From the IMG/VR virus record IMGVR_UViG_3300011334_000503: a stretch of DNA of 64,000 nt; one strand, 5' to 3'. The notes under the pieces are model-generated. The model was given only the letters and a program-made list of their open reading frames with translations, ran no database searches and was not told where the DNA came from. The position numbers and the translations under genes were made by a program. Positions 1 to 64,000 of this stretch are shown one piece after another. This DNA comes from an uncultured virus (IMG/VR IMGVR_UViG_3300011334_000503). Taxonomy: Duplodnaviria; Heunggongvirae; Uroviricota; Caudoviricetes. How positions within the stretch are numbered: position 1 is the first letter of the stretch; each line of letters begins with the position of its first letter.

Positions 1-608
1 TAGAAAAGAATCTGATTGATCTTTGTTTCGTCTTTCTTTTCTTTGTCACTCCATCCCCTTGTACTTGTTTTAATATCGTATATGGTATAAGAATCATCAC
101 TCTCGTTATAGAGAATAAAGTCTATGTAACCTTGAAGAAGTACATTTGGAGAGTATTCAGTAATAGGTTGTAAGATTGGAATTTCTATTCCTACAAGCTT
201 GGTTCCTTTCTTTGAGAAATACTTTGATCTGTGTTTTTTAAACCACTCTAAAGAAGCAAAGCCATCTTCTACAAATTCTTTGAATTCTTCTTTAGTACAA
301 TAGTGTTCGTTCTTATTTTGATCAAGATCGTTCTTGTAGTTTTCAAGCATTCTTGCCTGAAAGTACTCTGCTAATCCCATTTCTTCTGCAGCTTTGATTG
401 ATTCATCGTACATCAATCTAAGAAACTCTTGCAGCGCCTCATGAAGGGAAGTACCATACAAAAGGTGGATTCCTGGTTTGAATATCTTTTGCTTCTTTAC
501 ATAAGCTAAAAACCATTGATACTGACAGGAGCTGTACATCGAATATTGACTAAACGATACTGACTTCTGATAAGCATAGTTAATTGATATTTGATCTTTT
601 TTCGCCAT
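1..608 (-). CDS. PD-(D/E)XK nuclease (AddB/Cas4-like exonuclease), 3' end outside window
   Basis: Not in the ORF track. Manual translation from ATG at 608 gives MAKKDQISINYAYQKSVSFSQYSMYSSCQYQW...GTSLHEALQ...IEIPI...LQGYIDFILY...IYDIKTS, open to the window edge. Confidence 0.8.
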   Translation of the reverse strand, partial: MAKKDQISINYAYQKSVSFSQYSMYSSCQYQWFLAYVKKQKIFKPGIHLLYGTSLHEALQEFLRLMYDESIKAAEEMGLAEYFQARMLENYKNDLDQNKNEHYCTKEEFKEFVEDGFASLEWFKKHRSKYFSKKGTKLVGIEIPILQPITEYSPNVLLQGYIDFILYNESDDSYTIYDIKTSTRGWSDKEKKDETKINQILF

Positions 609-849
609 CGACAACCTTTTTAATTCTTTCAATATAATTCACTGCATCCATTAACTCCTCTTGAAGGTGTGTCAACCAATCGCTTAAGCTAAGGTCGTTT
701 CTATCAAGTGTAACTCCGTATTTTTTCTTTCCTACTACAGCTCTGTCGATAAGCTTGTCTATAACACCATCTACGATAGAGTCGGTCTTTACAACTGTCC
801 TACTATTATTTTCATCGTATATCGTAACCTTGCCTTCTTTTTTATACAT
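580..849 (-). CDS. hypothetical protein, all-alpha NTP-pyrophosphatase-like (GKKKYG...LQEELMDAVNY)
   Basis: ORF track; EExxD helix resembles MazG-like phage proteins. Confidence 0.5.
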   Translation of the reverse strand: MYKKEGKVTIYDENNSRTVVKTDSIVDGVIDKLIDRAVVGKKKYGVTLDRNDLSLSDWLTHLQEELMDAVNYIERIKKVVDGEKRSNIN

Positions 850-1061
850 TACGCTTGTTTTATTGTGAACTCTTCGTTAACTTTTCCGCACTCAGCACAA
901 ATAAACGTGGGAACTGGAATTATAGAGTCTTGAGGTTGTCCTGTTAAAAACTTACTTGCTTTTCTAAGAAACATTCCTTCAATAAAAGTGTTAGATCCGC
1001 AGTGCTCGCACACTACTTCTGTTGTCTTGTCTACTGTAATATTCATCTGTGGTTGTTGCAT
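849..1061 (-). CDS. small zinc-ribbon protein
   Basis: Two Cys pairs, CEHC and CAEC. Confidence 0.6.
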   Translation of the reverse strand: MQQPQMNITVDKTTEVVCEHCGSNTFIEGMFLRKASKFLTGQPQDSIIPVPTFICAECGKVNEEFTIKQA

Positions 1062-1071
1062 AATTGTATTT

Positions 1072-1224
1072 TTATTGTATGTCTTTTTTTTCTTCTTCTG
1101 TCCAATTTAAAAAGTCTTCTCCTTTATAATCTGGGTGATTATTTGTCATGTAATCTAGGCCTCCTGCCCAAAGCCAACATAAAGAAGCTAATAATGCTAT
1201 TGCTAATATAATCAATCCTATCAT
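1072..1224 (-). CDS. small membrane protein (about 50 aa, start re-called to MIGLIILAI)
   Basis: ATG at 1224 follows the upstream stop at 1244 and begins a hydrophobic helix. The longer track start (1338) overlaps the upstream gene. Confidence 0.55.
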   Translation of the reverse strand: MIGLIILAIALLASLCWLWAGGLDYMTNNHPDYKGEDFLNWTEEEKKDIQ

Positions 1225-1243
1225 AAGTTGTAGTTTTATATTA

Positions 1244-1810
1244 CTAGTCCCACCAACCCAAAATTCCGCTACCATCGTACCAATCGTTAAACTCTCCGTC
1301 TTTTTCTTTATCGTAAGACTGATAATCTTGTCCTTCAAGTATTGTCCAAAGCTCTTTCCACTGTTGTTTTTCTAACTCATGAGCTAATGCGTATACTTTT
1401 TTATTGTGAGCTTTTTCCTCTTCATTAAGATTATCTGCTGAGAAGTCCCAATCATGAAGTAGTCCTAGCTTTTCTTCTGCAAGCTCTAAACACTTAATGT
1501 CTTCTCTACCTTCTAGAATCTCTATGACTCTTTTCATTTTCACTATCTTCTTATCAAGAGTCTCTCTAACTTCTAATCCTTTATCCTCCATGCCCTTAAC
1601 TTGAATCTCTAAAGATCTTTTAAGCATCATTAAGGTAAAGCTATAGTCCCACCATCTATGTTTGTAAAGCTCCTTACGAAATAAGCAGATGTTTTTAAAG
1701 AATTGTGGTATATCATTTGCGATCGTGTTATAAGTCTTATACCACCAAGTGTCATGACGTTTTAATACCTTTAGACTCTCGAAAAAACTGTCGGCAAATT
1801 TAATTTCCAT
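1244..1810 (-). CDS. hypothetical phage protein
   Basis: 188 aa ORF with an A-rich start context (AAAAGTTATG). Confidence 0.7.
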   Translation of the reverse strand: MEIKFADSFFESLKVLKRHDTWWYKTYNTIANDIPQFFKNICLFRKELYKHRWWDYSFTLMMLKRSLEIQVKGMEDKGLEVRETLDKKIVKMKRVIEILEGREDIKCLELAEEKLGLLHDWDFSADNLNEEEKAHNKKVYALAHELEKQQWKELWTILEGQDYQSYDKEKDGEFNDWYDGSGILGWWD

Positions 1811-1825
1811 AACTTTTGTTTTTAG

Positions 1826-1897
1826 TAGCGAGGGCAGGAATCGAACCTGCGACCTACGGGTTATGAGCCCGCCGAGCTACCTCTGCTCTACCTCGCA
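1826..1897 (-). tRNA. tRNA-Met(CAT), initiator (fMet) type; CCA not encoded
   Basis: TGCGAGGTAGAGCAGAGGTAGCTCGGCGGGCTCATAACCCGTAGGTCGCAGGTTCGATTCCTGCCCTCGCTA: CAT anticodon, three consecutive G-C pairs in the anticodon stem, 1:72 mismatch, GTTCGA T-loop. Confidence 0.93.
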
Positions 1898-1904
1898 ATT
1901 TTTG

Positions 1905-2329
1905 TGGACCTGTAGAGATTCGAACTCTAGTCTCCGACAGTGACAATAACACCAACGTTTCACATGCTTAGTACTGATTTGTTCGCTTTATGCATGATAC
2001 ATAAACTGGTACGATAAATCTGCGCCGTAGGGGCTGACCTGTCATGGTAGGTCAATTTCCACCACCTTGTTTTGAGAAAACTAGGAAAACGACCCACAGT
2101 CCTTATTTAACGAGTCGATCGTGAATACTCGGAGTAGTTCTGTTCCTAGGTTACTCACCCGTTTGCGGACTAGGCTGCTAGAGCGTAATCGGCGCCTACG
2201 AAGGCCATAAGGTCGTCGTAAGTCATTGTTGACATTTCGTCAGTTATTGTTTGCAGTTTTCTAAGGCGACTCTACCAAACGCCTGCATGTGGTGCAATCT
2301 CAACAACCGGATCAATTCCAGTCAGGCCC
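1905..2329 (-). ncRNA. ssrA: tmRNA (about 425 nt); tag ORF 2241..2170 encodes (A)DEMSTMTYDDLMAFVGADYALAA*
   Basis: 5' GGGCCTG pairs with 3' CAGGTCC-A, including the G3:U70 alanine identity pair. T-arm TAGAG-TTCGAAT-CTCTA. ATAACT precedes the resume codon and the tag ends YALAA. Confidence 0.93.
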
Positions 2330-2333
2330 ATAT

Positions 2334-2343
2334 TGTAAAGAAC
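2334..2343 (-). promoter_or_regulatory. boxA-like antitermination element (GTTCTTTACA) upstream of tmRNA/tRNA
   Basis: Resembles the boxA consensus and sits 4 nt before the tmRNA 5' end. Confidence 0.4.
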
Positions 2344-2349
2344 TTTTTA

Positions 2350-2589
2350 TTAGAAATTAACATCTTTATTTAGAGAGATGCCTACTCCAAATATAGCGAA
2401 TTTAATTATAACTTTCCAGTAATCGTAAGTACAGTGATCAAAAAAATTCTCATCGTGATTATGAATAAAAACTATTGTTGGTAAGAAATAAAATCTAGTG
2501 TTTGTTTTTTTAAGTCTATACCTAATGAATATAGGATTCATAGACCAACTAGTTACTTTTTTTCTATTTCTTACTAATTTTTTTGTCAT
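2350..2589 (-). CDS. hypothetical protein
   Basis: 79 aa ORF, preceded by TATATTTAC. Confidence 0.5.
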   Translation of the reverse strand: MTKKLVRNRKKVTSWSMNPIFIRYRLKKTNTRFYFLPTIVFIHNHDENFFDHCTYDYWKVIIKFAIFGVGISLNKDVNF

Positions 2590-2645
2590 AACATATTATC
2601 TATGTAAATATATATCGTTTTTTGCTATTATTACAATATATTTTT

Positions 2646-3242
2646 TTAGTGAATTTCAAATTTGGTGTAGTCTGTTGTACTAGGTTTTTCGTTTTTAAAA
2701 TAGTACTCGTAAGTTTTTTTGGTCTTTTGAATCGTTATTATTTTTTTGAAAGCGGTAGGAACCGTGGCTCCAGTTGGTAAAACTTTAGATAAGTCAGAGA
2801 ATTCCACTATTATTTTTACGTCTATTGGTCCTTGCTCTTTTACTATCACTCTCTCTTGGGCTTCTAGTAATTTCCAAGGTCCTCTATTTAAGTATTGGTC
2901 TTGTAGGGCACAGTTTAAATAACTAAACGTTTGCTTTAGTGTAACTGGAGAGCAGTTAAAATCTGCAGCTGGGGCCATGTGACCTTTATCGTATACATTA
3001 CTAGCGTAATCTGCAGCATCTGAAGTTATCACTGAATCTACTTTATAGAAGTCTATTCCTGCTCTTGATGCTTTTCCGTCTGTGCACGTAACTGTATACT
3101 CTATCAACATCGGTTGTTGAAGCTTTTCGTTATAGACTATATGAAATATAGGCGATTGAATGTTAACTTTTTCACGCAACGGTGTTTGAGAGAATAAAAA
3201 AAATGGAATGCAAATAAAATAGGCCGATAATAATTTTTTCAT
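2646..3242 (-). CDS. DNA/RNA non-specific endonuclease (NucA/Serratia type) with signal peptide
   Basis: YDKGHMAPAADF (DRGH motif), TFSYLNCALQ..LNRGPWKLLE, VPTAFKKI; N-terminus MKKLL followed by a hydrophobic stretch. Confidence 0.88.
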   Translation of the reverse strand: MKKLLSAYFICIPFFLFSQTPLREKVNIQSPIFHIVYNEKLQQPMLIEYTVTCTDGKASRAGIDFYKVDSVITSDAADYASNVYDKGHMAPAADFNCSPVTLKQTFSYLNCALQDQYLNRGPWKLLEAQERVIVKEQGPIDVKIIVEFSDLSKVLPTGATVPTAFKKIITIQKTKKTYEYYFKNEKPSTTDYTKFEIH

Positions 3243-3265
3243 AATTTTGATTTGTTAGTTAATCA

Positions 3266-3901
3266 TCAACCTATTTTTGGAAAGAGAATTTCGCTCATAA
3301 AGTATCTTGCTCGATCTTCTCCTAATTTAGCTTTTAGTACATTATAAGTTCTTTGGTTTTTTTGTTGCTCTTCGCAATAGTAGTTTTGTCTATTTTTAAT
3401 TTCAAGTTTATCGTATTCTAAATTTACTCTTTCGATCAAACAAAGATCAATATACTTTTTGTATGCATCTACTACTATTTCGCTTAAAGTTTCAAGATCT
3501 TGATCATTTGGAACTATAGCAATGGCAGACTTAGAAAATATGTTATTTGCCCAGTCTGGAAGTTTATACAAAGAATCAAAAGATCTTGAAGATTGGTAGA
3601 CAATATTAGATACTGTAGGAGAATAGTCTAGAAACGCAGCTAAAGGTTTTTTATCTGTGGTAATCACATCGAATCCGAATATCGGATTTTGGCTGGTTTC
3701 GTTAGGAAAGGTAGTGATATGCAGAACTTCTAAATTTTTATCTGAATATCTTTCTATGTGAGCGATTCTAAAGTGTTTGGATACGTAACGATGATTGATC
3801 CACCCAAAATCTTCGGTTTCTATTTCTAGACCTTCTCCACTATTTGTGATTACTTCCTTAACTGTCTCTGCTATTTTATCCAGCGTAACTTTGTAACTCA
3901 T
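3266..3901 (-). CDS. pcyA: ferredoxin-dependent bilin reductase, PcyA/PcyX-like
   Basis: FRIAHIE, LEVLHITTFP, PIFGFDVI, AAFLDYSP, LPDWANNIFS, QNYYCEEQQKN, FMSEILFP match FDBR motifs; adjacent to a heme oxygenase. Confidence 0.8.
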   Translation of the reverse strand: MSYKVTLDKIAETVKEVITNSGEGLEIETEDFGWINHRYVSKHFRIAHIERYSDKNLEVLHITTFPNETSQNPIFGFDVITTDKKPLAAFLDYSPTVSNIVYQSSRSFDSLYKLPDWANNIFSKSAIAIVPNDQDLETLSEIVVDAYKKYIDLCLIERVNLEYDKLEIKNRQNYYCEEQQKNQRTYNVLKAKLGEDRARYFMSEILFPKIG

Positions 3902-4385
3902 CGTAAATTTTTATAACGTAATCTAATCCTATATTAGCTTCATCAGCCCAAGAATCTTGTTGTATAGCTCTAATACTAGATATAGCGGTTTGTTTATCTT
4001 CAAATTCATACATATTACCTGATCCTGGAACTTTAGATTTCATCATTTGTCCTCCATATAATAGGGCCAAGTAATTAAGATATACATGTGGTAACATTGA
4101 ATTATCATCTAGACCGTTTATATATTTTATATATTCTTTAGTAGAGTCTAGAGTGCTGAATATGAATCCACCAAGTTCGATTATATCTTTTTTTACGCTG
4201 TGAGATCTTGTCAAAGAATCGCTAGGTAGTTTTCTGCTCTCTATCTCTTTAAATATGTAGTATTGTTGAATTAAGTAATGAAGGTACTCGTCTTTACCTA
4301 GTTCGCCCTTATACATTCTTTGATTAAACTCTTTACTTTCTGCTATAGCGTGTTTTTCAGAGATCGCTTCTTTTAGTGGAATCAT
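3876..4385 (-). CDS. heme oxygenase
   Basis: LKEAISEKHAIAE (proximal His), YLHYLIQQYYIFKEIE, HVYLNYLALLYGGQM distal helix. Confidence 0.85.
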   Translation of the reverse strand: MIPLKEAISEKHAIAESKEFNQRMYKGELGKDEYLHYLIQQYYIFKEIESRKLPSDSLTRSHSVKKDIIELGGFIFSTLDSTKEYIKYINGLDDNSMLPHVYLNYLALLYGGQMMKSKVPGSGNMYEFEDKQTAISSIRAIQQDSWADEANIGLDYVIKIYDELQSYAG

Positions 4386-4395
4386 TTTTTGTGTA

Positions 4396-4644
4396 TTATC
4401 CTAAATTAGATTTTAGTTGAGATTTGCTCATTGCTCCGCTGTACTTAAAAAGTATTGCGTCTCCGTTTAAGAGTATGGTTGTTGGAACCGCTCTAATTCC
4501 GTACTGTTCTGCTATTGCAGGATTTGTGTCTACGTCTACGTATTGCACAGGAATTCCCATTTCATCCGTAACTTCTTTCAAAATCGGTTTGAAAGCTCCG
4601 CACGGACCACACCACGGAGCGCTAACATAAATTACTCTTTTCAT
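4396..4644 (-). CDS. trxA: thioredoxin
   Basis: APWCGPC active site and AVPT cis-Pro motif. Confidence 0.92.
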   Translation of the reverse strand: MKRVIYVSAPWCGPCGAFKPILKEVTDEMGIPVQYVDVDTNPAIAEQYGIRAVPTTILLNGDAILFKYSGAMSKSQLKSNLG

Positions 4645-5116
4645 TTCTTTGATTTAGTAAGTATAAATATAAGTCGTCTATTGTTCCTTCAAAGTCTTCC
4701 ATAACTAATTCAAGTTCTTCCTTAGTCATTTTAAACTCTTTGGACAGTCTTTTCTTTAATCCATTGAATCTTTTATCTTCCTCTTTGTGTGAGTCTTCCA
4801 TGAGTCTCCTGTAGCGCTCCATGTAAAGATTGATTCTGTCTATCCGGTCTTCTCCGTGAGCCATGTCTTTTACTTCGTCGTGCATCCTATACACCTCATG
4901 TTGCGCTTGGTAAAAGTAGCTTGGATACTCGTAGTCACCGTTAAGTATTTTCAGTCGCATAGGAGCTTTCTCGTCCAACTCTTGAATATCGTGATACCTT
5001 CTCCACCATTGAAAGCGATTGTACTTCTTTTGCGATAAGTGATCAATCTTCTCTTCTAGTGACTCTCGATCTAGCAGTATTAACTCTTCTTTAAAACTTT
5101 CCAAAATGTCGCTCAT
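4622..5116 (-). CDS. hypothetical phage protein
   Basis: 164 aa ORF. Confidence 0.65.
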   Translation of the reverse strand: MSDILESFKEELILLDRESLEEKIDHLSQKKYNRFQWWRRYHDIQELDEKAPMRLKILNGDYEYPSYFYQAQHEVYRMHDEVKDMAHGEDRIDRINLYMERYRRLMEDSHKEEDKRFNGLKKRLSKEFKMTKEELELVMEDFEGTIDDLYLYLLNQRNEKSNLC

Positions 5117-5179
5117 AACTTTTATTTAAGTAAATGTACTGCTTATACGAACCACATTATAGTTTAAGTTTTTAGTAAT

Positions 5180-5827
5180 TTAAAATTTATTCCAATGTCT
5201 TTCGTAAACATGTAAATTAGTAACGTGCCAATGCATTTGGCCTATAGGATATCCAGTATTTTCTGATACTAACTCCATTAATTTAGAAAAACAATATTGA
5301 TCATTCCCGAAACCAAACCATAAGTCAATGGATCTAGCGAATACTGATAATTCTAATTTACCACGATGTATATAAAAGTTTAATGCAAAATTACAAGGTG
5401 TATCATATTTGTAAATGTCTAGTTCTTCTATATCGTAATGCACTAATATAGCTCGTCTTGAATTTGGATTATTTTTTAACTCTTCAATCATTCTATCTAG
5501 TTGATTATTTTTATTCCAAAAATAACCATAGTTAGACACTACGTTTGTAGTTCCAGGAATCATCATATTTTTCCATATCTTGGCTCTTTCAGATATCTCT
5601 AGAGCATCTCTATCTCCTTTAAGATACCAATCAAATTCGTAGTCAGCGTAGTCTTTATTAAATTTTCTTGCTGGTGTTTTTATAACTCTATCTAGTGGAT
5701 CTAATATTGTAAAAGTAGCATTAAAAATAGCTTTAGTTCCCGCAAAAAGATCACCGTGCTTATTAATATAATGATAAGATAATTCGAACGCTGTAGTGGG
5801 AGTCTTAAATTTATTGTTCTGTATCAT
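5180..5827 (-). CDS. thymidylate synthase superfamily protein, dCMP-specific type (dCMP hydroxymethylase/methylase/hydroxylase-like)
   Basis: NSRRA, DTPCN catalytic Cys, RSIDLWFGFGND (Asp at the ThyA Asn177 position, as in T4 gp42), NLHVYERH. Confidence 0.8.
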   Translation of the reverse strand: MIQNNKFKTPTTAFELSYHYINKHGDLFAGTKAIFNATFTILDPLDRVIKTPARKFNKDYADYEFDWYLKGDRDALEISERAKIWKNMMIPGTTNVVSNYGYFWNKNNQLDRMIEELKNNPNSRRAILVHYDIEELDIYKYDTPCNFALNFYIHRGKLELSVFARSIDLWFGFGNDQYCFSKLMELVSENTGYPIGQMHWHVTNLHVYERHWNKF

Positions 5828-6263
5828 ACTGTTCTACTGAGATGAATTGTTTTAAAAAATATACGCCTTCTAGATTTCTGTACTTAGTCAAATATACTAC
5901 TCTTTTTATTCCTGATTGTAAGATAAGTTTCGAGCAATCTAAACATGGAGACAGGGTTAGATATAAAGTTCCACCGTTTACGGAAGTTCCAGTTTTAGCC
6001 GCCTTAAGAATGGCATTAACTTCTCCGTGGATCACATGAGGTACGGTAACATTATCTTTTTCGCAACAGTTATCCATGCCAGCTGGGGTACCATTATATC
6101 CCATTGAAATTATGTTACCGTCTTTAACCAAAACTGCGCCGACTTTAAATCGGACGCAGTGTGAAAGAGTAGAGACCTCATTTGCTATATTCATAAAAAC
6201 TGAGTCCAGTCTTTTCTGCTTGTTAGCACGAAGAATCATGGTTTCTTTGATGCTTGGTGTCAT
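5811..6263 (-). CDS. dCMP deaminase
   Basis: KVGAVLV, GYNGTP, HGEVNAI, SPCLDC zinc motifs. Confidence 0.9.
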   Translation of the reverse strand: MTPSIKETMILRANKQKRLDSVFMNIANEVSTLSHCVRFKVGAVLVKDGNIISMGYNGTPAGMDNCCEKDNVTVPHVIHGEVNAILKAAKTGTSVNGGTLYLTLSPCLDCSKLILQSGIKRVVYLTKYRNLEGVYFLKQFISVEQYDTEQ

Positions 6264-6266
6264 AAC

Positions 6267-6572
6267 CTATAGCGATTCTTTTACAAAAGTTCCACCGACC
6301 ATAGTACCTTTACGCTTAGCGATAACATCGTAAGCTGAATTGATGCAGTCTTCTATTTTAAAACCTTTAAGCGCGGCAAGATTGGTAAGAACTACTACGC
6401 AGTCTCCGATAGCATCGATAAACTCTTCTTCATCGTTCTTTAGGATTGCTTTGGCCAATTCTCCTGCTTCTTCTTGCAATTTGATGTATTGTGTCTTTGC
6501 ATCTCCTTTTTCGTAAATTCCCCTTTCTTGCGCCCAGTCTCTGATTGATTGAAATTCGTTACTTAACGTCAT
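6267..6572 (-). CDS. MazG-like nucleotide pyrophosphohydrolase
   Basis: WAQERGI, KLQEEAGELA, DAIGD motifs. Confidence 0.85.
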   Translation of the reverse strand: MTLSNEFQSIRDWAQERGIYEKGDAKTQYIKLQEEAGELAKAILKNDEEEFIDAIGDCVVVLTNLAALKGFKIEDCINSAYDVIAKRKGTMVGGTFVKESL

Positions 6573-6858
6573 TTTGTTTTTCTTTTTGTTGTTTTTGATA
6601 TTCGTTTAGTGATGCCGCATAGGCGACAAGGTCTAGATAATTGTCCTCCTTATAATTCCAAGAAGCTCTGGATAGCTTTAAAGCCAGCATGCAATTGTAC
6701 ATATCGAATGTAGTTATTTCTTTTCTAGAAAGCTCAGATGCGATTCTTGCGGATTGTTCCATGCCTTCTATAAATTCACCATACATGCGACTTTTTTCTT
6801 CTTGTCTTTCAAATACAATCTCGTGAGCTTGTTGTAGTATGCTTTTTTCTTTATTCAT
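6559..6858 (-). CDS. DUF6378-like all-alpha protein often found in nucleotide-modification loci
   Basis: ILQQAHEIV...MYG...MLALKLSR...KEDNYLDLVAYAA; start re-called to ATG at 6858. Confidence 0.65.
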   Translation of the reverse strand: MNKEKSILQQAHEIVFERQEEKSRMYGEFIEGMEQSARIASELSRKEITTFDMYNCMLALKLSRASWNYKEDNYLDLVAYAASLNEYQKQQKEKQNDVK

Positions 6859-6875
6859 AACCAAATCTACTAAAA

Positions 6876-7760
6876 TTAATTGACATATTTGCTGATATCT
6901 CGGTGGTCACCCCATGGTCGATCAGAGTCTAGATCTTCTGTTTTTATGTTTGGCTTTGGCATGTTTGCCGCCACGTTCCAAAACCAATCTCCAGGTTTAC
7001 CGTGTTCTTTAAGCAATTCCCAACCTTTTGCGTCGTATGTTCTGATGCAATCAAACGGTGGTACGATCTTTGCTTCTTTTAAGAATGGTTTCGAGTGAGT
7101 GTAAAACTTTGCTCGACCAAGTTCTCCGTCTTGAATATTTCTTGCTACAGCTACCGCATGAAACTCTGTATTCGGTAGAGCAATTTGTAAAGATCTTGAT
7201 AAAACTCCAGTAGACATAACAGACCACATTGTTTTTATGTCTGTATCTTTAAAGTTATCGTAAAACACTCGAACTCCTCCAGCTACCACCATCTCGTGTT
7301 TAAGACCAAAAGGCAAAAATTTAGCTCCTATCTTTTCTGCGAACTGTTTTGCCCAAATGTTTGCGGTTGGCATTGCAGGTATTCTTAAAAAGATTGGAAT
7401 TCCTCCGTATTCTATAGCTGTCCTCTGGTGCTCAGAGGCTTCTTTGGACGCAGGCATAATTAGGTAAAGTTTCTTATTATACTTCTTTGCAAGATAGCAC
7501 AGTGAGAACGGGGCATATCCTGTACGCGGCGCTACATATACCATTGCATCTTCTTTTATTTGTGAGATAAAGAAGTCTGCCATTTTAGATTTGGTACCGT
7601 AAAGAAACTCACCGTCGTCTATTACTTTGAATCCCTCGATGTCTTTTATGGTAAAGGTAAAATCGTGTTTGTAGTCTTTGGTAAGATCTAAGTAGTACTC
7701 TAACGATCTTCCGTTTGCAAGATCTAGGTTAGAATCTCCTTTTGTTTTGTTTATGTACAT
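6876..7760 (-). CDS. PLP-dependent enzyme, fold type II (ACC deaminase/cysteine synthase-like)
   Basis: GTK Schiff-base Lys, GYAPFSLCYLAKKYNKK, VMSTGVLSRSL phosphate loop, YDAKGW. Confidence 0.75.
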   Translation of the reverse strand: MYINKTKGDSNLDLANGRSLEYYLDLTKDYKHDFTFTIKDIEGFKVIDDGEFLYGTKSKMADFFISQIKEDAMVYVAPRTGYAPFSLCYLAKKYNKKLYLIMPASKEASEHQRTAIEYGGIPIFLRIPAMPTANIWAKQFAEKIGAKFLPFGLKHEMVVAGGVRVFYDNFKDTDIKTMWSVMSTGVLSRSLQIALPNTEFHAVAVARNIQDGELGRAKFYTHSKPFLKEAKIVPPFDCIRTYDAKGWELLKEHGKPGDWFWNVAANMPKPNIKTEDLDSDRPWGDHRDISKYVN

Positions 7761-7761
7761 T

Positions 7762-8697
7762 TTATAGTATTTCGTTTAGGAAAGGATAGTATTTCGGGCG
7801 TAAGTGAACTGACTGCTTCATTTCTAGTATATCGAGCATCTTTGTTCCGTCTTGATCGACCCACTCGTCTGGCCACTGAATCGTTTTGAGTCCTGAATTG
7901 TTTATAATTCTATTTGCTGTATCTCTAAGGCGTTGACGTTCTTCTCTAGTTCCAAAGAATGGTTGCTTTTTATACAATCCTGTGCCAGGAATCTTTCTTG
8001 ATTCGTGTTCTACTGGAAGCAAGTTTACTAGAGTTACGTTGTTAAGTTGTTTTGCAAATTCTATGTACCTTCTAAATAGATCTCCTGTTGCAGCAGCAGG
8101 ATTTTCTTGTCTCATTAGATGGAAACGTGCGTCTATATTCCCAAAATAAAGAACTACTTCGTCAAATACTTCGTTCATTAATTCGGGAGTGTTACGCTTT
8201 AAGAATCCGTGTAGAGTTCTTCCTGCTGTGAAGTCCAAAGAATATCCAGGTCTCCATACTGATAGAGCGTGAGAGTCTCCGATCACTCCCTTTCTGGTTT
8301 CTAGACCGTGAGCCAAGAACGTGTTGTACCAAGGCACTGTGTTAACGTTCGGATAAGTTACGCCTTCGATCTTTAGTCTCTGATTGAACTTGTTGAAGTC
8401 GAAAAAGTGGTTGGAATACCTTAGCTCGCCTTTGTATTCGGCGATCGCTTTCATCTTTTCGTAGTGTAATTGACTTGGTCCACCTGGTATATTGAATGAT
8501 CCTGGTACGAAATTAACGCTTTCACAAATGTATAGTATATCGTAATCTTTCCAAGTAGATACTTTCGGATTCACGTCTACTACATCTCCAGAATGATTAT
8601 CTTTTAGCATTCTAGTCTGTATTAATCCGTACCCCGATCCTTGCGTGTTTAGAGTTGTACCTACATTACCTAGCATGCTGATTAATCCTATTTTCAT
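7762..8697 (-). CDS. two-domain protein with C-terminal SGNH/GDSL-like hydrolase or acyltransferase domain
   Basis: VIGDSHA (block I), YFGNID (block III), SVHL (block V). Confidence 0.55.
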   Translation of the reverse strand: MKIGLISMLGNVGTTLNTQGSGYGLIQTRMLKDNHSGDVVDVNPKVSTWKDYDILYICESVNFVPGSFNIPGGPSQLHYEKMKAIAEYKGELRYSNHFFDFNKFNQRLKIEGVTYPNVNTVPWYNTFLAHGLETRKGVIGDSHALSVWRPGYSLDFTAGRTLHGFLKRNTPELMNEVFDEVVLYFGNIDARFHLMRQENPAAATGDLFRRYIEFAKQLNNVTLVNLLPVEHESRKIPGTGLYKKQPFFGTREERQRLRDTANRIINNSGLKTIQWPDEWVDQDGTKMLDILEMKQSVHLRPKYYPFLNEIL

Positions 8698-8701
8698 AAC
8701 T

Positions 8702-9352
8702 TTAAATTTTGTAATACGATAATTTACCTGTTTTTATTCTGTATATAATAGCTGCTGAGGTTATTCCGTAGTGCTCTCCCGCATGCTTTAATGAATCAAA
8801 TATAATACTATTTTCTATATCTATAACTTTTTTTCTCTTGGTGCTGGGTTTTCCAAATTGAGAATTATCTTTTCCGTATCTACTTCTACCCATTTTTAAT
8901 TTTGATTCTTCAGAGTGTTTAAAATTAGCTAATTTGGCTTTAATTCTATCTATAACTTCTTTACTATGTTTTTTATTGTAAAATGGGTTATTTTCTCCAG
9001 TGTTTAGTTGAGCCATTTTTTTTCTTGCGTATTCGACCACTCTAGAATTAGGAACATAATTCTTTGCGCTAGTTGATTTAATGTGGCACATTTTGCTAAA
9101 CGCGTATGCCAACTTATGATTTTTAGGATATATTTCGTGCAACAACCAATGACATAAAAAATGCTCTCTAGCTGTTAATATAGCTATATTAGGATGATAG
9201 TACTGATCACTTTTTCCTAGTCCTCCCATACTTTCTGGTACTATGTGGTGACCTTCGTAGTACGCTTCTCCTAATTTTTTTCTTTTTACTCTATAATCGA
9301 CTTCTGCTTTAGACCTTTGGCAAATTTGATCATATATTTTTTGATAATTCAT
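8702..9352 (-). CDS. HNH endonuclease with NUMOD3-type DNA-binding repeats
   Basis: EGHHIVPESMGG...NIAILTAREHFLCHWLL; GENNPFYNKKHSKE, KHSEESKLKM; C-terminal IFDSLKHAGEHYG helix-turn-helix. Start re-called to ATG at 9352. Confidence 0.88.
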   Translation of the reverse strand: MNYQKIYDQICQRSKAEVDYRVKRKKLGEAYYEGHHIVPESMGGLGKSDQYYHPNIAILTAREHFLCHWLLHEIYPKNHKLAYAFSKMCHIKSTSAKNYVPNSRVVEYARKKMAQLNTGENNPFYNKKHSKEVIDRIKAKLANFKHSEESKLKMGRSRYGKDNSQFGKPSTKRKKVIDIENSIIFDSLKHAGEHYGITSAAIIYRIKTGKLSYYKI

Positions 9353-9362
9353 AAAATAAAAA

Positions 9363-9454
9363 TGGTCCAAAAAATAAAGGAGCTACTACCTTCCTAAATT
9401 TAATGGACCAATAAGTTTTATTATAGACAGTTGGTAGTAGCAACTTTCTATCTA
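9363..9454 (-). ncRNA. candidate structured RNA (two hairpins with complementary loops) in the HNH leader
   Basis: Pairings (+ strand coordinates): 9363-9369/9404-9410, 9378-9381/9392-9395, 9424-9433/9441-9454, plus 9-bp loop-loop complementarity 9382-9390/9433-9441. Confidence 0.6.
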
Positions 9455-9467
9455 CAATAAATATTCT

Positions 9468-9491
9468 AAAAAAGCCCTCGTAATTGAGGGC
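9468..9491 (-). terminator. intrinsic terminator
   Basis: GCCCTC-AATTAC-GAGGGC followed by T6. Confidence 0.8.
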
Positions 9492-9498
9492 CTTTAAG

Positions 9499-9771
9499 TT
9501 ATTTTTTATTAGAAAGAATGTCTTTGCAAGCATCTGCTATACGGTGGTGATTTGTATCAATAGCATATTGATATAGACCTCTTATTTCAAATTCGTCGGA
9601 TATATCGTGATCATTAAGTACTTCTTTGGTCCAATCGTATTCTTGAGACTTATCTCCATTTGCTTTTCCTACTATTTCGTCTACTAAATCTGCGAACATC
9701 TGTTGATCGTCTTCCTTTAACAAACCTGCTATCTTCTGTAGCTTTTGTACTTCGTTTAGTTGTTTTTTCAT
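9499..9771 (-). CDS. small acidic protein with MKKQLNEVQKLQKIAGL leader (possible internal head protein)
   Basis: First 17 aa identical to the neighbouring ORF. Confidence 0.7.
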   Translation of the reverse strand: MKKQLNEVQKLQKIAGLLKEDDQQMFADLVDEIVGKANGDKSQEYDWTKEVLNDHDISDEFEIRGLYQYAIDTNHHRIADACKDILSNKK

Positions 9772-10020
9772 TTTATTATATTACGCCTTTACTTATTTTT
9801 TACATATTTTGTATCCTAATCTATCAAGCTTTTCAATCAGCTCTTTTGGAATTTCTCTATCCATTCCTCCATTATTCATTCTGATACCCAATGGTATTCT
9901 TTCCCACACTTTTATTAGTATCAGAAATTGCTCCTTTAAACTGAGTTCAGTATCATTTTTTTCTTTCTTTAGGCCGGCTATCTTCTGTAGCTTTTGTACT
10001 TCGTTAAGTTGCTTTTTCAT
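9728..10020. repeat. 44-bp direct repeat (9728-9771 and 9977-10020, 42/44 identical)
   Basis: gctatcttctgtagcttttgtacttcgtt(t/a)agttg(t/c)tttttcat occurs twice. Confidence 0.9.
9793..10020 (-). CDS. small protein with MKKQLNEVQKLQKIAGL leader
   Basis: Start re-called to ATG at 10020 by identity with its paralog. Confidence 0.65.
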   Translation of the reverse strand: MKKQLNEVQKLQKIAGLKKEKNDTELSLKEQFLILIKVWERIPLGIRMNNGGMDREIPKELIEKLDRLGYKICKK

Positions 10021-10035
10021 ACCAATAAATATCAT

Positions 10036-10058
10036 AAAAAAGCCCTCCGAAGAGGGCT
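10036..10058 (-). terminator. intrinsic terminator after groEL
   Basis: AGCCCTC-TTCG-GAGGGCT followed by a T-run; C(UUCG)G tetraloop. Confidence 0.9.
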
Positions 10059-10064
10059 CTTTGT

Positions 10065-11690
10065 TTACATCATTCCTGTCATTGGATCGGGTGACTTTTC
10101 GTCTTTATCTTTCTTTTCAAAGATAACTGATTCTGTGGTAAGAATAGTTCCTGCGACCGATGCTGCGTTTTTAACTGCGGTGATCACAACCTTTGCTGGA
10201 TCGATGATACCAGCTTCGAATGCATTGACCATTTTATGATTCTTTGCATCATAGATTTTACCTTCTACTAATTCGCTAGGAGTAAATTCCCACCAATTCT
10301 CAATTCCAGCGTTGGCCAAAATCTTGATAAACGGAGCTTGTAAAGCGGTCCTAACGATGTCCCTTGCTATAGACGCGTTAGTGTTGTGTTCTGAACGGTG
10401 TTCTAGGGAAAGTCTGTACAGAGCTGTTCCACCACCAGGAACGATACCATCGGCTAGCGCTGCTTTGGTTGCGAATAGAGCGTCTTCAACACGATCTTTC
10501 TTTTCTTTAATTTCGATGTCTGAGTTACCTCCTACGTTGATGATAGCTACTCCGCCTACGATCTTACCAAGCCTTTCTTGAAGCTTTTCTTTCTCGTAGA
10601 AAGAAGTCGCGTTGTCAATCTGGTCTTTGATTTCTACTGCTCTTGCTTCGATTGCTTCTTCTGATCCTTTGCCGTCTACAATAGTAGTTTCGTCTTTGGA
10701 AACTGTGGCGATTCTAGCTGATCCAAGGAATTGATCCAACTGTTGAGTAGTGATCTTGTCCAGTTTGTGTCCCTTGTCTTTAGAGATAACTTGACCTCCT
10801 GTGAGAATCGCGATGTCTTCCAAGATCAAGGTCTTTCTTTCTCCGAAGTCTGGCGCTTTTACCGCGCACACTTGAACGATTCCTCTCATCTTGTTAACGA
10901 TCAAAGTTGCCAATGCTTCGTCTCCGATGTCTTCTGAAATGATCAACAATGGACGATTCTCAGAGTTTGCTTTGGTAAGTACTTGCAACAACTCTTGAGC
11001 TGTAGAGATGCGACCGTCGTAAAGAAGAACGTAAGGATTGTCAAGACCTGCTTGCATTGTGGTATTGTTAGTTACGAAGTATGGAGATTTGTATCCCCTA
11101 TCGAACTGCATACCTTCAACGATTTCAAGGCTTGTTTCTCCTGTTTTGGATTCTTCGATAGTTACTACTCCTTCACGACCTACAGCATCAATAGCAGAAG
11201 CAATTAGGTTACCAACTTCTTCATCATTGTTTCCTGAGATAGTTGCTACTTGTTTGATTTGATCTTCAGTAGAAACATCGATAGCTACTTTTTTAATCTC
11301 TTCAACCATTTCGTTAACAATCTTATCGATTTCTTTTTTAATAGCTACTGCATTTGATCCTTGCCTGATTTCTTTCAATCCTGCTTTGATCATCTCTGTT
11401 GCGATAAGGGTAGAAGTGGTTGTACCGTCTCCAGCTTCGTTAGCGGACTTGATAGATACTTGTTTGACCAATTGGGCTCCAAGATCTTCGATATCATCTT
11501 CTAGTTTGTGGAAAGCCTTCGCCACGCTTACTCCATCTTTGGTGACTTTAACTTCTCCGCTTTGTTCCCTAATCAACACAGTACGACCACCTGGTCCTAG
11601 GGTTGATGATACTGAAGCGTTAAGCTTTTCTACTCCTGAGAGGAGTTTTTCTTTTAGTTCTTGTCCGAACACATTTTTAGTTACACTCAT
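10065..11690 (-). CDS. groEL: chaperonin GroEL
   Basis: [47 protein letters not shown]. Confidence 0.97.
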
Positions 11691-11692
11691 AA

Positions 11693-11989
11693 TTAGTTAT
11701 TTTCGATTACTGCTAAAATTTCTGTTTCTTTGATAAGGATATAATCTTCACCATCTTGAGAAATAGTCATAGACCCCATTTTTGGAATAACTACTTTATC
11801 TCCGACTTTAACCTTAGTCTCGTAATAGTCTCCTTTGTGCCAGTTGTATGTATCTGATACTTCTACTACGATTCCCATTTCAGGTTTTTCTTTTCCAAGA
11901 TCTGGTAACACTATGGCTCCATACATTTGTTCTTCCTCTTCTAGTTTTTTGAGGACGATAATTCCGTTAAGCGGTTTAATTTTACTCAT
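11693..11989 (-). CDS. groES: co-chaperonin GroES
   Basis: IKPLNG, IVLPD..KEKP..G.VV, VKVGDKV, YILIKETEILAV; adjacent to groEL. Confidence 0.93.
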   Translation of the reverse strand: MSKIKPLNGIIVLKKLEEEEQMYGAIVLPDLGKEKPEMGIVVEVSDTYNWHKGDYYETKVKVGDKVVIPKMGSMTISQDGEDYILIKETEILAVIENN

Positions 11990-11992
11990 TTT

Positions 11993-12184
11993 TTATTCGT
12001 TTATAATTTCTAAATCTTGTACAGTATCACAAAAATACAGCAATCCGTCTTTACGAAAAACTATATCTATGTGGAGAAGCTCTTTTAAGCCATCTACGTT
12101 TTTCACGTGTTCTTCTTTAAAAGTTCTTACAACTCTAAAGAGCCCATCGTTTACACGTATAAAATTTATTGGTATTGAAAACAT
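11993..12184 (-). CDS. hypothetical protein
   Basis: 63 aa ORF in the chaperone operon. Confidence 0.6.
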   Translation of the reverse strand: MFSIPINFIRVNDGLFRVVRTFKEEHVKNVDGLKELLHIDIVFRKDGLLYFCDTVQDLEIINE

Positions 12185-12211
12185 AACTAGGATTATGAGT
12201 AGGCCTGTTTT

Positions 12212-12619
12212 TTACTTGATTTTAATTTGCTTTACAGCTTTTCCTTCTGCGGTAGGAACACTTAAAATAAGTAATCCCCTGTCTAAGGTAGCTTCTAGCT
12301 TACTTAAATCAAATTTAGTCGAAATCTTCCAAGTCAGATTAAAAGAAGATCTCTTAATACCTCGGTAAATTGGAGCTTCTTCAGGCTTGTTTGGTTTTTC
12401 GTATGTAATTCGTAATTGGTCTCCGTCGACAATGATATCAATATCGTTTTTGTCGAGGCCTACTGCGGCTACTTCAAATCGAATGCCGTCTTCTGTTTCA
12501 AAAATGTCTACTGGATGCGATATTTTCTGCGTAATTGCAGAAAAGTGAGGTGCTGATTCGAAAAGGTCTTTCCAGAGCAAGTCAAATGGATCTAGCTCGA
12601 ATGGTCTTAATATTCCCAT
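12212..12619 (-). CDS. small heat-shock protein (Hsp20/alpha-crystallin)
   Basis: PVDIFET, VAAVGLDKNDIDI, YRGIKRSSF, ATLDRGLLILSVP. Confidence 0.92.
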   Translation of the reverse strand: MGILRPFELDPFDLLWKDLFESAPHFSAITQKISHPVDIFETEDGIRFEVAAVGLDKNDIDIIVDGDQLRITYEKPNKPEEAPIYRGIKRSSFNLTWKISTKFDLSKLEATLDRGLLILSVPTAEGKAVKQIKIK

Positions 12620-12751
12620 AGTGTTTAGTTTTGTGTTCCCTTACGGTGAACGGTTTTTAATATTTGTTTTCGTAACTAGAGGCCTACTCACAGTACCTCT
12701 TTGTTATCTATAAATATATATAACTTTTAGAAAATAGAAAATAATTTATCT

Positions 12752-15055
12752 CTAGTGACCGTCTCTGAAATTGTGGGCAATTGCTGGTGGTGCTTTTAGA
12801 GCTATACTAAGTTTGGTAGTATTCTCCATGCAATCTTGAACTACTTTAGCTGCATGCTCAGCTTTTCCTCCCTCTACTTCGCAAATGATCTGATCATGAA
12901 TCTGTGCACACACCCAACCGTTTATTCCCTCTTCCTTAAACCTTCTGTTGATTGCAATTGCCGCTCTGTTAACTATAGAAGAAGCGAGACCCTGAATCTG
13001 TACGTTTCTACTGTTGTTTACTCCATTTATGAAGTCTCTCTTAACGCTTTTGATCGCTTCTACTCCGTGTTCTCTTTCTAGCTGCTTTACGAAGTTGTAA
13101 TCTAGCATACCGTCTCCAACCTTTTCAAATATCTGCTTTACTTTTGGAAGGTGACGTATTCTACCTACTTGAGTTCTTATATAACCGTTTTCTTTTACGA
13201 ACTTTGCAGATTCTTCCATCCATTTTTTAAGTTCAGGAAATCCATTTAAGTAACCTTCTACAAGCACTTTAGCGTCTTTGGTAGATATGTCTAGGTTTTT
13301 ACCTAGAGCGTATGCTCCCATGCCGTAAGGAATACCAAGAGCGTAAGCTTTTGCCATGTTTCTAACCTTAGGCGCGAGCTTTCTTAAGTAGTTCTCAGCT
13401 TTTTTATCTGGGGAATACTGATCTAGCTTTTCTGTTTTGATGGCGATAGTGGAATAAAAATCCCAGTTGTTTCTAAAGATGTCTTTGAGTCCATCGTCTC
13501 CAGACACGTGAGCGAACACGTGAGGCTCTAGAGATTCGTAGTCGTTATCGATAAAGATGTTGCCTTCGTCGTGAATAAAGAATGCTCTTACTCGATTAGT
13601 ATATTCTACTACGATAGGATCGTCGTCTCCTTCCTCTTTTGGTCTAGGTAACTGTTGAGCATCAGATCCATATCTTCCTGATACGGTACCGTGTTGCTTG
13701 TAATAAAAATAGTACCTACCGTTTTCTTCTCTTTCTAAGAACCTTTCTACGTAAGTGGACTTTATCTTTAGTAGTCTATTATAGATTCTAAGGTTTTTTG
13801 CCCATTCGTGCTTGTCTGCTATCGACTGTATGAGATCGTCATCGAACTGTGGCTTACCTTTCTTGGTTTGAGACAGAGGTTTTATACCTAAAGCTCCAAA
13901 AGCAATTTCGCCTAGTTGATCCTTTGACTGAATGTTAAAGTAAAGTCCATCGTTATGTTCCTTCCACATTTCTAAACTTATCTTAGTAGCTAAAGTGCTA
14001 TCAAGATACTTTTGATCTCCTGTGACTAAAAACTCTTTAAGGTCTCCATCAGGCATAGATCTTATGTTGGCTTCGTTTAGATTAAACTTTCCAGTTTTTT
14101 CGGACTTTGGAAACTCTACGCCTAGCGTATTCATGTATCTATTTATCCAAGGACCTTTATTAGTAAAAGGAAAAGAATCAGTGGCTTTGACAATTACCCA
14201 GAGCTTCGTTTCTTGCTTAGACATTAGTTGATTTGTTACGTCATCTAAGTATCTTTTCATTGTCTCCTGTATCTCCAGATTAGTCTTGGAGATTAATTCC
14301 ATATCAAGCTTAACTCCTTTTTGTTCCATAGGAATAGTAACTTCCTTATAGAGTGGCATTACTTCGTCCTCAAAGAAAAGCTTGTCAAGATCTTCTTCGT
14401 AAAGCTTCTTTATAAAGTGATTGTAAAGTCTGAGAGTTAGATCAGTATCAGCGATGGCGTATTTACCAAGTATGTCTAGATCAGCTTTCCAAATCTCATA
14501 GTTGGCACTTGTGATAGATCCACCGTTAGCTTTGATAGAAGTCTTAAGCTCTATTTGTTCTTCGTTAGCTTCTTTTTCTATGTCTAAGCCTATTTCTTTC
14601 TGAATAGATTTTGCCAATTCTTTGAGACCAAAAGGTTTACCTGATCCGAATCCTGCGCCTTCTTCTTGAACTGTGTGTACCAATAGCAGTGTATCAGCGT
14701 GTAAGCTAGACAATAAATCTACTCCGTAGAAGTTCTTTACGAAAGGACCATCGAACGCAAAGTTGTGCGCGATTATTTTTTTGCCTATAAGAAAAGAGAG
14801 ATACTTTTTTGCTAGATCGTGAGACAGGATGTCTTCTATTTTGTAATCTACCAATTCTCCGTTTGAGAGAACCATTGTTGGTAGATAGTAACCTTGTCCT
14901 ACTTCTGCAGAAACAGAAAAACCAATGATTTTGCCTGTTCTCGAGTTAAGACTGTTGGTTTCTATATCGAATGCTATGATCTCTTTGTCTTTTACATGAG
15001 CGATCATATCTTTGAACTTGGACATACTGTCCACTAACACATAACTTTTTTCCAT
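12752..15055 (-). CDS. polA: DNA polymerase family A with 3'-5' exonuclease
   Basis: FDIET, HNFAFD, YAIAD exonuclease motifs; DYESLEP, RNMAKAYALGIPYG, QIHDQ polymerase motifs. Confidence 0.95.
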   Translation of the reverse strand: MEKSYVLVDSMSKFKDMIAHVKDKEIIAFDIETNSLNSRTGKIIGFSVSAEVGQGYYLPTMVLSNGELVDYKIEDILSHDLAKKYLSFLIGKKIIAHNFAFDGPFVKNFYGVDLLSSLHADTLLLVHTVQEEGAGFGSGKPFGLKELAKSIQKEIGLDIEKEANEEQIELKTSIKANGGSITSANYEIWKADLDILGKYAIADTDLTLRLYNHFIKKLYEEDLDKLFFEDEVMPLYKEVTIPMEQKGVKLDMELISKTNLEIQETMKRYLDDVTNQLMSKQETKLWVIVKATDSFPFTNKGPWINRYMNTLGVEFPKSEKTGKFNLNEANIRSMPDGDLKEFLVTGDQKYLDSTLATKISLEMWKEHNDGLYFNIQSKDQLGEIAFGALGIKPLSQTKKGKPQFDDDLIQSIADKHEWAKNLRIYNRLLKIKSTYVERFLEREENGRYYFYYKQHGTVSGRYGSDAQQLPRPKEEGDDDPIVVEYTNRVRAFFIHDEGNIFIDNDYESLEPHVFAHVSGDDGLKDIFRNNWDFYSTIAIKTEKLDQYSPDKKAENYLRKLAPKVRNMAKAYALGIPYGMGAYALGKNLDISTKDAKVLVEGYLNGFPELKKWMEESAKFVKENGYIRTQVGRIRHLPKVKQIFEKVGDGMLDYNFVKQLEREHGVEAIKSVKRDFINGVNNSRNVQIQGLASSIVNRAAIAINRRFKEEGINGWVCAQIHDQIICEVEGGKAEHAAKVVQDCMENTTKLSIALKAPPAIAHNFRDGH

Positions 15056-15058
15056 AAA

Positions 15059-15226
15059 CTACTTTTTTTTGTAAGGTACCTTTTTGTTAAGGGTATTTCT
15101 ACGTCTTTCGCATCCACAATCTTCTTTTCCAAATAACTTAGCGATCTTTTTAGCAAGCCTATCTATGCCAAAGAAATGAGTGATCTTAGCGATCGTGTCT
15201 CCTAATCCTTTACTTTTTGATGTCAT
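15059..15226 (-). CDS. small basic protein MTSKSKGLGDTIAKIT...DCGCERRRNTLN (55 aa, below the ORF-track cut-off)
   Basis: Manual translation; fills the gap between neighbouring genes and carries GLGD and CGC motifs. Confidence 0.7.
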   Translation of the reverse strand: MTSKSKGLGDTIAKITHFFGIDRLAKKIAKLFGKEDCGCERRRNTLNKKVPYKKK

Positions 15227-15410
15227 TGATCTTTTGTTCTAATTCTTTTACTTCTTTTCCAAAAGTTCCTACCAATATCGCCATCTGTGTCCAAACTTGA
15301 TCTATTTGATCTTTAAGCTTAAAGATAGATCTCCATTGAAAGACTTGTACTATCATTAGTATACCGATAATTGATAGATAAACTGTTTCTGGTGTAACTG
15401 TTAGTGTCAT
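15210..15410 (-). CDS. small membrane-anchored coiled-coil protein
   Basis: One transmembrane helix followed by a heptad pattern. Confidence 0.6.
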   Translation of the reverse strand: MTLTVTPETVYLSIIGILMIVQVFQWRSIFKLKDQIDQVWTQMAILVGTFGKEVKELEQKINDIKK

Positions 15411-15437
15411 ATATGTAACCTTTTATGTAAATATACT

Positions 15438-15620
15438 CTAATCTTCTGATTCTGATTCTTTTATATCTGAAGTCCCTTTAACCCACTTTGGATCAAACGG
15501 GCAGTGAATACAGTCTTTACCGCAGCAATAACCTCTGCTTTTGTGGTAAAGTTCTGTCATAACTATTCTACCATCGTGCAAATAGTAGTGAACTCCCTCT
15601 ATGAACGGTGTCGTAATCAT
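15438..15620 (-). CDS. Cys-rich small protein (DUF5522-like)
   Basis: RGYCCGKDCIHCPF. Confidence 0.7.
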   Translation of the reverse strand: MITTPFIEGVHYYLHDGRIVMTELYHKSRGYCCGKDCIHCPFDPKWVKGTSDIKESESED

Positions 15621-17270
15621 TTACGCTTCGCATGATACGCAATTCAGTATATCTCTAGTGAAAGCTTGCGCTGCATTTACTGAGTACTGATAATATAATG
15701 CTTTGATTCCAAGTTCTTCCGCTTCTAATATAAGAGCGTTTACGTCTTTGGTAGGAATAGAAGGATGCACCATCAAGTTAAGAGACTGACCCTGATCGAT
15801 ATACTTTTGACGCTGAGAAGCTTGAATGATAACTTCGCGTTGAGAGATTTCTGCGAATGTCTTAAACACAAGCTTTTCGTGATCGCTCAAGAAATCCAAG
15901 TGCTGTACGCTTCCTGCGTTCATAAGAATGCTGTTCCATACGTCTTGAGTGTTCTTTCCTTTCTCTTCAAGTATCTTTTCTAGGTGAGCGTTCTTTACCG
16001 TAAACTTGATCTTAGCGAGATCTTTTATGTAGTAGTTTGCTTTTGCTGGTTCGTTAGACTCTGAAACTTGACCCAAGATAAAAGCTGAGGACTTTGTTGG
16101 TGCGTCTGCGTTTAAGGTAGTGTTTCTTCTTCCGTATCCCTTAAGCATTTCAGGTTCTCCAAATATTTCTGCAAGTTCAGCGGATGCTTTGTAAGATTCT
16201 TCTTTTATGAATTTGGCGATCTTTACGTTATATAGTTTTGCTTCCAGGGATTCGAAAGCAATCATTTTGCTTTGCAAGTAACTGTGCCATCCTAATCTAC
16301 CAAGACCTAAAGCTCTGTGCTTTTTTGCAAAAGTTACAGCTCTTTCCATGAATTTTATTTCAGAAGCCTTTTCGATAAACTCTTCCATCACAGTATCTAA
16401 GAAGTAAACCATCAGCTTAACTGCATCTGTTTCGTACCACTCATCGAAGTGTAGTAGATTCATAGAAGACAAACAACACACGAAAGACTCGTCTTCGTTA
16501 GAAGGCAGCATAATCTCTGAACATAGATTAGACGCGTAGATTTTTCTGTTCTTGTCTTTGTATACGTCTACAGTGTTATTGTTGGCATTGTCCGTAAACT
16601 GAATGTAAGGATATCCGAACTCTGCTCTGATCTGAAGTACTTTTGCCCATACTTTTCTTTTTTGAGCATCGCCTTCTTTCATCTCTTTTAGCCATTGACT
16701 TGGAACACATACTCCAAAAGATAGATCTTGAATTGGACTTCCTTCGCCCCTAATGGTTAAGAATTCCATGATGTCTTCGTGGTCAATATCCAAGTAAGCA
16801 GCAAAGTTACCTCTTCTTGTTTTTCCTTGACTCACTACTGTTATCAACTTATCGAAAAGTTGCATCTGATGAACAGATCCTGCAGATTGACCGTTATCTT
16901 TTATCTCAGATCCTCTTGGTCTTAGCTTTCCAAAATAAGCAGAAGTTCCTCCACCCATCTTAGTCATCATTCCAACTTCAGCTATATTGTGTAGGATGCT
17001 TTCCATGTTATCGTCTACGAAAGATCCGAAGCACGAAATTGGAAGTCCGCGATTAGTTCCATAGTTTGTCCATACAGGCGTAGACAGACTATACCAACCT
17101 TTTTGAATGTTTTCTTTGAATCGCTTTCCAAAATCTTTTATTCCAAGCCTTCTTTCTGCTTCAGCACATATAATATCAACCCTCTCATCTAAGGTTTGTC
17201 CAGCTAGTAAATAGTCTCTTTGTAAAAAAGTTTCGCTTTCTGGAGTTAACCACCTGTATTTGTTTTCCAT
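15621..17270 (-). CDS. nrdA: ribonucleotide reductase class I alpha subunit (short, no ATP cone)
   Basis: PISCF, MGGGTS, SNLCSEI, FVCCLSS, LGLG, APT, DQGQSLN, LYY, C-terminal CVSCE. Confidence 0.95.
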   Translation of the reverse strand: MENKYRWLTPESETFLQRDYLLAGQTLDERVDIICAEAERRLGIKDFGKRFKENIQKGWYSLSTPVWTNYGTNRGLPISCFGSFVDDNMESILHNIAEVGMMTKMGGGTSAYFGKLRPRGSEIKDNGQSAGSVHQMQLFDKLITVVSQGKTRRGNFAAYLDIDHEDIMEFLTIRGEGSPIQDLSFGVCVPSQWLKEMKEGDAQKRKVWAKVLQIRAEFGYPYIQFTDNANNNTVDVYKDKNRKIYASNLCSEIMLPSNEDESFVCCLSSMNLLHFDEWYETDAVKLMVYFLDTVMEEFIEKASEIKFMERAVTFAKKHRALGLGRLGWHSYLQSKMIAFESLEAKLYNVKIAKFIKEESYKASAELAEIFGEPEMLKGYGRRNTTLNADAPTKSSAFILGQVSESNEPAKANYYIKDLAKIKFTVKNAHLEKILEEKGKNTQDVWNSILMNAGSVQHLDFLSDHEKLVFKTFAEISQREVIIQASQRQKYIDQGQSLNLMVHPSIPTKDVNALILEAEELGIKALYYQYSVNAAQAFTRDILNCVSCEA

Positions 17271-17274
17271 TGTC

Positions 17275-18249
17275 TTAGAATAAATCGTTTTCTGTTATGC
17301 TTTTTGTTTTCTTTGAATATGATACTGGTTTTTTGTTGAAGAAGTCTGTGTTTACTTCAGCGTAAATTTCTTCATCGAACCATTGTAATTGTTTTACTAG
17401 CTCTTCGTCTATTTCAAATATCTTTTCTCCACCGATCATCTCTAGAGAAATATTAAACCTAGTTTTTATGTACTCTTTTATTACATCTTTTGGAATAAAA
17501 TCTACTTCACCGTCTTGAAAAATCCAATCGATAATTTGACTCTCTGCTTCGTTAGCTTTTTTACAAGCTCTGTATATTTTTGCGTAGAACTCTTCGTTAA
17601 ACCAATCTGGGTGTTCTTTCTTTACTTGATTAATGATGTAAGTTCCAAGCAAAGCATGAATCGCTTCTTCTTTTTGAGTGGCTTGTACAACGTTATCTAT
17701 ATCTTTAAGAACGTTCTTGTGCTTGTTAAATGCTTTAATAACTGCGAACTGACTGAATAGACTTACGTTTTCAATGAATAAAGAAAATAGAGCTAGAGTT
17801 AGCGTATAGTTTTCATTTGTGTTATCTGATGCGCCTTTTAGATACTTTGTTAAATAGTCTACACGACCTTGTATTACTGGCTCTTGCAAAAGAAGTTCAA
17901 AATCTCCATTAAGGTTAAGTACTTCTAACAAGTGAGAATAAGCTCTTTCATGACGCACCTCAGACTCAGCAAATGTTGCACCAACAGCATTAAATTCTGG
18001 TTTAGGAAATCTATCATAGAGTTTTCCCCAGAATGCTTTTACGCTTACTTCTATTTGAGAGATAGCTAGCAATGTATTTTTTACAGCATTTTTCTCTTTT
18101 GCGTCAAGCTTTGTATGAAAGTCATGGATATCGCTTTGAAAATTCCACTCTGTGTGAATCCAATAACTATGATTGATAGCATCGACATAACTAAGTACTT
18201 CAGGGTACTCAAATGGCTTAAAATTGACTCTCTTATTAAAAATACTCAT
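17275..18249 (-). CDS. nrdB: ribonucleotide reductase class I beta subunit
   Basis: SEVRHERAYS, ENVSLFSQF, EEAIHA, DFF...Y tail. Confidence 0.95.
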   Translation of the reverse strand: MSIFNKRVNFKPFEYPEVLSYVDAINHSYWIHTEWNFQSDIHDFHTKLDAKEKNAVKNTLLAISQIEVSVKAFWGKLYDRFPKPEFNAVGATFAESEVRHERAYSHLLEVLNLNGDFELLLQEPVIQGRVDYLTKYLKGASDNTNENYTLTLALFSLFIENVSLFSQFAVIKAFNKHKNVLKDIDNVVQATQKEEAIHALLGTYIINQVKKEHPDWFNEEFYAKIYRACKKANEAESQIIDWIFQDGEVDFIPKDVIKEYIKTRFNISLEMIGGEKIFEIDEELVKQLQWFDEEIYAEVNTDFFNKKPVSYSKKTKSITENDLF

Positions 18250-18317
18250 TTTTTACAAAAAATTTTACCTTGAAACTTTTTAGTTTCAAAAATTTGTTAA
18301 CATTAAATTTGTTTTGT

Positions 18318-18539
18318 TTATCTAATACCAGGAGTGGTGCTATTACCAGAAGTAGTTTGCACAAGAGTGGTATTATTCTTATTGATAGAATTCATTTTTT
18401 GAGTAGTCAACTTTGCGTATTGATTATTACCCAAAGAATTTAACTTTGCGATACCATCGTTATATTCATTAGGATTGTCTATCGCTCTGAACATATCTCC
18501 TTTTTTGGATTTTTTGAATATATCTAATAAGAAATTCAT
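18318..18539 (-). CDS. hypothetical protein
   Basis: 73 aa ORF preceded by the ATATTTAT motif. Confidence 0.6.
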   Translation of the reverse strand: MNFLLDIFKKSKKGDMFRAIDNPNEYNDGIAKLNSLGNNQYAKLTTQKMNSINKNNTTLVQTTSGNSTTPGIR

Positions 18540-18581
18540 AGTTTTGATTTTGTATCAATAAATATCCGTTTCATGCGGATT

Positions 18582-19955
18582 TTATAGTCCAAGCTCAAAG
18601 AACTTTGACTTTAAATACTGTTTTTCGTCAGTAGAAAAATTAGACTTATTCACTGGCTTCATCTGATCTGATGCGTTGGATAATTCTTCGTCTCCAAGTT
18701 CTGAATTATCTATGATGATGTTACCGTTTGAAGTATTAATTTTTGCTCCATAAGTCATACCATCTTGTCCGAACCTATTTTTCATGATGTGCATCCTTGC
18801 GGTACCAGTTGCCTTATCTTTTCTTTTTCTAGACCAAGACATAATAAAGTCAGCGATCATAATCTTACCGTAAGATCCTGCTGCTTTATCTCCCTCAATC
18901 ACATCATCATTCGCTCCTGCTCTGTTTACTTGAGATACGGTCCATACTGGAAGTTTAACTTGTCTTGCCATACCTTTTGTAGCAGTATACACATCATCTA
19001 TCTCATCTCTTCTTTCAGCAGATCTACTTTTAGACTTTAGAAGATCTACGTAATCTATAATAATAAGATCTGGGGCTTTTCCTAAAGTTACACATTTTTG
19101 TATATGACCTTCGATAGTAGAAATTGTAGTTTTTCCCATTGGATACTCTTTAACAGTAAGCTTTCCTGGAAGATTTGCGATAGCTGCTTCGATTTGCGGT
19201 CTGTGAAGGTGAATCTGTTGAAAATCGATTCCTGTAAAGATAGAATCGTACCTTTTACCTACGTATTCTTGAGAAAGCTCTAGCGTATAGTGATTAACGT
19301 TATATCCTTGTTTTACTGCTTCAGCTCCGAGATTGATTAAGATCCATGATTTACCGGCTCCTGGACTACCAAATACGATACCAAAATCTCCTGCGCCTAA
19401 TCCACCCATCAACAATTCGTTAACATTAGGCCAAGGTGTTTTCATTGGTCTTCTGTCTTCATTACGATACCTACTTTCGATATCTTTTTCGTACTCTAGT
19501 CCAATCAATTTATCTTGACCAGCTTTTAGAGCCTTATCGATAATGGTTCTGATGTCATCGTACTGGCTTTTACCTAAAAGATCTACTGATGTTAGCAATG
19601 CTTTCTTAAGTTGTTGATTCTTACAGAAGTTACTGAACTCTTCTTCAACGTAATTTCTATCGTCATTGGAGCTCTTTAGGGCTTCTCTGAGCTGCTCTGC
19701 TACGCTTACCTTTAGTACTTCATTGTCCATCTTTTTAACCTCGATGGATAAGTACTCAGGAGTTGGAGTAGTGTGATACTTATTGTAATACTTGATAGTT
19801 TCTGTAATTACCCACTTGTGACTTGGATTATCAAACTCCTCAGGATCTAAAACGTCTATGATATTCTGTAAGAACTCTTTGTGCTTGATTAGACTAGAAA
19901 TAACCTTGATTTGAAAACCATTTCCATAACTGTTTAACGTGTTTAAAACACTCAT
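18582..19955 (-). CDS. replicative DNA helicase (DnaB/T4 gp41-like)
   Basis: GSPGAGKS, YTLEL, IIIDYVDLL, VSQVNR, KNRFG. Confidence 0.93.
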   Translation of the reverse strand: MSVLNTLNSYGNGFQIKVISSLIKHKEFLQNIIDVLDPEEFDNPSHKWVITETIKYYNKYHTTPTPEYLSIEVKKMDNEVLKVSVAEQLREALKSSNDDRNYVEEEFSNFCKNQQLKKALLTSVDLLGKSQYDDIRTIIDKALKAGQDKLIGLEYEKDIESRYRNEDRRPMKTPWPNVNELLMGGLGAGDFGIVFGSPGAGKSWILINLGAEAVKQGYNVNHYTLELSQEYVGKRYDSIFTGIDFQQIHLHRPQIEAAIANLPGKLTVKEYPMGKTTISTIEGHIQKCVTLGKAPDLIIIDYVDLLKSKSRSAERRDEIDDVYTATKGMARQVKLPVWTVSQVNRAGANDDVIEGDKAAGSYGKIMIADFIMSWSRKRKDKATGTARMHIMKNRFGQDGMTYGAKINTSNGNIIIDNSELGDEELSNASDQMKPVNKSNFSTDEKQYLKSKFFELGL

Positions 19956-19961
19956 AACTTT

Positions 19962-20999
19962 TTATTTATATTTTGATAGATTGTGAAAATTAGTAAAAAT
20001 CCAGTTTTGTAAGTTGCTTATCGCTCCACCTAAACCGTCTTCATCGTACATCTTCATGAACTCTTTAGATTCTAACACTTTACGAGGATTATCAATCATT
20101 GCGTGTATGTCTGCTAAAGAATCTTCAGGTATGTTTGGATTTCTTAGGTCCATCAACTTTTCGTTTATCCTTAGTTGGTATTCGTAATTCTTTATACTCA
20201 CAAAATGCTTTCCCTCTGTCTTTTTTGCTTTGTCTATGATTTCGTCTAGCGTAATTACTTCGTCGTCTTTTAATTCAGGGTACATTTTAGCAAGAGTCTT
20301 CTGACCTATACCTTTAACTCCTGGAACATTATCGCCATTATCACCAAGTAGTACCTTTTGCATTAAGAAGTTATTGGCGGATGAATCGTACTCTTTTATT
20401 ATTGTCTTTTCGTCGTAAAACTTTTTCTTTGTAGGCGAATATACAGAAATTCTTTGATTTACAAGCTGTAAATAGTCTCGGTCGCTTGATACTATCGTAA
20501 CATTTCCTTCTAACTTAGTAGCAATATACCCTATAACGTCATCTGCTTCTATTTTGTCTACTGATAAAAGATCTACTGGTAAACATTTTAAGTAGTCTAC
20601 CAATCTCGTTAATTGGCTAGTAATAGCTTCGGACTCTTCTTGTTGATTATCAAAAAGATCCCAATTGGTTACTCTTCTAATTCCTCGATTTGCTTTGTAT
20701 TCTGGATAAAGGTATCTTTTGTTTGTTGATCCACCTTTACCATCAAAGACTAGGATAACCCTGGTGGGTCTAACTAGATTAATCGTATATGATAACGATC
20801 TTAAAAATCCAGTTAGACCTCCAATGTGATTACCTGAAGGATTAAGATGTTTGATAACAGTAAAAGATCTTAAGAAGCTATTTAACGAATCCACTATTAG
20901 GACTCTATCGTTCACTGCTAGTTCTTTCTCTTGCACAACTTCTTTTATTGACTCTTTATTGCCTAAAGAATCAAATAGCTTTTTCTGTTCTGGTGTCAT
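19962..20999 (-). CDS. 5'-3' exonuclease (FEN/T4 RNase H-like)
   Basis: VFDG, YPEYKANR, EADDVIG, SSDRDYLQL, GDNGDNVPGVKGIG. Confidence 0.93.
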   Translation of the reverse strand: MTPEQKKLFDSLGNKESIKEVVQEKELAVNDRVLIVDSLNSFLRSFTVIKHLNPSGNHIGGLTGFLRSLSYTINLVRPTRVILVFDGKGGSTNKRYLYPEYKANRGIRRVTNWDLFDNQQEESEAITSQLTRLVDYLKCLPVDLLSVDKIEADDVIGYIATKLEGNVTIVSSDRDYLQLVNQRISVYSPTKKKFYDEKTIIKEYDSSANNFLMQKVLLGDNGDNVPGVKGIGQKTLAKMYPELKDDEVITLDEIIDKAKKTEGKHFVSIKNYEYQLRINEKLMDLRNPNIPEDSLADIHAMIDNPRKVLESKEFMKMYDEDGLGGAISNLQNWIFTNFHNLSKYK

Positions 21000-21000
21000 A

Positions 21001-22074
21001 TTAATCTTCTTTGTCGAAAATGTCTGTGTTAGATGTAGAATCTTCTACTTCTACTACGTCAAATGTTGTACTACCTAAAATCTTGCTCCATTCTGCGCTG
21101 TGAGCTTTCTTGTATTTTTCAAGTTCGTTTGGAGTGTCTTTGATGAATCCATGAACAGTCATGATAACTTTGCTAACTGCTGTAACTCCTGTGATGTGAT
21201 TCTTATCGCAACTGACTTTGGTTCTTTTAGCGAACTCTACTTCCTTACCGTTTTTTGTAGCCTTGATCTTGTTTGTGCCAGAGCTTATGATATTACCGAA
21301 TGTGATAACCATAGAAGAATCAAAGTACATTGTGTTTCCACCTTTGTTATTCATTTTTGGTTGACTCATAATAGTTTCAGGTTTGGCTACCCAAATCTTA
21401 TTAATTGCTACTAAAGTATTTGTATAAGGTTGGCTTTCCTTCCTTGAAAGGATGATTCTCTGATTGATAAAATTACCAAACTGTTGAGACATTGCTCCTG
21501 CGTTCCACTCGTTGTTATTGCTTGACTTTTCGATACTCATTTTACAAGGAATTGATCCTACTGAGTCCCAAAAGAAACAAAGATCGAATGGAAGGTTACC
21601 TTTCTTCTGTTCGTCTAAGATGTCTGCAATGAATGCCGCTACATCTTCGATACAGTTTAGCTTTTCTCTATCGATAAAGATAAAGTTGCCTTTGTAATCG
21701 TGTACTACTCCGTCTGAATCCGATACTTCTTCGTAATGAAGTCCCATCTGCCTTGCGTGTTCCCAACTCCACTTCATCTCTGTGATAATAAAGACTGGGA
21801 GTATTCCCATCTTCTGGCAGGAAACTGCCGCCTCGAGTAAGGCGGTAGTTTTTCCTGTGTCAGAATGTCCTCTAAGTAGAGTGATGTGTCCAATAGGAAT
21901 ACCAGGCACTTGTAAACCATCACTAAAAGCTTCAGAAAGCGGAATCCATCTTTGATCTTTGAATTTTACAGAGGTAGAAGATAGATTTTTTGATTTCTTA
22001 AAGTTGTCTAGGTTGAAGTTTGAGTTAATCGCGCTAGACAGCTTCGCGTTTAAACTTTCGCTCGCTTTTGCCAT
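21001..22074 (-). CDS. RecA/UvsX-like recombinase
   Basis: GHSDTGKTT Walker A, FIITE, WDSVGS, KGGN. Confidence 0.85.
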   Translation of the reverse strand: MAKASESLNAKLSSAINSNFNLDNFKKSKNLSSTSVKFKDQRWIPLSEAFSDGLQVPGIPIGHITLLRGHSDTGKTTALLEAAVSCQKMGILPVFIITEMKWSWEHARQMGLHYEEVSDSDGVVHDYKGNFIFIDREKLNCIEDVAAFIADILDEQKKGNLPFDLCFFWDSVGSIPCKMSIEKSSNNNEWNAGAMSQQFGNFINQRIILSRKESQPYTNTLVAINKIWVAKPETIMSQPKMNNKGGNTMYFDSSMVITFGNIISSGTNKIKATKNGKEVEFAKRTKVSCDKNHITGVTAVSKVIMTVHGFIKDTPNELEKYKKAHSAEWSKILGSTTFDVVEVEDSTSNTDIFDKED

Positions 22075-22086
22075 GTTGTTGGTTTA

Positions 22087-22905
22087 TTAGAATGAGAACA
22101 AATCGTCGATCTTAGAATCTAGATCAGACTTCTTGGTGCTTAAAGTAAAGCTTTTTGGAGCTTCTTCAGCAGCTGGTTTTTCCCAAGGTAGATCTCCTTC
22201 TGGAGCTTTGGTTTGCACAGAGTCCGCTTGTTCCTTAATCTCCTCTTCTGGATTCAAGTAAGTCAATAGCGCTGTTTTCATTTCATCGTATGAGAACTTC
22301 TTGAAAAGCTCCATAGGATTCGGTTGAGTGTTCAGCCATACTTTAACTTGCTCAGCGTTGTCAGAAAGAGGCGTGATTTTGGTTCTGATACGTACAGTTG
22401 ATGTGTTGTACATAAGACCTGTAGTTTCTTTACCTTGAGTTTCGACTGTGAGATCACGGCCTTCGATAGGATCTGTAAAATCTCCTACGTCTTCGTCTTC
22501 TGCGATTGCGAGAAGATCCATGTAAACTTGCTTACCAAATTCCCAAAGACGAACGCCTTTGTCCTCTTCTCCTCGAACGATTACAGGCACAAATACCCTC
22601 ATCTTTGGTTCAAGCTTCTTAGCTAGCTGCCAATTGTCTTTCTCCGAGGATTGACGAAGCTTTTTGGTAAATTCCAAAATTGGATCTGCTTCTGACCAGT
22701 TAGATAGCGCTGGCATCATACGATTTGAGATCTCGTAGTACACATACATCTCTTTGAATGGATTCGATCTGTCGTAAGCAGAAGGAACGATCCTTACAGA
22801 ATGTTTGCCGATACCTGGCCTCCAAATGGTTTGGGATTTTTCTTTGCTCTGGCCTTTGGGATTTTGAAGAGTGGCCAGCCTCTTCTTTAAGAGACTTATA
22901 TCCAT
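22087..22905 (-). CDS. single-stranded DNA-binding protein (gp32-like)
   Basis: VRIVP, DPILEF, VRLWEFGKQVY, DPIEGRDL and an acidic C-terminal tail. Confidence 0.8.
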   Translation of the reverse strand: MDISLLKKRLATLQNPKGQSKEKSQTIWRPGIGKHSVRIVPSAYDRSNPFKEMYVYYEISNRMMPALSNWSEADPILEFTKKLRQSSEKDNWQLAKKLEPKMRVFVPVIVRGEEDKGVRLWEFGKQVYMDLLAIAEDEDVGDFTDPIEGRDLTVETQGKETTGLMYNTSTVRIRTKITPLSDNAEQVKVWLNTQPNPMELFKKFSYDEMKTALLTYLNPEEEIKEQADSVQTKAPEGDLPWEKPAAEEAPKSFTLSTKKSDLDSKIDDLFSF

Positions 22906-22921
22906 ATTATAACTGTTTAGA

Positions 22922-22929
22922 CAAAACTA
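22922..22929 (-). promoter_or_regulatory. Bacteroidota-type -7 promoter box (TAGTTTTG)
   Basis: Matches TAnnTTTG about 17 nt upstream of the SSB start. Confidence 0.55.
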
Positions 22930-22959
22930 ATGATTCTTTTCGAAAGAATACAATTTATT

Positions 22960-23391
22960 TTACAAGTTCACTATTTTGTGAATTGCGGTGTTGAGCTTCC
23001 TCAAGCTTCCGTCGGGCTGTGTAAGAAGCACCGAATTTTTATACTCTTGCCACTCGATTTGATAAGAGTTATCTAACACACCACCGTTTTTAGATTTGAT
23101 GATCGCGTTTAACGCATTGATTGTGTAAAGTGTGTTAGTTTCTTTTTTACGGTGAAGCAGTATCGTATTAGGCAATATTTTTGTGGTAGGTCCTTCTACT
23201 TCAATATTATAAGTGCACAAGTACTCATCAGATTCTGGTGAAGCTAATACAAATATTTTGTTATAGAGTATTTTGTACTCTCTTATAATTTCAGCAAGTT
23301 TGTTGTCAAGTTCTTCCTTTTTAGAAAAACTGCAGAATAATCGATTCATTAGCGAATCTTGGGTTAAGTTTATAATCTTAAAATCTTCCAT
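22960..23391 (-). CDS. hypothetical phage protein
   Basis: 143 aa ORF (HRKKETNTLYTINALN), preceded by ATATTTAT. Confidence 0.7.
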   Translation of the reverse strand: MEDFKIINLTQDSLMNRLFCSFSKKEELDNKLAEIIREYKILYNKIFVLASPESDEYLCTYNIEVEGPTTKILPNTILLHRKKETNTLYTINALNAIIKSKNGGVLDNSYQIEWQEYKNSVLLTQPDGSLRKLNTAIHKIVNL

Positions 23392-23416
23392 AACTAATTA
23401 GCTATTATAAATATGA

Positions 23417-24724
23417 TTAATAAGTGGTAAAAGAATAATCTTTTCCATGAGTGTGTTTTGTAGGAAATCCGTCCTCTTCTAATATATTTTTTATACCTAA
23501 AAGAGTGTCTTTTCCGTCTTGTATAGAAAAATCAAACGTAAATGCGTCGTAAGTAATTAAAATAAGTTGAGTTTTCTTATGTAATAAATATCGCTTAATT
23601 TTCTCAATCTTCTCAACATTTGTTTTAGTTTCTAGGTTCTGAAGAGTATAATTAAATAGTTTGTACTTTGTTATAGAGCTGTGTTTTTTTACTATTCTGC
23701 CTGTAGGTAATACGTAAGATGACTGAACTTTATACTTTTTGAACTCGGCTTCTATGAAATTATGCATAGATGAAAAGAATTCTATGTGTTTGTATTGTTC
23801 TTCTACTCCACCATAAAGCTGTCTAAAAGTGATAGTCTTTGCTTGCTTGTATTCCTCCTCGGTAACTTCGTTTTCTGGCTTATTGTAGTATTGACTCGCT
23901 AGCATTTTATGAGTCGGTTCTGAGTTTGGCTGCGTTTCACTTACTAGTTTGGCAATTAGTCTCAAGTGATAAGAGTCAAAATCAAAGTCCACTAAGAAAT
24001 CATTTTTAGGAACAAAGCATGATCTATAGTCTCCGTCTTTTGGTATTGCTAAGAAGTTTACTCCAGAAAAAGAGTTTGTTGGTCTTCCTGTCAGATTGTA
24101 CAAGTTATAGTAAGAATACGCAATGCCTTCCCTAACTAATCTAGAGCTGTTTGAGAGTCCGTATACTTTTCTAAGTTGTTCTTCTTTGACGCCTATTCCG
24201 TTGCTCTCAACGTACTGGTATGCATCTAGGATACGCTTGTTGTAAGTCTGATCTACTTCTAATCCAATTAGGTACTTTATTTGATCGTAAAAGCACTCAC
24301 ATTTCTCATAATGCTTAGATATCGGTACAATTTTATCAGGATTTTCGATTCCTTTTTGGTAAATATGTCTGTGAAACTGAGTATCGCAGTTATATTCCTT
24401 AACATCATTGTTAGAATCTAACATTACTAAGTTAAGATCTACTACGTTTTTTAGATCTAAGTGGTAAGAGTGAAACTTAGCATCTATAACGTAGATCTTA
24501 GTGTGAGTACTTAAAAACTCTACAACTTCAGATATAGATAAAGAAAAACTTTCAGAGTGGTCTATTGCAAATATATATCCTTTCTCACCATTGTTATAGT
24601 ATACTAGAGAAGGCTTAGAAAGTTTTGGGTGATAAGAGCTATCAGATACAATAAGCTGTACAAAAGCTGTGTCGCTTCTTTCCAACCTAGATAACTGTTC
24701 CCTTTTTTCTATTATATAATACAT
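23417..24724 (-). CDS. divergent family A DNA polymerase-like protein
   Basis: TGRPTN, DFDFDSYHLRL (motif A), AKTITFRQLYG (motif B), LITYDAF (motif C). Confidence 0.75.
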   Translation of the reverse strand: MYYIIEKREQLSRLERSDTAFVQLIVSDSSYHPKLSKPSLVYYNNGEKGYIFAIDHSESFSLSISEVVEFLSTHTKIYVIDAKFHSYHLDLKNVVDLNLVMLDSNNDVKEYNCDTQFHRHIYQKGIENPDKIVPISKHYEKCECFYDQIKYLIGLEVDQTYNKRILDAYQYVESNGIGVKEEQLRKVYGLSNSSRLVREGIAYSYYNLYNLTGRPTNSFSGVNFLAIPKDGDYRSCFVPKNDFLVDFDFDSYHLRLIAKLVSETQPNSEPTHKMLASQYYNKPENEVTEEEYKQAKTITFRQLYGGVEEQYKHIEFFSSMHNFIEAEFKKYKVQSSYVLPTGRIVKKHSSITKYKLFNYTLQNLETKTNVEKIEKIKRYLLHKKTQLILITYDAFTFDFSIQDGKDTLLGIKNILEEDGFPTKHTHGKDYSFTTY

Positions 24725-24742
24725 TTAAAACCTTTATTGATA

Positions 24743-24750
24743 CAAATATA
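24743..24750 (-). promoter_or_regulatory. Bacteroidota-type -7 promoter box (TATATTTG)
   Basis: TAnnTTTG about 19 nt upstream of ATG 24724. Confidence 0.6.
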
Positions 24751-24782
24751 TCAAAAAGAATTCGTTGTATTGTTATAGATCT

Positions 24783-25427
24783 TTATAGTGCAGAAGGTCT
24801 TGAAAATTTGGAGTAATCTCCCCCTATAAAATCGGTAATACCAAGAAAGGTTTTGTTTGCATTCTCTACTAATCTTTTGTTCGTATCTATAATTCCAGCT
24901 CTCACATCGTATTGACCTACTCTTGTTGAGTTTAGCGGACCTGTTAGTTTCCACATGATTTGATACGTTAAATAATAGGAAACATCATAGTCTACGGTAC
25001 CGTTTTGAAAGTTATCATATTCTTCGTCTGATATCTCGGTAATAAACCCTTGATCATTTACTTTTTTTATAAATGATCTCATGATATATCCCTTTTTGTA
25101 ATCAGATTCAGTAGGAATTGGAAAATATGGAGTTGGAGCTCCTCTTTTAGATTGGCTAGTAATTATAGTAACTCCGGTTTTTTCTGCTAATTGTTTTTTT
25201 AATGAATTGGGTAAATTTCTTTGATTAAGATACTCTGAACTGGTTCTTGTTGCAATATTAAAAAGTTCTTGATTAGTTCCTACTATAGGATTGGCTCCAG
25301 TAAAAAGTCTACCATCATAAGTAGCATAGTATTTTCCTTTATATGGTTTCCCATCAGAAGTATTGAATTGAGATCCATTTGTTATAAGATCAGTTTTTAT
25401 TCTAAATGAAGGATAGTATCTTAACAT
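24783..25427 (-). CDS. hypothetical protein, probably baseplate-associated
   Basis: 214 aa ORF at the end of the baseplate operon. Confidence 0.6.
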   Translation of the reverse strand: MLRYYPSFRIKTDLITNGSQFNTSDGKPYKGKYYATYDGRLFTGANPIVGTNQELFNIATRTSSEYLNQRNLPNSLKKQLAEKTGVTIITSQSKRGAPTPYFPIPTESDYKKGYIMRSFIKKVNDQGFITEISDEEYDNFQNGTVDYDVSYYLTYQIMWKLTGPLNSTRVGQYDVRAGIIDTNKRLVENANKTFLGITDFIGGDYSKFSRPSAL

Positions 25428-25445
25428 TTTTTATATTTTAAAATT

Positions 25446-28400
25446 CTATGCTAAATCAGGTCTAAAAGATACATGTATATGATTATAGTGACCACTAGTA
25501 TTCCACAAAACTGCTTTTGGATTTCCTCTTTCTATATTTCTTGAAAATCCCGCATTAATTAATTGCGCTACAAATCTATCTGCTTTTTGTTTAGCAATAT
25601 CATTATTTGTTTTTGTAGCTAAACCATCTATGATTGCTATATCAACCGCATTTCCTGTGCTATGTCTAGATACATTTCCAGAATTAGTGTTAACATCATG
25701 ACCACCAATACCAGTAGTAACCGTAACTACTACTCCTGCGCTAACAGCAGCTGCGCTTATTGAGCTCATTAATGATGCATTTAATTTTTCACCGTTAGGA
25801 CTTCCTAATTTTCCAGATGCTAATTTAACATTGGGATATGTTCCTGAATCCACTGATGGATAATTAGTAAAATCTGTTATGGTTACATCTGAATCTGGAG
25901 TTTCTTCAGGAGGTTGAGTTGATACAAAAGCTTGCTCTGGTGGATATATAAGTTTAAGATTTTTAATATCAAAATCTTGTCTCTTTTTTAAGAATATCAT
26001 ATTCGCTCTTACATTACTTTTCCACTCATTACCTTCTATGGATTGATCTAATCCAACAGCGACAAATCCTACTGTATTTAAGCGGTCTTGTTTTCCATAT
26101 ACGTCTCTTACACTAAGATCATAAGTGTATGGTAAAAATTGACTAGATATTGTAAAAGATTGTCCCATTCCTAATCCAGAAATTCCATCAATTGAAAAGT
26201 TTAAAGATACTGGTATTACCGCAGATGCTCTTGTACCTTTTTCATTTGTTTTTATTTTGGACATCTTTTCTATATAGTAATTAGTTGCATGACTTATACT
26301 AGTTTGCGCAGGAGTTGTATCAGAATAGAAAGTCTTTATTGCTTTGTTAAATTGAGCTGCTGAATTCTTCATCGCTTCAGTTGGAAGAGCTACAGAAGAT
26401 TTAATTTCACCTCTATTCAAAATATATCTATCGTTATATCCTATATTATAAAATCCAAAGCTGTCTGAAGATTTTGAAAGAGATGATAGATCTTTAGCTT
26501 CAGAATTAGCTGAAATAGCTAACATATTCGCTAGTTTTGTAGAAACTTCTGTTTTTATTTCTATACTTCTAGCTATAGAACCCACGCCAAAAAGAGGAAA
26601 TTCTGTTTTGTTAGTAGGTGTTATATATTTTTCTTCTACATTTGGAGTAAATTGATCATCTATGATATGCAGCACATTTCCATAATCATCATATGCCAAT
26701 CTAAAAATATTAATATCTCCTAAAAATTTATTTATATCAAATAGTAATTGTTCTACGAATTCTTTAGCATATATATCATGAGATCCATCTTGCTTTACAT
26801 AGCTAGCTACCATATTTAAAAGATAATCACAACTTACTAAAATGTTCATAGTTTTACCAGAGTATATATTCTTATCAGTTCCTTTAATTAGTTTGAACTT
26901 TGGTAAACTCGTAGATAATCTGTCTTCTGAATCAGGCTTATATACATCTTTTTCAGATATTGTTGATTGATCAAAAAGTTCTTTAAAATCCGCATTTGTT
27001 CCTTCAAAAGGAATTAATATATCATAAGGATTTGTTGAGAGTTGCTTAGCGTTAGATAAACAAATATTTGTATTCGTATTAAAATCAAAATATACTAGAG
27101 GAGTTGTAGCCTTAGAATCTTTTTTATTATCGTAAATATTACATATGTGATTAATTATCATTAAAACAAAACCCAACTTTATATACACTGGATGGTTCAT
27201 TTGCGTTCCGTCAAAAACTCCTGAATTGAATTTGTATGGAACAGTATAAGTAGTCATAAGATCTTTAAAATCTACTCTACAATCTTTAGAATATAAATCT
27301 GTTGCAGTACAAGAATTTCCCATAAGACTAAAATTAAATCCAAATTTAGATCTCAATTTTAGCATATTTTCTTGGGTAATACTTTCATTTATAGTTTTAT
27401 CATAGTTTTTACACTCTACTTCTTCAGCAGATTTATCGTTATTAATTAAATCATCTAATATACTAGAAAACAATCCAATAGAAAATAACTTTTTAGTAAA
27501 AGAATTATAATGTTTAGAGTTAGTAATATCTAGTTTAGAAACTAATTTAACAGTGTCTATATTACTTACGTTTATTGCATTATCTAAGGAGTATAACTGA
27601 ATTGTTCTTATTAATACTTCAAAAGCTGATTGGTATTTTAAAGATTCTGAAGTTTGAATATCTTCAACATTAATTTCTGAAGTTGGTTCTTGAGGAGGAA
27701 CTATATCTTTTTGATTTTGTGAAGCTTGTTCTTTACTTATAGTATTAGCATCTACTGGAATTATTACAGACTTATCATTTATTGAAAAATTCTTTAGTAT
27801 TGCTAAATCACTAAAAAATAAAGTTATAGTAATTGGAATGCTAACGTCTATAGTTTTTTTATTAATAATTGGATTTCCGTCTTTGTCTTTTCCAACTATT
27901 TCATTTATGCTTTGAGCACGATCTATAAAAATTGTTTTGGTTGCTTCGTATCCAAAAATATCAAAACCTCCTTCTATTATATGACTCGTTTTTAATTTCC
28001 AATTTCCACTATTATTTGTAATAGCGCTTTTTATTGCATTGGTAACAGATTCGTTAAATTTTTTATCTGCTATTAGAGAATTTTGTATTTGAACTTGATC
28101 TTGAGCATCCATTAAATATCTGCCTAAAAAGAATACGGGTGTAAACTTTATTGCAGATTTAATATACTCAAGCGCACCTTCCCAAAATCCGTCAGAGTTT
28201 TTAACATCATTTATAGCTTCTTTTGTTAAATTTTTGCCAGTAGTAAAAAGAGTATGATGTTTATTATAGTCGTAATCTAATTTAATATAGTATTTGTTTT
28301 TTCCTATGCTATACGATATTTCTGATTCGTATAGGTTTCTTGAAGCTAATGGATAAGGAAAATTAAAAGTTTTAGTATCATTTATTGTTATATATGCTGT

Positions 28401-29951
28401 AGATGGTTGAATAACTGACTTGCTTTTTCTTAATAATGCGCCCGTTAATAGATCTGCTGCGTTGTAAAAAGTAGATTTTGGCAATGATTGAGCTTGAAAT
28501 CCTCCTAAAGCTTCATTTGTTCGATTTACTACACTCGAATTAACATCGTAATTTGTATTTGATAGTAAAAAAGGACGTGTGTTATTAACCACACTCACAT
28601 CTATAGTAGCTTCTATTCCGTCTTTATCGTAAGTAACCGGCAATAAAGACTTTGTTCTAGCGATTGATATATATTCGTAATCTGAGTTTCCTCTTTTAGC
28701 CAACACCTCATAAATTTGACCATCTGAAGATTCTATTTGCCTATTAGTTCTTCCTTCACTTCCCGCTTTAACAGCTTCGTCAAAGGTAGGTAATCTATCT
28801 ACATTTTGACCATCTATAAAAAGAGTTTCTCCATCGCATTTCCATTTTCCGCTAGAATTTAATCCAGTAGTTTGATAAGTTCCATCTAAGTAATAATATC
28901 TTTGAGTTTGTACTCCTTTTTGATCTGTAGTTATAAACACTGCAGCATTTGGTTGAAGAGTTCCTTTTTTATTTGTAGGTCCAACACTAACCCCTTCTCT
29001 ATTTCTAATGCAAGGAGGATAATTTGCAAGATCTAAAGATTGCTCTAAGACTATTTGTTTTTGCTCTAAATTTCGAGCTATCTCAGCTTGTTTTATTAGG
29101 GTATTATATAGCTTTTTTATAATATCTTTTTGTAACTCTGGAAGTACGTTCGGATTATTTATTTTAATTCCTGATGCTAATACTCCTAAGGCCATTAATT
29201 TTATATTGCAATCATAACCGCCTTCTTGATTGTAGCTAAAGGTGAAATTTGTCACCATTCCTAGCATTGCATCGTAATTGCCTTCTGAATCTACAATGTT
29301 CTTGTATATCTTATTAAATATTTTTTCTTTTGTGAGTTCGCTTTCAAAAGGATTAATGCCATATTCTTCTCCCCAATGTAATGTATTGTCTTTATCTCCG
29401 TTTTTAAAAAATGCTGTATGACCCCATTCTAAAAACATAGTGAATCCTAGCTTAAAATACAAAGCATCGATTATATCTAATTGAGTTTTATCCCAAACTT
29501 TTATTAAGATGTCTGCAGATCTTAAAGATCCCATTTTACCTTGCGTTTGAACTCTTACACTTTGTATACCTGGCATTGGTCTATAACCATAATCTTCTAT
29601 TTCAGTTTGATTAGTTATATTATATGCAGATAATCCTGATCTTAAATCATAACCTTTTGTATCTTCATTAAATTTAGATATTCCGCCTTGAAGAATAAAG
29701 TTTTTTGCAAGAGAAGTAGCATCTTTTATTTCTATTCCTAAACTTTTGAAATATTGTTGATCTGTTGGATTAGTAATGTCTACAGAAGATATAAGTCTTA
29801 CGAAACAAGTTTTATTTCCTTGATACAAAATATTGTTTGTATCTCTAGAAACTTCTCTCATTTTTTCAGATCTCTTATTCAATTGATTAACTATCCACTG
29901 AGGAACAGGGACTCCCATCGCATTGCTAACTCTACTTGATTCTATAGCCAT
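25446..29951 (-). CDS. baseplate hub-like protein with C-terminal peptidase M15 (peptidoglycan hydrolase) domain
   Basis: 1501 aa; RPMPGI and LEWGH hub-like N-terminus; C-terminal SRHSTGNAVDI...HYNHIHVS zinc-peptidase motif. Confidence 0.7.
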   Translation of the reverse strand: MAIESSRVSNAMGVPVPQWIVNQLNKRSEKMREVSRDTNNILYQGNKTCFVRLISSVDITNPTDQQYFKSLGIEIKDATSLAKNFILQGGISKFNEDTKGYDLRSGLSAYNITNQTEIEDYGYRPMPGIQSVRVQTQGKMGSLRSADILIKVWDKTQLDIIDALYFKLGFTMFLEWGHTAFFKNGDKDNTLHWGEEYGINPFESELTKEKIFNKIYKNIVDSEGNYDAMLGMVTNFTFSYNQEGGYDCNIKLMALGVLASGIKINNPNVLPELQKDIIKKLYNTLIKQAEIARNLEQKQIVLEQSLDLANYPPCIRNREGVSVGPTNKKGTLQPNAAVFITTDQKGVQTQRYYYLDGTYQTTGLNSSGKWKCDGETLFIDGQNVDRLPTFDEAVKAGSEGRTNRQIESSDGQIYEVLAKRGNSDYEYISIARTKSLLPVTYDKDGIEATIDVSVVNNTRPFLLSNTNYDVNSSVVNRTNEALGGFQAQSLPKSTFYNAADLLTGALLRKSKSVIQPSTAYITINDTKTFNFPYPLASRNLYESEISYSIGKNKYYIKLDYDYNKHHTLFTTGKNLTKEAINDVKNSDGFWEGALEYIKSAIKFTPVFFLGRYLMDAQDQVQIQNSLIADKKFNESVTNAIKSAITNNSGNWKLKTSHIIEGGFDIFGYEATKTIFIDRAQSINEIVGKDKDGNPIINKKTIDVSIPITITLFFSDLAILKNFSINDKSVIIPVDANTISKEQASQNQKDIVPPQEPTSEINVEDIQTSESLKYQSAFEVLIRTIQLYSLDNAINVSNIDTVKLVSKLDITNSKHYNSFTKKLFSIGLFSSILDDLINNDKSAEEVECKNYDKTINESITQENMLKLRSKFGFNFSLMGNSCTATDLYSKDCRVDFKDLMTTYTVPYKFNSGVFDGTQMNHPVYIKLGFVLMIINHICNIYDNKKDSKATTPLVYFDFNTNTNICLSNAKQLSTNPYDILIPFEGTNADFKELFDQSTISEKDVYKPDSEDRLSTSLPKFKLIKGTDKNIYSGKTMNILVSCDYLLNMVASYVKQDGSHDIYAKEFVEQLLFDINKFLGDINIFRLAYDDYGNVLHIIDDQFTPNVEEKYITPTNKTEFPLFGVGSIARSIEIKTEVSTKLANMLAISANSEAKDLSSLSKSSDSFGFYNIGYNDRYILNRGEIKSSVALPTEAMKNSAAQFNKAIKTFYSDTTPAQTSISHATNYYIEKMSKIKTNEKGTRASAVIPVSLNFSIDGISGLGMGQSFTISSQFLPYTYDLSVRDVYGKQDRLNTVGFVAVGLDQSIEGNEWKSNVRANMIFLKKRQDFDIKNLKLIYPPEQAFVSTQPPEETPDSDVTITDFTNYPSVDSGTYPNVKLASGKLGSPNGEKLNASLMSSISAAAVSAGVVVTVTTGIGGHDVNTNSGNVSRHSTGNAVDIAIIDGLATKTNNDIAKQKADRFVAQLINAGFSRNIERGNPKAVLWNTSGHYNHIHVSFRPDLA

Positions 29952-29953
29952 AA

Positions 29954-30259
29954 CTATCGAATTATATTTATTGTCTTATAAGAATCTAATATACTTCTTA
30001 GATCTGTAGGTATTCTTAACTGAATTCCCGGTTCTGGATAAAGAGAGTCGCTAGAAAGACCATTTGCTGATGGTATTACCCACCAAAGACTAGGATCTCC
30101 GTAAAAATTATTTGCTAATAAATCGAATCTATCTCCAAGAGCGGTTATTACGTAATTATCATTTTCAGTAACAGGGATATCAGGATAGATATTGTTTGAA
30201 TAGTATAGACTTCCAGTTCCGCTATACTTATCAGTCTGTATGTTTTGGTATCTGTTCAT
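29954..30259 (-). CDS. LysM/tail-X-like baseplate protein
   Basis: GDRFDLLANNFYGDPSLWWVIPSAN...GIQLRIP. Confidence 0.8.
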   Translation of the reverse strand: MNRYQNIQTDKYSGTGSLYYSNNIYPDIPVTENDNYVITALGDRFDLLANNFYGDPSLWWVIPSANGLSSDSLYPEPGIQLRIPTDLRSILDSYKTINIIR

Positions 30260-30267
30260 ACTTTTTG

Positions 30268-31977
30268 TTAGTCGCTGCTTTCTAATTCTTGATTACGATT
30301 TCTTCCTAAATTAGGTATTCCGCTTATTGGAGAATTGTTATTTACTACTGGATTAAGATTTCTTGCAGTAGCAGGTACTGTTTCAAGTTCAACAGTTGGT
30401 CTTATAATCACGTAATTGTCATCTTGCTGAGTAATAAAAGGAATATTTCTGTTATCAGAATTTTCTCTTCTTGGCAAGAAATCTTGAATAGGTTTAAAGC
30501 CACATTGTACATTTATTACGTGAGGAAGTTGTTTTATGTTTTCGTTACTTGCAATTTCCCAAGGTACATTATCATCTACTGTGATACTGACGTTTTCTAG
30601 CATTCCTGCAACTCTATAAAGATAATCACCTACAGTAAGTCTTATAATAGGAGCTCTCATTATTCCATAAGTGTCTGAATAATCAGGATATACTTGAGAA
30701 ATTAAATGATTTAGCTTTGAGTATAGTGGTCTTTGTTCTTGTTCAGATCCAACAGCTATTTTAAAAGAAAATCCTATTGTTCTACTTACGCCTTGATAAG
30801 TATAAAAATCTTCTCCTCTTCCTATATACTTAAAAGCATTTATCGATGCTTGATGATTATCATTAAAACCAGCTAAATAAGCTCTAAAAAATATAGCCCA
30901 AGATTCTGAAGGTCTATTATTCTCTATGGCCTCAAACACAAATTTTATTATATCTTTAGTTTCTGTTTTATCTTTTCTGGCATCCCAAGGATCTTTAGTA
31001 TTATCAAAAATAAAAGAGTTTAAAGCATTCATTTTATCTGATCTGCCCTTAACTGTTAAATTATATACAGCTTCTCTATTAGGAATAGAAACATTTGGAT
31101 TTCTGTAGTCTTGTATAAAAGTACTTTTCTTTCCCGCTGCTACTTTATTTAAACTCTGATCCATGATATTATCGTAAGTCATGGAAAAAGTAGTATTCAT
31201 TTTAGAAGCTCTAGAAGTATCTTCAACTCTCTTTATAGTAGTTGCTCCTATTCCGTAAACAGATTCAGGTCCACCCAAATAATTAAATAGTAATTGTCTG
31301 TTCAAAGAAATTCCAAGATTGTTAACTTGGTTGATATTGACTATAGAATTAGAAGGCCTACTAGCGAGTTTCAAGTTTCTCAATATCAAAAGTCTATTAA
31401 CATCGACTACAGACTCTGCGTTTAAAAGAGATTGCGCTCCTACGATGTCTTTATAATATTTAGAAGCATAATCGAATGGACTAATTCCTGCTCTTGGAAC
31501 GTGAAATCCTGTGCCAGCAAATCCAACTTGCTCTAGCGTATTGAATCCTCTATTGTATATTCTAGTATTGTTTAATAGTCCAGGAAGAATATTGCTTGCT
31601 GGAGCTACTTGAAAAGATTTTCCAGTTTCTATTTTAGGATTGCTTAATTGCAGTCCAATCTGTTTATCTAAAAATATCTTTCCTCTAGAAGGATCTTTCA
31701 TGAACTTTTTGATCCTTTCTTTATCTACTTTACTTGATATTGTAAAAGTTTGAGTTCCTATATTAAAATCGATATTTCCTCCTCTAATCGGAAAGTCTGC
31801 GTTTCCAGTAGTTCCAGGTTTAAATATTGGATTAGTATTTCCTGGTCCAGGTAAAGTTATTAGATTATCTGGAGCCATCCTAGTTTGGATATAAGGAAGA
31901 CCCGAAGATCCACCACCAGGTCGATCCATTCCGTATTTAAGACTTTTTAAGTTGGTTTTTAGGTCTATTAGTGGCAT
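30268..31977 (-). CDS. baseplate/tail-tube initiator-like protein
   Basis: C-terminal FRAYL..FND...YIGRGEDFYTYQGVSRTIGFSF...RLTVGD; located next to the tape measure. Confidence 0.6.
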   Translation of the reverse strand: MPLIDLKTNLKSLKYGMDRPGGGSSGLPYIQTRMAPDNLITLPGPGNTNPIFKPGTTGNADFPIRGGNIDFNIGTQTFTISSKVDKERIKKFMKDPSRGKIFLDKQIGLQLSNPKIETGKSFQVAPASNILPGLLNNTRIYNRGFNTLEQVGFAGTGFHVPRAGISPFDYASKYYKDIVGAQSLLNAESVVDVNRLLILRNLKLASRPSNSIVNINQVNNLGISLNRQLLFNYLGGPESVYGIGATTIKRVEDTSRASKMNTTFSMTYDNIMDQSLNKVAAGKKSTFIQDYRNPNVSIPNREAVYNLTVKGRSDKMNALNSFIFDNTKDPWDARKDKTETKDIIKFVFEAIENNRPSESWAIFFRAYLAGFNDNHQASINAFKYIGRGEDFYTYQGVSRTIGFSFKIAVGSEQEQRPLYSKLNHLISQVYPDYSDTYGIMRAPIIRLTVGDYLYRVAGMLENVSITVDDNVPWEIASNENIKQLPHVINVQCGFKPIQDFLPRRENSDNRNIPFITQQDDNYVIIRPTVELETVPATARNLNPVVNNNSPISGIPNLGRNRNQELESSD

Positions 31978-31979
31978 AA

Positions 31980-34205
31980 TTATTTTCCCATTTTTCCAGT
32001 TTGATTATTGTCTTGATTACTCATTTTCGGAAACGATTTTTTTGTAACTTTAGCCACTGGTTCTCCATCTAGTTGTAATATTATAGTTTGATTAGGCGAT
32101 CCCATTAAAGTAGATTGAGAAGCTGTTGAAGCTCCCGTAGAAGAAATAGTAGCAGGACCTGCTTGTTCTTTTGCTGCTGTCATACTTAAATTTCCTCCCA
32201 TAGATCTTACTCTATCTCCTGCGCCATCTAAAAATCCTTTTAGTTCTGCTGATTTTTGTTCAGATATAACTCCAAAGAAGTCCATAGCACTTATGATTCC
32301 GCTAGCTACAGAAGCTACGACATCTACGATAGTTGCGAAAACGTCTCTAACAGTCATTAGCACAGTTCTTATATTTTGAGGTTGACTTAAAAAATTCATC
32401 ATACCTTCTATCTTACCTATTATTCCACTCTTTTCAACGAAATCAGATATAGATTGTTTTATTTTTTCCATAAAAGCTCCTATCTTTTCTTGTAAGCTAG
32501 CATTAACAAGATTTTGATAGTTTTCTTCTCCTATAGCTTCAGATAAAGCTTTTTGATTTTTATATTTAGCTAATCCTAATCTGAGCTGCTCTCGTGAGTT
32601 ATCCGTATCTTTTGCTCCTAGCTTAGATAACATCTCTTGTTTCTTTAACATATCACCCATCTGATCCCTGCTCATTCCCATAGCGCCTGCAAATGCTTCT
32701 TGCTGAATTCTGTTCATCTTCATGAAATCAGCTGTAGATCCGACTTGTTTGTTTATTTCTGCTGCAGCTCCTGCAAGATCGTTATTTAAAAACATCTCTC
32801 TTGCCTTTGCAAGATTGATCTCTTTTCCTGTTAAAAGTTGAGCTTCAAATTCTTTACTTATGCTAGATTCAAAATCTAAGAAAGAATCAGCCATCGCGTC
32901 TAACTCTTTTAATTCCATACCCATAGCTTTAACTGTCAATAAAGACTTAGTTAATTGAGCTGGATATTTTGCGAACTGGAGTCCTAAAACTCCACCGAGA
33001 CTTGAGGCTTCTTTTAGTATTTGTTTGTTTTCGAATTGTATTCCTGTAGCTTGTTTTAGACCTTTTACTTGAGCGAATACTGATTTTACTATCGATTCGT
33101 TAGACTTACCGTTTATTATAGAAGATTGCGTTATAGACGCTATAGTGTCAGCTTCTACTCCTGCAATGTCTTTTAACTTTATATTTGTTGCAAGATTTTG
33201 AGTAGATATACGATTGGTCACTCCTAAAAGACCAACCATCTCTGTTTGAGCCTGTACTAGTTTTTCGGTATTTACGAAAAGATCTCCGTTAGCTACGTTG
33301 ATGTCAGCGTATTGCATTTTAAGCTTACGAGCCTCTTCTGTAGACAAATTCATAGCTCTTGCGAACTTAACTGTCTTGTCTTGAATTCCGGTAATATAAT
33401 CAAACACTGACTTAAGACCTGATACTATTCCCGCTATTGCTCCGCCTAATATAGGAATTAAAGTTAAAGGATCGGTAAACACTTCTTTTATTCCTCCACC
33501 TGCTGCTTTAGCAAGTCCTCCAAACTTATCACCAAAAGATAGTTTTTTTCCTTGTTCGTTAAGATCTCTTGCTTTTTCTACCATATCGGCATAGTATTCT
33601 TTGCCGATTCCTAATTTATTAGCAAAAAGTCCCATCGCTTTTCCAGAAAAGCCTATATTTTTTTCTATCTTTTTTTCAAAATCTAACTCTTCTTTTAGTA
33701 GATCGTTAGTTTCTTTAGCTATTTTATTAGCTTGCATTGCTCCGGCTAAGGCTCTTTCTTCGACTCCTAAATTTTCTTCACTTAATTGAAGAACTGAGTC
33801 TAATAGAGATATTTCTGCTTCTATTGCGAGTTGATTAGTTCTATTTCCTGTTGCCTTCGCTCTAGCTAATTCAGTTTCTTTTTTCTTTATATCGGATATT
33901 TGATTGATATAATATTCAGCGTTTGCTTTTTGAGCTGCTGACATATTTTTTTCTATATCTTTTATTTTTATATCCGCTAATATTTGCTTTTCTTTGGCCC
34001 GTCTAAGTTCTTTTTCAATATCTTTTGTATTGATACTTTCTCTGTTTAACGCTTTTACTTTAGCGATAGATGCGTCTCTTAGATCGTTTATTTTTGATAG
34101 TAAAGATATACTTTTATTAAGTTCAGCGTTAGTATCGCCTTGAATTTGCTTAGAAGACCTTAACGATTCTTCTAATCCTTTACCTATATCTCTTTCTTCT
34201 GCCAT
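31980..34205 (-). CDS. tape measure protein
   Basis: 741 aa helical Ala/Gly/Lys-rich protein downstream of the tail chaperone; FESSISKEFEAQLLTG. Confidence 0.75.
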   Translation of the reverse strand: MAEERDIGKGLEESLRSSKQIQGDTNAELNKSISLLSKINDLRDASIAKVKALNRESINTKDIEKELRRAKEKQILADIKIKDIEKNMSAAQKANAEYYINQISDIKKKETELARAKATGNRTNQLAIEAEISLLDSVLQLSEENLGVEERALAGAMQANKIAKETNDLLKEELDFEKKIEKNIGFSGKAMGLFANKLGIGKEYYADMVEKARDLNEQGKKLSFGDKFGGLAKAAGGGIKEVFTDPLTLIPILGGAIAGIVSGLKSVFDYITGIQDKTVKFARAMNLSTEEARKLKMQYADINVANGDLFVNTEKLVQAQTEMVGLLGVTNRISTQNLATNIKLKDIAGVEADTIASITQSSIINGKSNESIVKSVFAQVKGLKQATGIQFENKQILKEASSLGGVLGLQFAKYPAQLTKSLLTVKAMGMELKELDAMADSFLDFESSISKEFEAQLLTGKEINLAKAREMFLNNDLAGAAAEINKQVGSTADFMKMNRIQQEAFAGAMGMSRDQMGDMLKKQEMLSKLGAKDTDNSREQLRLGLAKYKNQKALSEAIGEENYQNLVNASLQEKIGAFMEKIKQSISDFVEKSGIIGKIEGMMNFLSQPQNIRTVLMTVRDVFATIVDVVASVASGIISAMDFFGVISEQKSAELKGFLDGAGDRVRSMGGNLSMTAAKEQAGPATISSTGASTASQSTLMGSPNQTIILQLDGEPVAKVTKKSFPKMSNQDNNQTGKMGK

Positions 34206-34230
34206 GTATTTTATCTATAGAGATAAATAT

Positions 34231-34488
34231 TTACTTCTTAGGTTTTGCTTTAGTAACAAAATCAAAGTCTTTCGAAGCTTCCTTTACAAAATCGGGAATC
34301 TTGAACTTGTTTATATCTGTATTCTCTGTAACTTTTTGAGATTGCTGATCGCGCATCTCTTGTACCCTTTTTAGGTGCTCGTTTATCTTCTTAAGGTTAA
34401 ACCTACGGTGCGGAACCGGCATATTCCATACCTCGAAGTAACCGAAGCCTCCGCCACCGTGATAGGTTAATTCGAAGACTTCGGTCAT
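34231..34488 (-). CDS. tail assembly chaperone C-terminal ORF (likely fused to the upstream ORF by frameshift)
   Basis: VFELTYHGGGGF...WNMPVPHRRF; the frame stays open upstream through the slippery run. Confidence 0.7.
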   Translation of the reverse strand: MTEVFELTYHGGGGFGYFEVWNMPVPHRRFNLKKINEHLKRVQEMRDQQSQKVTENTDINKFKIPDFVKEASKDFDFVTKAKPKK

Positions 34489-34498
34489 AAACTCTGGT

Positions 34499-35266
34499 CT
34501 ATAGTCCGCTCCCGGGAAAAAAGAATTCCGCTCCCATCGGTAGATCGGTGTCTATTTCTGTTCCATCTTTCAAAGTAAATTGAACTGACGTATCGATGTC
34601 TGGTGTGATCTGGGATACGTATTTCCTTAGCTCTATAGAGTCCCTAGAAAGTAATGCTCCGCTGTCTACAAAATCCCTAATGGTTTTTACTGAGAAGTCT
34701 CCGTTTACTGATGTGATTTGGTATTTCAATCTTGTGCTTAGAATTCCTTGATCTTGACCCAAGGATTTTTTAACTCCTTTGATTTCTTCGTCGATCTTTT
34801 TATCATCTGATACAGTAAGAATCTTGAAAGTTATCTCGTTCTTGGAGAATGGAAGCGTAAAAGAGAATTCGTTTTTGTTTTCAAACTTAGCAAAGTCTAC
34901 TTGTTTGTACTTAAGATTCTGAAGGTCTACTGTTACTGTTTCTTCGTCTCCTGTGTTTGGATTCCTGTACTTAAAAGAGTAGTCTTTACCGTAAGAAAGG
35001 ATACGAGCTGCTATAAGTAGACCGTTGCGATCTCCCAAAGTTAGATCCTCGTAATTAATAGGAGACTTGATTAGGCTTTTAAGCATCTTTTCGATAGCTA
35101 GACCCTGACGAAGAAGATTGATGTTAGTCAAAATATCCTCTTCCTTTGCGGTCATGTATTTCATTTCGATGTTTCCTGAGGAAAGCGTATTTTCTTTTGG
35201 GTATACTAATCCTTTTGATGGAAGATCTACCATTTCGGTAGGCACTGTAAACTTTGATTCGGACAT
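34499..35266 (-). CDS. tail/baseplate assembly chaperone (T4 gp26-like)
   Basis: VDLPSKG, MTAKEEDIL, GDRNGLLIAARILSYG; lies between tube and tape measure; ends FFFPGSGL. Confidence 0.75.
   Translation of the reverse strand: MSESKFTVPTEMVDLPSKGLVYPKENTLSSGNIEMKYMTAKEEDILTNINLLRQGLAIEKMLKSLIKSPINYEDLTLGDRNGLLIAARILSYGKDYSFKYRNPNTGDEETVTVDLQNLKYKQVDFAKFENKNEFSFTLPFSKNEITFKILTVSDDKKIDEEIKGVKKSLGQDQGILSTRLKYQITSVNGDFSVKTIRDFVDSGALLSRDSIELRKYVSQITPDIDTSVQFTLKDGTEIDTDLPMGAEFFFPGSGL
34511..34522 (-). other. candidate +1 programmed frameshift site TTT TTT CCC GGG
   Basis: Both the 0 and +1 frames read FFPG; the +1 frame continues ADYRPEF into ORF 34231..34488. Confidence 0.65.
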
Positions 35267-35314
35267 AAAATTAATTATTTATTTATAAATATACACAACA
35301 CTAAATTATTACAC

Positions 35315-35343
35315 AAAAAAAAGACCGCAGTGTTGCGGCCTTT
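35315..35343 (-). terminator. intrinsic terminator after the tail tube gene
   Basis: GGCCGCA-ACAC-TGCGGTC followed by T8. Confidence 0.85.
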
Positions 35344-35361
35344 CTCTTTAGTTTTTTATTT

Positions 35362-35847
35362 CTAGTAGTTGAGTATACAATAATCCATTCCGATCTGCAT
35401 TGTAAGTTCGGTAGGATCTGTTGTAGACCAATCGTATGCTCCAAACATTGCTTCTTTAATGAAAGCTCCTTTGATTATCCACTCAGATACAATATCGCCA
35501 ACTGGACCAATTATTGATAGGTTTAAATCCTTCTTGTAAAAGTCGGAGTAACCATCACGGCCTGTTACTGATTCGTGATGCAAGCGTACCCACTCCATAA
35601 CGGCTTGTTGGCCAGAAGGGGAGATAGGATTGTAAAGAGAAAGAGCCATGTCCCTCCACTCTGCTTTTCCTTTAAGCTTGCGATAAACGTTGATGTGGTC
35701 TAGTTTGATTTCACCCAAAGTCACACCTGGAGCGTCTGCCTTTTTAATCATGTAAGACGGAATACCGTCGATGTACATAACGAACCTGTTGGCTACTGTA
35801 GGTTCAAAGGCTGTATACATTATTTCTGATGGATCCAGTACTGGCAT
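35362..35847 (-). CDS. tail tube protein (T4 gp19-like)
   Basis: FEPTVANRF, KGKAEW, VMEW, YKKDL, EWIIKGAF; downstream of the sheath. Confidence 0.88.
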   Translation of the reverse strand: MPVLDPSEIMYTAFEPTVANRFVMYIDGIPSYMIKKADAPGVTLGEIKLDHINVYRKLKGKAEWRDMALSLYNPISPSGQQAVMEWVRLHHESVTGRDGYSDFYKKDLNLSIIGPVGDIVSEWIIKGAFIKEAMFGAYDWSTTDPTELTMQIGMDYCILNY

Positions 35848-35885
35848 CTCTTTTAATTTTTTGTTCTCTTATAAATATTCAGAAC

Positions 35886-36398
35886 TTATTTTTTCTTAGC
35901 GTCTGCTACTTTCTTTTTAGCTTCGGCTTCTTTTTTCTTTTTTTCGTCTTCGGCTTTCTTTTTCTTGGCCTCTAGCTCTTTCTTCTTTTTATCTTCAACT
36001 TTCTTTTTAGAAGCGTCTTTTACTGCTTCCATCAGAGTGTTAAGATCGAGAACTTCTTCGAGTTCTTCTGCAGTTACTTCAGGTTTATCGCTTTTAGACT
36101 GTATTTTGCTCTTTACTTTTTTAGCAAGGTTAACAATTCCAGCAGTTAAACCAGTACCAGCTGCTACAGCTGCTAAAATTTGTCCAGCTAATTCCATAGC
36201 TTGTACTTGATCTGGACTCATACCTACGTATTCGTTCATTTCGTCGCCTTCTTCCATGTAGTCGTCGCCTTCTTCCATTTCTTTGTCGCCGTAGTGACCT
36301 TCTTCCATTCCGTGTTTCTTATCAAGTTCAGCTTGAATTGCTTCGTAGAGGTGTTTTGGTACCTTTACTCTTACTTTTGTATTTTCTGTTAGTTTCAT
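35886..36398 (-). CDS. charged low-complexity protein with MEEG repeats and Lys-rich tail
   Basis: MEEGHYGDKEMEEGDDYMEEGDEMNE; C-terminus rich in K/E/A. Confidence 0.7.
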   Translation of the reverse strand: MKLTENTKVRVKVPKHLYEAIQAELDKKHGMEEGHYGDKEMEEGDDYMEEGDEMNEYVGMSPDQVQAMELAGQILAAVAAGTGLTAGIVNLAKKVKSKIQSKSDKPEVTAEELEEVLDLNTLMEAVKDASKKKVEDKKKKELEAKKKKAEDEKKKKEAEAKKKVADAKKK

Positions 36399-36419
36399 TT
36401 TATTTTTTGTTATTTTTTA

Positions 36420-38189
36420 TTATCCTCCGAAAGAAGTTCCTGTTGGCAATACGTTGAAGTCAAGTTGGATAAATTCAGCTACTCTTGTAGGCTGTAGGTA
36501 TATCGTTCCAACCAATTGGTTCCTATCGATCACGTCTGGTGTGTTGTTTGTTTCGTCCATTACAACTTGGAAAGAGTAAAGACCCTGACGCTGTTGTACT
36601 GTTTCAAGATAAGGATTAACTTGGTTTAAGAAGCTGTTCCTTGTTACTTGAGTGTTTGGTTCGAATACGATTGTTTCTCCAATTTCCCTGATGTAACGCT
36701 TGAGTGCGATTAGCAACCTTCTAACGTTTACCCTATCAAGAGCAGAAGCTTTAGACTGTAGAGTCTTTTGACCGTATATTACTGTTCCAACTCCAGGGAA
36801 TGTTGCGATTGGGTTAACTTTACCTTGATAAAGTTGATTTCTATCGTTAACACTCAACCTTCTTTCTGGCCTTAGAACTGTAGACATTCCGCCTCTGTTA
36901 AGACCTGCTGGTGCGAACCATTCGGCACTTACTTTATCGTTGTATTCGTATACTGCTGGAACTAGAGTAGAAGCAGGAACAAAGTTAATTTTACCAGTTT
37001 CACGGCTAGAGATTTGTACCCATGGCCAATAAGTGGCTCCGTAAGAGTTATCAAAAGTTTGAGACTTACCGATAGCTGTGGATATGTTTTGACCGTAACA
37101 AGTCATGTCTACTACTGCGATTGCGTCTCCTCTGTTTTGAGCAAGAGCTACAACATCGTTTACTAAACTATGTCCGTTTTGATCATTCATTCCTGGAACA
37201 TAGATTACGTTGAAATCGTAAGCGTCTGCGTTTTGAAGTAGACTTACTCCTACAGCGTAGTTTTCTACGAATACTCCCTGAACGTTTGTATCATCAGTGA
37301 CTACTGTAGAGTTATTGATTTTAATGTTCTCAAACAAGTTAAGTTTAGATTTGCCAAAGCATCCCCAAATAGCTCCTGTAGCTGTTCCAAAAGTTCCTTG
37401 TTGAGATCCTGATCCTATTACAGGAATGGAAGCAGTATACTGTGAATAAGGTTGACCGTATTGGTTAAGATATCCAGGAGTTGGTAGATCTACTTGCTTT
37501 ACTCTTACGTACCTTGACTTATTAGGATAAGATCCGGTAATTTGTAAATAGTAACTTCCGTTTTCATTAACTGGAGTTTCTTTTGTATCACCTATTACGT
37601 AAGTAATAAAGTTGTTTTGGTTTGGATCTAGAGATATGTTATTCCAAGATTCTAATACAGTCTTATTGTCTTCGTAATCGTCTCCTCTTCTAACGATCAG
37701 GCTAAATAGTCCTGATCCTGTGTCTACGTTAGCGATTTCCCACCTAATATTGGCAGAAGATCCTGAAGGCAATGCTCCGCGTACTGATTGATTAACTTGA
37801 CCGTTGTTATTCATTACTGTACCTTCTGTAATTGTTTCCAGTACAAAAGAAGAAGTAAATACTCCAGCAGTTACTCTTCCTATAGAAGCTGTAGCTGAGG
37901 TATAAGATCCTGATGCTACTCGAGTTACCAAAAGAGAATCGCCACCTTGTTCAAAGTAATTGAGGGCAGCGATCGAAGTTAAGTATTCGTAAGGAGCTCC
38001 TCCGGAAACGAAAGCTGCTCCAAAAATAGATTTGTAATCAGAATATGAAGTAACTAAGGTTGGGTAGTTAACCGGTCCAGTTACGGTAGGACCCAAAATG
38101 GCCGCTCCTGCAGCTATAGGTCCTTGCGTTATTTGTGATAAGTCGTTCTCCGATACGAAGACACCTGGAGATATGAGAGTTTCAGCCAT
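36420..38189 (-). CDS. tail sheath protein (gp18-like)
   Basis: SPGVFVSEND, GPTVTGP, YWPW, WFAPAGLNRG, VNPI, GQKTL, RVNVRRL, FEPN, AEFI. Confidence 0.95.
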   Translation of the reverse strand: MAETLISPGVFVSENDLSQITQGPIAAGAAILGPTVTGPVNYPTLVTSYSDYKSIFGAAFVSGGAPYEYLTSIAALNYFEQGGDSLLVTRVASGSYTSATASIGRVTAGVFTSSFVLETITEGTVMNNNGQVNQSVRGALPSGSSANIRWEIANVDTGSGLFSLIVRRGDDYEDNKTVLESWNNISLDPNQNNFITYVIGDTKETPVNENGSYYLQITGSYPNKSRYVRVKQVDLPTPGYLNQYGQPYSQYTASIPVIGSGSQQGTFGTATGAIWGCFGKSKLNLFENIKINNSTVVTDDTNVQGVFVENYAVGVSLLQNADAYDFNVIYVPGMNDQNGHSLVNDVVALAQNRGDAIAVVDMTCYGQNISTAIGKSQTFDNSYGATYWPWVQISSRETGKINFVPASTLVPAVYEYNDKVSAEWFAPAGLNRGGMSTVLRPERRLSVNDRNQLYQGKVNPIATFPGVGTVIYGQKTLQSKASALDRVNVRRLLIALKRYIREIGETIVFEPNTQVTRNSFLNQVNPYLETVQQRQGLYSFQVVMDETNNTPDVIDRNQLVGTIYLQPTRVAEFIQLDFNVLPTGTSFGG

Positions 38190-38210
38190 TTATAATGTTT
38201 TTATCTAGCA

Positions 38211-38218
38211 ATAAATAT
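38211..38218 (-). promoter_or_regulatory. recurrent putative phage promoter ATATTTAT (representative copy, upstream of sheath)
   Basis: Same octamer upstream of starts at + strand positions 4663, 9457, 10025, 12710, 18558, 23407, 34223, 35285, 35871, 38790, 50123, 57746 and 62965. Confidence 0.7.
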
Positions 38219-38241
38219 CGAAACTTTTATCAAAATTAATA

Positions 38242-38487
38242 TTATTCAACTACGGTATATTCTCCGGTTTCTATATTGATAGAGATGTTTCCGTAATTAT
38301 CTCTTAGCTCAACAAAAAGCTTGTCTTCTTGACTTCTGACGTCTTTTATTTTTTCTCTTTGACTTTGCATTTGAAGCTCGAGAATCTCTTTTTGGTACTG
38401 TAATTCACCCAGAGCTGAGGCTATATCTAGCGCTTCCTTTTTAATGAAAGCTATTCTTTGTAATTCGTTTTCCGTAACTTTATTCAT
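38242..38487 (-). CDS. small coiled-coil protein
   Basis: Heptad pattern ending YGNISINIETGEY. Confidence 0.7.
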   Translation of the reverse strand: MNKVTENELQRIAFIKKEALDIASALGELQYQKEILELQMQSQREKIKDVRSQEDKLFVELRDNYGNISINIETGEYTVVE

Positions 38488-38490
38488 GAC

Positions 38491-38772
38491 TTATTTTTTT
38501 GCTTTTTTGGATTTTACTTCTTTAGTTTCAGTCTTTGGTGCAGCTTTTTTTGCAGTCTTTGATTTCAACTCGATAACTTTTTTTGGAGCTTCTTCCTTTA
38601 CCTTTTCTACTACTTCCTCAAGTTTTACTTTTTCGATTACTGACTCGAGCTTGTCTAGTTTGAGATCTTTTGTGAATTCTACTAAATCTGCAACTTTTAC
38701 TTTTGATTTTTGTAACTTGTAAACTACTGCTGCTATTACTACAATAGCTACGGCTAAAATTAATAATGTCAT
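38491..38772 (-). CDS. membrane-anchored Lys-rich protein
   Basis: N-terminal transmembrane helix and K/A/P-rich tail. Confidence 0.65.
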   Translation of the reverse strand: MTLLILAVAIVVIAAVVYKLQKSKVKVADLVEFTKDLKLDKLESVIEKVKLEEVVEKVKEEAPKKVIELKSKTAKKAAPKTETKEVKSKKAKK

Positions 38773-38820
38773 AAATTGTTTTTTTATTTATAAATATCTG
38801 TAAATAATAATAAATTTGCA

Positions 38821-39033
38821 TTAATCTTTAGACAATCCAAATTTAATCCACTTATACCACACTCTCTCATGTAAAAAATATATTAACGGTTTTATACATA
38901 ACTCTATTATTCCTACGGAAGAAGCCACCACAATATTGCCTGTGAGTATGTAACTAATTATCATTGTTTGTGATGTTCCTATACACCTATAGGATATGGC
39001 TTTAGCCAAGTGTCTCTTTATTGTTACCTTCAT
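38821..39033 (-). CDS. DUF2061-like small membrane protein
   Basis: RHLAKAISYR...KPLIYFLHERVW. Confidence 0.8.
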   Translation of the reverse strand: MKVTIKRHLAKAISYRCIGTSQTMIISYILTGNIVVASSVGIIELCIKPLIYFLHERVWYKWIKFGLSKD

Positions 39034-39373
39034 TGTCTATTATACCTTTTCTTATTTTTGTTCCACTGATATTTGAGATATCGCTTGGAGGCTCATGATA
39101 GATTACGTCATATCCAACTCCACGACCATAATTAACTGAATCTATGTCAGGAATTATCGAAACAAGCAATCTATCTTTATTTTCTATAAAGAAGTTTTCT
39201 TTTTTCAGATTTTCTAATATAGTCTGAGCGTTGTTAGGATTGTTTTCGTCTATTTCTACGTCTCTGATAGCGACCCAGACTAACTTTCCTTTCTGTAACT
39301 GTTGGTTGATTAACCACTCGTGGCCTTTGTGCCAATTTTGCCATCTTCCGATAAATAACGAATATTTTTTCAT
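39002..39373 (-). CDS. HxGH nucleotidyltransferase (cytidylyltransferase-like; candidate minimal ATP sulfurylase)
   Basis: FIGRWQNWHKGH and C-terminal ISGTKIR; overlaps the APS kinase gene. Confidence 0.7.
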   Translation of the reverse strand: MKKYSLFIGRWQNWHKGHEWLINQQLQKGKLVWVAIRDVEIDENNPNNAQTILENLKKENFFIENKDRLLVSIIPDIDSVNYGRGVGYDVIYHEPPSDISNISGTKIRKGIIDNEGNNKETLG

Positions 39374-39780
39374 ATACTTTTTATTTTATTTACGCATTCT
39401 TCTATTGACAATTTACTAGTATTCAAATGTAATACATTTTCTTTACTTGGGTAATCAAAATCTTCTACGTGGAAAGATTCTCTGCCTCTTTTTTCATCGT
39501 AAGTGAGATATATCCACTTAACTTCGTTACACATACTATTCAAGTACTCTCTAGATTCTTTGTACGGATATACCAAAGAAAGAATAACGTTGTATCCTAG
39601 AGAGTCTAGGTATATCGCTATATCGCTCGCTCTATTTAAGTTTTTTATTCTGCCTTCTCGACTGTAATCTTTGTTTGAAAACAACTGTCTCAAATTGTCT
39701 CCATCAATATTATGACCTTTTAACTGTTTTGCGATAGTACTTTTCCCTGAATGGGGCTGTCCAAACAATACGGTTACCAT
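39370..39780 (-). CDS. cysC: adenylylsulfate (APS) kinase-like protein
   Basis: GQPHSGKST P-loop, DGDNLR, DYSREGRIKNL, LVYPY. Confidence 0.8.
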   Translation of the reverse strand: MVTVLFGQPHSGKSTIAKQLKGHNIDGDNLRQLFSNKDYSREGRIKNLNRASDIAIYLDSLGYNVILSLVYPYKESREYLNSMCNEVKWIYLTYDEKRGRESFHVEDFDYPSKENVLHLNTSKLSIEECVNKIKSI

Positions 39781-39783
39781 ATC

Positions 39784-40605
39784 TTATTTTTTGTATTTAA
39801 AAGTTTCAAAATACCATCTAAAATTTTCGTATATCCAGTGACAAGTGTATTCTCCAAGAATATCTTTTGAATCATCAGGTAACGCTGATATTTTATTACG
39901 AATTGTATGATCTCCGTATATTCCATGTACAGTATCGTCTTCTACTGTTACTTGCTCTATGTGATTGTAATTGTGTTCGTACTGAGGAAGTCCAAAATAA
40001 TCATATACGCTTGTTATGACTGCTTTAGGATTTTCGCATAGATCTTCGTATCTTAAAAAAAGAAAATTGTTTGCTGTCTTGTCTAAAATAGACTGGTTTA
40101 ATTTTAAAAGCGCGTATCCAATTGGGTGAGACATTCCCCATATTTCAACTCTTTGTTGCGTAGTGATTCCAGTTAAGTCTTTGTTGTTTACTAGTCCGTC
40201 GTCTTTATCAGGATTGGCTCTAAACTTTTTCTCCATTGACGCAAAAATAGCCGGTAAATCTCTTACTAGTACTAATATTTTGGGATTTGGATTAATGTTA
40301 TTCAATAGAGAGTATTGAGCTCCCCAAGCTCTACTTTTGTCTAGTATGTATGGTTTGTCTGTTATAGCGCTAACGTATCCTTTTAAACCTTCTCTGCAAA
40401 AAGAGTACATACCTTTTTTCCACAATTCAGCGTCTCCGGCTTTAGCTTCTTGACTTCCATTATATCCTATTTTTGTGCCTAATACTAAGTCTACCATACC
40501 AGAAGTTGGAGTGACATAAAAATTAGGATTTTGTCCGATTATGTTTTGTAGTAACGTACTTCCTGCTCTAGGCATAGAAGATTGGTAAAATATGGTTTGT
40601 TCCAT
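39784..40605 (-). CDS. sulfotransferase
   Basis: MPRAGSTLL 5'-PSB loop, LVRDLPAIFAS 3'-PB motif, LRYEDLCENP. Confidence 0.88.
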   Translation of the reverse strand: MEQTIFYQSSMPRAGSTLLQNIIGQNPNFYVTPTSGMVDLVLGTKIGYNGSQEAKAGDAELWKKGMYSFCREGLKGYVSAITDKPYILDKSRAWGAQYSLLNNINPNPKILVLVRDLPAIFASMEKKFRANPDKDDGLVNNKDLTGITTQQRVEIWGMSHPIGYALLKLNQSILDKTANNFLFLRYEDLCENPKAVITSVYDYFGLPQYEHNYNHIEQVTVEDDTVHGIYGDHTIRNKISALPDDSKDILGEYTCHWIYENFRWYFETFKYKK

Positions 40606-40607
40606 TA

Positions 40608-41555
40608 TTATATGCTTTTTATTTTTTCTTCACTGAATATTTCTGTATAATCCATGTAAGGACATTCATGCAATACTCCATCTAAGTTGTAATCGAATAT
40701 GAATCCATCAATCTGTTTTGGAGCTATTTTAGGCTTATCTGCTACGATATTTGTGTGTAGATCGTATCCAAATACAGTAGGACACGTACCTATCCACAAA
40801 ACTGTTGAGGGCAATTTGAAAGATGCAGCTGCGTGTTGTAAACAAGAATCTATTAAAACTCTTTTACTAGACGAGATAAGAATCGCAAATAACTCCATGT
40901 TATTCATCGGCTGATCCACTACTTCTGCTCCAATTATCTTTTCGCAATCAGGTCTAGTTACTTGAAAGATGTGATAATCGTTTTTGTATTTTTTATATAT
41001 CTCGTTAGCTATTTCAAAAGGAATATCTCTACACCAAGAATAAGGATATTTTTGACCGGTTAACGGACCTCCGTTTGTTTGTAATACCATTGTTGGCCTA
41101 TCTCTAATCCACTGACGGACTGTCATTTGTTGGGCCATGTTAACAAAGATCTGTGGTTGTTGATTATTATACTGCACATCTATCAATTCTGACCAATTCT
41201 CTATGAGATGTTTTTTTCTTAGTATGTGTCCTGTTTGATGATAGGGTTCGTGTTTGTATATGATTGAATCCTTATCTTTTATATAATCTTCGTAAAAATA
41301 AGGTCTGCTTCCAGAAAAATACACCCTATCTGCGTAAGGATTGTTTAAGAATACTTCTGGATAGGAGACAACTAAGATTAGTTTTCTATCGGGATGTTTC
41401 TCTTTTATTGTTTGACATAGAGCTGTCGCTGCTATGTTTTTACCTAATCCGCCTTCTACTATCCAAATAATATATTTGTCTTCATTTGCTTTTTCTTTAC
41501 TTTCTCCAGCTAAAAAATTGTTTTTTATTTTTGGTACGTAAACGTTATTTTCCAT
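40608..41555 (-). CDS. glycosyltransferase, GT9 (heptosyltransferase)-like
   Basis: EGGLGKNIAATA, YPEVFLNNP, IDSCLQHAAASFKLPSTVLW. Confidence 0.78.
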   Translation of the reverse strand: MENNVYVPKIKNNFLAGESKEKANEDKYIIWIVEGGLGKNIAATALCQTIKEKHPDRKLILVVSYPEVFLNNPYADRVYFSGSRPYFYEDYIKDKDSIIYKHEPYHQTGHILRKKHLIENWSELIDVQYNNQQPQIFVNMAQQMTVRQWIRDRPTMVLQTNGGPLTGQKYPYSWCRDIPFEIANEIYKKYKNDYHIFQVTRPDCEKIIGAEVVDQPMNNMELFAILISSSKRVLIDSCLQHAAASFKLPSTVLWIGTCPTVFGYDLHTNIVADKPKIAPKQIDGFIFDYNLDGVLHECPYMDYTEIFSEEKIKSI

Positions 41556-42238
41556 TATATTATTTTTTTGAATAGTAACTCTGTTAAATTGTAAGTATCT
41601 CCTATTTTTTCTTTTGGCATTACGTTAAAAGCTATGCTTTTTCTTGGCATTTTGCTTTTATTTACAGGGACCGAATGAAACACGTGAGACGGAAATATTA
41701 ATAACAACCCTGGTGAATAGTTAACCGAAAAGACGTCCCAAGCGTACTCTGATTTTCTTCTATCGTTTTGATACTTTGGAGAAAGATAAGAGACATTAGT
41801 AGCAAATACGGGTTTGTGAAAAGATATTGCTGGCATATCTGGATCGTCTTCTCCGTAATAAAATACGCCTGATATTAAACTGTTTGGATGCGTATGCATC
41901 GTATGATGTTGTCCAGGATCTTTAATGGATATCCAAGATTGAGATAACGAATATTCTTCATAATCGTATAACATTATGTTTTTTCCAAAAAAATTAACGC
42001 TGTCTATTATAAAATTTTTTAAAGGTTCACACTCTTTAGCTTCTAGTATATATGTGTCTTTAGAATGATATCCATAATCTTGACTCATAGTTCCCATCAT
42101 TTCAGAGCGATCTAAAAAATCTATAGTTTTAGCTAGATCATTTTTAGTATATGTTGCAGTAAATAATGGACTCGGAAATAAAGGCAATACCTCTATTGTT
42201 TTTTGATCTAACATAACTTTTTTATTTATATCTTCCAA
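41555..42238 (-). CDS. 2OG-Fe(II) oxygenase-like protein (TIGR02466 type)
   Basis: LFPSP, HTHPNSLISGVFY, IFPSHVFHSV, RKSIAFN. Confidence 0.85.
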   Translation of the reverse strand: MEDINKKVMLDQKTIEVLPLFPSPLFTATYTKNDLAKTIDFLDRSEMMGTMSQDYGYHSKDTYILEAKECEPLKNFIIDSVNFFGKNIMLYDYEEYSLSQSWISIKDPGQHHTMHTHPNSLISGVFYYGEDDPDMPAISFHKPVFATNVSYLSPKYQNDRRKSEYAWDVFSVNYSPGLLLIFPSHVFHSVPVNKSKMPRKSIAFNVMPKEKIGDTYNLTELLFKKII

Positions 42239-42863
42239 AAATAATTTCGCTTATCGTTTCTTTGTCTCCTAAAGTTCCTTTTGTAAGAGCATTGACGCCT
42301 AAAGCTTTTCTAACTCTGTTAGTAGTATTTGGTGGAACTCCGTGAGTGAGGTATGATGGAAATATTATAAGATTACCTTGGTTTGGTTTAAAATAAATCT
42401 CTTCTTGAGAGTGTGGATAATTCTGAAAATCTGGTAATAAGGAAGGCTCTATATAAGATCTATTGTAAGATCTTGCTTCTTTGCTAAAGCAAATAGCTGC
42501 ATCATCTTCTTGTACGTCGTAGTAAAAAACTCCAGCTATTATAGTATTAGGATGCGTATGAGCTCTATGAAATTGACCAGGTTTTTTATAAGTTAACCAA
42601 GATTGTGCAAATTGAAGCTCTTTATATTCATATCTCATAACATCAGTAGCAAACTTTCTAAAGTGATCCATGATCCAATCTGATAGTGGTTTACATACTT
42701 CATTATCTATTACGTAACTATTTTTAGATATGGTTCCATAACCTCCATTAGGTTCGTTCATTTCTTGACTATCGAAATATTTTACTATATCTGTTAAGTT
42801 TTTATCGTACGTAGTCACATACAAAGGAGTAGGAAACAAATCAAATACTTTAGACTCTGTCAT
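42222..42863 (-). CDS. 2OG-Fe(II) oxygenase-like protein (TIGR02466 type)
   Basis: LFPTP, HTHPNTIIAGVFY, IFPSYLTHGV, RKALGVN. Confidence 0.85.
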   Translation of the reverse strand: MTESKVFDLFPTPLYVTTYDKNLTDIVKYFDSQEMNEPNGGYGTISKNSYVIDNEVCKPLSDWIMDHFRKFATDVMRYEYKELQFAQSWLTYKKPGQFHRAHTHPNTIIAGVFYYDVQEDDAAICFSKEARSYNRSYIEPSLLPDFQNYPHSQEEIYFKPNQGNLIIFPSYLTHGVPPNTTNRVRKALGVNALTKGTLGDKETISEIIFGRYK

Positions 42864-42864
42864 A

Positions 42865-43455
42865 TTAATCTTTTGCAGGTACTAGATTAAACGCTATAGA
42901 TATACGTTCTTTTTCGCTCTCGTTTCTTTCTACGTAGTGTTTTATCCAACTAGGAAAAAGATATAGAGTAGAAGTAACAGCTTTTTTTACGCAAACCGGA
43001 GAGTTTGCCATAGTGACCTCTTCCACTTTTCCGTTTAAAAAATAATCTGCGTTATCTGGTCTGACCAAAACTAGATCTCCCATGTTTTGTTCTGGAACGT
43101 CTACGTAATATACTCCTGAAAGGATACTTTTTTGATGATCATGCAACAAATTATAGTCGTGCTTTCCGTTAATGTTTATCCAAAAATTGCCGAATTTTAA
43201 TTCTATTCCAAGGTATCTAAAACAAACATCGTTTGAAAACACTGTTATATCGTTAATTAACTTATCTAAATCTTCAGGCGCAGGAGATAATAATTCATTA
43301 CTGTGCCAACCTCCTCTGTTTGATATTGTTGTACCAGGGAGTTTTTCTCTTGTTTGAAGACAGTAATCTTTTATCGATTCGTTATCTATTCCCGTAACTG
43401 GAACCTCCCATATAGGGGTAGGAAACCATAATTGTTCGTAAACTTTAAATTCCAT
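42865..43455 (-). CDS. 2OG-Fe(II) oxygenase-like protein (TIGR02466 type)
   Basis: WFPTP, SNRGGWHS, HDHQKSILSGVYY, FPSWIKHYV, RISIAFN. Confidence 0.85.
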   Translation of the reverse strand: MEFKVYEQLWFPTPIWEVPVTGIDNESIKDYCLQTREKLPGTTISNRGGWHSNELLSPAPEDLDKLINDITVFSNDVCFRYLGIELKFGNFWININGKHDYNLLHDHQKSILSGVYYVDVPEQNMGDLVLVRPDNADYFLNGKVEEVTMANSPVCVKKAVTSTLYLFPSWIKHYVERNESEKERISIAFNLVPAKD

Positions 43456-43471
43456 TATTTTATTTTTTCTA

Positions 43472-44092
43472 TTATTTAAAAGGTCTTCCGCCTGTCCAAA
43501 ATACTAAACACTTTCTTTGGCCTCTAGTTATCGGTGTTACTCGATGCATCAAGAATGATGGAAATATGATAACATCACCTTTTTCTCTAGGCACTGTAAT
43601 GAATTTATCTTTTGATCCCAACCAAATTTCAAAATCTCCTCCATCGTATTCCGAAGGATCAGAGAGCTGCACTGTCATAGCTAATTTTCTCTTATTTACT
43701 GCATAAGCTCCTACGTCCATGTGCCAATCTAGATGTCCCCCATCTTCAGGATATATAACATAATGAATAGGATCAGTAACGATGTCTATGTCGAATTTAA
43801 AAAGTTGTTCGTTTGCTTCTAAAGAAAGCGGAAATAACAACTCGTATAGCCACTTAGAGTGTAGATCGGGTTCTATATACGCGATGTCTCTATTATTTGT
43901 TTTTTTTGAATTTGTTACTGTTCCAAGTTCAGCTATTCCTGTAGTACCTTTTTCAAATTTATAATTATTATGTACCATATTTTCCAGATTAGAAATCATT
44001 TCGTCTGTAAATACGTTTTTAAAATAATAAAAGTTATTCCAATTACTTGTTGGAGTATCGTTATTGTAAGGCTTTAGGGAAATCATAACCAA
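43472..44092 (-). CDS. 2OG-Fe(II) oxygenase (PKHD/prolyl hydroxylase-like)
   Basis: DWHMD, RKLAMTVQLSDPSEYDGG, FPSFLMHRVTPITRGQR. Confidence 0.9.
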   Translation of the reverse strand: MVMISLKPYNNDTPTSNWNNFYYFKNVFTDEMISNLENMVHNNYKFEKGTTGIAELGTVTNSKKTNNRDIAYIEPDLHSKWLYELLFPLSLEANEQLFKFDIDIVTDPIHYVIYPEDGGHLDWHMDVGAYAVNKRKLAMTVQLSDPSEYDGGDFEIWLGSKDKFITVPREKGDVIIFPSFLMHRVTPITRGQRKCLVFWTGGRPFK

Positions 44093-44095
44093 ATT

Positions 44096-44677
44096 TTATT
44101 TGTAGTGCGTATACCAACCGGTAAGAATGTATTTATTTTCTGTGTTACTTGGAATGCCTCTGTGTAGGTGAGTCCAATCAGAAGGCCAAATTATAAGCTT
44201 TCCTTTTTCTGCTTTCTCTTTATGACCTTGATAGTAGAATTGAGTTTCTCCACCATCGTTAACCGTATTTAGGTAGATCATCCAAGCTAGCACTCGATTA
44301 GAATTAGTCAATCCTGCTCTTTCGCAATGCCATCCGTAAAATCCCTCTCCAGGTTGGTACCTTTGCATGTTAAAAGAAGTGTCTAGTCTGATGCTATCTA
44401 GTTTAGTCATAGCGTCTTCAAACTTTAGAGTATACTTCGCTACGTGATTTTCTATAACTTCGACTAGGTATTCTAAATGCTTGCTCCAAACTGGATTATT
44501 TAGATAAGTGGGATCGAAAGAAATATCAGTGGATTTTTTTATATCCTGCATTTCTACCAATTCTTCGTTAAATCTAAATTGACCTTTTCTTTTTAAAGGA
44601 GAATTTTCGAATAACTGTATAATTTCATCACAAAAAACCGTATCTAATGCTAGAGGACTAGAATAGATAAATTGCAT
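44096..44677 (-). CDS. 2OG-Fe(II) oxygenase (prolyl 4-hydroxylase-like)
   Basis: MQRY, WHCE, WMIYLN...GGET.F, WPSDWTHLHRG, KYILTGW. Confidence 0.9.
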   Translation of the reverse strand: MQFIYSSPLALDTVFCDEIIQLFENSPLKRKGQFRFNEELVEMQDIKKSTDISFDPTYLNNPVWSKHLEYLVEVIENHVAKYTLKFEDAMTKLDSIRLDTSFNMQRYQPGEGFYGWHCERAGLTNSNRVLAWMIYLNTVNDGGETQFYYQGHKEKAEKGKLIIWPSDWTHLHRGIPSNTENKYILTGWYTHYK

Positions 44678-45348
44678 TATTGGAGTAATTTTTTTTGTTC
44701 TATAACGTTTTCATGAGTCAACAAATTTTGCTGTTTTAGTCTTTCCATAGTTTGTAATGGACCCATGATATTTAGTACCTCAGTAGAATCAGAGCTTGCA
44801 TTTAGCGCTTGTGCTCTGTTAGCCAGTACGTGATGTAGACTTTGGGCCTGATGAGTGTTTGGATTCATGGCATCGAATGATCCGTCATTAAGTTCAGACT
44901 TAATTTCTGCCCATTTTTCTATCTCTCTAACTCTATCTTGAGCTGTTTGATCTAGAGAAGCTTTTTGATATAGATTTTCATCTAAGTCTATTTCTATTTC
45001 GCTTTTTTCTAAATCATCTGTGACTTCAGTTAGTTTTTTTAACAATTTAAGCCTCTTGATTTCGTTTCTTCTCATATCAAAAGACATGCCTATTAAGTTA
45101 TCTAACATGGCTGATTGTTCTCTTACAGCTTGCCAATACTTAGCTGCAGGAGTAGGAAAGCTGATGTCATTTAACACTGATACTCGCATTTCTGTTTCTG
45201 TTCTAAATATTTGTTTTTTGACCCAAGTGTCTTGTAGATCTTCTTTTAAAGAAAGTATAAGATTTGCGTCTTTTTCTTTTAGTACGCTAACTACTGGAAA
45301 CAATTGATCATTTACCGGAGATAGAGACTTATTTTGTTCTTCTTGCAT
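44677..45348 (-). CDS. coiled-coil hypothetical protein
   Basis: FRTETEMRVSVLND..FPTPAAKYWQAVREQ; first gene of the enzyme operon. Confidence 0.65.
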   Translation of the reverse strand: MQEEQNKSLSPVNDQLFPVVSVLKEKDANLILSLKEDLQDTWVKKQIFRTETEMRVSVLNDISFPTPAAKYWQAVREQSAMLDNLIGMSFDMRRNEIKRLKLLKKLTEVTDDLEKSEIEIDLDENLYQKASLDQTAQDRVREIEKWAEIKSELNDGSFDAMNPNTHQAQSLHHVLANRAQALNASSDSTEVLNIMGPLQTMERLKQQNLLTHENVIEQKKLLQ

Positions 45349-45364
45349 AACGTGATTATTTTAT

Positions 45365-45372
45365 CAAATGTA
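45365..45372 (-). promoter_or_regulatory. Bacteroidota-type -7 promoter box (TACATTTG)
   Basis: TAnnTTTG about 17 nt upstream of ATG 45348. Confidence 0.55.
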
Positions 45373-45403
45373 ATTAAAATTTTTTACACTGTTGTATTTA
45401 TCT

Positions 45404-45658
45404 TTATGGTAGTACTATATATTCTGGCATTGGGGATTGAGATTCTGGGTTATAGTTGTCTATAGCCTCTTTTATGATAGCATCCACTATAGCCTGCGCT
45501 TCTTCTTTTTCTATTTTATTAGCACCAACCCTAAGTGCCCATGCTGTGTTCTCAGTCACCCAAATGTTCCCTGGATAGTTTGCTACATGAGCTGATTCAT
45601 TTTCTTGATGAGTAACAAATCCATCTGTTCCTGGATTTTCAATTTGATAATAATTCAT
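45404..45658 (-). CDS. small acidic protein, possible fibre chaperone
   Basis: 84 aa ORF directly after the large fibre gene. Confidence 0.55.
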   Translation of the reverse strand: MNYYQIENPGTDGFVTHQENESAHVANYPGNIWVTENTAWALRVGANKIEKEEAQAIVDAIIKEAIDNYNPESQSPMPEYIVLP

Positions 45659-45675
45659 ACGTTTTATTTTTTATT

Positions 45676-48600
45676 TTATGCTAATCTGATTAATACAAAA
45701 CTTCCGCTTCTATAAAGACCTCCAAGAGGTACTCCTCCAGCTGCTGCTGCAGTATCATCTGCGAAATTTAAACTTGAAGAAACACTTTGTAGAGTTATAA
45801 CTCCGGTATTCTCAGAGTGATCAAAAGATGTTATTGATACTCCAGTATAAGCTTCTGTACAAGATACTGCAGTTGGAGTAGCTCCTCCAAAAGCTAATGT
45901 AGCTCCAGAATTGCCCTCTCCAGCTAATGTAAATCTAGCGGTTATCATTGATGAAAGACTACTCCAAGTAGTTCCGTTATACAATTCAGTGATTGCGGTT
46001 GTAACCGGGGTAGCACCTCCAAAAGCTATAGCAGAATTTTGCAATCCTGAGGCAGCTAATTGATTTCTACCTGTTATTAACGATGCCTTCGTGCTCCAAG
46101 AAGTTCCATCATAAAATTCAGTAGAAGCGCCAGCACCGCCGATGGCTAACGCAGCATTTTGTGTTCCTGCAGCAGCTAATTGACTCGATCTACTAGTAAT
46201 TAATGAAGCTGCTGCGGACCATACATTTCCATCATACTTTTCCGTAGCTGTGTAAGTTGGATATCCTCCAATAGCTAGTGCGGCGTTTTGTGTTCCAGTT
46301 CCTGCATGTCTAGCTCTAACAGTTATAAGAATATTTTTAGAGACCCAATAAGATCCGTTAAACGCTTCTGTACATCTTGAGCTACTTAATCCACCAGTAG
46401 TACCACCAAAAGATAGAGCTGCGTTTTGAGTTCCTGCTCCGGCTCCCGTATTTGTTGCATTTATAGTTGGATTTGTCAATGACCAAGTTGATCCGTTGTA
46501 TTGCTCAGTGCAAATTACGCCTCCTGAAAAAACTAACGCAGCATTTTGAGTTCCTGCTCCTACTACACCTCCTCTGGCTACTATCGTTGCTGATCTTGTT
46601 GACCAAGCTCCGCCTATTGGATTAAGATACGAAAGTTTTACTGAACCTGTAGATTCTAGACCTAGATTTGTTCTTATACTTCCTGATGTGGATATAGAGT
46701 TTAAAGACTGTAAATTTCCTACGATAGAAGTATCTCCTACTAAAGTTGAACTTCCAGTTACTACCAAATTTCCAGTATCTTTAGAGTATGAAAAAGTTCT
46801 TAGGGCTGATCCTTCGTAATTTTCCACCGTGGCTACTACAGTTGGCGTAGAGCCTCCAAAAGCTAATGCTGATATAGACGTGCCAGTTCCACCTAAGCCT
46901 GATTTAGAAGCTATCATAGGCGATACCGAATTCCAATTTATTCCGTTATAAGTTTCGGTACTAGATAAAAGACATCCTCCAAAATATAACGCAGAGTTTT
47001 GAACTCCTGAACCGCCCGAATTATTTCTGTTCGATAAAGTTGAGGCTACCGTTGACCATGTAGTTCCGTTGTATGCTTCTGTACATCTAACGAAAGCTCC
47101 GCCTGCGCCGCCAAAAGATAGCGCGGCGTTTTGAGTTCCTGCTCCAGCGTGAGATTCAACAGCATTATTTAGTGCTCCTGTGGCTGTCCACGTAGTTCCA
47201 TCAAATCTTTCTGTACATGCTGAAGTTGCGCCTGTATATCCTCCAAAAGCTAACGCCGCATTTTGTGTTCCAACCGCGGAGTGACGAGCTCTTAGATTTA
47301 TCAATACAGTACTTGTAGCCCAAGAAGTTCCGTTGTACTTTTCAACGCAACTAGATCTACTTAATCCACTAGTTACTCCTCCTGTGACCAAAGTAGCATT
47401 TTGAGTTCCGTTACCACTTAGAGACAGCCTTGGTACAATTCCAGCTGGACCTGATGACCACGAAGATCCGTTATATAATTCTGTACATGCTACTTGAGCT
47501 GGAGTACCTCCTGCGTACGCGATTGTGGAATCTCTTACTCCTGCGCCTGCTAAACCAGTTCTTGCCGTTATCATCGAAGTTCTAGCTGACCAAGTTCCTC
47601 CAACAGGTTGTAAGTATCCCATAGATACCGAACCTGATGTTGCAAAAGAGCTTAGCACAGAGATGTCTCCTGTTTCTTGAGAGTAATCGAAAGTTTGTAC
47701 TACATTAGGACCTGTGTAAGCTTCTGTGTTATTTGATGGTCCGTTTCCTCCGAAAGCTAAGGTTGATGCTGCACTTTGATTAGCTCCTCCTATATTACAC
47801 CTTGAGGTGATCATGCTAGTGGTAACTTGCCAAGTTGTTCCATTGTAATATTCAACGCAAGTGCAAGTTTGATATTGTGGGGCTCCACCAAAAGCCAGAC
47901 CATTATTCTGTCTTCCTGATCCGGCGTGGCCTCTTCTATTAGCTATCATAGCAGTTCCAGCACTCCAAGAAGTTCCATTATATATTTCTGTGCAAGTTGT
48001 ACTTGCTCCTGAAAATCCTCCTGCTGATACTGCTGAATTTTGTAGTCCAAATGTCGCAGCGCAGAGTATAGCGTTTATTCTTGCGCTTCTTGCAGACCAC
48101 GTAATTCCATCGTAAGCTTCAGTGCAAGTTCTAATACTTGGAGCTGTGTATCCTCCAAAACCTAAAGCAGAATTTTGTAATCCAACTCCTCCAAGTTGTG
48201 ATCTATTAGAAGCCATAGTTGCTGCAGCTGACCAAGCGATTCCATTATATCTTTCTGAGCTGCCTACTCCAAAGCTTAAAGCTGAGTTTTGTAATCCAGC
48301 TGCAGCTCCAGATGATCCTCGCAAAGTAATCATCGGAGAAACTGAACTCCATGCGAGTCCAGTAAAAGCTTCTACGCAATTGCTTGTAGATGTACTAGTA
48401 GTAGCAGGTGCTGCGCCTGCTAGTGATAATGCAGCGTTTTGAGTTCCTACTCCAGTTGGGCCGTTTTTAGTAGTAGTAAGTCCTGATCTTGTACTCCAAG
48501 TTCCATTTACAGCTGTTCGATAAGAGAAATTTAAAGGTCCTACACTAGTTAAAGGACCTTGAATATTTACTTCTGTAAGGTAAGTAGATCCACTTGAAGC

Positions 48601-50115
48601 TAAAATTCCTCCTACATATGTAGCTCCTCCATCTCCGCCTAATGTAGTGCTTCCACTTAATTCTGTATTTCCTGTATCTCTAGAGTATAACTTAGTTTTT
48701 CTAAAAGATCCATTATAAGCTTCTACAGTGTTACAATACACAGTAGGAAAAGGACTAGTGGTTCCTCCAAAAACTAAAGCGCTTGTACTTATTCCTGCTC
48801 CACCTGCAACAACTTTTGCTCCTTGAACTAAGTTAGACAGTATTGACCAAGTTTGTCCATTAAAACACTCAGCATTATTATAAGCTCCATATTCTGCTCC
48901 AGATCCCATTCCTATAGCTGCATTTTGTGTTCCTGCTCCAGCTATTCCTGCTATTGTACCACCTCTTGCTAATACACATCCCGAAGACCATGTAATGCCA
49001 TTATATAATTCAGTGCATGTTAAGGCTCCTTGTCCTGAAAAGGCTAAAGCTGCGTTTTGTAAACCTGCTGATCCCATACTAGATCTAGCTGAGATTAAAG
49101 CAGAAACAGCTGACCACGTAGTTCCGTTATAGGCTTCTGTGCAAGTTCTTTGTGTTGGAGATAAATATCCTCCAAAAGCTAAAGCAGCGTTTTGAGTTCC
49201 TACTCCACCTATGCCAAATCTACCTGTGATCATTGTATTTCCAGCAGACCAAGAGGTTCCGTTATATTTTTCGGTCTGATTAGCAGCTCCAAAAGCAATC
49301 GCAGAGTTTTGAGTGCCTCCTCCTGCAAGTCCACATCTTCCAGCAATCATTGCTGCTCTTGCAGACCAAGCTAGTCCATTAAAAGCTTCGGTTAAATTCG
49401 TAGCTACAGCGGGGCCTGCCCATCCTCCGAAAGCTAAAGTTTCTTTTTGAGTTCCTGCGCCTGCTAATTGGTTTCTACCAGTTATTAAATTAGGTTGAAC
49501 AGAAAAAGCTCCCCCCATAGTTTGTAGATACGCAAAATCTACAGCTCCTGATACAATTAGGCTTCCAGTTATTATTGCAGATCCTGAGAAAGGAAACGGA
49601 TTTGGAGCATTTATGACATTTAACGCAATTGTTGCGAAAGATGCAGTTACTGCAGTTGACGAGGATAAAGCCAGAGAAGCTGTCGCTACGGATCCAAATA
49701 TATTTCCGGCCACTGTTAAAGATCCTGAAACTATTGCGCTTCCTGATATATTTAAAGATCCGCTAAAAGTAGAGGTTCCGATAGATCTCAAAGACCCAGA
49801 GTTAACAAAGGAGCCTGTAAACTCCATCGTGTCTGCTGCTATCTCTATTATATCTCCGTCTATAGATACAACGTCTCCAGAAACATCTAAGACGCTTCCA
49901 GTTGCGCTGTACAGACTTAAAGATCCAGTTAAAGCAATTGACCCAGAGTTTTGAGCTCCGGTAGTTATTGCTGATTGGATTGTGTCTGATCCTGAACCAG
50001 ACTTACGTAAGAATATCCGTCCGTCTGGCACGTTTAAGGCCAGTTCTCCTGGGACTAGGGAAGCTGTTGTAGGTAGCGATCCTGAAGTTAAACTTCTTTT
50101 TAATTGTATTGGCAT
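45676..50115 (-). CDS. large fibre/appendage protein with four Kelch-like beta-propeller modules
   Basis: N-terminal IQLKRS...GELALN anchor; about 24 repeats of R..LAGAGTQNAALAFGG...CTE.YNG..W; C-terminal FADDTAAAAGGVPLGGLYR. Confidence 0.8.
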   Translation of the reverse strand: MPIQLKRSLTSGSLPTTASLVPGELALNVPDGRIFLRKSGSGSDTIQSAITTGAQNSGSIALTGSLSLYSATGSVLDVSGDVVSIDGDIIEIAADTMEFTGSFVNSGSLRSIGTSTFSGSLNISGSAIVSGSLTVAGNIFGSVATASLALSSSTAVTASFATIALNVINAPNPFPFSGSAIITGSLIVSGAVDFAYLQTMGGAFSVQPNLITGRNQLAGAGTQKETLAFGGWAGPAVATNLTEAFNGLAWSARAAMIAGRCGLAGGGTQNSAIAFGAANQTEKYNGTSWSAGNTMITGRFGIGGVGTQNAALAFGGYLSPTQRTCTEAYNGTTWSAVSALISARSSMGSAGLQNAALAFSGQGALTCTELYNGITWSSGCVLARGGTIAGIAGAGTQNAAIGMGSGAEYGAYNNAECFNGQTWSILSNLVQGAKVVAGGAGISTSALVFGGTTSPFPTVYCNTVEAYNGSFRKTKLYSRDTGNTELSGSTTLGGDGGATYVGGILASSGSTYLTEVNIQGPLTSVGPLNFSYRTAVNGTWSTRSGLTTTKNGPTGVGTQNAALSLAGAAPATTSTSTSNCVEAFTGLAWSSVSPMITLRGSSGAAAGLQNSALSFGVGSSERYNGIAWSAAATMASNRSQLGGVGLQNSALGFGGYTAPSIRTCTEAYDGITWSARSARINAILCAATFGLQNSAVSAGGFSGASTTCTEIYNGTSWSAGTAMIANRRGHAGSGRQNNGLAFGGAPQYQTCTCVEYYNGTTWQVTTSMITSRCNIGGANQSAASTLAFGGNGPSNNTEAYTGPNVVQTFDYSQETGDISVLSSFATSGSVSMGYLQPVGGTWSARTSMITARTGLAGAGVRDSTIAYAGGTPAQVACTELYNGSSWSSGPAGIVPRLSLSGNGTQNATLVTGGVTSGLSRSSCVEKYNGTSWATSTVLINLRARHSAVGTQNAALAFGGYTGATSACTERFDGTTWTATGALNNAVESHAGAGTQNAALSFGGAGGAFVRCTEAYNGTTWSTVASTLSNRNNSGGSGVQNSALYFGGCLLSSTETYNGINWNSVSPMIASKSGLGGTGTSISALAFGGSTPTVVATVENYEGSALRTFSYSKDTGNLVVTGSSTLVGDTSIVGNLQSLNSISTSGSIRTNLGLESTGSVKLSYLNPIGGAWSTRSATIVARGGVVGAGTQNAALVFSGGVICTEQYNGSTWSLTNPTINATNTGAGAGTQNAALSFGGTTGGLSSSRCTEAFNGSYWVSKNILITVRARHAGTGTQNAALAIGGYPTYTATEKYDGNVWSAAASLITSRSSQLAAAGTQNAALAIGGAGASTEFYDGTSWSTKASLITGRNQLAASGLQNSAIAFGGATPVTTAITELYNGTTWSSLSSMITARFTLAGEGNSGATLAFGGATPTAVSCTEAYTGVSITSFDHSENTGVITLQSVSSSLNFADDTAAAAGGVPLGGLYRSGSFVLIRLA

Positions 50116-50143
50116 GTCTTATATAAATATCTGGTTAGGTTAA

Positions 50144-50173
50144 TTAGTATATTGAGTAGTATGAGTTTATGTT
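50144..50173 (-). pseudogene. orphan 3' gene end encoding NINSYYSIY*
   Basis: Near-identical to the 3' ends at 51107, 55158 and 56556, but lies in intergenic DNA behind two stop codons. Confidence 0.65.
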
Positions 50174-50206
50174 TTTATAGATTAGAAGATAGCGTTAGTG
50201 TTGTAA

Positions 50207-51103
50207 TTAAAAAACATTATAATATGTATTTGTATTGCTAACTATTCCTGTTCTATTACTTAATTGGTCAGTTTTGTAAATTACAACTTCTGCAAATTTA
50301 GCAAATGATGAAGCATTAAAATATTTGCCTAAAAAAGCAAAACTTGTTGGATTAGGTGAATAACTTTGTGGAGCAATTGTAAATGCATTATTATTTTGGT
50401 AAATATAATAATTTGTAGAATTAACGATACCATTGAAAATTGTGTAATTACTAGTATTATAATTAGTTGTACAATACACCCAATTATAAGATCCATTTAA
50501 TCCTCCACCTAATGCAAGAGTTGGAGCGTCAGTACTATTATAACTACCAAAAACAACAGTAGGCGCGCCTGAACCACCTAAAATTGGTCCAATTTGTGAT
50601 GTTGAATCACCTTTTGCAGTCATAAAGATACTCATATTGGTATTAACTGGACCTATAGGAGTAGTAAAATTCAAAGCAGTGCCATCAAATTTAATAACAG
50701 GTTTTGAGTTTTGCGTTTGTAATACACTTGAAATGATTATTTTAGGCGCATTATTTACATTTAGTTCGGTTGCATTATTTCCATTTCCACTTTGGTCGTA
50801 CCAAATTGTAACATATCCAGTATTTGCACCAATAAATGTTTGTAATGTTGTGATATCTAAAACATTATTAACAAAACCAATATCTAAAGTTGGAGTTCCA
50901 ACACCTGATGATACAACACGTATTGCTGCACCAGTATAAGCAGTTCTTAATTTTCTTAATGAGTATGCAGCTTCTGCGCTTGGATATGCATCTAATAATA
51001 ATGGAGGTGGAGGAGTGACACTAGCCTGAAATCTTCCTCCAAAAGATCCTCCTCTAAGAGTAAATACTCCTCCTTGTCCTGTGCCAGTTAGTGTTAGTGC
51101 CAT
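50207..51103 (-). CDS. lectin-like (GH54 arabinofuranosidase-B/ConA-fold-like) virion protein, paralog 1
   Basis: LLLDAY..A.AAYSLRKLRTAYTG.AIRV, WYDQSGNGN, KPVIKF. Confidence 0.7.
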   Translation of the reverse strand: MALTLTGTGQGGVFTLRGGSFGGRFQASVTPPPPLLLDAYPSAEAAYSLRKLRTAYTGAAIRVVSSGVGTPTLDIGFVNNVLDITTLQTFIGANTGYVTIWYDQSGNGNNATELNVNNAPKIIISSVLQTQNSKPVIKFDGTALNFTTPIGPVNTNMSIFMTAKGDSTSQIGPILGGSGAPTVVFGSYNSTDAPTLALGGGLNGSYNWVYCTTNYNTSNYTIFNGIVNSTNYYIYQNNNAFTIAPQSYSPNPTSFAFLGKYFNASSFAKFAEVVIYKTDQLSNRTGIVSNTNTYYNVF

Positions 51104-51106
51104 TCG

Positions 51107-51973
51107 TTAATATATTGAGTAGTATGAGTTGATATTTGAGTTTATTCCTGTTCTATTTAAAGTTTGATCATTCGTGTATATGATAATTTCTACCGCATAA
51201 CCATTACTTATGCCTGTTCCATTGTAGTTACCAATACTATTAATCGTCGTATTTGTTGAACCAAAAGCTAATTCTCCTGTTAGTGTGTATGCTATATTGT
51301 TTTTATAAGCTGACATTCCACTAGGATTAGTATATCCTTCTAAAATACAAAACGTAGTGCTAGAGTCTGCTGCAGATCTATAAAATCCTGAAGCACCAGT
51401 GACTCTCTGAATATAGAAATTATTGTCATTAGCTTGTCCAATAAATGCTCCACCTCCTGTACTAGATATAATTATACTTGTACCAGCAGATTTTTTTTGT
51501 ACCATATACAAGCTTAAATTCCCGGTAGCTATAATAGGAGTATATGTGTAGAATATTCCTCCACCATAAAAATCTATAATAGGTTTTCCATTTTGATAGG
51601 TTATAACCCCTGCATTTACTATTCTTCCTTGAATTGCAGTAGTTGCTTGAACTGCATTATTAGCGTTACCGCTTTGATCATACCAAGTAGTTACAAATCC
51701 ACTATTAGCTCCAGTAAAAGTTAATAGAGACGCAGTGTCTAATTCATTATTAACGAATCCAATATTTTGTTCAGCATTATCATTAGATCTTCTCACTCTT
51801 ATAGCACTTCCGGTATATGTAGAAGATATTTTTCTTAAGCTGTATCCAACTGAAGCTCCAGGATAAAGAGAAAGTAGTAAAGGAACTACATATCTAGCCT
51901 TAAAACCTCCAGTAGAGTTTCCAGAGACCTTTAGTCTTCCGTTTAATCCAGTATTTGATATTAGTATTGGCAT
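51107..51973 (-). CDS. lectin-like virion protein, paralog 2
   Basis: YSLRKI...IRVRRSNDNAEQNIGF...WYDQSGN...NINSYYSIY. Confidence 0.7.
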   Translation of the reverse strand: MPILISNTGLNGRLKVSGNSTGGFKARYVVPLLLSLYPGASVGYSLRKISSTYTGSAIRVRRSNDNAEQNIGFVNNELDTASLLTFTGANSGFVTTWYDQSGNANNAVQATTAIQGRIVNAGVITYQNGKPIIDFYGGGIFYTYTPIIATGNLSLYMVQKKSAGTSIIISSTGGGAFIGQANDNNFYIQRVTGASGFYRSAADSSTTFCILEGYTNPSGMSAYKNNIAYTLTGELAFGSTNTTINSIGNYNGTGISNGYAVEIIIYTNDQTLNRTGINSNINSYYSIY

Positions 51974-52578
51974 TAGTATGTGCCTCCGTCTATGTTTATT
52001 GATCCTGATACTGAGAAAGATCCGGTAACCGTATGAGCGTCTGTGATAACATTTCCTAGATTAACTCCTGTAGTCTGAACTAATAATTCGTTATTAAAAA
52101 CGCTTACGCTTCCAGAGACAGATAGGGATCCGCTTATTACAGCGCTTCCTGAGAAAGGAAATCCATTAGTTGAATAGGAAGAAGTAACAGCAAAGCTTGA
52201 GCTTACTGCTCTGCTTGCTGTTCCAAACAAACTTCCTGTGATATCAGTTGCGGTTAACCTACCTATGATAGTAGTTGATCCAGAAACAGAGAAACTTCCA
52301 GTAAACTCCATTTGGTCTCCGTTAAACTCTAAGGTATCGCTCGCTACAGATAAGGCGCTTCCAGAGGTAGAGAAAATCGTTAAAGATCCGCTCAATACTA
52401 CAGATCCAGAGTTTTGTGCTCCAGTAGTTATTGCAGATTGGATCGTATCCGATCCGGATCCGGACTTTCTTAAAAAGACTCTACCGTCAGGAACATTTAT
52501 TCCTAACTCTCCTGCTAGCAATGATGCAGTAGTTGGGAGTACTCCTGCAACTAAACTTCTTTTCTGAAATATTGGCAT
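51973..52578 (-). CDS. short fibre protein sharing its N-terminal anchor with 45676..50115
   Basis: MPIFQKRSL...GELGINVPDGRVFLRKSGSGSDTIQSAITTGAQNSGS; ends IDGGTY. Confidence 0.75.
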   Translation of the reverse strand: MPIFQKRSLVAGVLPTTASLLAGELGINVPDGRVFLRKSGSGSDTIQSAITTGAQNSGSVVLSGSLTIFSTSGSALSVASDTLEFNGDQMEFTGSFSVSGSTTIIGRLTATDITGSLFGTASRAVSSSFAVTSSYSTNGFPFSGSAVISGSLSVSGSVSVFNNELLVQTTGVNLGNVITDAHTVTGSFSVSGSINIDGGTY

Positions 52579-52588
52579 GGTATATTAA

Positions 52589-52987
52589 TTAAGCTTGTGG
52601 TAATTCTTCTGGAACTGGAAACCATCCGTCTGCTTCTAACTCTTCTTTTGTTTTTACTTGAACGTAAGAAGGTAAGATTTCTCTAAATGGAATGTGACTT
52701 GCCCCGTCTATTGATTGGGTGATTATTGAGATCTCCTCAGCAGTGGCTGCGGGATTGAGTAGGGATATTAGAGCGGTCAAGTCTTTGTCGGGGTGAACAT
52801 AGATAGAGTAATCAAGATCTACTTGAAGAGCGTAAAGGTCTTCTTTGTTTGTCCACCCAAACAGATACATTGATACGTCGTCTGGTTGGTTTACTGGCTT
52901 GCTGATTTTGAATAGCTCTCTTGAGAACTGTTCACATCTTTCTTGTGATGTTAGTGTTTCTGAGGCGTTTACGATTATGTAATTCAT
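52589..52987 (-). CDS. acidic hypothetical protein, possible fibre chaperone
   Basis: 132 aa ORF ending EELEADGWFP. Confidence 0.6.
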   Translation of the reverse strand: MNYIIVNASETLTSQERCEQFSRELFKISKPVNQPDDVSMYLFGWTNKEDLYALQVDLDYSIYVHPDKDLTALISLLNPAATAEEISIITQSIDGASHIPFREILPSYVQVKTKEELEADGWFPVPEELPQA

Positions 52988-53006
52988 GTCTTTATTTTTT
53001 ATTATT

Positions 53007-55157
53007 TTATACTTGTCTTCCTAGTGTTATTTGAAATGTTTGTACTGCCGTATAAAAATCTGCTGCTTGTGTGTTTGTTAATCCATCACCAATAGAGGCA
53101 AAAGCAACTTCGCGAGTAGTATATTGGGATGGAGTGTTATTATTACTTAATGCCATTAAATAAATATTAGCATTAATTAAAGCAACTGAATTTGATGATA
53201 TTGGTGTAATAGTTGAATTGTTAACGTTTATTTTTGCTGTTGATGACGACCTACTACCCAATCTAAATCCTCTTGAATCAGTAATAGTTATAGAACTATT
53301 GTTTTCATCATGTAGTCTTGTATATTGCGTATTACCACTAGTACGAGAATAAATAGTAATAGCAGAACTACTACCATTATAATTACCAATATCGCAATTA
53401 TCGGCTTGTACGTTTGTTCTTAAATAGACTGAAACATGTAGATTATCTAGACCTAAATGAACTGATGAATTTAGATTTGTATTCATGTATCCAGTTGTAC
53501 CATTACTAGTAACTCCAGTACTTGCATAAGTAAGAGTACCGTTAAATGTTCCAGTAAAATCACTACTTTTTAAGTTTTGAGCACAAGCAGCGGCACTTGC
53601 TCCTACCATTGGATAAACAGCTTTCATTAACGTCCAAATACCTGCTGCCTTCATGCTAATTACTAATTGATTAACTGCGGTTTGTTCTGTTGCACTTAAA
53701 GTTCCACCAGCAGTAGTAACTCTACTAATAAAAGCTAGCACATCAGTATCAGTTGGATAAATTGTGTAGTATGAGTTTATATTGTTTCTAATTCCGCTTA
53801 AGCTAGAGTATTTGTCATTGTTATATGCTATAAGTTCTTGAAGATGTCCAACATAAGTTTCACCAAGACCAGATGGACTATATCTACCGATGTACTGATT
53901 TGTTGTATTACCTGCTAAAGCTCTTGAAGTATCAGTAACAGTTACTACATTATTATTATTCGTGGCTAAATAGTTGGTTGGAGTTCCTGAAATACTGTTG
54001 TCTGCAAAACTTGCTATCAATGTTTGACTTCCATAAGCTAAGTATCCTGAACTTTTCGGACTATTAAGATAGGTTCCCCATTGATTTGTGGGGTCTATAT
54101 TACCATATAGCAGATTCATTATTCTAGCATTCGCAGGTGTAAAACTATATAATGTTTTTCCGGATGATGGAGAGTAGCTTCTAATAACTCCGATCATTGC
54201 GCTATACCCAGAGCTAACGCCTAAAGAATGTTGAAAAGCTGTGTAACCATATATAAGATTAAAAAATATAGAAGGTTTTGAGTTAGTCACGTAAATTCCT
54301 CCATAATTTGAAATCATAGGTTGATCTCCTGCTACTGTTTGAGTTGCGTGTCTTCCGTTTCCTGATTGGTCATACCATGTAGTTACATGCAATCTTGGAC
54401 TGCTTGTAGCTGTTGATATCGTTTTTACATAATTTCTTAAAAGACCAGCATTAAGTTGAACTCCCCAAACAAAAACAGACCCTGTGGTTCCAGTTGAATC
54501 ATTTGCTATTGCTGGGCTTTGTATATCTGCGGTTTCAGGAGTCGGTATATTAAAAGTATAACTATATCTAGTCCAAGAAGTTGTTGTTGTTATGTCTGGG
54601 CTAAATAATTCATTATTGGTGGGAAATGATACAGAATTTATTTTAAATCTAAATTTTGATTTCGTATCTGATTTTACCCACGCGCTAAGAGTATAACTGT
54701 TAAACCCTATTGAATTAATCGCATTTGGACCTAAGTTCATGTACATTTGAGAATTAACAAAAGCCGCAAAATTCACTCTATCAGCTGTATTTCCTCCTAT
54801 TGGATCTGTAGTAACATTGGCATTTACTGTAGCACTGTTAAAGGAAGTCCAATTATCTAATTCTTCAGAATGTTTAGTTAAGTTAGAATCGCCTATAAGC
54901 GCAATCATTGAGTCTATATCCAAAGTTTGACCTATGAATCCAATATCTTGTTCTAAATTATCGGAACTTCTTCTAACTCTGATAGCTGGACCAGAATACG
55001 TCTTGCTTAACTTTCTCAAAGAGTATGCAGCTCCAGCATTAGTATAAGAATCTAAGAATAGTGGTTCTATCATAGAAGTAGTCATAAGACCTCCACGACC
55101 TAGATTTCTAAATCTTACTACTGAACCTTGACCGCTATTTGTTATCGTTATTCCCAT
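53007..55157 (-). CDS. lectin-like virion protein, paralog 3, with inserted beta-sandwich and extra C-terminal domain
   Basis: AYSLRKL...WYDQSGNG core; insert YTLSAWVK...WTRYSYTF...WGVQL; tail DTDVLAFISRV...FQITLGRQV. Confidence 0.7.
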   Translation of the reverse strand: MGITITNSGQGSVVRFRNLGRGGLMTTSMIEPLFLDSYTNAGAAYSLRKLSKTYSGPAIRVRRSSDNLEQDIGFIGQTLDIDSMIALIGDSNLTKHSEELDNWTSFNSATVNANVTTDPIGGNTADRVNFAAFVNSQMYMNLGPNAINSIGFNSYTLSAWVKSDTKSKFRFKINSVSFPTNNELFSPDITTTTSWTRYSYTFNIPTPETADIQSPAIANDSTGTTGSVFVWGVQLNAGLLRNYVKTISTATSSPRLHVTTWYDQSGNGRHATQTVAGDQPMISNYGGIYVTNSKPSIFFNLIYGYTAFQHSLGVSSGYSAMIGVIRSYSPSSGKTLYSFTPANARIMNLLYGNIDPTNQWGTYLNSPKSSGYLAYGSQTLIASFADNSISGTPTNYLATNNNNVVTVTDTSRALAGNTTNQYIGRYSPSGLGETYVGHLQELIAYNNDKYSSLSGIRNNINSYYTIYPTDTDVLAFISRVTTAGGTLSATEQTAVNQLVISMKAAGIWTLMKAVYPMVGASAAACAQNLKSSDFTGTFNGTLTYASTGVTSNGTTGYMNTNLNSSVHLGLDNLHVSVYLRTNVQADNCDIGNYNGSSSAITIYSRTSGNTQYTRLHDENNSSITITDSRGFRLGSRSSSTAKINVNNSTITPISSNSVALINANIYLMALSNNNTPSQYTTREVAFASIGDGLTNTQAADFYTAVQTFQITLGRQV

Positions 55158-56546
55158 TTAGTATATTGTGTAGTATGAGTTTATGTTTGAGTTTATCGCT
55201 GCTAGATTCGATGTCTGATTTGTTGTGTATACTATCATTTCAGATATACTGCCGTAATAGTATAAAGCTCCTGTACCTAAAGCGCGACCTATTTGTAGTT
55301 TGCTATTTATAGTTACAGCACTAGTTGGTAATACAGAAGTTCCTAAACTAGCATTATTGATATAGTAGTCTGAACCTGTATTTTTGAAAATAGCCGAGGT
55401 TAACTTTTGAGCTGTAACTGAGGTAAACGTAAAGTTAGCGTCGTTAGAATAGTGAGCTATACTAACTTGAGAAGTAGATCTGTATCCTATAGCAACTATG
55501 CTGTTAGAAGTGGCGCCTGTATAATCAACACCTAAGAAATACCTATCGTTGCCTACTGTTGATTGTGATTCTACTACAAATGCAGTATATGCTGTATTGG
55601 TTAAGAAAGTTGCGTCATTTACTGTCCTTAATTCGTAAGGATTTCTATAAAAAATAGAAGGTTTATCTCTAACATCTGCTACTATAACATACGGTTGATT
55701 AGCTGTTGTTGCTTGTATTGCATCTCGACTATTCGAGCTTTGATCGTACCATTTTGTTATGTATCCAGTATTTGAGTTTGTAGTTGACGTATATTGTTGA
55801 TATCCAGTAATCGTTAACTGGGCTCCCCATGCGTATACACTAGATGTGTTGTATATTCCCGTTGTGATTCCCATGACTCCAATAGTGGTTGTCACAGAAC
55901 ACCTATACCATCCATTTCCTACACTTTCTATTTTTGCATTAGCTCCGTATTGCTGTGCAGTAATAGTTCCAGTATCTAAGTTAAAAGTTGCTTGAGATAA
56001 AAATCCTGTATTAGTTCTATACAAGTATAAATCACAGGTTGATTGAGTTGATTTTTTTAAATAACAACTAAAGACGCACATAGAGTCATTAGTATTACTG
56101 TAATCTTGGTATAAATTAATTGCAGTCGTTTGCGTTATTAAATCAGCAGTTGTAGTGCCATCTGGAGCTGTAGTTACGTTTGCTGTTACTACTGTAGCAG
56201 GTGAAGTTGCGCCTTTTTGCCAAATAGCGTTATTAAAGTCTTGCGGAGAAGCTAATAAATTTTGGTATCCTATAAAAGACAAAAGACTAGTTGTGTCTAA
56301 TCCATTGCTACTGTTGAATCCTATATCAGTTTCTGTATTATCACTTGACCTTCTAACACGAATTGCAGAACCAGCGTAGACTGTTCTTAATTTACGTAAT
56401 GAATAAGCCGCTGCAGCTCCAGAATAAGTGTCAAGCAATAAAGGAATTGGGGGTGGATCAGCTACATACTGGAATCTCCCTCCAAGACCTCTGCTTGATA
56501 TGGAGACTCTTCCGCCGTAATTGTTATTTGTGATCCTTATTGCCAT
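55158..56546 (-). CDS. lectin-like virion protein, paralog 4, with inserted beta-sandwich
   Basis: AAYSLRKL core; insert TAPDGTTTAD...GNGWYRCSV...WGAQL; ends NINSYYTIY. Confidence 0.7.
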   Translation of the reverse strand: MAIRITNNNYGGRVSISSRGLGGRFQYVADPPPIPLLLDTYSGAAAAYSLRKLRTVYAGSAIRVRRSSDNTETDIGFNSSNGLDTTSLLSFIGYQNLLASPQDFNNAIWQKGATSPATVVTANVTTAPDGTTTADLITQTTAINLYQDYSNTNDSMCVFSCYLKKSTQSTCDLYLYRTNTGFLSQATFNLDTGTITAQQYGANAKIESVGNGWYRCSVTTTIGVMGITTGIYNTSSVYAWGAQLTITGYQQYTSTTNSNTGYITKWYDQSSNSRDAIQATTANQPYVIVADVRDKPSIFYRNPYELRTVNDATFLTNTAYTAFVVESQSTVGNDRYFLGVDYTGATSNSIVAIGYRSTSQVSIAHYSNDANFTFTSVTAQKLTSAIFKNTGSDYYINNASLGTSVLPTSAVTINSKLQIGRALGTGALYYYGSISEMIVYTTNQTSNLAAINSNINSYYTIY

Positions 56547-56555
56547 TGACTTTTA

Positions 56556-57440
56556 TTAGTATATTGAGTAGTATGAGTTGATATTTGTGTTTATTGCTGT
56601 TCCATTACTTAACTGATTTGATTTGTACAAAATCACTTCTGATACAAATCCACGTGTTTGAAATCCGCCATGCGAGCCAATATTCCAAAAATTATACGAT
56701 GACGCCGCATAGGTAGTTTCTAATGTATTTGATATTATACTGTTATTTTTATACATTGTAGCTACTGGACCCGTAGTATAGTATTGACTAATTATATTAA
56801 AATTTGTATCTGCTGTACCAGCTGCACTTTGGTATTGACTTAAATTAGTTCCATTATAAACTAACATCAAATAAGTTCCTAAATATTGACCCATTGCTGG
56901 ACCTGAACCACCCGGAGAAGTTTGTCCGATCATAGGACCTCCTGTGGACAATGAATTTGCTTTTCCTACCAAAAAAAGACTATTATTTACTGCAGCGCTA
57001 ATTTGATTAGTCATTTCTAATCTAGTGCCATCAACAAAATTTATAGAAGGTTTACCATTTTGTGTTTGCAATACACCCGCAAGAACTATTGTATGCGCAT
57101 CGGTAGAGTTAAAAGGCACAGCAGCATTATTATTATTTCCGCTTTGGTCATACCATATACTTACATTTGCACGATTTGCGCCTATAAAAGTTAATAAAGT
57201 TGTTGTGTCTAAAACATTGTTAACAAAACCGATATCTAATAAAGCACCATCAGTTGATCTTCTTACTTGAATAGCAGCACCAGTATAAGCAGTTCTTAAC
57301 TTACGTAATGAATAAGCGACGGCAGCGTCTGGGTAAGTATCAAGTAACAGCGGTTTTACATATCTAGTCCTAAATCTTCCAGAAGTTCCGAAAAACTTAA
57401 CCTTACCGCTAAGTCCACTATATGATAAAGTAACTCCCAT
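56556..57440 (-). CDS. lectin-like virion protein, paralog 5
   Basis: AYSLRKLRTAYTG...WYDQSGN...NINSYYSIY. Confidence 0.7.
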   Translation of the reverse strand: MGVTLSYSGLSGKVKFFGTSGRFRTRYVKPLLLDTYPDAAVAYSLRKLRTAYTGAAIQVRRSTDGALLDIGFVNNVLDTTTLLTFIGANRANVSIWYDQSGNNNNAAVPFNSTDAHTIVLAGVLQTQNGKPSINFVDGTRLEMTNQISAAVNNSLFLVGKANSLSTGGPMIGQTSPGGSGPAMGQYLGTYLMLVYNGTNLSQYQSAAGTADTNFNIISQYYTTGPVATMYKNNSIISNTLETTYAASSYNFWNIGSHGGFQTRGFVSEVILYKSNQLSNGTAINTNINSYYSIY

Positions 57441-57694
57441 TAGAAGCCACCTCCATCAACTGTTAAAGCAAAAGATCCGGTTATTGAAAAGGAAGAAGTT
57501 ACTGCGTAAGAAGAGCTAAGCGCGTAAGAAGAGCTTACGGCAAATGAACTTGATAAAGAGTAGGAAGAAGATACTGCATTTGATGCTGTGCCAAAAAAGG
57601 ATCCTGAGATTCCTTTTGTTACTTTAAGCGATCCTGTTATTATAGAATCGTTTTGGGCTATCACCCCATTCCGGGCTATAAATTCTAAACTCAT
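57440..57694 (-). CDS. short Ser-rich fibre/adaptor protein
   Basis: MSLEFIARNG start, SSSYA repeats, ends VDGGGF. Confidence 0.65.
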   Translation of the reverse strand: MSLEFIARNGVIAQNDSIITGSLKVTKGISGSFFGTASNAVSSSYSLSSSFAVSSSYALSSSYAVTSSFSITGSFALTVDGGGF

Positions 57695-57702
57695 ATCTTT
57701 GT

Positions 57703-57726
57703 GTCTCGGTTCACTCTCCCCAAGAC
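57703..57726 (-). promoter_or_regulatory. leader hairpin GTCTTGG-GGAGAGTGAA-CCGAGAC
   Basis: 7-bp stem with a purine-rich 10-nt loop, 8 nt before the ATG at 57694. Confidence 0.45.
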
Positions 57727-57743
57727 GAGGGTTTATCTATTTT

Positions 57744-60700
57744 CTATAAATATGTTACTGTGCTTCTTATTTGCCAAGCAGAATCGTTTGTTTGTATATT
57801 AAATTGAGCTTCTGAGTTTATTATCGCTACTGATGCTGTTACGGTTGCGGTACTTCCGAGATCGTTGGTAGAAATGTCCGTGTACTCTACGTTTCCTCTG
57901 TTCCAGACCGCGAATACTTCTCCTGCTCTTGCGTTTGATCCACTGTGTACCGTGTACTTGTAGAATCCAGAAGTAAAGCTTCCAGTTTGTTTGGTGAACA
58001 AGTTGTTTGATCCTACTATCGAAGTGTTAACGGTCGCGTATTCGGTAAGTGCTCCCCTAACTTGGAAAGATACCGCGTACGAAGCAGTGGCTGCAACTTC
58101 GGTGTAAGAAGAGGTAACTGCGAAAGATGAGCTAGCCGCTTGAAGCGCATAGGATGCAGTTTGGGGCACGTTGGCAGCATAAGAAGCAGTTAAAGCGTAT
58201 GAACTACTTACTGCTTGAGAAGCTGTCCCAAATAGAGATCCTGTGATTCCTTGAGTAACCGATAAGGATCCGGTAACTTGTAGGCTAGAAGAAACTAGTA
58301 AGCTTCCTGTTATGACTGCAGATCCAGAGAATGGAAATCCTGCTCCTGTTCCGCCAGATCCTGATATATAAGAAGCTGTAAGTGCAAACATAGCGTAAGA
58401 AGCCGTAGTTGCGGTACTTGCGTTACCAACTATATTTGCAGTTATTGTAGACTGATTAGTCCATTTTCCTGCTGTAGTATCATAAGCAAAAGGTTGATGA
58501 TCACTTGGTGCTGTAATTGATACATCAGAAAGTCCAGCTAAAGTAGTTGTGATTGTAGAACCACCACCTCCTGAGCCTCCAATAGACCTAAATAATCCCG
58601 AAGGCATAATTGTTGCATCTGCTGGTACTTGTAATGAAGCATTATTAGCTCCTGAGATACAGATTGCTCCAAGGTATATTGCGTTAGCCGCAGTGTTTGG
58701 AGCTTCTACAAAAGACTCTATATTAATATTCGCGATTGCATCAGATAAGGTAGAATATGTTCTGTTTCCGTAATAAACTACTATTGCTTTTGTGTTTGAA
58801 TTAGGGAACCAAAATACTCTTTGAATAGAGAAGTTTCCAGCTCCAACCGCGGTTAAAACTCCATTATTGGAATAGTTTTGTGAATCTATTATTGGATAAC
58901 CTGCTCCTGCGTTAGTGTTGTATACATATTGAGATCCGGACTGTCTGTATCTGTATATTTTTGATATATTAGTACCATTGTCTATTACGTAACTTGGATT
59001 GTCTGGATCTACTGTGTAATATGCTCCGTCTGCGTAAGCAGTTCCGCTTCCGACTATTAAACTTCCTGTAGAAGATCCGCTAGCCGCTAAGGTAAATCCG
59101 GAAAGTTTTAAAGGTCCAAATGCTCTTGTAAATATATTATTTCTTTGTACTGCTCCATATGCTACACTAGGTTGTGTTTTAACCGCATTAATTGTAGAAC
59201 GATTTTGATGTAAAACTACACCTATATTGATTAAAGTGTCAAATTGTCCATCAAAAAATGGAGTTCCTTGAGCGTATATATTACCTGTATTATCGATACC
59301 TACAAAAGTCTGGTCGTAAGATCCGGTTTGAGGTGCAATGCTAGCAGAAAGATTATTCCAATTTACGTATTTAATTATCGGGAAAGGATTGTCACTTAAA
59401 GAGGCATTTAGATCTACTATAATACCAGAACCACTTGATACGGTATAAACTGTAGATGATGATGATCCAATTACACCTCCATTTAACAATCCTGTATACA
59501 TGTTACCCTCTAACCACCTAAGTCTTGTTACGTTAGAGTATCCAGATCCATTTTGGCTAAAATATAAGTCGTTTGTAGAACCAGAAACATATATGTAAGA
59601 GGCTGATATGCTTGTGTTTATATTTGTTGATACCGCATCGAATCTATGATAACCAGCTTGTCTAATATCACCGTAAATTTGTACGCTTGGAATAGTAGAT
59701 CCTAGCGATCCTGAAATAGTTACACTACCTGATAATAGAGTTGTTCCAAGAAGAGTGTTATTACCAATTTGAGTAGTTGATCCAGATATATTAAGACTTC
59801 CTGTTACTGTTTGAGTTCCTAAGAAAGAATTAGATCCAGTAGTAGCGAATATTTGCCTATTTCTTCCGTCAAATAATATTGAGTTATCAGCTATGCTAGA
59901 GCTAACTGATCTTGAAGCTGATACAGCGTTACTTGAAGTTCCGAATAAACTTCCGGTTATTCCATGACTAACGGTTAGAGATCCAGTTATTTTTAAAGAT
60001 CCAGTTATTTCGTGAACTCCATTAGGACTAAATACAGCTTTTCTATTTAAGTTAGTATCAAAGCCACCTGCGAATATTTGAACTGGATAATTTGAAGCGT
60101 TACCGATGTGAAGGTCTCTACCAGTTGAATAAAGATATGCATCGTTAGATACACCGATAGGACCAACGAAGTTTTCTCCGTTAATACCCATGTCTATGTA
60201 ATTCGTAGTCTCGTCTCCGTTATTTGCGGTTGCGACTACGTCAGAAGATGCAGTTGGTCCTTGATTTGTATTTTGTATGTTTAGTTGTAAGTAGTTGTTT
60301 AGGTTACCCTTACCGCTTATTACATTGAATGAAGAAGTGCTAGACTGCCACACATACAACGCTTCGGGAGCAGCAGTAGTTATCGCTTCTTGGTTGATTG
60401 CGATGCTCTGTGGGTATATTTGATACATAGAGCTAGTAACCAATGAGTCCACTGAAGAAAAGGCCGGAATGTATTGTAACCTTCCTTTTAGGTTGCCTAT
60501 AGATCCAGTAAAGAATCCTGTAAAACTTCCTGAATAAGATCCTGATCTAAAAGAAGAGGAGAGCGACGCGTAAGAAGAGGATAGGCTCATTAAACTAGCG
60601 CTAGTAGCTGCAATGTTGCTTGCGATAGACGCGCTTGTTTGCGCTATATTAGTTCCAATTGAAGAACTAACTACAGATACGTACTGTTGAACAGCGTATT

Positions 60701-62942
60701 GAGTTGGTGCTGTATCTTCTCCGTAAATTCCTTGAGAGTTTATTAAAGCTGTGTTGTTACTTACCTCTTGAAGTACTACTCCAACAGGAACTCCGTTTCT
60801 TTTGAACGGTCCGATAGCGTTTAGTCCTGATAGATTAAATGAATTGGCGTTTATCGTTACTTCGCCTGTCAATTGATTCACCGCAAAGTAGCTTCCTATC
60901 GCTAGATTGCCTATGTTATCGATAGTTACGTAGAATACTTTACCAGGAGCTATTTGAGTGACTTCTCTTTGCTTTATTGGAATTCCTCCGTACTGTGGAA
61001 GAGCATTGTAAGTTACACCGCTACCAACGTATTCGTTAACAAGACCTCCAGTAGAAATATTAGATAAATCGTAGAACTGTACTACGTCTCCAGTAGCTAT
61101 ACTTGAAGGAGAAGGATATGTAGTTATTCTTTTTTGAGAAGGTTGTCCACTTACTGCAGCAACTCCTGTGATAAGGTAGTTGGTACCGTTAAGCCTCATG
61201 TTTGAGCTTATGTCTACACTTCTAGATCCACTAACTAGACTTATTAGCATTTCAGATACTCCTGTTATGCTAGCTTTGCCAGCAACAGTAGTAGCTTGAA
61301 TTCCTCCAACTCCAGTTGGTGCTGCAATAGTTACGTTTGGTTGATCGGTGTATCCGCTACCACCAGTAAGTAGTACTATTTCATCTATTGATCCATTTGC
61401 GTTTACATTTGCTTGAGCTGTAGCGTTTACTATGGCTCCTCCGCCAGTTATTGTTACATTTGCTACTGATCCTGTGTATCCAGCTCCATTTTCATCTATA
61501 ACAAATCCACTAACAGTAGAGGTTTTTGTCTCTAATGAAGATCCTGTATTATATGTAAATGGATAATAGGTTTTAGAAATTAATCCGTATTTTCCAAAGT
61601 CAATTACTGAGTTTGATACGTTTGCGAATCCACCTGCCGCGGTTTTGAATCCATAGGTACAGAAAGTAGTGAAACAAGATACAAACTGAGCATATCCTCT
61701 GTTGATTACTAAGTGTCCTGGTCCTCCTTGGTTAACTTGAGTGAATGAGTCAGCCACCATAGATCTTAATGGAGAGCCTACAGTAGTTAAGTTTCCGTCT
61801 ATTCTCATTCCACCACCAGCTCCTTGCTCATTTACGTTACTTGTGTCGTAAGGTAATGGAGTGAATACAGATATTAGATTTCCTGAGTTATCAAAAGGTC
61901 CTGTAATTGAAGAACAGTTCTGAATGTAAGGAGAAGTTCCTATAAAAGGCCTTACAGAGGTTGGTATCGGAATAGAGACCAATGGTTTTTCTCCTAAAGC
62001 GTATCCAGATCCTCCGTTGGTAATAGTGAATGAGGTTATTAATCCTCCAGATATAGTTGCTACAGCAGTTGCTGCAGTTCCTATTCCATCTGGTTCTTCT
62101 ATTAATATACCTATATCCTGATTTACTCCATCAGTATATCCTGTGGCTGAGTGAATAAGATTAAGTCCAGTTACTTGCCCTCCAGAAATTGTAGCGGTCG
62201 CGATAGAACATGGAAACGAGAAACAGAACGCGGGATGCTGTAAGTTTAGAATCCTAAGTCCGTAAAAATAACTCGATTCGTATATGTGGAAGTAATCCTT
62301 TGTAGGATTAGCTGCGGTCAACCTTACTGTACGCAAGTTGTCTCCAACTATCGCTACTCCAGGAGGAACTACGATAGGGTTTTGCTCGGTGTAGTCTCCT
62401 GACCCGACAAATATCGTATATCTTTTTATATTATACGGGCTTTTAGCGCCTAAGCTGTCTACAGCTGCTTTTATCGTTTTGAAAGGCTTGTGAGGCTCTG
62501 TACCATCGTTAGTATCTATACCTTCTGGTGAAACATAAAGCCTTTTTGATCCGGACATTGCATTTTCTAGCAAATCTGTCCTTTGATCGAAAGAACCACT
62601 GTCTGATTTGTAGCTAGAGGTAAAGTTATTAAACCCAATTAGAGTTGTGTAATTAGGCGCAAAGGATGCAGTGTTAGCGTTGATCGCTTGTGTAGCATAA
62701 CTAGCTGTACCTATTAAATTGCCATAAATTTGAGTTATAAAAAAAGATCCGGACACGTCTAAAGATCCAGATACTATAAATGATCCGCTTATTTCAACTC
62801 CATCGCTTTTTAGATACAGTCCAGTTGCGCTTCCGGTACCGTCCGATATGTTTTTAAAATTAGGAGTTATTTGCCCGTTATCGCCTACTTTTAGTAACGA
62901 TTTGTATGTATCCTTTATCTTTTGTCCAGTTAATGATGCCAT
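57744..62942 (-). CDS. large tail fibre/spike with beta-helix (pectin-lyase-like) region
   Basis: LYVSPEGIDTNDG...PFKTIKAA, GDNLR, SPYIQNCSS, GMRIDG; many TGS/SGS/ASYA repeats. Confidence 0.75.
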   Translation of the reverse strand: MASLTGQKIKDTYKSLLKVGDNGQITPNFKNISDGTGSATGLYLKSDGVEISGSFIVSGSLDVSGSFFITQIYGNLIGTASYATQAINANTASFAPNYTTLIGFNNFTSSYKSDSGSFDQRTDLLENAMSGSKRLYVSPEGIDTNDGTEPHKPFKTIKAAVDSLGAKSPYNIKRYTIFVGSGDYTEQNPIVVPPGVAIVGDNLRTVRLTAANPTKDYFHIYESSYFYGLRILNLQHPAFCFSFPCSIATATISGGQVTGLNLIHSATGYTDGVNQDIGILIEEPDGIGTAATAVATISGGLITSFTITNGGSGYALGEKPLVSIPIPTSVRPFIGTSPYIQNCSSITGPFDNSGNLISVFTPLPYDTSNVNEQGAGGGMRIDGNLTTVGSPLRSMVADSFTQVNQGGPGHLVINRGYAQFVSCFTTFCTYGFKTAAGGFANVSNSVIDFGKYGLISKTYYPFTYNTGSSLETKTSTVSGFVIDENGAGYTGSVANVTITGGGAIVNATAQANVNANGSIDEIVLLTGGSGYTDQPNVTIAAPTGVGGIQATTVAGKASITGVSEMLISLVSGSRSVDISSNMRLNGTNYLITGVAAVSGQPSQKRITTYPSPSSIATGDVVQFYDLSNISTGGLVNEYVGSGVTYNALPQYGGIPIKQREVTQIAPGKVFYVTIDNIGNLAIGSYFAVNQLTGEVTINANSFNLSGLNAIGPFKRNGVPVGVVLQEVSNNTALINSQGIYGEDTAPTQYAVQQYVSVVSSSIGTNIAQTSASIASNIAATSASLMSLSSSYASLSSSFRSGSYSGSFTGFFTGSIGNLKGRLQYIPAFSSVDSLVTSSMYQIYPQSIAINQEAITTAAPEALYVWQSSTSSFNVISGKGNLNNYLQLNIQNTNQGPTASSDVVATANNGDETTNYIDMGINGENFVGPIGVSNDAYLYSTGRDLHIGNASNYPVQIFAGGFDTNLNRKAVFSPNGVHEITGSLKITGSLTVSHGITGSLFGTSSNAVSASRSVSSSIADNSILFDGRNRQIFATTGSNSFLGTQTVTGSLNISGSTTQIGNNTLLGTTLLSGSVTISGSLGSTIPSVQIYGDIRQAGYHRFDAVSTNINTSISASYIYVSGSTNDLYFSQNGSGYSNVTRLRWLEGNMYTGLLNGGVIGSSSSTVYTVSSGSGIIVDLNASLSDNPFPIIKYVNWNNLSASIAPQTGSYDQTFVGIDNTGNIYAQGTPFFDGQFDTLINIGVVLHQNRSTINAVKTQPSVAYGAVQRNNIFTRAFGPLKLSGFTLAASGSSTGSLIVGSGTAYADGAYYTVDPDNPSYVIDNGTNISKIYRYRQSGSQYVYNTNAGAGYPIIDSQNYSNNGVLTAVGAGNFSIQRVFWFPNSNTKAIVVYYGNRTYSTLSDAIANINIESFVEAPNTAANAIYLGAICISGANNASLQVPADATIMPSGLFRSIGGSGGGGSTITTTLAGLSDVSITAPSDHQPFAYDTTAGKWTNQSTITANIVGNASTATTASYAMFALTASYISGSGGTGAGFPFSGSAVITGSLLVSSSLQVTGSLSVTQGITGSLFGTASQAVSSSYALTASYAANVPQTASYALQAASSSFAVTSSYTEVAATASYAVSFQVRGALTEYATVNTSIVGSNNLFTKQTGSFTSGFYKYTVHSGSNARAGEVFAVWNRGNVEYTDISTNDLGSTATVTASVAIINSEAQFNIQTNDSAWQIRSTVTYL

Positions 62943-63012
62943 TTTCTTTTTTTAAGTACTATCAATAAATATGAAGTAATTCTATGTTTATCACAACCAG
63001 TTTTCTTAGTTT

Positions 63013-63318
63013 TTACAAACTTCCCGTACTAATAGATCCACTAACAGATAAGTTTCCTACTATAGCTACTGAACCTGATACATCTATCGTTCCAGCTTGA
63101 TAAGCGCTTGAAGTAACTACTGTATTTCCATAAATTATAAAATCGGGTATACCAGTCTTAGTTCCATCCCAGTTTCCAAAAGCTTCATTCCAATTAACGT
63201 CTACGTCTTCTGGATTTTGAAGAGCAGTTGGTACTTTAGATCCACTCAATATAAGTTGATCATCTGCCTCATTGTAATGTAAGTTAGATAGTATTTGTTT
63301 TAGTTTTATTCTTGCCAT
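63013..63318 (-). CDS. hypothetical virion protein
   Basis: MARIKLKQI start and SGS repeats. Confidence 0.6.
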   Translation of the reverse strand: MARIKLKQILSNLHYNEADDQLILSGSKVPTALQNPEDVDVNWNEAFGNWDGTKTGIPDFIIYGNTVVTSSAYQAGTIDVSGSVAIVGNLSVSGSISTGSL

Positions 63319-63322
63319 AGTA

Positions 63323-63667
63323 TTATAAAAATTTTCCTATTGATATTATAGTATCTCCATATTCAAATTGGTATTGCAAAACTTCTGGATCTATGACTAA
63401 AATAGAGCTACTTAGCGAAGAAGTAAAACTTTGTATAGCTTCAAACTCAAGGCTAGATCCATTTATATAAAATTCAAATTGATCGCTAGAGTTTGGTGGA
63501 AAATCTGAAGGAGCTACTGCCCAACTTCTATTAAAAGTAGCGGTTCTGTAGTCGGTATAAGACCCAGTAATAACAGTATTAGACGCCAAGTAGTTCAAGA
63601 TATCTGCTCTTGAATTAGTGGCGCCTTGTCCAGTACCTTTAACTATTATATTCTTATCTGGTATCAT
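63323..63667 (-). CDS. hypothetical virion protein, paralog of the adjacent upstream ORF
   Basis: NYL..N...TFN..W..AP...PPNSS..F..Y/F.NG...IGKF shared with its neighbour. Confidence 0.65.
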   Translation of the reverse strand: MIPDKNIIVKGTGQGATNSRADILNYLASNTVITGSYTDYRTATFNRSWAVAPSDFPPNSSDQFEFYINGSSLEFEAIQSFTSSLSSSILVIDPEVLQYQFEYGDTIISIGKFL

Positions 63668-64000
63668 ATCGCAGAAAATTTACCGATAGCTATTACTAGA
63701 TCATTAGATTCTAGACTGTATCCAAGCAATGCTGGATTAATAACTAATGTAGAATACGTTATATTGTCTGTAAAAGTATAAGAAGATGGTTCAATGTAGA
63801 CTCCATTCACAAATATATTGAAATTTGATGAACTATTTGGAGGCAAAGGACTAGGAGCTTCTGCCCAGCCTTTATTAAAAGTTACAGAGGTTGAATTTAC
63901 GTAGGTTCCGACTAAACTTGTATTGTTTATTAAGTAATTTGCGTAAATTGGAGTTAATCCTTGTGAACCTCCATCGTTAACAATAATATTAACTCCGTCT
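63664..64000 (-). CDS. C-terminal part of a virion protein, 5' end outside window
   Basis: The frame is open to the window edge (DGVNIIVNDGGSQGLTPIYANYLINN...), so the track start at 63846 is internal. Confidence 0.7.
   Translation of the reverse strand, partial: DGVNIIVNDGGSQGLTPIYANYLINNTSLVGTYVNSTSVTFNKGWAEAPSPLPPNSSSNFNIFVNGVYIEPSSYTFTDNITYSTLVINPALLGYSLESNDLVIAIGKFSAI

Follow-up and report, generated by a model that had tools for sequence, protein, structure and literature searches.

The window analysed here is a 64,000-nucleotide stretch of DNA from an uncultured virus (IMG/VR IMGVR_UViG_3300011334_000503), and its ORF list contains six tightly packed ORFs on the minus strand across positions 5180-8697 (Table 1). 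By rising coordinate, their junctions are a 17-nt overlap, a 3-nt gap, a 14-nt overlap, an 11-nt gap and a 1-nt gap. A first-pass annotation, made from the sequence alone, had described six packed or overlapping genes running from an SGNH-like protein to a thymidylate synthase (TS) homologue; the ORF list agrees with it, and the order it gave is that of transcription from the minus strand. The identities it assigned to the TS homologue, the dCMP deaminase, MazG and the DUF6378 protein were borne out by Pfam matches that all exceed the curated cut-offs (E values of 2.6e-25, 7.3e-27, 2.3e-8 and 5.9e-13, respectively). For the other two proteins, of 294 and 311 amino acids, the Pfam search gave nothing even at E<=1, and the latter had no NCBIfam match at E<=0.1; the fold-type II PLP enzyme and SGNH-like folds proposed for them agree with Foldseek searches of their models.

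Table 1. Features of the gene cluster and their coordinates in the window
Feature	Coordinates	Strand	Size and evidence
TS homologue ORF	5180..5827	-	215 aa
Codons of RSIDLWFGFGND, TS homologue residues 165-176	5300..5335	-	alignment
dCMP deaminase ORF	5811..6263	-	150 aa; PF00383 E 7.3e-27; phrog_174 E 1.2e-54
MazG-type all-alpha nucleoside triphosphate pyrophosphohydrolase	6267..6572	-	101 aa; PF03819 E 2.3e-8; phrog_1992/715
DUF6378 protein	6559..6864	-	101 aa; PF19905 E 5.9e-13
Fold-type II PLP enzyme, M6 gp52 family (phrog_7093)	6876..7760	-	294 aa
BGT-N/SGNH chimera ORF	7762..8697	-	311 aa
Chimera SGNH/GDSL-fold domain, residues 130-311	7765..8310	-	invariant G140-D141-S142-H143, G186-x-I188-D189, H298
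Chimera N-terminal domain, residues 1-125, T4 DNA beta-glucosyltransferase N-terminal-domain homologue	8323..8697	-	hhalign, profile search, Foldseek

Specificity residues of the thymidylate synthase homologue

The TS homologue matched PF00303 (89.5 bits, cut-off 24.3), phrog_160 and T4 gp42 (1b49; E 3.2e-15). In HMMER alignments its segment RSIDLWFGFGND aligned column for column with RSNDVVFGFRND of T4 dCMP hydroxymethylase 1b49, and was also aligned to RSNDMALGNPFN of B. subtilis ThyA. Relative to ThyA, D142 corresponds to L143, C145 to C146, D168 to D169 and D176 to N177. The catalytic cysteine is present, C145 in TPCN aligning with the Cys of ThyA and gp42. Three residues ahead of it stands D142, as in gp42 (SDFMC), which places an acidic residue at the ThyA L143 position, and D176 in FGFGND aligns with gp42 FGFRND and ThyA NPFN, which places an Asp at the N177 position. 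The RSID motif retains Asp168, and not the Asn at ThyA D169 that marks 5-hydroxy-dCMP synthases.

According to PMC13326640, Asp at ThyA N177 confers a preference for dCMP, and an acidic residue at L143, which is Asp in T4 gp42 and MilA, gives water access and a hydroxymethyl product. In the same paper, L143D and N177D with D169 kept distinguish the 5hmdCMP synthases from ThyA (L, D and N) and from the 5hodCMP synthases (D169N), and of nine more 5hodCMP synthases picked for D169N and tested, every one made 5hoC. The first-pass annotation had noted a gp42-like motif with the cytosine-type Asp switch; the alignment of D176 agrees with this, and two further residues, which tell hydroxymethylases apart from methylases and 5-hydroxy-dCMP synthases, add to it. 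Strong homology thus leads us to predict that the TS homologue is a dCMP hydroxymethylase of the T4 gp42 type. The hydroxymethylase signature was present in all 63 TS ORFs detected in loci of the window's own lineage (group A) and in 43 of 44 in group B, a second, distant phage lineage that has a family B polymerase and also ThyX.

It is very unlikely that the product of this enzyme is 5-methyl-dCMP, 5-hydroxy-dCMP or dTMP, and not 5-hydroxymethyl-dCMP, in which case the downstream substrate would differ. The specificity of the family has surprised before, as RB69 gp48, long considered a hydroxymethylase, produces 5-hydroxy-dCMP (PMC13326640), and with 215 aa the TS homologue is shorter than T4 gp42 (246 aa). 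However, D169 is kept, Asp stands at both the L143 and N177 positions, and a relative (G006) carries a separate canonical ThyA (E 5e-98, N177) besides the TS paralogue. The 5-hydroxycytosine arabinosylation of RB69 and DLP3 (PMC13326640) also begins cytosine hypermodification with a TS homologue that has N177D and an acidic L143 position, but those enzymes are D169N, bind flavin and have glycosyltransferases downstream, whereas the window's enzyme keeps D169.

The PLP enzyme, the chimera and their gene neighbourhood

The 294-aa protein matched phrog_7093 (E 9.3e-26), to which M6 gp52 gives a full-length, top-scoring match (E 2e-159), and the profile of the window's PLP family aligned with gp52 itself (hhalign probability 98.7%, E 3.3e-16, 222 columns). 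In this alignment Lys57, invariant in 67 sequences, is paired with gp52 Lys36. The model of the protein (pLDDT 97) matched fold-type II PLP enzymes in Foldseek, its neighbours including threonine deaminase (E 1.5e-9), serine racemase, an ACC-deaminase homologue and CysK; the match to 1j0a had a TM of 0.69. The tie between this gene and M6 hypermodification suggested in the first-pass annotation is thus upheld at the level of the family. Since gp52 was experimentally shown to decarboxylate C-alpha-glycinylthymidine in DNA (PMC8989533), the window's enzyme would most simply be predicted to decarboxylate an amino acid bound to a base. The relation to ViI gp226, the second characterised decarboxylase, is weak (hhalign 3.6%), and this counts against the pathway proposed below. 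Among 49 family representatives scanned, most of them longer, fusions were found to an N6_N4 DNA methylase (12), a PCIF1-like methylase (4) and a 5-hmdU DNA kinase helical domain (1). In Erythrobacter and Microcystis siphophages the family lies inside or beside ParB-methylase genes, with neither the TS homologue nor the chimera, and therefore it is not specific to hmC.

The 311-aa protein is a chimera not described before, half DNA glucosyltransferase and half esterase/acyltransferase domain. Its family profile aligned with T4 b-gt over BGT residues 1-122 (hhalign probability 90.9%, E 1.2e-6, 112 columns); T4 BGT was also the top PDB sequence match of this profile (E 0.2), PF09198 gave sub-threshold matches on the group B orthologues, and 1qkj appeared at Foldseek rank 44 for the model. 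The C-terminal UDP-glucose-binding domain of BGT is missing from the chimera, which has an SGNH domain there instead. The earlier statement that no DNA glycosyltransferase is recognisable in the operon therefore has to be revised, as residues 1 to ~125 of the chimera share ancestry with the N-terminal domain of the T4 beta-glucosyltransferase. In the model (pLDDT 88.5), residues 130-311 match SGNH/GDSL hydrolases by Foldseek, with sialate and peptidoglycan O-acetyl esterases and transferases as structural neighbours. G140-D141-S142, G186-N187-I188-D189 and H298 are fully or almost invariant across 29 sequences, and we take them to be the block I GDS serine, the block III GxND and the block V histidine of SGNH enzymes. 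The acid of block V (DxxH) is non-canonical, with Gln three residues before H298, which counts against the proposed pathway; the invariant E292 might substitute for it.

Of 58 group A loci, 56 have the chimera no more than 1.5 kb upstream of the PLP gene; the exceptions are L038 and L040, and in L040 GroEL abuts the PLP gene. In group B the two genes are adjacent in the reversed order (74/74 testable loci), with the TS gene <=8 kb away in 25 of 28 loci and in all 5 whole records. Identity of the group B proteins to those of the window is about 41% for the PLP enzyme, about 27-30% for the chimera and about 32% for the TS homologue, and among 11 genes of a group B locus, matches in the window were found only for these three and the dCMP deaminase, which accompanies the TS gene in all 31 group A loci that have sufficient flank. 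MazG could be detected in 11 of 31 related loci, and DUF6378 in 74/74 group A loci and 0/80 group B loci. The PLP and SGNH genes are thus neighbours, with a gp42-type TS as companion, in two distant lineages, as the gene-neighbourhood check proposed in the first-pass annotation had called for. Of the six-gene operon described there, four genes form the conserved module (TS, dCMP deaminase, PLP enzyme and SGNH chimera), whereas MazG and DUF6378 are lineage-specific accessories. Both groups carry T4-like parts and are therefore distant yet not fully independent. A further conserved protein of 350-390 aa adjoins the PLP gene in group B and in three group A loci (L078-L080); it is missing from the window (best E 0.14 over 273 ORFs), and hence the window's set may be incomplete or work differently.

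We consider it distinctly unlikely that the DNA carries plain or otherwise finished hmC while the PLP enzyme and the chimera form a pair unrelated to it, whose substrate is a metabolite or cell-envelope sugar, e.g. through beta-replacement of the cysteine-synthase kind with an O-acetyl donor, or through O-acetylesterase activity. In structure, the PLP model does have CysK/CysM and O-ureido-serine synthase among its neighbours, the SGNH domain has the O-acetyl enzymes named above, and Pfam identified many auxiliary metabolic genes in the window, e.g. heme oxygenase, bilin reductase, sulfotransferase and 2OG oxygenases. On the other hand, the nearest sequence relatives of known function, M6 gp52 and the T4 BGT N-domain, both belong to DNA-base enzymes, members of the PLP family are fused to DNA methylases and in one case to a 5-hmdU kinase helical domain, and the pair accompanies a gp42-type TS in two lineages and in group B sits between gene 42 and uvsX/41, the place of b-gt in T4.

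The chimera has a further relative in ORF233c, an uncharacterised 795-aa protein of the Aeromonas phages 44RR2.8t, 31 and 25, whose N-terminal 335 residues are likewise a BGT-N and SGNH chimera (30% identity, E 1e-23 to 1e-28; BFVD model TM 0.79). Unlike the window's protein, ORF233c is fused to a 426-aa C-terminal domain, which gave a sub-threshold 5-hmdU-kinase-helical-domain match (E 7e-4). Phage 44RR has a gp42-type TS and no PLP gene in its genome; that Aeromonas phages have the chimera without the PLP enzyme counts against the proposed pathway. In PMC2993671, 44RR, 31 and 25 are reported to be without glucosyltransferases. Our results offer a candidate answer to a question open since 2010, namely the fate of hmC in these phages, which have gene 42 and lack a glucosyltransferase, and as they are cultured the question is directly testable.

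A proposed route to a decorated cytosine

On balance, the region probably codes for a system by which a large, uncultured water phage of myovirus-like type modifies cytosine in two stages, every functional step of it being proposed from homology and gene association. Before replication, the TS homologue would make 5-hydroxymethyl-dCMP from dCMP, like T4 gp42; the dUMP from the dCMP deaminase would go to a separate thymidylate synthase, which in the close relative is the canonical ThyA; the MazG protein would probably hold dCTP low by purging it, like gp56 in T4; and the phage polymerase would then put hmC into DNA. In the second stage, on DNA, the chimera would use its domain homologous to the T4 beta-glucosyltransferase N-terminal domain, and its SGNH Ser/His domain would make or exchange an ester at the 5-CH2OH group. 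The gp52-like PLP enzyme would then act on the amino-acid-derived part of the adduct, decarboxylation, as by gp52, being the simplest case. We place this elaboration on DNA after replication, and not on nucleotides, because the homologues, gp52 and BGT, act on DNA. The first-pass annotation had a 5-substituted dC made at the nucleotide level, which agrees with the TS signature; for its elaboration these homologies point to DNA.

Such a pathway would share with the hmC-glucosylation of T4 (gp42, gp56, cd, td, alpha-gt, beta-gt) the gp42-type TS signature, the dCMP deaminase, the pyrophosphohydrolase and, in relatives, a separate thymidylate synthase, as well as the BGT N-terminal-domain homology and the b-gt-like position of the group B pair. 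It differs from T4 in the SGNH domain that replaces the UDP-glucose-binding half, in the added PLP enzyme and in the family A polymerase identified by Pfam in the window's phage; the alpha-glucosyltransferase (PF11440) was not found in the relatives, the RB3 control being positive. The thymidine hypermodifications of M6, ViI and PaMx11 involve a dUMP hydroxymethylase, a 5-hmdU DNA kinase, an amino acid:DNA transferase, a PLP decarboxylase and a radical SAM isomerase. The likeness to these systems lies in the PLP enzyme of the M6 gp52 family and in a hydroxymethylpyrimidine that would be built as a nucleotide and tailored on DNA; the differences are that the window's base would be cytosine and not uracil, as indicated by the Asp switch, and that the SGNH chimera would replace the kinase and the transferase. 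In agreement with the first-pass annotation, the amino acid:DNA transferase (PF18724) and the 5-hmdU DNA kinase (PF18748) were found in 0/5 related records and in none of the 67 window ORFs scanned with Pfam, both being detected in 2/2 positive controls, M6 and ViI; a radical SAM gene was likewise not found in the cluster. The outcome would be a non-sugar cytosine hypermodification made with neither a 5-hmdU-type DNA kinase nor an amino acid:DNA transferase.

The DNA might also be modified by another logic, in which the SGNH domain acts as a hydrolase, taking off or editing a group (for maturation, or for erasing a host or competitor mark), the PLP enzyme makes a donor before transfer, or the target is the hmC nucleotide. 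SGNH enzymes are mostly hydrolases, the typical reaction of fold-type II PLP enzymes is beta-elimination or beta-replacement with a free amino acid as substrate, and Pfam and PHROG searches recognised no donor-synthesis gene in the cluster. We nevertheless regard these schemes as unlikely, as gp52, the nearest characterised relative, takes a DNA-bound substrate (PMC8989533) and the chimera has an N-terminal domain homologous to the one in a DNA glucosyltransferase.

Within the two-stage pathway that we favour, an amino acid esterified through its alpha-carboxyl cannot be decarboxylated, and therefore an order of acylation followed by decarboxylation needs a side-chain linkage or another PLP reaction. 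A more specific route, which we put forward tentatively and judge unlikely, is that hmC in DNA is O-acylated by the chimera, that the ester serves as leaving group, and that at the 5-methylene carbon the PLP enzyme attaches an amino-acid carbanion or amine, which it decarboxylates, giving an aminoalkyl-cytosine with no need of a DNA kinase, an amino acid:DNA transferase or a radical SAM isomerase. The model for the proposed hmC ester is O-acetylserine chemistry, in which acetate is the leaving group. If true, this route would be the first to pass through a DNA base intermediate activated by acylation, and would give PLP enzymes a new bond-forming reaction on DNA. One possible aminoalkyl-cytosine is the cytosine counterpart of the 5-(2-aminoethyl)uracil of M6.

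To our knowledge, nearly all known non-sugar hypermodifications built on hydroxymethylpyrimidines concern thymine and begin with a DNA kinase. Here a gp42-type hydroxymethylase is accompanied by a gp52-type PLP enzyme and the chimera, which predicts a novel adduct on cytosine and a new means of activating or decorating hmC; the module points to a cytosine decoration not yet chemically described. DNA-modifying enzymes of such a kind would be useful for 5hmC labelling and sequencing, and the module was found on hundreds of aquatic viral contigs.

The gene cluster and its thymidylate synthase homologue

The window comes from a large uncultured phage whose tail is contractile. Its genes encode sheath, tube and baseplate proteins, a DNA polymerase of family A, ribonucleotide reductase, a DnaB-like helicase, UvsX-like and gp32-like proteins, and also GroEL, GroES, Hsp20, a heme oxygenase and a bilin reductase. 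Six of its minus-strand ORFs are tightly packed, with no overlap or gap longer than 17 nt (see the table). The adjacent homing endonuclease gene does not belong to this module; its homologues occupy other positions in relatives, such as between the dCMP deaminase and thymidylate synthase (TS) genes in locus L010, and between the genes for the 311-aa and 294-aa proteins in L029 and L059. Such varied positions imply that the cluster is a target of mobile endonucleases, like the 42/b-gt/segA region of T4.

Window features and their coordinates
Feature	Position	Strand	Remark
Chimera (311 aa)	7762-8697	-	no Pfam match, even at E<=1
PLP enzyme (294 aa)	6876-7760	-	no Pfam match, even at E<=1
DUF6378	6559-6864	-	curated Pfam match
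MazG	6267-6572	-	curated Pfam match
dCMP deaminase	5811-6263	-	curated Pfam match
TS homologue	5180-5827	-	curated Pfam match
NUMOD3/I-TevI-type homing endonuclease	8702-9370	-	directly upstream of chimera gene
Terminator-like site	10062-10037	-	strong; after GroEL
Heme oxygenase, then ferredoxin-dependent bilin reductase	3266-4385	-	
Main PolA	12752-15055		
Second, partial family A polymerase-like ORF	23417-24724	-	435 aa; PF00476 E 1.3e-9
APS-kinase-like, first ORF	39002-39373	-	
APS-kinase-like, second ORF	39370-39780	-	
Sulfotransferase	39784-40605		
2OG-Fe(II) oxygenase paralogues	41555-44677	-	five, in tandem
phrog_10356 paralogues	50207-57440	-	five; 'virion structural protein'

A blastn search of the cluster region against phage records gave two short weak matches only. 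Promoter-like sites showed no excess (15 versus 18.7 +/- 4.2 by chance), and seven terminator-like sites were observed versus 3.4 +/- 2.1 by chance, none of them on the minus strand within 5180-8697.

The TS homologue was aligned with ThyA and T4 dCMP hydroxymethylase using HMMER. According to passages of a 2026 paper (PMC13326640), N177D is the diagnostic change that makes dCMP the substrate, L143D/E is associated with a hydroxymethyl and not a methyl product, and D169N is the mark of the RB69 and DLP3 5-hydroxy-dCMP synthases, which depend on flavin. The protein in the window carries D142-T-P-C145 and R165-S-I-D168...D176, which corresponds to the T4 gp42 pattern (L143D, D169 retained, N177D); in contrast to the RB69 and DLP3 enzymes, it keeps the Asp. 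The first-pass annotation had likened its motif to T4 gp42 rather than ThyA, and all three diagnostic positions agree with gp42. A motif script, whose counts cover only loci where a motif-bearing ORF reaches 120 aa or more, detected the gp42 pattern in 63/63 TS ORFs of the window's own phage lineage (group A) and in 43/44 of a second, distant lineage with a family B polymerase (group B). The one deviating group B protein is ThyA-like, 308 aa long, and has Asp at position 177; it may be a dCMP methyl- or hydroxymethyl-transferase from another branch. It is found at L171 and L105 of G010, a provirus-classed record in which the PLP/chimera pair is present too; it matches PF00303 (E 2.8e-54), and its Asp lies in a PLD motif.

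The group A relative G006 also encodes a canonical ThyA with N177, ~42 kb from the TS paralogue, so that the equivalent position would fall outside the window. ThyX was absent from five group A records and present in group B. As relatives thus have a separate dTMP-type enzyme (ThyA in G006, ThyX in group B), the TS paralogue is an additional enzyme, as is the TS-family product of T4 gene 42. In the record nearest to the window, G001 (32 kb), both TS and ThyX are missing, a finding that carries no information.

The PLP enzyme family

Searching 1.84 billion representatives without a profile recovered 812 relatives of the PLP enzyme. In an alignment of 67 of them Lys57, within a VxDD...GTK motif, and Asn262 were invariant. 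The AlphaFold model (pLDDT 97) matched fold-type II PLP enzymes, namely threonine deaminase (E 1.5e-9), serine racemase and CysK/CysM, and superimposed on the ACC-deaminase homologue 1j0a with a TM of 0.69; by single-sequence phmmer, neither the PLP nor the SGNH protein had a match among PDB sequences.

As judged from sequence, the decisive link for this enzyme is that to gp52 of phage M6. M6 gp52 matches phrog_7093 over its full length and with the top score (E 2e-159), and the window protein matches the same family with an E of 9.3e-26. Our family profile and gp52 aligned across 222 columns (probability 98.7%) with Lys57 matched to Lys36, and the two have in common a C-terminal PFP...YDxKAW...FWN motif. 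Passages of PMC8989533 describe gp52 as decarboxylating C-alpha-glycinylthymidine in DNA, with K36 as the likely aldimine lysine. The other characterised enzyme, ViI gp226, bears only a faint likeness to the family: the profile found nothing in the ViI genome, and hhalign gave a probability of 3.6%, although the lysines align.

A Pfam scan of 49 family representatives, mostly longer ones, revealed fusions of the PLP domain to an N6_N4 DNA methylase (12/49), YunG (8/49), a PCIF1-like methylase (4/49), an Asp/Arg hydroxylase (2/49) and a 5-hmdU DNA kinase helical domain (1/49). In Erythrobacter phages the PLP domain sits within a ParB-methylase, and in Microcystis phage Mae-JY30 (L082 5983-6693) it comes after two ParB genes; neither the TS homologue nor the SGNH chimera was found in these phages. 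These methylase contexts imply that the PLP enzymes constitute a general DNA-modification family, not one bound to hydroxymethylcytosine (hmC) alone, and the ParB/methylase-linked domain suggests a second PLP-dependent DNA modification on a methylase scaffold. Locus searches with two other distant representatives (P0131 and P0166) returned no viral loci. In Erythrobacter phage ZS04 (L081 2326-4764) the PLP domain lies between the SAM-binding and PPY motifs of a ParB-fused N6/N4 DNA methylase.

The chimeric protein and its cultured relatives

The 311-aa protein had been annotated as SGNH-like. The SGNH fold, with its Ser and His, was confirmed, but the protein is not an SGNH protein alone: it is a chimera whose residues 1 to ~125 form a separate alpha/beta domain. 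Foldseek of the chimera retrieved 1qkj at rank 44. PF09198 gave sub-threshold matches (E 5e-4 and 1.3e-3) precisely on the 5' part of group B orthologues; this model did not match RB3, which has a different beta-glucosyl enzyme, and hence has no positive control. When the family profile was compared with 177,635 PDB sequences, T4 DNA beta-glucosyltransferase (BGT) ranked top, though with an E of 0.2, and hhalign of the family against T4 b-gt gave 90.9% probability (E 1.2e-6) over BGT residues 1-122. Together, these four lines of evidence favour kinship with the N-terminal domain of T4 BGT. The UDP-glucose half of BGT begins where the match to the chimera stops, and the DNA acceptor is held on the N-terminal-domain side of BGT. 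Looking for longer fused forms of the chimera gave no match, which is weak evidence.

In T4-like Aeromonas phages the chimera corresponds to residues 1-335 of ORF233c (795 aa), and matches were present in 43 phage records (38 Aeromonas, 3 Tenacibaculum and 2 Stenotrophomonas). Phage 44RR encodes a gp42-type TS (SDFMC...RSND...GYRND) plus a normal td. Passages of a 2010 review (PMC2993671) assign genes 42 and 56, and no glucosyltransferase, to phages 44RR, 31 and 25, and state that at that time it was not known if these phages modify hmC by some other means. The sole match of the 426-aa C-terminal domain of ORF233c, to the 5-hmdU kinase helical domain, fell below threshold (E 7e-4). In 44RR2.8t, ORF233c (L083 4992-7379) lies beside a sodium:solute symporter gene.

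The models for the amino acid:DNA transferase (PF18724) and the 5-hmdU DNA kinase (PF18748) had no match among the 67 window ORFs scanned with Pfam or in five records of relatives, of which three have a completeness rating of at least 99%, and both were detected in the controls M6 and ViI. This agrees with the first reading, in which neither function was recognisable in the operon. For the alpha-glucosyltransferase model, the RB3 control was the sole match.

Gene association, proposed pathway and neighbouring genes

We compared 80 of 88 confirmed loci in group A and 80 of 236 in group B, limiting association counts to loci with sufficient flanking sequence. In group A, where PLP enzymes are 69-100% identical to that of the window, the chimera gene was located at most 1.5 kb upstream of the PLP gene in 56/58 loci; in the exceptions, an insert places it 1.7 kb away (L080) or it is missing from the locus (L038). 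The TS and dCMP deaminase genes were each present in 31/31 loci, DUF6378 in 74/74 and MazG in 11/31. In L040 the PLP gene is abutted by GroEL.

Much of this association could be inherited synteny, and the distant lineage was compared for this reason. The T4-like phages of group B encode a family B polymerase, UvsX, a gp41-like helicase and ThyX, and their identity to the window falls to ~41% for the PLP enzyme, ~27-30% for the chimera and ~32% for TS. The chimera gene was nevertheless adjacent to the PLP gene, in reversed order, in 74/74 loci, making the two conserved neighbours. TS was found within 8 kb in 25/28 loci and in 5/5 whole records, and dCMP deaminase was matched in 34/80; DUF6378 was found in 0/80 and the window's MazG had no match, with a MazG-like PRA-PH gene present in L103. 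At the locus of a complete 152.7-kb group B genome, four of 11 genes match the window (TS, dCMP deaminase, PLP and chimera). The group B order, 42 - dCMP deaminase - ... - PLP - chimera - uvsX - ... - 41, set against the T4 order, 42 - b-gt - segA - uvsX - 40 - 41, indicates that the PLP/chimera pair occupies the slot of the T4 glucosyltransferase.

Sequence comparison thus shows a gp42-type active site, membership of the gp52 family with its lysine, homology to the BGT N-domain, an SGNH fold that has the Ser and His, and a conserved pairing. In the pathway that we propose, hmC would be made as a nucleotide and then incorporated into DNA; the chimera would dock on it there and may form or exchange an ester at the 5-CH2OH via an acyl-serine intermediate, and the PLP enzyme would act on an amino-acid-derived portion of the adduct. 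In its simplest form this would be acylation followed by decarboxylation, workable only if a side-chain carboxyl holds the amino acid. Alternatively, the ester might be the leaving group for a PLP-stabilised nucleophile; our data fit the side-chain-linked and leaving-group versions alike. Searches of one paper collection found no description of a BGT-N/SGNH protein or of a dCMP hydroxymethylase that has a gp52-type PLP enzyme as its partner. The predicted enzyme architecture of the chimera is new within a known kind of system.

A complication for the proposed mechanism is a conserved protein of ~350-390 aa, which adjoins the PLP gene in 64/71 group B loci (at most 1.5 kb), lies between the chimera and PLP genes in three divergent group A loci, and has no counterpart among the window's 273 ORFs. 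Sixteen family members had no common Pfam family and no nucleic-acid-modification family at E<=1. Its 390-aa family showed a middling match (57.5%, E 1e-4) to the N-terminal region of P0216, a fusion of the 5-hmdU-kinase helical domain and PLP. Aligned by hhalign with the 44RR C-terminal domain and with M6 gp51, this family (profile A4) scored a probability of just 0.1%. The ~350-390-aa protein carries an invariant R..GS.INY motif and is encoded at L078 4953-5996 and L080 4261-5301, and within L103 5835-7978 in group B, where a 329-aa protein likewise accompanies the PLP gene and is likewise missing from the window; BLASTP gave no match of the group B 390-aa or 329-aa proteins to 44RR ORF233c.

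Elsewhere in the window, an APS-kinase-like gene seemingly split into two ORFs is followed by a sulfotransferase and then a 315-aa gene without assigned function; with the oxygenase paralogues, the minus-strand region 39002-44677 could be a sulfation/hydroxylation cassette. The heme oxygenase and bilin reductase are a phage pigment-metabolism pair, present in some relatives only; a thioredoxin and a non-specific endonuclease are encoded close by. The five phrog_10356 paralogues are likely receptor-binding or glycan-degrading fibre proteins; three of them have weak matches to arabinofuranosidase catalytic domains and one to a carbohydrate-binding module.

Follow-up and report, generated by a model that had tools for sequence, protein, structure and literature searches.

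The homing endonuclease gene at 8702–9352 of the window, a 64,000-nt stretch of DNA from an uncultured virus, is preceded by a conserved cis-acting RNA of about 115 nt, which is uncatalogued and would constitute a new Rfam family. We found 39 distinct versions of this leader in IMG/VR phage contigs, at different genome sites, all with a fixed order of parts, a 7-nt kissing interaction between two hairpin loops that is kept by matched changes, and a fold belonging to the sense strand. The leader accompanies nuclease genes from unrelated families into different intergenic sites. Since its second hairpin resembles a transcription stop signal, the RNA most likely limits the output of the nuclease, and we give roughly even odds (a probability of about 0.5) to the reading that the leader is a portable late promoter combined with an attenuator.

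All genes in this region of the window lie on the minus strand, as do all features described here. The leader spans 9353–9464 and consists of a ATATTTAT box, hairpin 1, an A-rich linker, hairpin 2 and a U-run, with the ATG of the HNH-NUMOD3 gene (9350–9352) directly after. The 3′ half of the box (9457–9464), a putative element that is probably a phage late-type promoter, is also the 5′ strand at the bottom of hairpin 1 (9417–9461). This hairpin has a lower stem of 12–14 pairs (here UUUAUUGUAGAUAG/UGUCUAUAAUAAA) and a 4-pair upper stem (here GUUG/CAAC), separated by a 3–4-nt purine bulge (here AAA) that is conserved across the leaders. Its 7-nt loop 1, CUACUAC (9434–9440), is the 5′ partner of the kissing helix and pairs with the 3′ partner, the 7-nt loop 2 of hairpin 2, GUAGUAG (9383–9389). 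The linker joining the two hairpins (9411–9416) is a nearly invariant AAUAAACUUAU stretch in both alignments described below, if counted from the short form of hairpin 1, and its A-rich part has two potential pairing partners, the box-derived UUUAU or, alternatively, the U-run. Hairpin 2 (9363–9410) is long and imperfect and resembles an intrinsic terminator, with a GC-rich base of 6–7 pairs, two internal loops and an upper stem; its helices are UGGUCCA/UGGACCA, AAAU/AUUU and AGGA/UCCU, with an additional closing G-C pair. The U-run UUUUUAUUUU (9353–9362) abuts both hairpin 2 and the ATG.

The two-hairpin fold between the ATATTTAT box and the HNH ATG, proposed in a preliminary description of this DNA, was confirmed far beyond chance. 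The window leader showed a fold energy of −32.7 kcal/mol, as compared with −19.2 ± 3.2 kcal/mol for shuffled sequences (z = −4.2), and none of 200 shuffles folded as well. Hairpin 2 accounts for −18.8 kcal/mol on its own, and hairpin 1 for −13.2 kcal/mol with the box-derived strand and −6.0 kcal/mol without it. The distance from box to ATG, previously given as about 95 nt, was measured as 104 nt. A kiss of up to 9 bp had also been described; it is present in the window copy, although the two outermost pairs are those that close the stems, and relatives conserve the 7 loop pairs alone.

The relatives were collected using a gapped pattern that fixed only part of hairpin 1 and the linker. It retrieved 76 stretches, 55 matching the leader model and 21 not (E up to 1e-4). 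A first pattern, a 15-mer from the linker, gave mostly chance hits, with 2 of 118 loci (L163–L280) matching the model among the matches listed, and three loci of G001, the nearest record to the window and a 32-kb fragment lacking both the leader and the HNH gene, gave no match when tested with the leader model. Covariation among the leaders, including the loop-loop compensation for which the preliminary description had proposed a test, was found in both of two alignments. When 11 leaders were aligned by structure-blind MAFFT, the kiss was 100% paired and six of its seven pairs changed on both sides. The whole structure was 92.5% paired, as compared with 82.1% in shuffled alignments (0 of 500 shuffles reached the observed value), and in a control with slid partners 32–51% of cells paired. 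In the alignment of all 39 distinct leaders, 93.5% of cells paired (78.4% in shuffles, 32–38% with slid partners) and 22 of 33 pairs changed on both sides, with covariation in all stems; these leaders are related and this alignment was fitted to the model structure, both of which inflate the pair counts somewhat. The 11-leader alignment, not fitted to the model structure, gave the same picture. Pairing reached 100% in the upper stem of hairpin 1 (three of four pairs changing on both sides), 93% in its lower stem (two pairs changing on both sides) and 96% in the outer stem of hairpin 2 (six of six), and the upper-stem pairs of hairpin 2 covaried as well. The G-U and U-G pairs together numbered 39 as compared with 5 A-C and C-A pairs, an excess indicating that the fold belongs to the sense-strand RNA.

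Across the 39 leaders, the seven pairs of the kiss were 99.6% paired and six of them changed on both sides, giving 11 different loop-pair sequences, GGGCAAU/AUUGCCC being another natural one, with duplex energies of −6.2 to −10.5 kcal/mol. The loops change at about three times the rate of the rest of the leader (two of seven loop letters differ at 91% identity elsewhere). Identical loops are also kept in leaders that are just 58–70% alike, and we therefore see no clear sign of diversifying selection on the loops. The loop code of the collected leaders tracked neither the nuclease family nor the insertion site. On all nine contigs carrying several copies, the loops of the copies differ, and the code might stop two or three copies in the same genome from kissing each other, although the nine contigs represent about three independent combinations, for which chance gives about 0.5, and this idea is not statistically supported here. 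The same architecture, from a TATTTAT-type box to the HNH ATG, recurs in other letters in the diverged loci L010/L011 and L008, where the loop of the 5′ hairpin is the exact complement of the loop of a second hairpin, which is followed by a U-run. The complementary loops of these loci were recognized by eye; a broader model, R2, gave E = 0.02 for L010/L011 and E = 0.66 for L008, and only weak matches among the 76 loci with relatives of the HNH protein. One further candidate, L060 (R2 E = 0.18), was rejected, as no complementary loops were seen in it by eye and it does not adjoin the nuclease gene.

The gene behind the window leader encodes a protein of 216 aa matching phrog_655 (E = 2.5e-37) and NUMOD3 (E = 1.3e-13), and its C-terminus resembles the DNA-binding domain of I-TevI (Pfam E = 1e-4; PDB 1i3j, E = 4e-5). 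A Pfam search with this protein returned no HNH-domain match; the HNH label is based on phrog_12434 (HNH endonuclease, E = 2.7e-7) and on an HH...N...H pattern seen by eye. The nuclease family profile and the DNA-binding modules mark it as a free-standing homing endonuclease. Its presence is patchy among relatives that are otherwise collinear: in at least 12 related loci the homing endonuclease gene (HEG) is absent and about 25 nt separate the GroEL stop codon and the conserved 311-aa phage gene, the same interval in the window being about 1.35 kb including the cassette. Each of the 39 distinct leaders runs up to the ATG of a HEG-like ORF. When 36 of the ORFs behind leaders were searched against Pfam, 31 matched NUMOD3, HNH_3, GIY-YIG, HNH or I-HmuI NUMOD-like domains, and unrelated families (HNH-NUMOD3, HNH_3, GIY-YIG and short HNH) share the leader, even with the same loop sequence. 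Conversely, among 78 loci with relatives of the window HNH protein, a strong leader match was found only in L005 and L006 and a weak one in L008, L010 and L011. A decayed HNH remnant of 40 aa has kept its leader (L344:2710–2827). No conserved element was found at the 3′ end of the cassette.

To place the leader among known RNAs, positions 8000–11000 were compared with Rfam 15 by cmscan on both strands (E up to 10), which gave 12 weak matches, none near a gathering score. The best match overlapping the leader, RT-14, lies on the opposite strand and scored 24.4 bits as compared with a gathering score of 48.1. The Rfam models of HEARO, ribozyme families and guanidine-IV did not match at the leader, ARAGORN found no tRNA-like feature there, and a literature search, mostly not of full texts, found no paper describing such a leader. 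Among 50,697 isolate phage records, the leader alone gave a single 21-nt chance match, and of the surrounding 3-kb region only the GroEL gene found relatives. In bacterial and archaeal genomes, 0 of 80 loci among the matches listed for the gapped pattern fit the model, which does not imply absence from cells. Contigs from four DNA-metagenome runs were compared with positions 7600–10300. Three contigs in run X14 cover the leader; one continues into the HNH gene of the window and at least one other diverges at the ATG. In one DNA-metagenome contig the leader is connected with the end of the 311-aa gene, as in L122. This picture, which is metagenome contig evidence only, fits a shared leader. The carriers appear to form a group of freshwater phages, probably of Bacteroidota.

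The ATATTTAT box occurs 18 times in the window, as compared with 9.2 ± 3.0 expected, and 17 of the 18 copies lie on the gene strand. It stands 3–23 nt before the ATG of the tail sheath, tail tube, baseplate hub and tail fibre genes. For 13 of the 17 boxes on the gene strand, an ORF of 40 aa or more is found within 80 nt; the distance between box and ATG is 3–23 nt in 12 of these and 51 nt in the last one, in keeping with the earlier remark that other ATATTTAT leaders are short. The box also marks the 5′ edge of nearly all 39 leader versions, and in L122 it comes in with the cassette between two genes that otherwise abut. Its placement before tail genes and its arrival with the cassette in L122 suggest that the box is a promoter, in which case the cassette would bring its own late transcription. 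Pairing between the 3′ half of the box and the AUAAA that follows hairpin 1 occurs in more than 90% of cells, but neither side varies, and the two natural box variants, in L117 and L161, are uncompensated. Just 5′ of the box, and outside the leader family, lies the canonical intrinsic terminator of an upstream 90-aa ORF (9468–9492; GGCCCUC...GAGGGCC followed by U6). The same order of terminator and box recurs at 10062–10025.

Hairpin 2 together with the U-run is a candidate intrinsic terminator: the outer stem is mostly G-C, covaries and is followed by a run of U. The spacer between hairpin 2 and the ATG measures 9–11 nt in 37 of the 39 leaders (full range 6–13 nt), and 88% of its letters are U (339 of 384 in the 39 leaders). 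The U-run keeps its place at the stem whatever the distance to the ATG (6–13 nt), and the base of hairpin 2 remains GC-rich within an element of 25–36% G+C. Among the 48 large ORFs in the window, the 10 nt ahead of the start consist of 51% A and 31% T, and only the HNH gene has at least 7 T in them. Hairpin 2 differs from the compact canonical terminators of the window phage in its length and its two internal loops, and it was not flagged by a simple terminator scan because the loop limit of the scan (3–8 nt) excludes it. The conserved 311-aa gene (7762–8697) has its ATG 4 nt past the HEG stop codon, and since there is no box between the two, its transcripts must cross the leader; in many other loci the next gene likewise starts 0–40 nt past the HEG stop, without a box of its own. 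A strong terminator would starve such a downstream gene, and termination can therefore only be partial. According to the attenuator reading, the box would fire late and the cassette would be transcribed from its own promoter; hairpin 2 and the U-run would terminate a fraction of transcripts immediately ahead of the ATG, and this partial stop would set the dose of the nuclease and of the gene behind it. The kiss of loop 1 with the loop of the terminator hairpin would set the share that is terminated, with either sign.

The model for this last step is the guanidine-IV riboswitch (mepA motif), in which, according to PMC11611296, a 5′ hairpin and a linker precede another hairpin, which extends into an intrinsic terminator bearing a U-tail, and a loop-loop kiss between the two hairpins competes with completion of the terminator stem in a manner for which linker length matters. 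The leader shares with it a 5′ hairpin whose loop kisses the loop of a terminator-like hairpin. However, the loops of guanidine-IV are conserved and form the ligand site, whereas here there are 11 variable pairs and a full 7-pair Watson-Crick helix; as the loop letters are free to vary, no small-molecule pocket is expected in the loops, and the setting is likely to be constitutive or to depend on the form of transcript made. Moreover, in the leader both full hairpins and the kiss covary, so that all three may form together and the kiss need not compete with the terminator. Guanidine-IV controls genes of guanidine export and detoxification, whereas all 39 ORFs here are HEG-like and in phages.

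A further precedent is offered by free-standing HEGs of phage T4. An intrinsic terminator in the 5′ part of mobE stops 30–50% of transcripts (PMC2790892), and segF has an intrinsic terminator too (PMC2988022). These genes have in common with the leader a hairpin and poly(U) at the start of a free-standing HEG, which part of the transcripts pass (a prediction in our case). The T4 terminators are simple, lie inside the coding region and belong to promoter-less cassettes, whereas the leader is a 5′ element behind its own promoter-like box, and its hairpin 2 is long and imperfect, kisses an upstream hairpin and is common to unrelated HEG families. The preliminary description had considered a cis-regulatory pseudoknot that limits a toxic nuclease; the covarying fold, its position between box and HEG, and the terminator-like hairpin with its U-run fit this proposal.

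The leader may, in addition, sense where its transcript began, a tentative idea to which we give clearly less weight than to the attenuator itself. In its 3′ half (UUUAU) the box nearly repeats the U-run (UUUAUU), and both sequences can pair with the A-rich linker AAUAAA. A read-through RNA contains the box, which would zip onto the linker, lengthen hairpin 1 and shorten the linker from about 14 to about 6 nt, while in an RNA started at the box and lacking that strand the linker would stay long and free. Whether the kiss and the full terminator stem can coexist depends on linker length, as shown for guanidine-IV, and the two transcript forms would thus terminate differently, with the nuclease expressed solely from its own late promoter or solely by read-through. 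A geometry that the leader may share is described in PMC3014915 and PMC2988022 for T-even leader hairpins with an embedded late or middle promoter (I-TevI, I-TevII, I-TevIII, segB, Aeh1 mobE and gene e). In the leader too, the putative late-type promoter box may form part of the 5′ strand of a hairpin and help to restrain a nuclease gene, in which case box-started transcripts would have to fold differently from read-through ones. The T-even hairpins bury the Shine-Dalgarno sequence or the AUG, whereas here the last conserved helix ends 6–13 nt before the AUG, the leaders conserve no Shine-Dalgarno word, and the hairpin bearing the box is a kissing partner, not an occluder.

Among the alternatives to attenuation, control of translation deserves most attention, although we regard it as doubtful as the principal function. 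The compact kissing fold, placed 9–11 nt before the AUG, with a U-run where a start region is usually A-rich and free of structure, would limit or time the loading of ribosomes. The tight spacing of hairpin 2 and AUG noted above would be needless for a pure terminator and hints at a link with translation; the start region of the HNH gene, with its U-run, is also unlike the A-rich ones of the other 47 large ORFs of the window. I-TevI, I-TevII, I-TevIII, segB and Aeh1 mobE provide T-even precedents, and in L036, L039 and L040, which carry HNH relatives, hairpins reach or cover the ATG. However, neither an AUG nor a Shine-Dalgarno-like word lies inside a conserved helix, and control of translation leaves the GC-rich stem base with its U-run, and the need for a kiss, unexplained. 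It is compatible with a terminator, and both could act.

A role in message stability or processing is unlikely. The closed 5′ fold might protect against decay from the 5′ end, provide an RNase III-type site or be a self-cleaving ribozyme. If transcription starts just past the box, hairpin 1 would form the extreme 5′ end of the message, and RNase E processes T4 segB and segG and Aeh1 mobE, according to PMC2988022. No ribozyme family matched, however, and the U-run and GC-rich stem base are again left without explanation. Similarly unlikely is a free-standing, trans-acting small RNA of about 100 nt behind which the nuclease gene merely happens to lie. A promoter-like box, a structured RNA, a hairpin and a U-run are indeed the layout of a small-RNA gene, but the element never occurs without a HEG-like ORF 6–13 nt past the hairpin (39 of 39 leaders), there is no conserved single-stranded seed, and the freely varying letters are all paired in cis. 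The 40-aa remnant with its leader (L344) neither supports nor excludes such a small RNA.

Loops that vary as matched 7-nt codes recall the antisense RNAs that control plasmid replication by kissing, as in ColE1 RNA I/RNA II and in the attenuation of pT181 and pIP501. There, complementary 7-nt loops make the first contact, and their letters form a specificity code in which matched mutations are possible. The ColE1-type kiss acts in trans between two transcripts, whereas both loops of the leader are on one transcript.

The preliminary description had alternatively suggested an RNA cofactor of a mobile HNH element, that is, a scaffold or guide like the omega RNA/HEARO of IscB, and this we consider very improbable. 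The leader is likewise a structured RNA that always adjoins a nuclease gene, and its variable 7-nt loops superficially resemble a programmable code. The same leader and loop pair serve HNH-NUMOD3, HNH_3, GIY-YIG and short HNH enzymes, however, and most HNH relatives lack it (strong match in 2 of 78 loci, weak in 3), so that the RNA has no tie to one family and the suggestion is unsupported. All the variable letters are engaged in pairs with one another and are therefore unavailable to a target, which leaves no free guide segment; no Rfam model matched, HEARO included, and the enzymes have DNA-binding modules of their own (NUMOD3 and an I-TevI-type domain). Finally, a functionless chance fold, of the kind that arises readily in AT-rich intergenic DNA, is refuted by the covariation in the 11-leader and 39-leader alignments (22 of 33 pairs changing on both sides in 39 versions, slid controls at about 35%) and by the z of −4.2.

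Homing endonucleases need to be expressed in a way that is harmless to the carrier phage, for which T-even phages have found ad hoc hairpins, borrowed promoters and a weak terminator. The leader described here is one compact RNA module that serves unrelated nuclease families at many genome sites. Its covariation is of textbook quality and includes a 7-pair kiss for which at least 11 rewritings are seen. If the attenuator reading is true, the leader would represent a natural variant on the guanidine-IV design that needs no ligand, and a model for the interplay of kiss and terminator during transcription. Its loop codes on one scaffold may provide orthogonal parts for tuning expression in Bacteroidota, where tools based on the Shine-Dalgarno sequence fail, and the leader can serve as a marker for free-standing endonuclease cassettes and late promoters in uncultured phages.

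The leader of the homing endonuclease gene lies, like all genes around it, on the minus strand. Upstream of it, a 90-aa ORF (9771-9499, -) ends in a canonical terminator (approximately 9492-9468, -; GGCCCUC...GAGGGCC followed by six U), and the box ATATTTAT (9464-9457, -) is located 3' of this terminator. Hairpin 1 (9461-9417, -) carries the 7-nt loop CUACUAC at 9440-9434 and is separated by a short linker, extending up to 9411 (-), from hairpin 2 (9410-9363, -), which consists of three stem segments and the 7-nt loop GUAGUAG at 9389-9383. The U-run UUUUUAUUUU (9362-9353, -) lies between hairpin 2 and the ATG at 9352 (-) of the 216-aa ORF. This layout agreed with the preliminary description, except that the box-to-ATG length is 104 nt rather than about 95 nt. 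The leader is present in one copy in the window, and its calculated fold energy was -32.7 kcal/mol, as compared with -19.2 +/- 3.2 kcal/mol for shuffles (z = -4.2). The ORF matched phrog_655 (2.5e-37), NUMOD3 (1.3e-13) and the I-TevI DNA-binding domain (Pfam, 1e-4; PDB 1i3j, 4e-5); judged by these matches, it is a homing endonuclease. A search of Rfam 15, which had been proposed at the outset, returned no family matching the leader.

Using blastn with the leader against 162 IMG/VR loci, fetched via the HNH protein and the neighbouring 311-aa protein, we found that approximately 110 nt of the leader recurs in a dozen loci, where it occupies other intergenic sites before other genes. A MAFFT alignment of 11 leaders (A1), made without fitting to any structure, yielded the covariance model R1. 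A gapped DNA pattern fixing only part of hairpin 1 and the linker retrieved 76 stretches from IMG/VR; 55 of these matched R1 at E < 1e-12, and the remaining 21 gave no match at E up to 1e-4, the E-values of home-built models being rough. With seven matches from six earlier loci, the total was 64 matches with 39 distinct sequences (A2), a pattern-collected sample of one sequence-defined subfamily, whose rows are related and were fitted to the model.

The pairing between the two loops (the kiss), pointed out in the preliminary description, was borne out by compensatory changes. Cells of the loop-loop helix were paired in 100% (A1) and 99.6% (A2) of cases, and six of its seven pairs showed changes on both sides in either alignment, in A2 in 10-20 rows each. 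Over the whole structure, 92.5% of the cells were paired in A1 as compared with 82.1% in shuffles, and 93.5% in A2 as compared with 78.4%; none of 500 shuffles equalled the observed pairing in either alignment. When partner columns were slid by 1-3 positions, pairing was 32-51% (A1) and 32-38% (A2). Both-side changes were found in 22 of the 33 pairs in A2; the upper stem of hairpin 1 was 100% paired with three of four pairs covarying, and covariation extended to all six pairs of the outer stem of hairpin 2. We argue that neither kinship of the rows nor model fitting accounts for the covariation, because of the unfitted A1 and the slid controls. The A2 leaders contain 39 G-U pairs as compared with five A-C pairs, indicating that it is the sense strand, and so the transcript, that folds. 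Eleven kinds of loop pair occur in A2, each an exact complement: CUACUAC/GUAGUAG, CUACGAC/GUCGUAG, CUCUAAC/GUUAGAG, GCGGAAU/AUUCCGC, GGGCAAU/AUUGCCC, CUGCGAA/UUCGCAG, GUGCGAU/AUCGCAC, CCGGAAU/AUUCCGG, CUGCAU/AUGCAG, CCGUAAU/AUUACGG and CUGCGAC/GUCGCAG, with duplex energies of -6.2 to -10.5 kcal/mol. The loop codes of the copies differ on nine of nine multi-copy contigs. A private code for each copy within a genome found no statistical support, there being about three independent combinations (chance about 0.5).

The window has the gene content of a large tailed phage, with tail sheath, tube, baseplate and fibre genes, and also encodes GroEL/GroES, a family A DNA polymerase, ribonucleotide reductase and tmRNA. 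The closest relatives of its GroEL DNA are found in Flavobacterium and Bacteroides phages (66-69% identity), and its gene starts are A-rich and lack a Shine-Dalgarno sequence; the host is therefore probably a member of the Bacteroidota. A tmRNA gene, with a tag peptide ending in ...ADYALAA, and an adjoining tRNA-Met gene are located at 1825-2329 (-). Auxiliary metabolic genes at 3269-4385, 39373-40605 and 41558-44677 (all -), unusual for a Bacteroidota-type phage, comprise heme oxygenase and ferredoxin-dependent bilin reductase, APS kinase and sulfotransferase, and five tandem 2OG-Fe(II) oxygenase paralogues.

The box occurs 18 times in the window, as compared with 9.2 expected, and 17 copies are on the gene strand (minus-strand sites including 10025, 34223, 35285, 35871, 38211, 50123 and 62965). 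It precedes by 3-23 nt the ATG of the tail sheath, tail tube, baseplate hub and tail fibre genes, among others, and in two cases directly follows a canonical terminator. We read it as a putative phage late-type promoter element; if so, the message at 10025, where the box is only 4 nt from the ATG, would be leaderless or nearly leaderless. The 3' half of the box and the next bases form the 5' strand of the hairpin 1 bottom, pairing with ...AUAAUAAA, so the calculated stability of hairpin 1 depends on the transcript start (-13.2 kcal/mol in a read-through transcript and approximately -6.0 kcal/mol with a start a few bases after the box). T-even phages show a similar arrangement, their late promoter being part of the 5' strand of a hairpin in the leader (PMC3014915; PMC2988022). 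Both sides of the box pairing are nearly invariant, and two natural box variants lack compensation; selection on this pairing is at most weakly suggested.

In at least 12 related loci, approximately 25 nt separate the GroEL stop codon from the 311-aa gene, but the same gap in the window is approximately 1.35 kb and contains a pair of small paralogous ORFs as well as the leader-HNH cassette. These tandem ORFs of 75 and 90 aa (9499-10020, -), both starting with MKKQLNEVQKLQKIAGL, had no family match and are missing from the gap in many relatives. In one locus (L122), box and leader start at the stop codon of the 311-aa gene, which in the window abuts the next gene, indicating that the box arrives together with the cassette. 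No conserved element was found at the 3' end of the cassette, and the next phage gene usually follows 0-40 nt after the nuclease stop codon. In the window this gap is 4 nt and contains no box, so transcripts of the downstream gene must cross the leader. Several metagenome contigs likewise have the leader in common and part ways at the ATG. A TATATTTG word, which fits the -7 promoter consensus of Bacteroidota (TAnnTTTG), is present within the 3' portion of the HNH gene (8790-8830, -), approximately 130 nt before the 311-aa gene. The word is kept in L146, a similar one precedes the 311-aa gene in L090, and it could be an internal promoter rescuing the downstream gene.

At its base, hairpin 2 has a covarying stem with 6-7 mostly G-C pairs, although the element as a whole is only 25-36% G+C, and the run directly 3' of this stem is 88% U. 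This run stays beside the stem although the stem-ATG distance ranges from 6 to 13 nt. It differs from what precedes the other 47 large ORFs in the window, where 51% of the letters are A and no ORF has seven or more T among the last 10 nt before the start. In these respects hairpin 2 looks like an intrinsic terminator. Some transcripts would stop just before the ATG, and the remainder would extend through the nuclease gene into the one that follows; termination could be only partial, because the conserved downstream gene depends on read-through. Free-standing T4 endonuclease genes use a plain hairpin to this end: the mobE terminator stops 30-50% of transcripts (PMC2790892), and segF also has a terminator (PMC2988022). 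The kiss connects the loop of hairpin 1 to that of this putative terminator hairpin. The closest described design is the guanidine-IV riboswitch, in which the terminator stem is completed only in competition with a kiss between the terminator hairpin and a 5' hairpin; as this stem grows, the linker becomes shorter and the kiss harder to form (PMC11611296). Because the loop letters of the leader vary, the loops are unlikely to form a ligand pocket. In contrast to guanidine-IV, the kiss may coexist with the full hairpin 2, because all helices covary; the conserved hairpin 1 bulge and hairpin 2 internal loops would lie where coexistence needs hinges. We prefer, with a probability of roughly 0.5, the hypothesis that the leader acts as an attenuator tuned by the kiss and placed behind a portable late promoter, with the kiss either raising or lowering termination.

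Translation control by structure abutting the start region is a less probable alternative. It is supported by the spacing between hairpin 2 and the ATG, which is tight (9-11 nt in 37 of the 39 leaders), and such control may operate alongside termination. A stability or processing element and a free-standing small RNA are both improbable.

The nucleases behind the leader bear on a further alternative, the RNA cofactor or guide of the HNH enzyme envisaged in the preliminary description. All 39 distinct leaders end at the ATG of an endonuclease-like ORF. Among 36 of these ORFs (the remaining three being a remnant of 40 aa, an ORF of 81 aa and one truncated at the end of its contig), 31 had Pfam matches to NUMOD3, HNH_3, GIY-YIG, LEM-3 GIY-YIG, HNH/HNH_5, NUMOD1 or I-HmuI NUMOD-like domains, and the other five showed HNH-like or GIY-like N-termini, by eye only. 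The loop code CUACUAC precedes HNH-NUMOD3, GIY-YIG, HNH_3 and short HNH types, and a single nuclease family with differing loop codes also occurs. Of 78 loci encoding proteins related to the HNH protein of the window, only L005 and L006 had a strong leader match; L007 is cut at its 5' end. A broader model, R2, gave weak matches directly before HNH genes 37-41% identical to that of the window (L011:2887-3003, equal to L010:1918-2034, and L008:2896-3003). These diverged leaders have other letters and the same plan of TATTTAT-type box, 5' hairpin, U-run hairpin and ATG, and their 5' hairpin loops (CUGGUCC; CGGCAA) are exact complements of the second-hairpin loops (GGACCAG; UUGCCG). The L011 box is itself paired within a small hairpin of its own. 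In the 130 nt upstream of other HNH relatives the leaders are simpler: L013 has a single hairpin with a TATTTAT-type word and a U-run, and L036, L039 and L040 have very stable hairpins reaching or covering the ATG. Intact leaders also precede truncated ORFs (L344:2710-2827, 40 aa; L123:543-662, 81 aa), so the leader outlives gene decay. Because several nuclease families share the leader and few HNH relatives carry it, these comparisons tie the leader to a phage group with its expression system rather than to any single enzyme family. This is the main argument against a cofactor or guide, which is very improbable for an element serving several nuclease families; a chance fold, in the face of the covariation, is scarcely credible.

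T-even phages already provide the principle of restraining homing endonuclease genes through a 5' terminator or the structure of the leader RNA. A limited literature search found no description of a leader like the present one. What is new is one conserved portable module with a covarying kiss, common to unrelated nuclease families.
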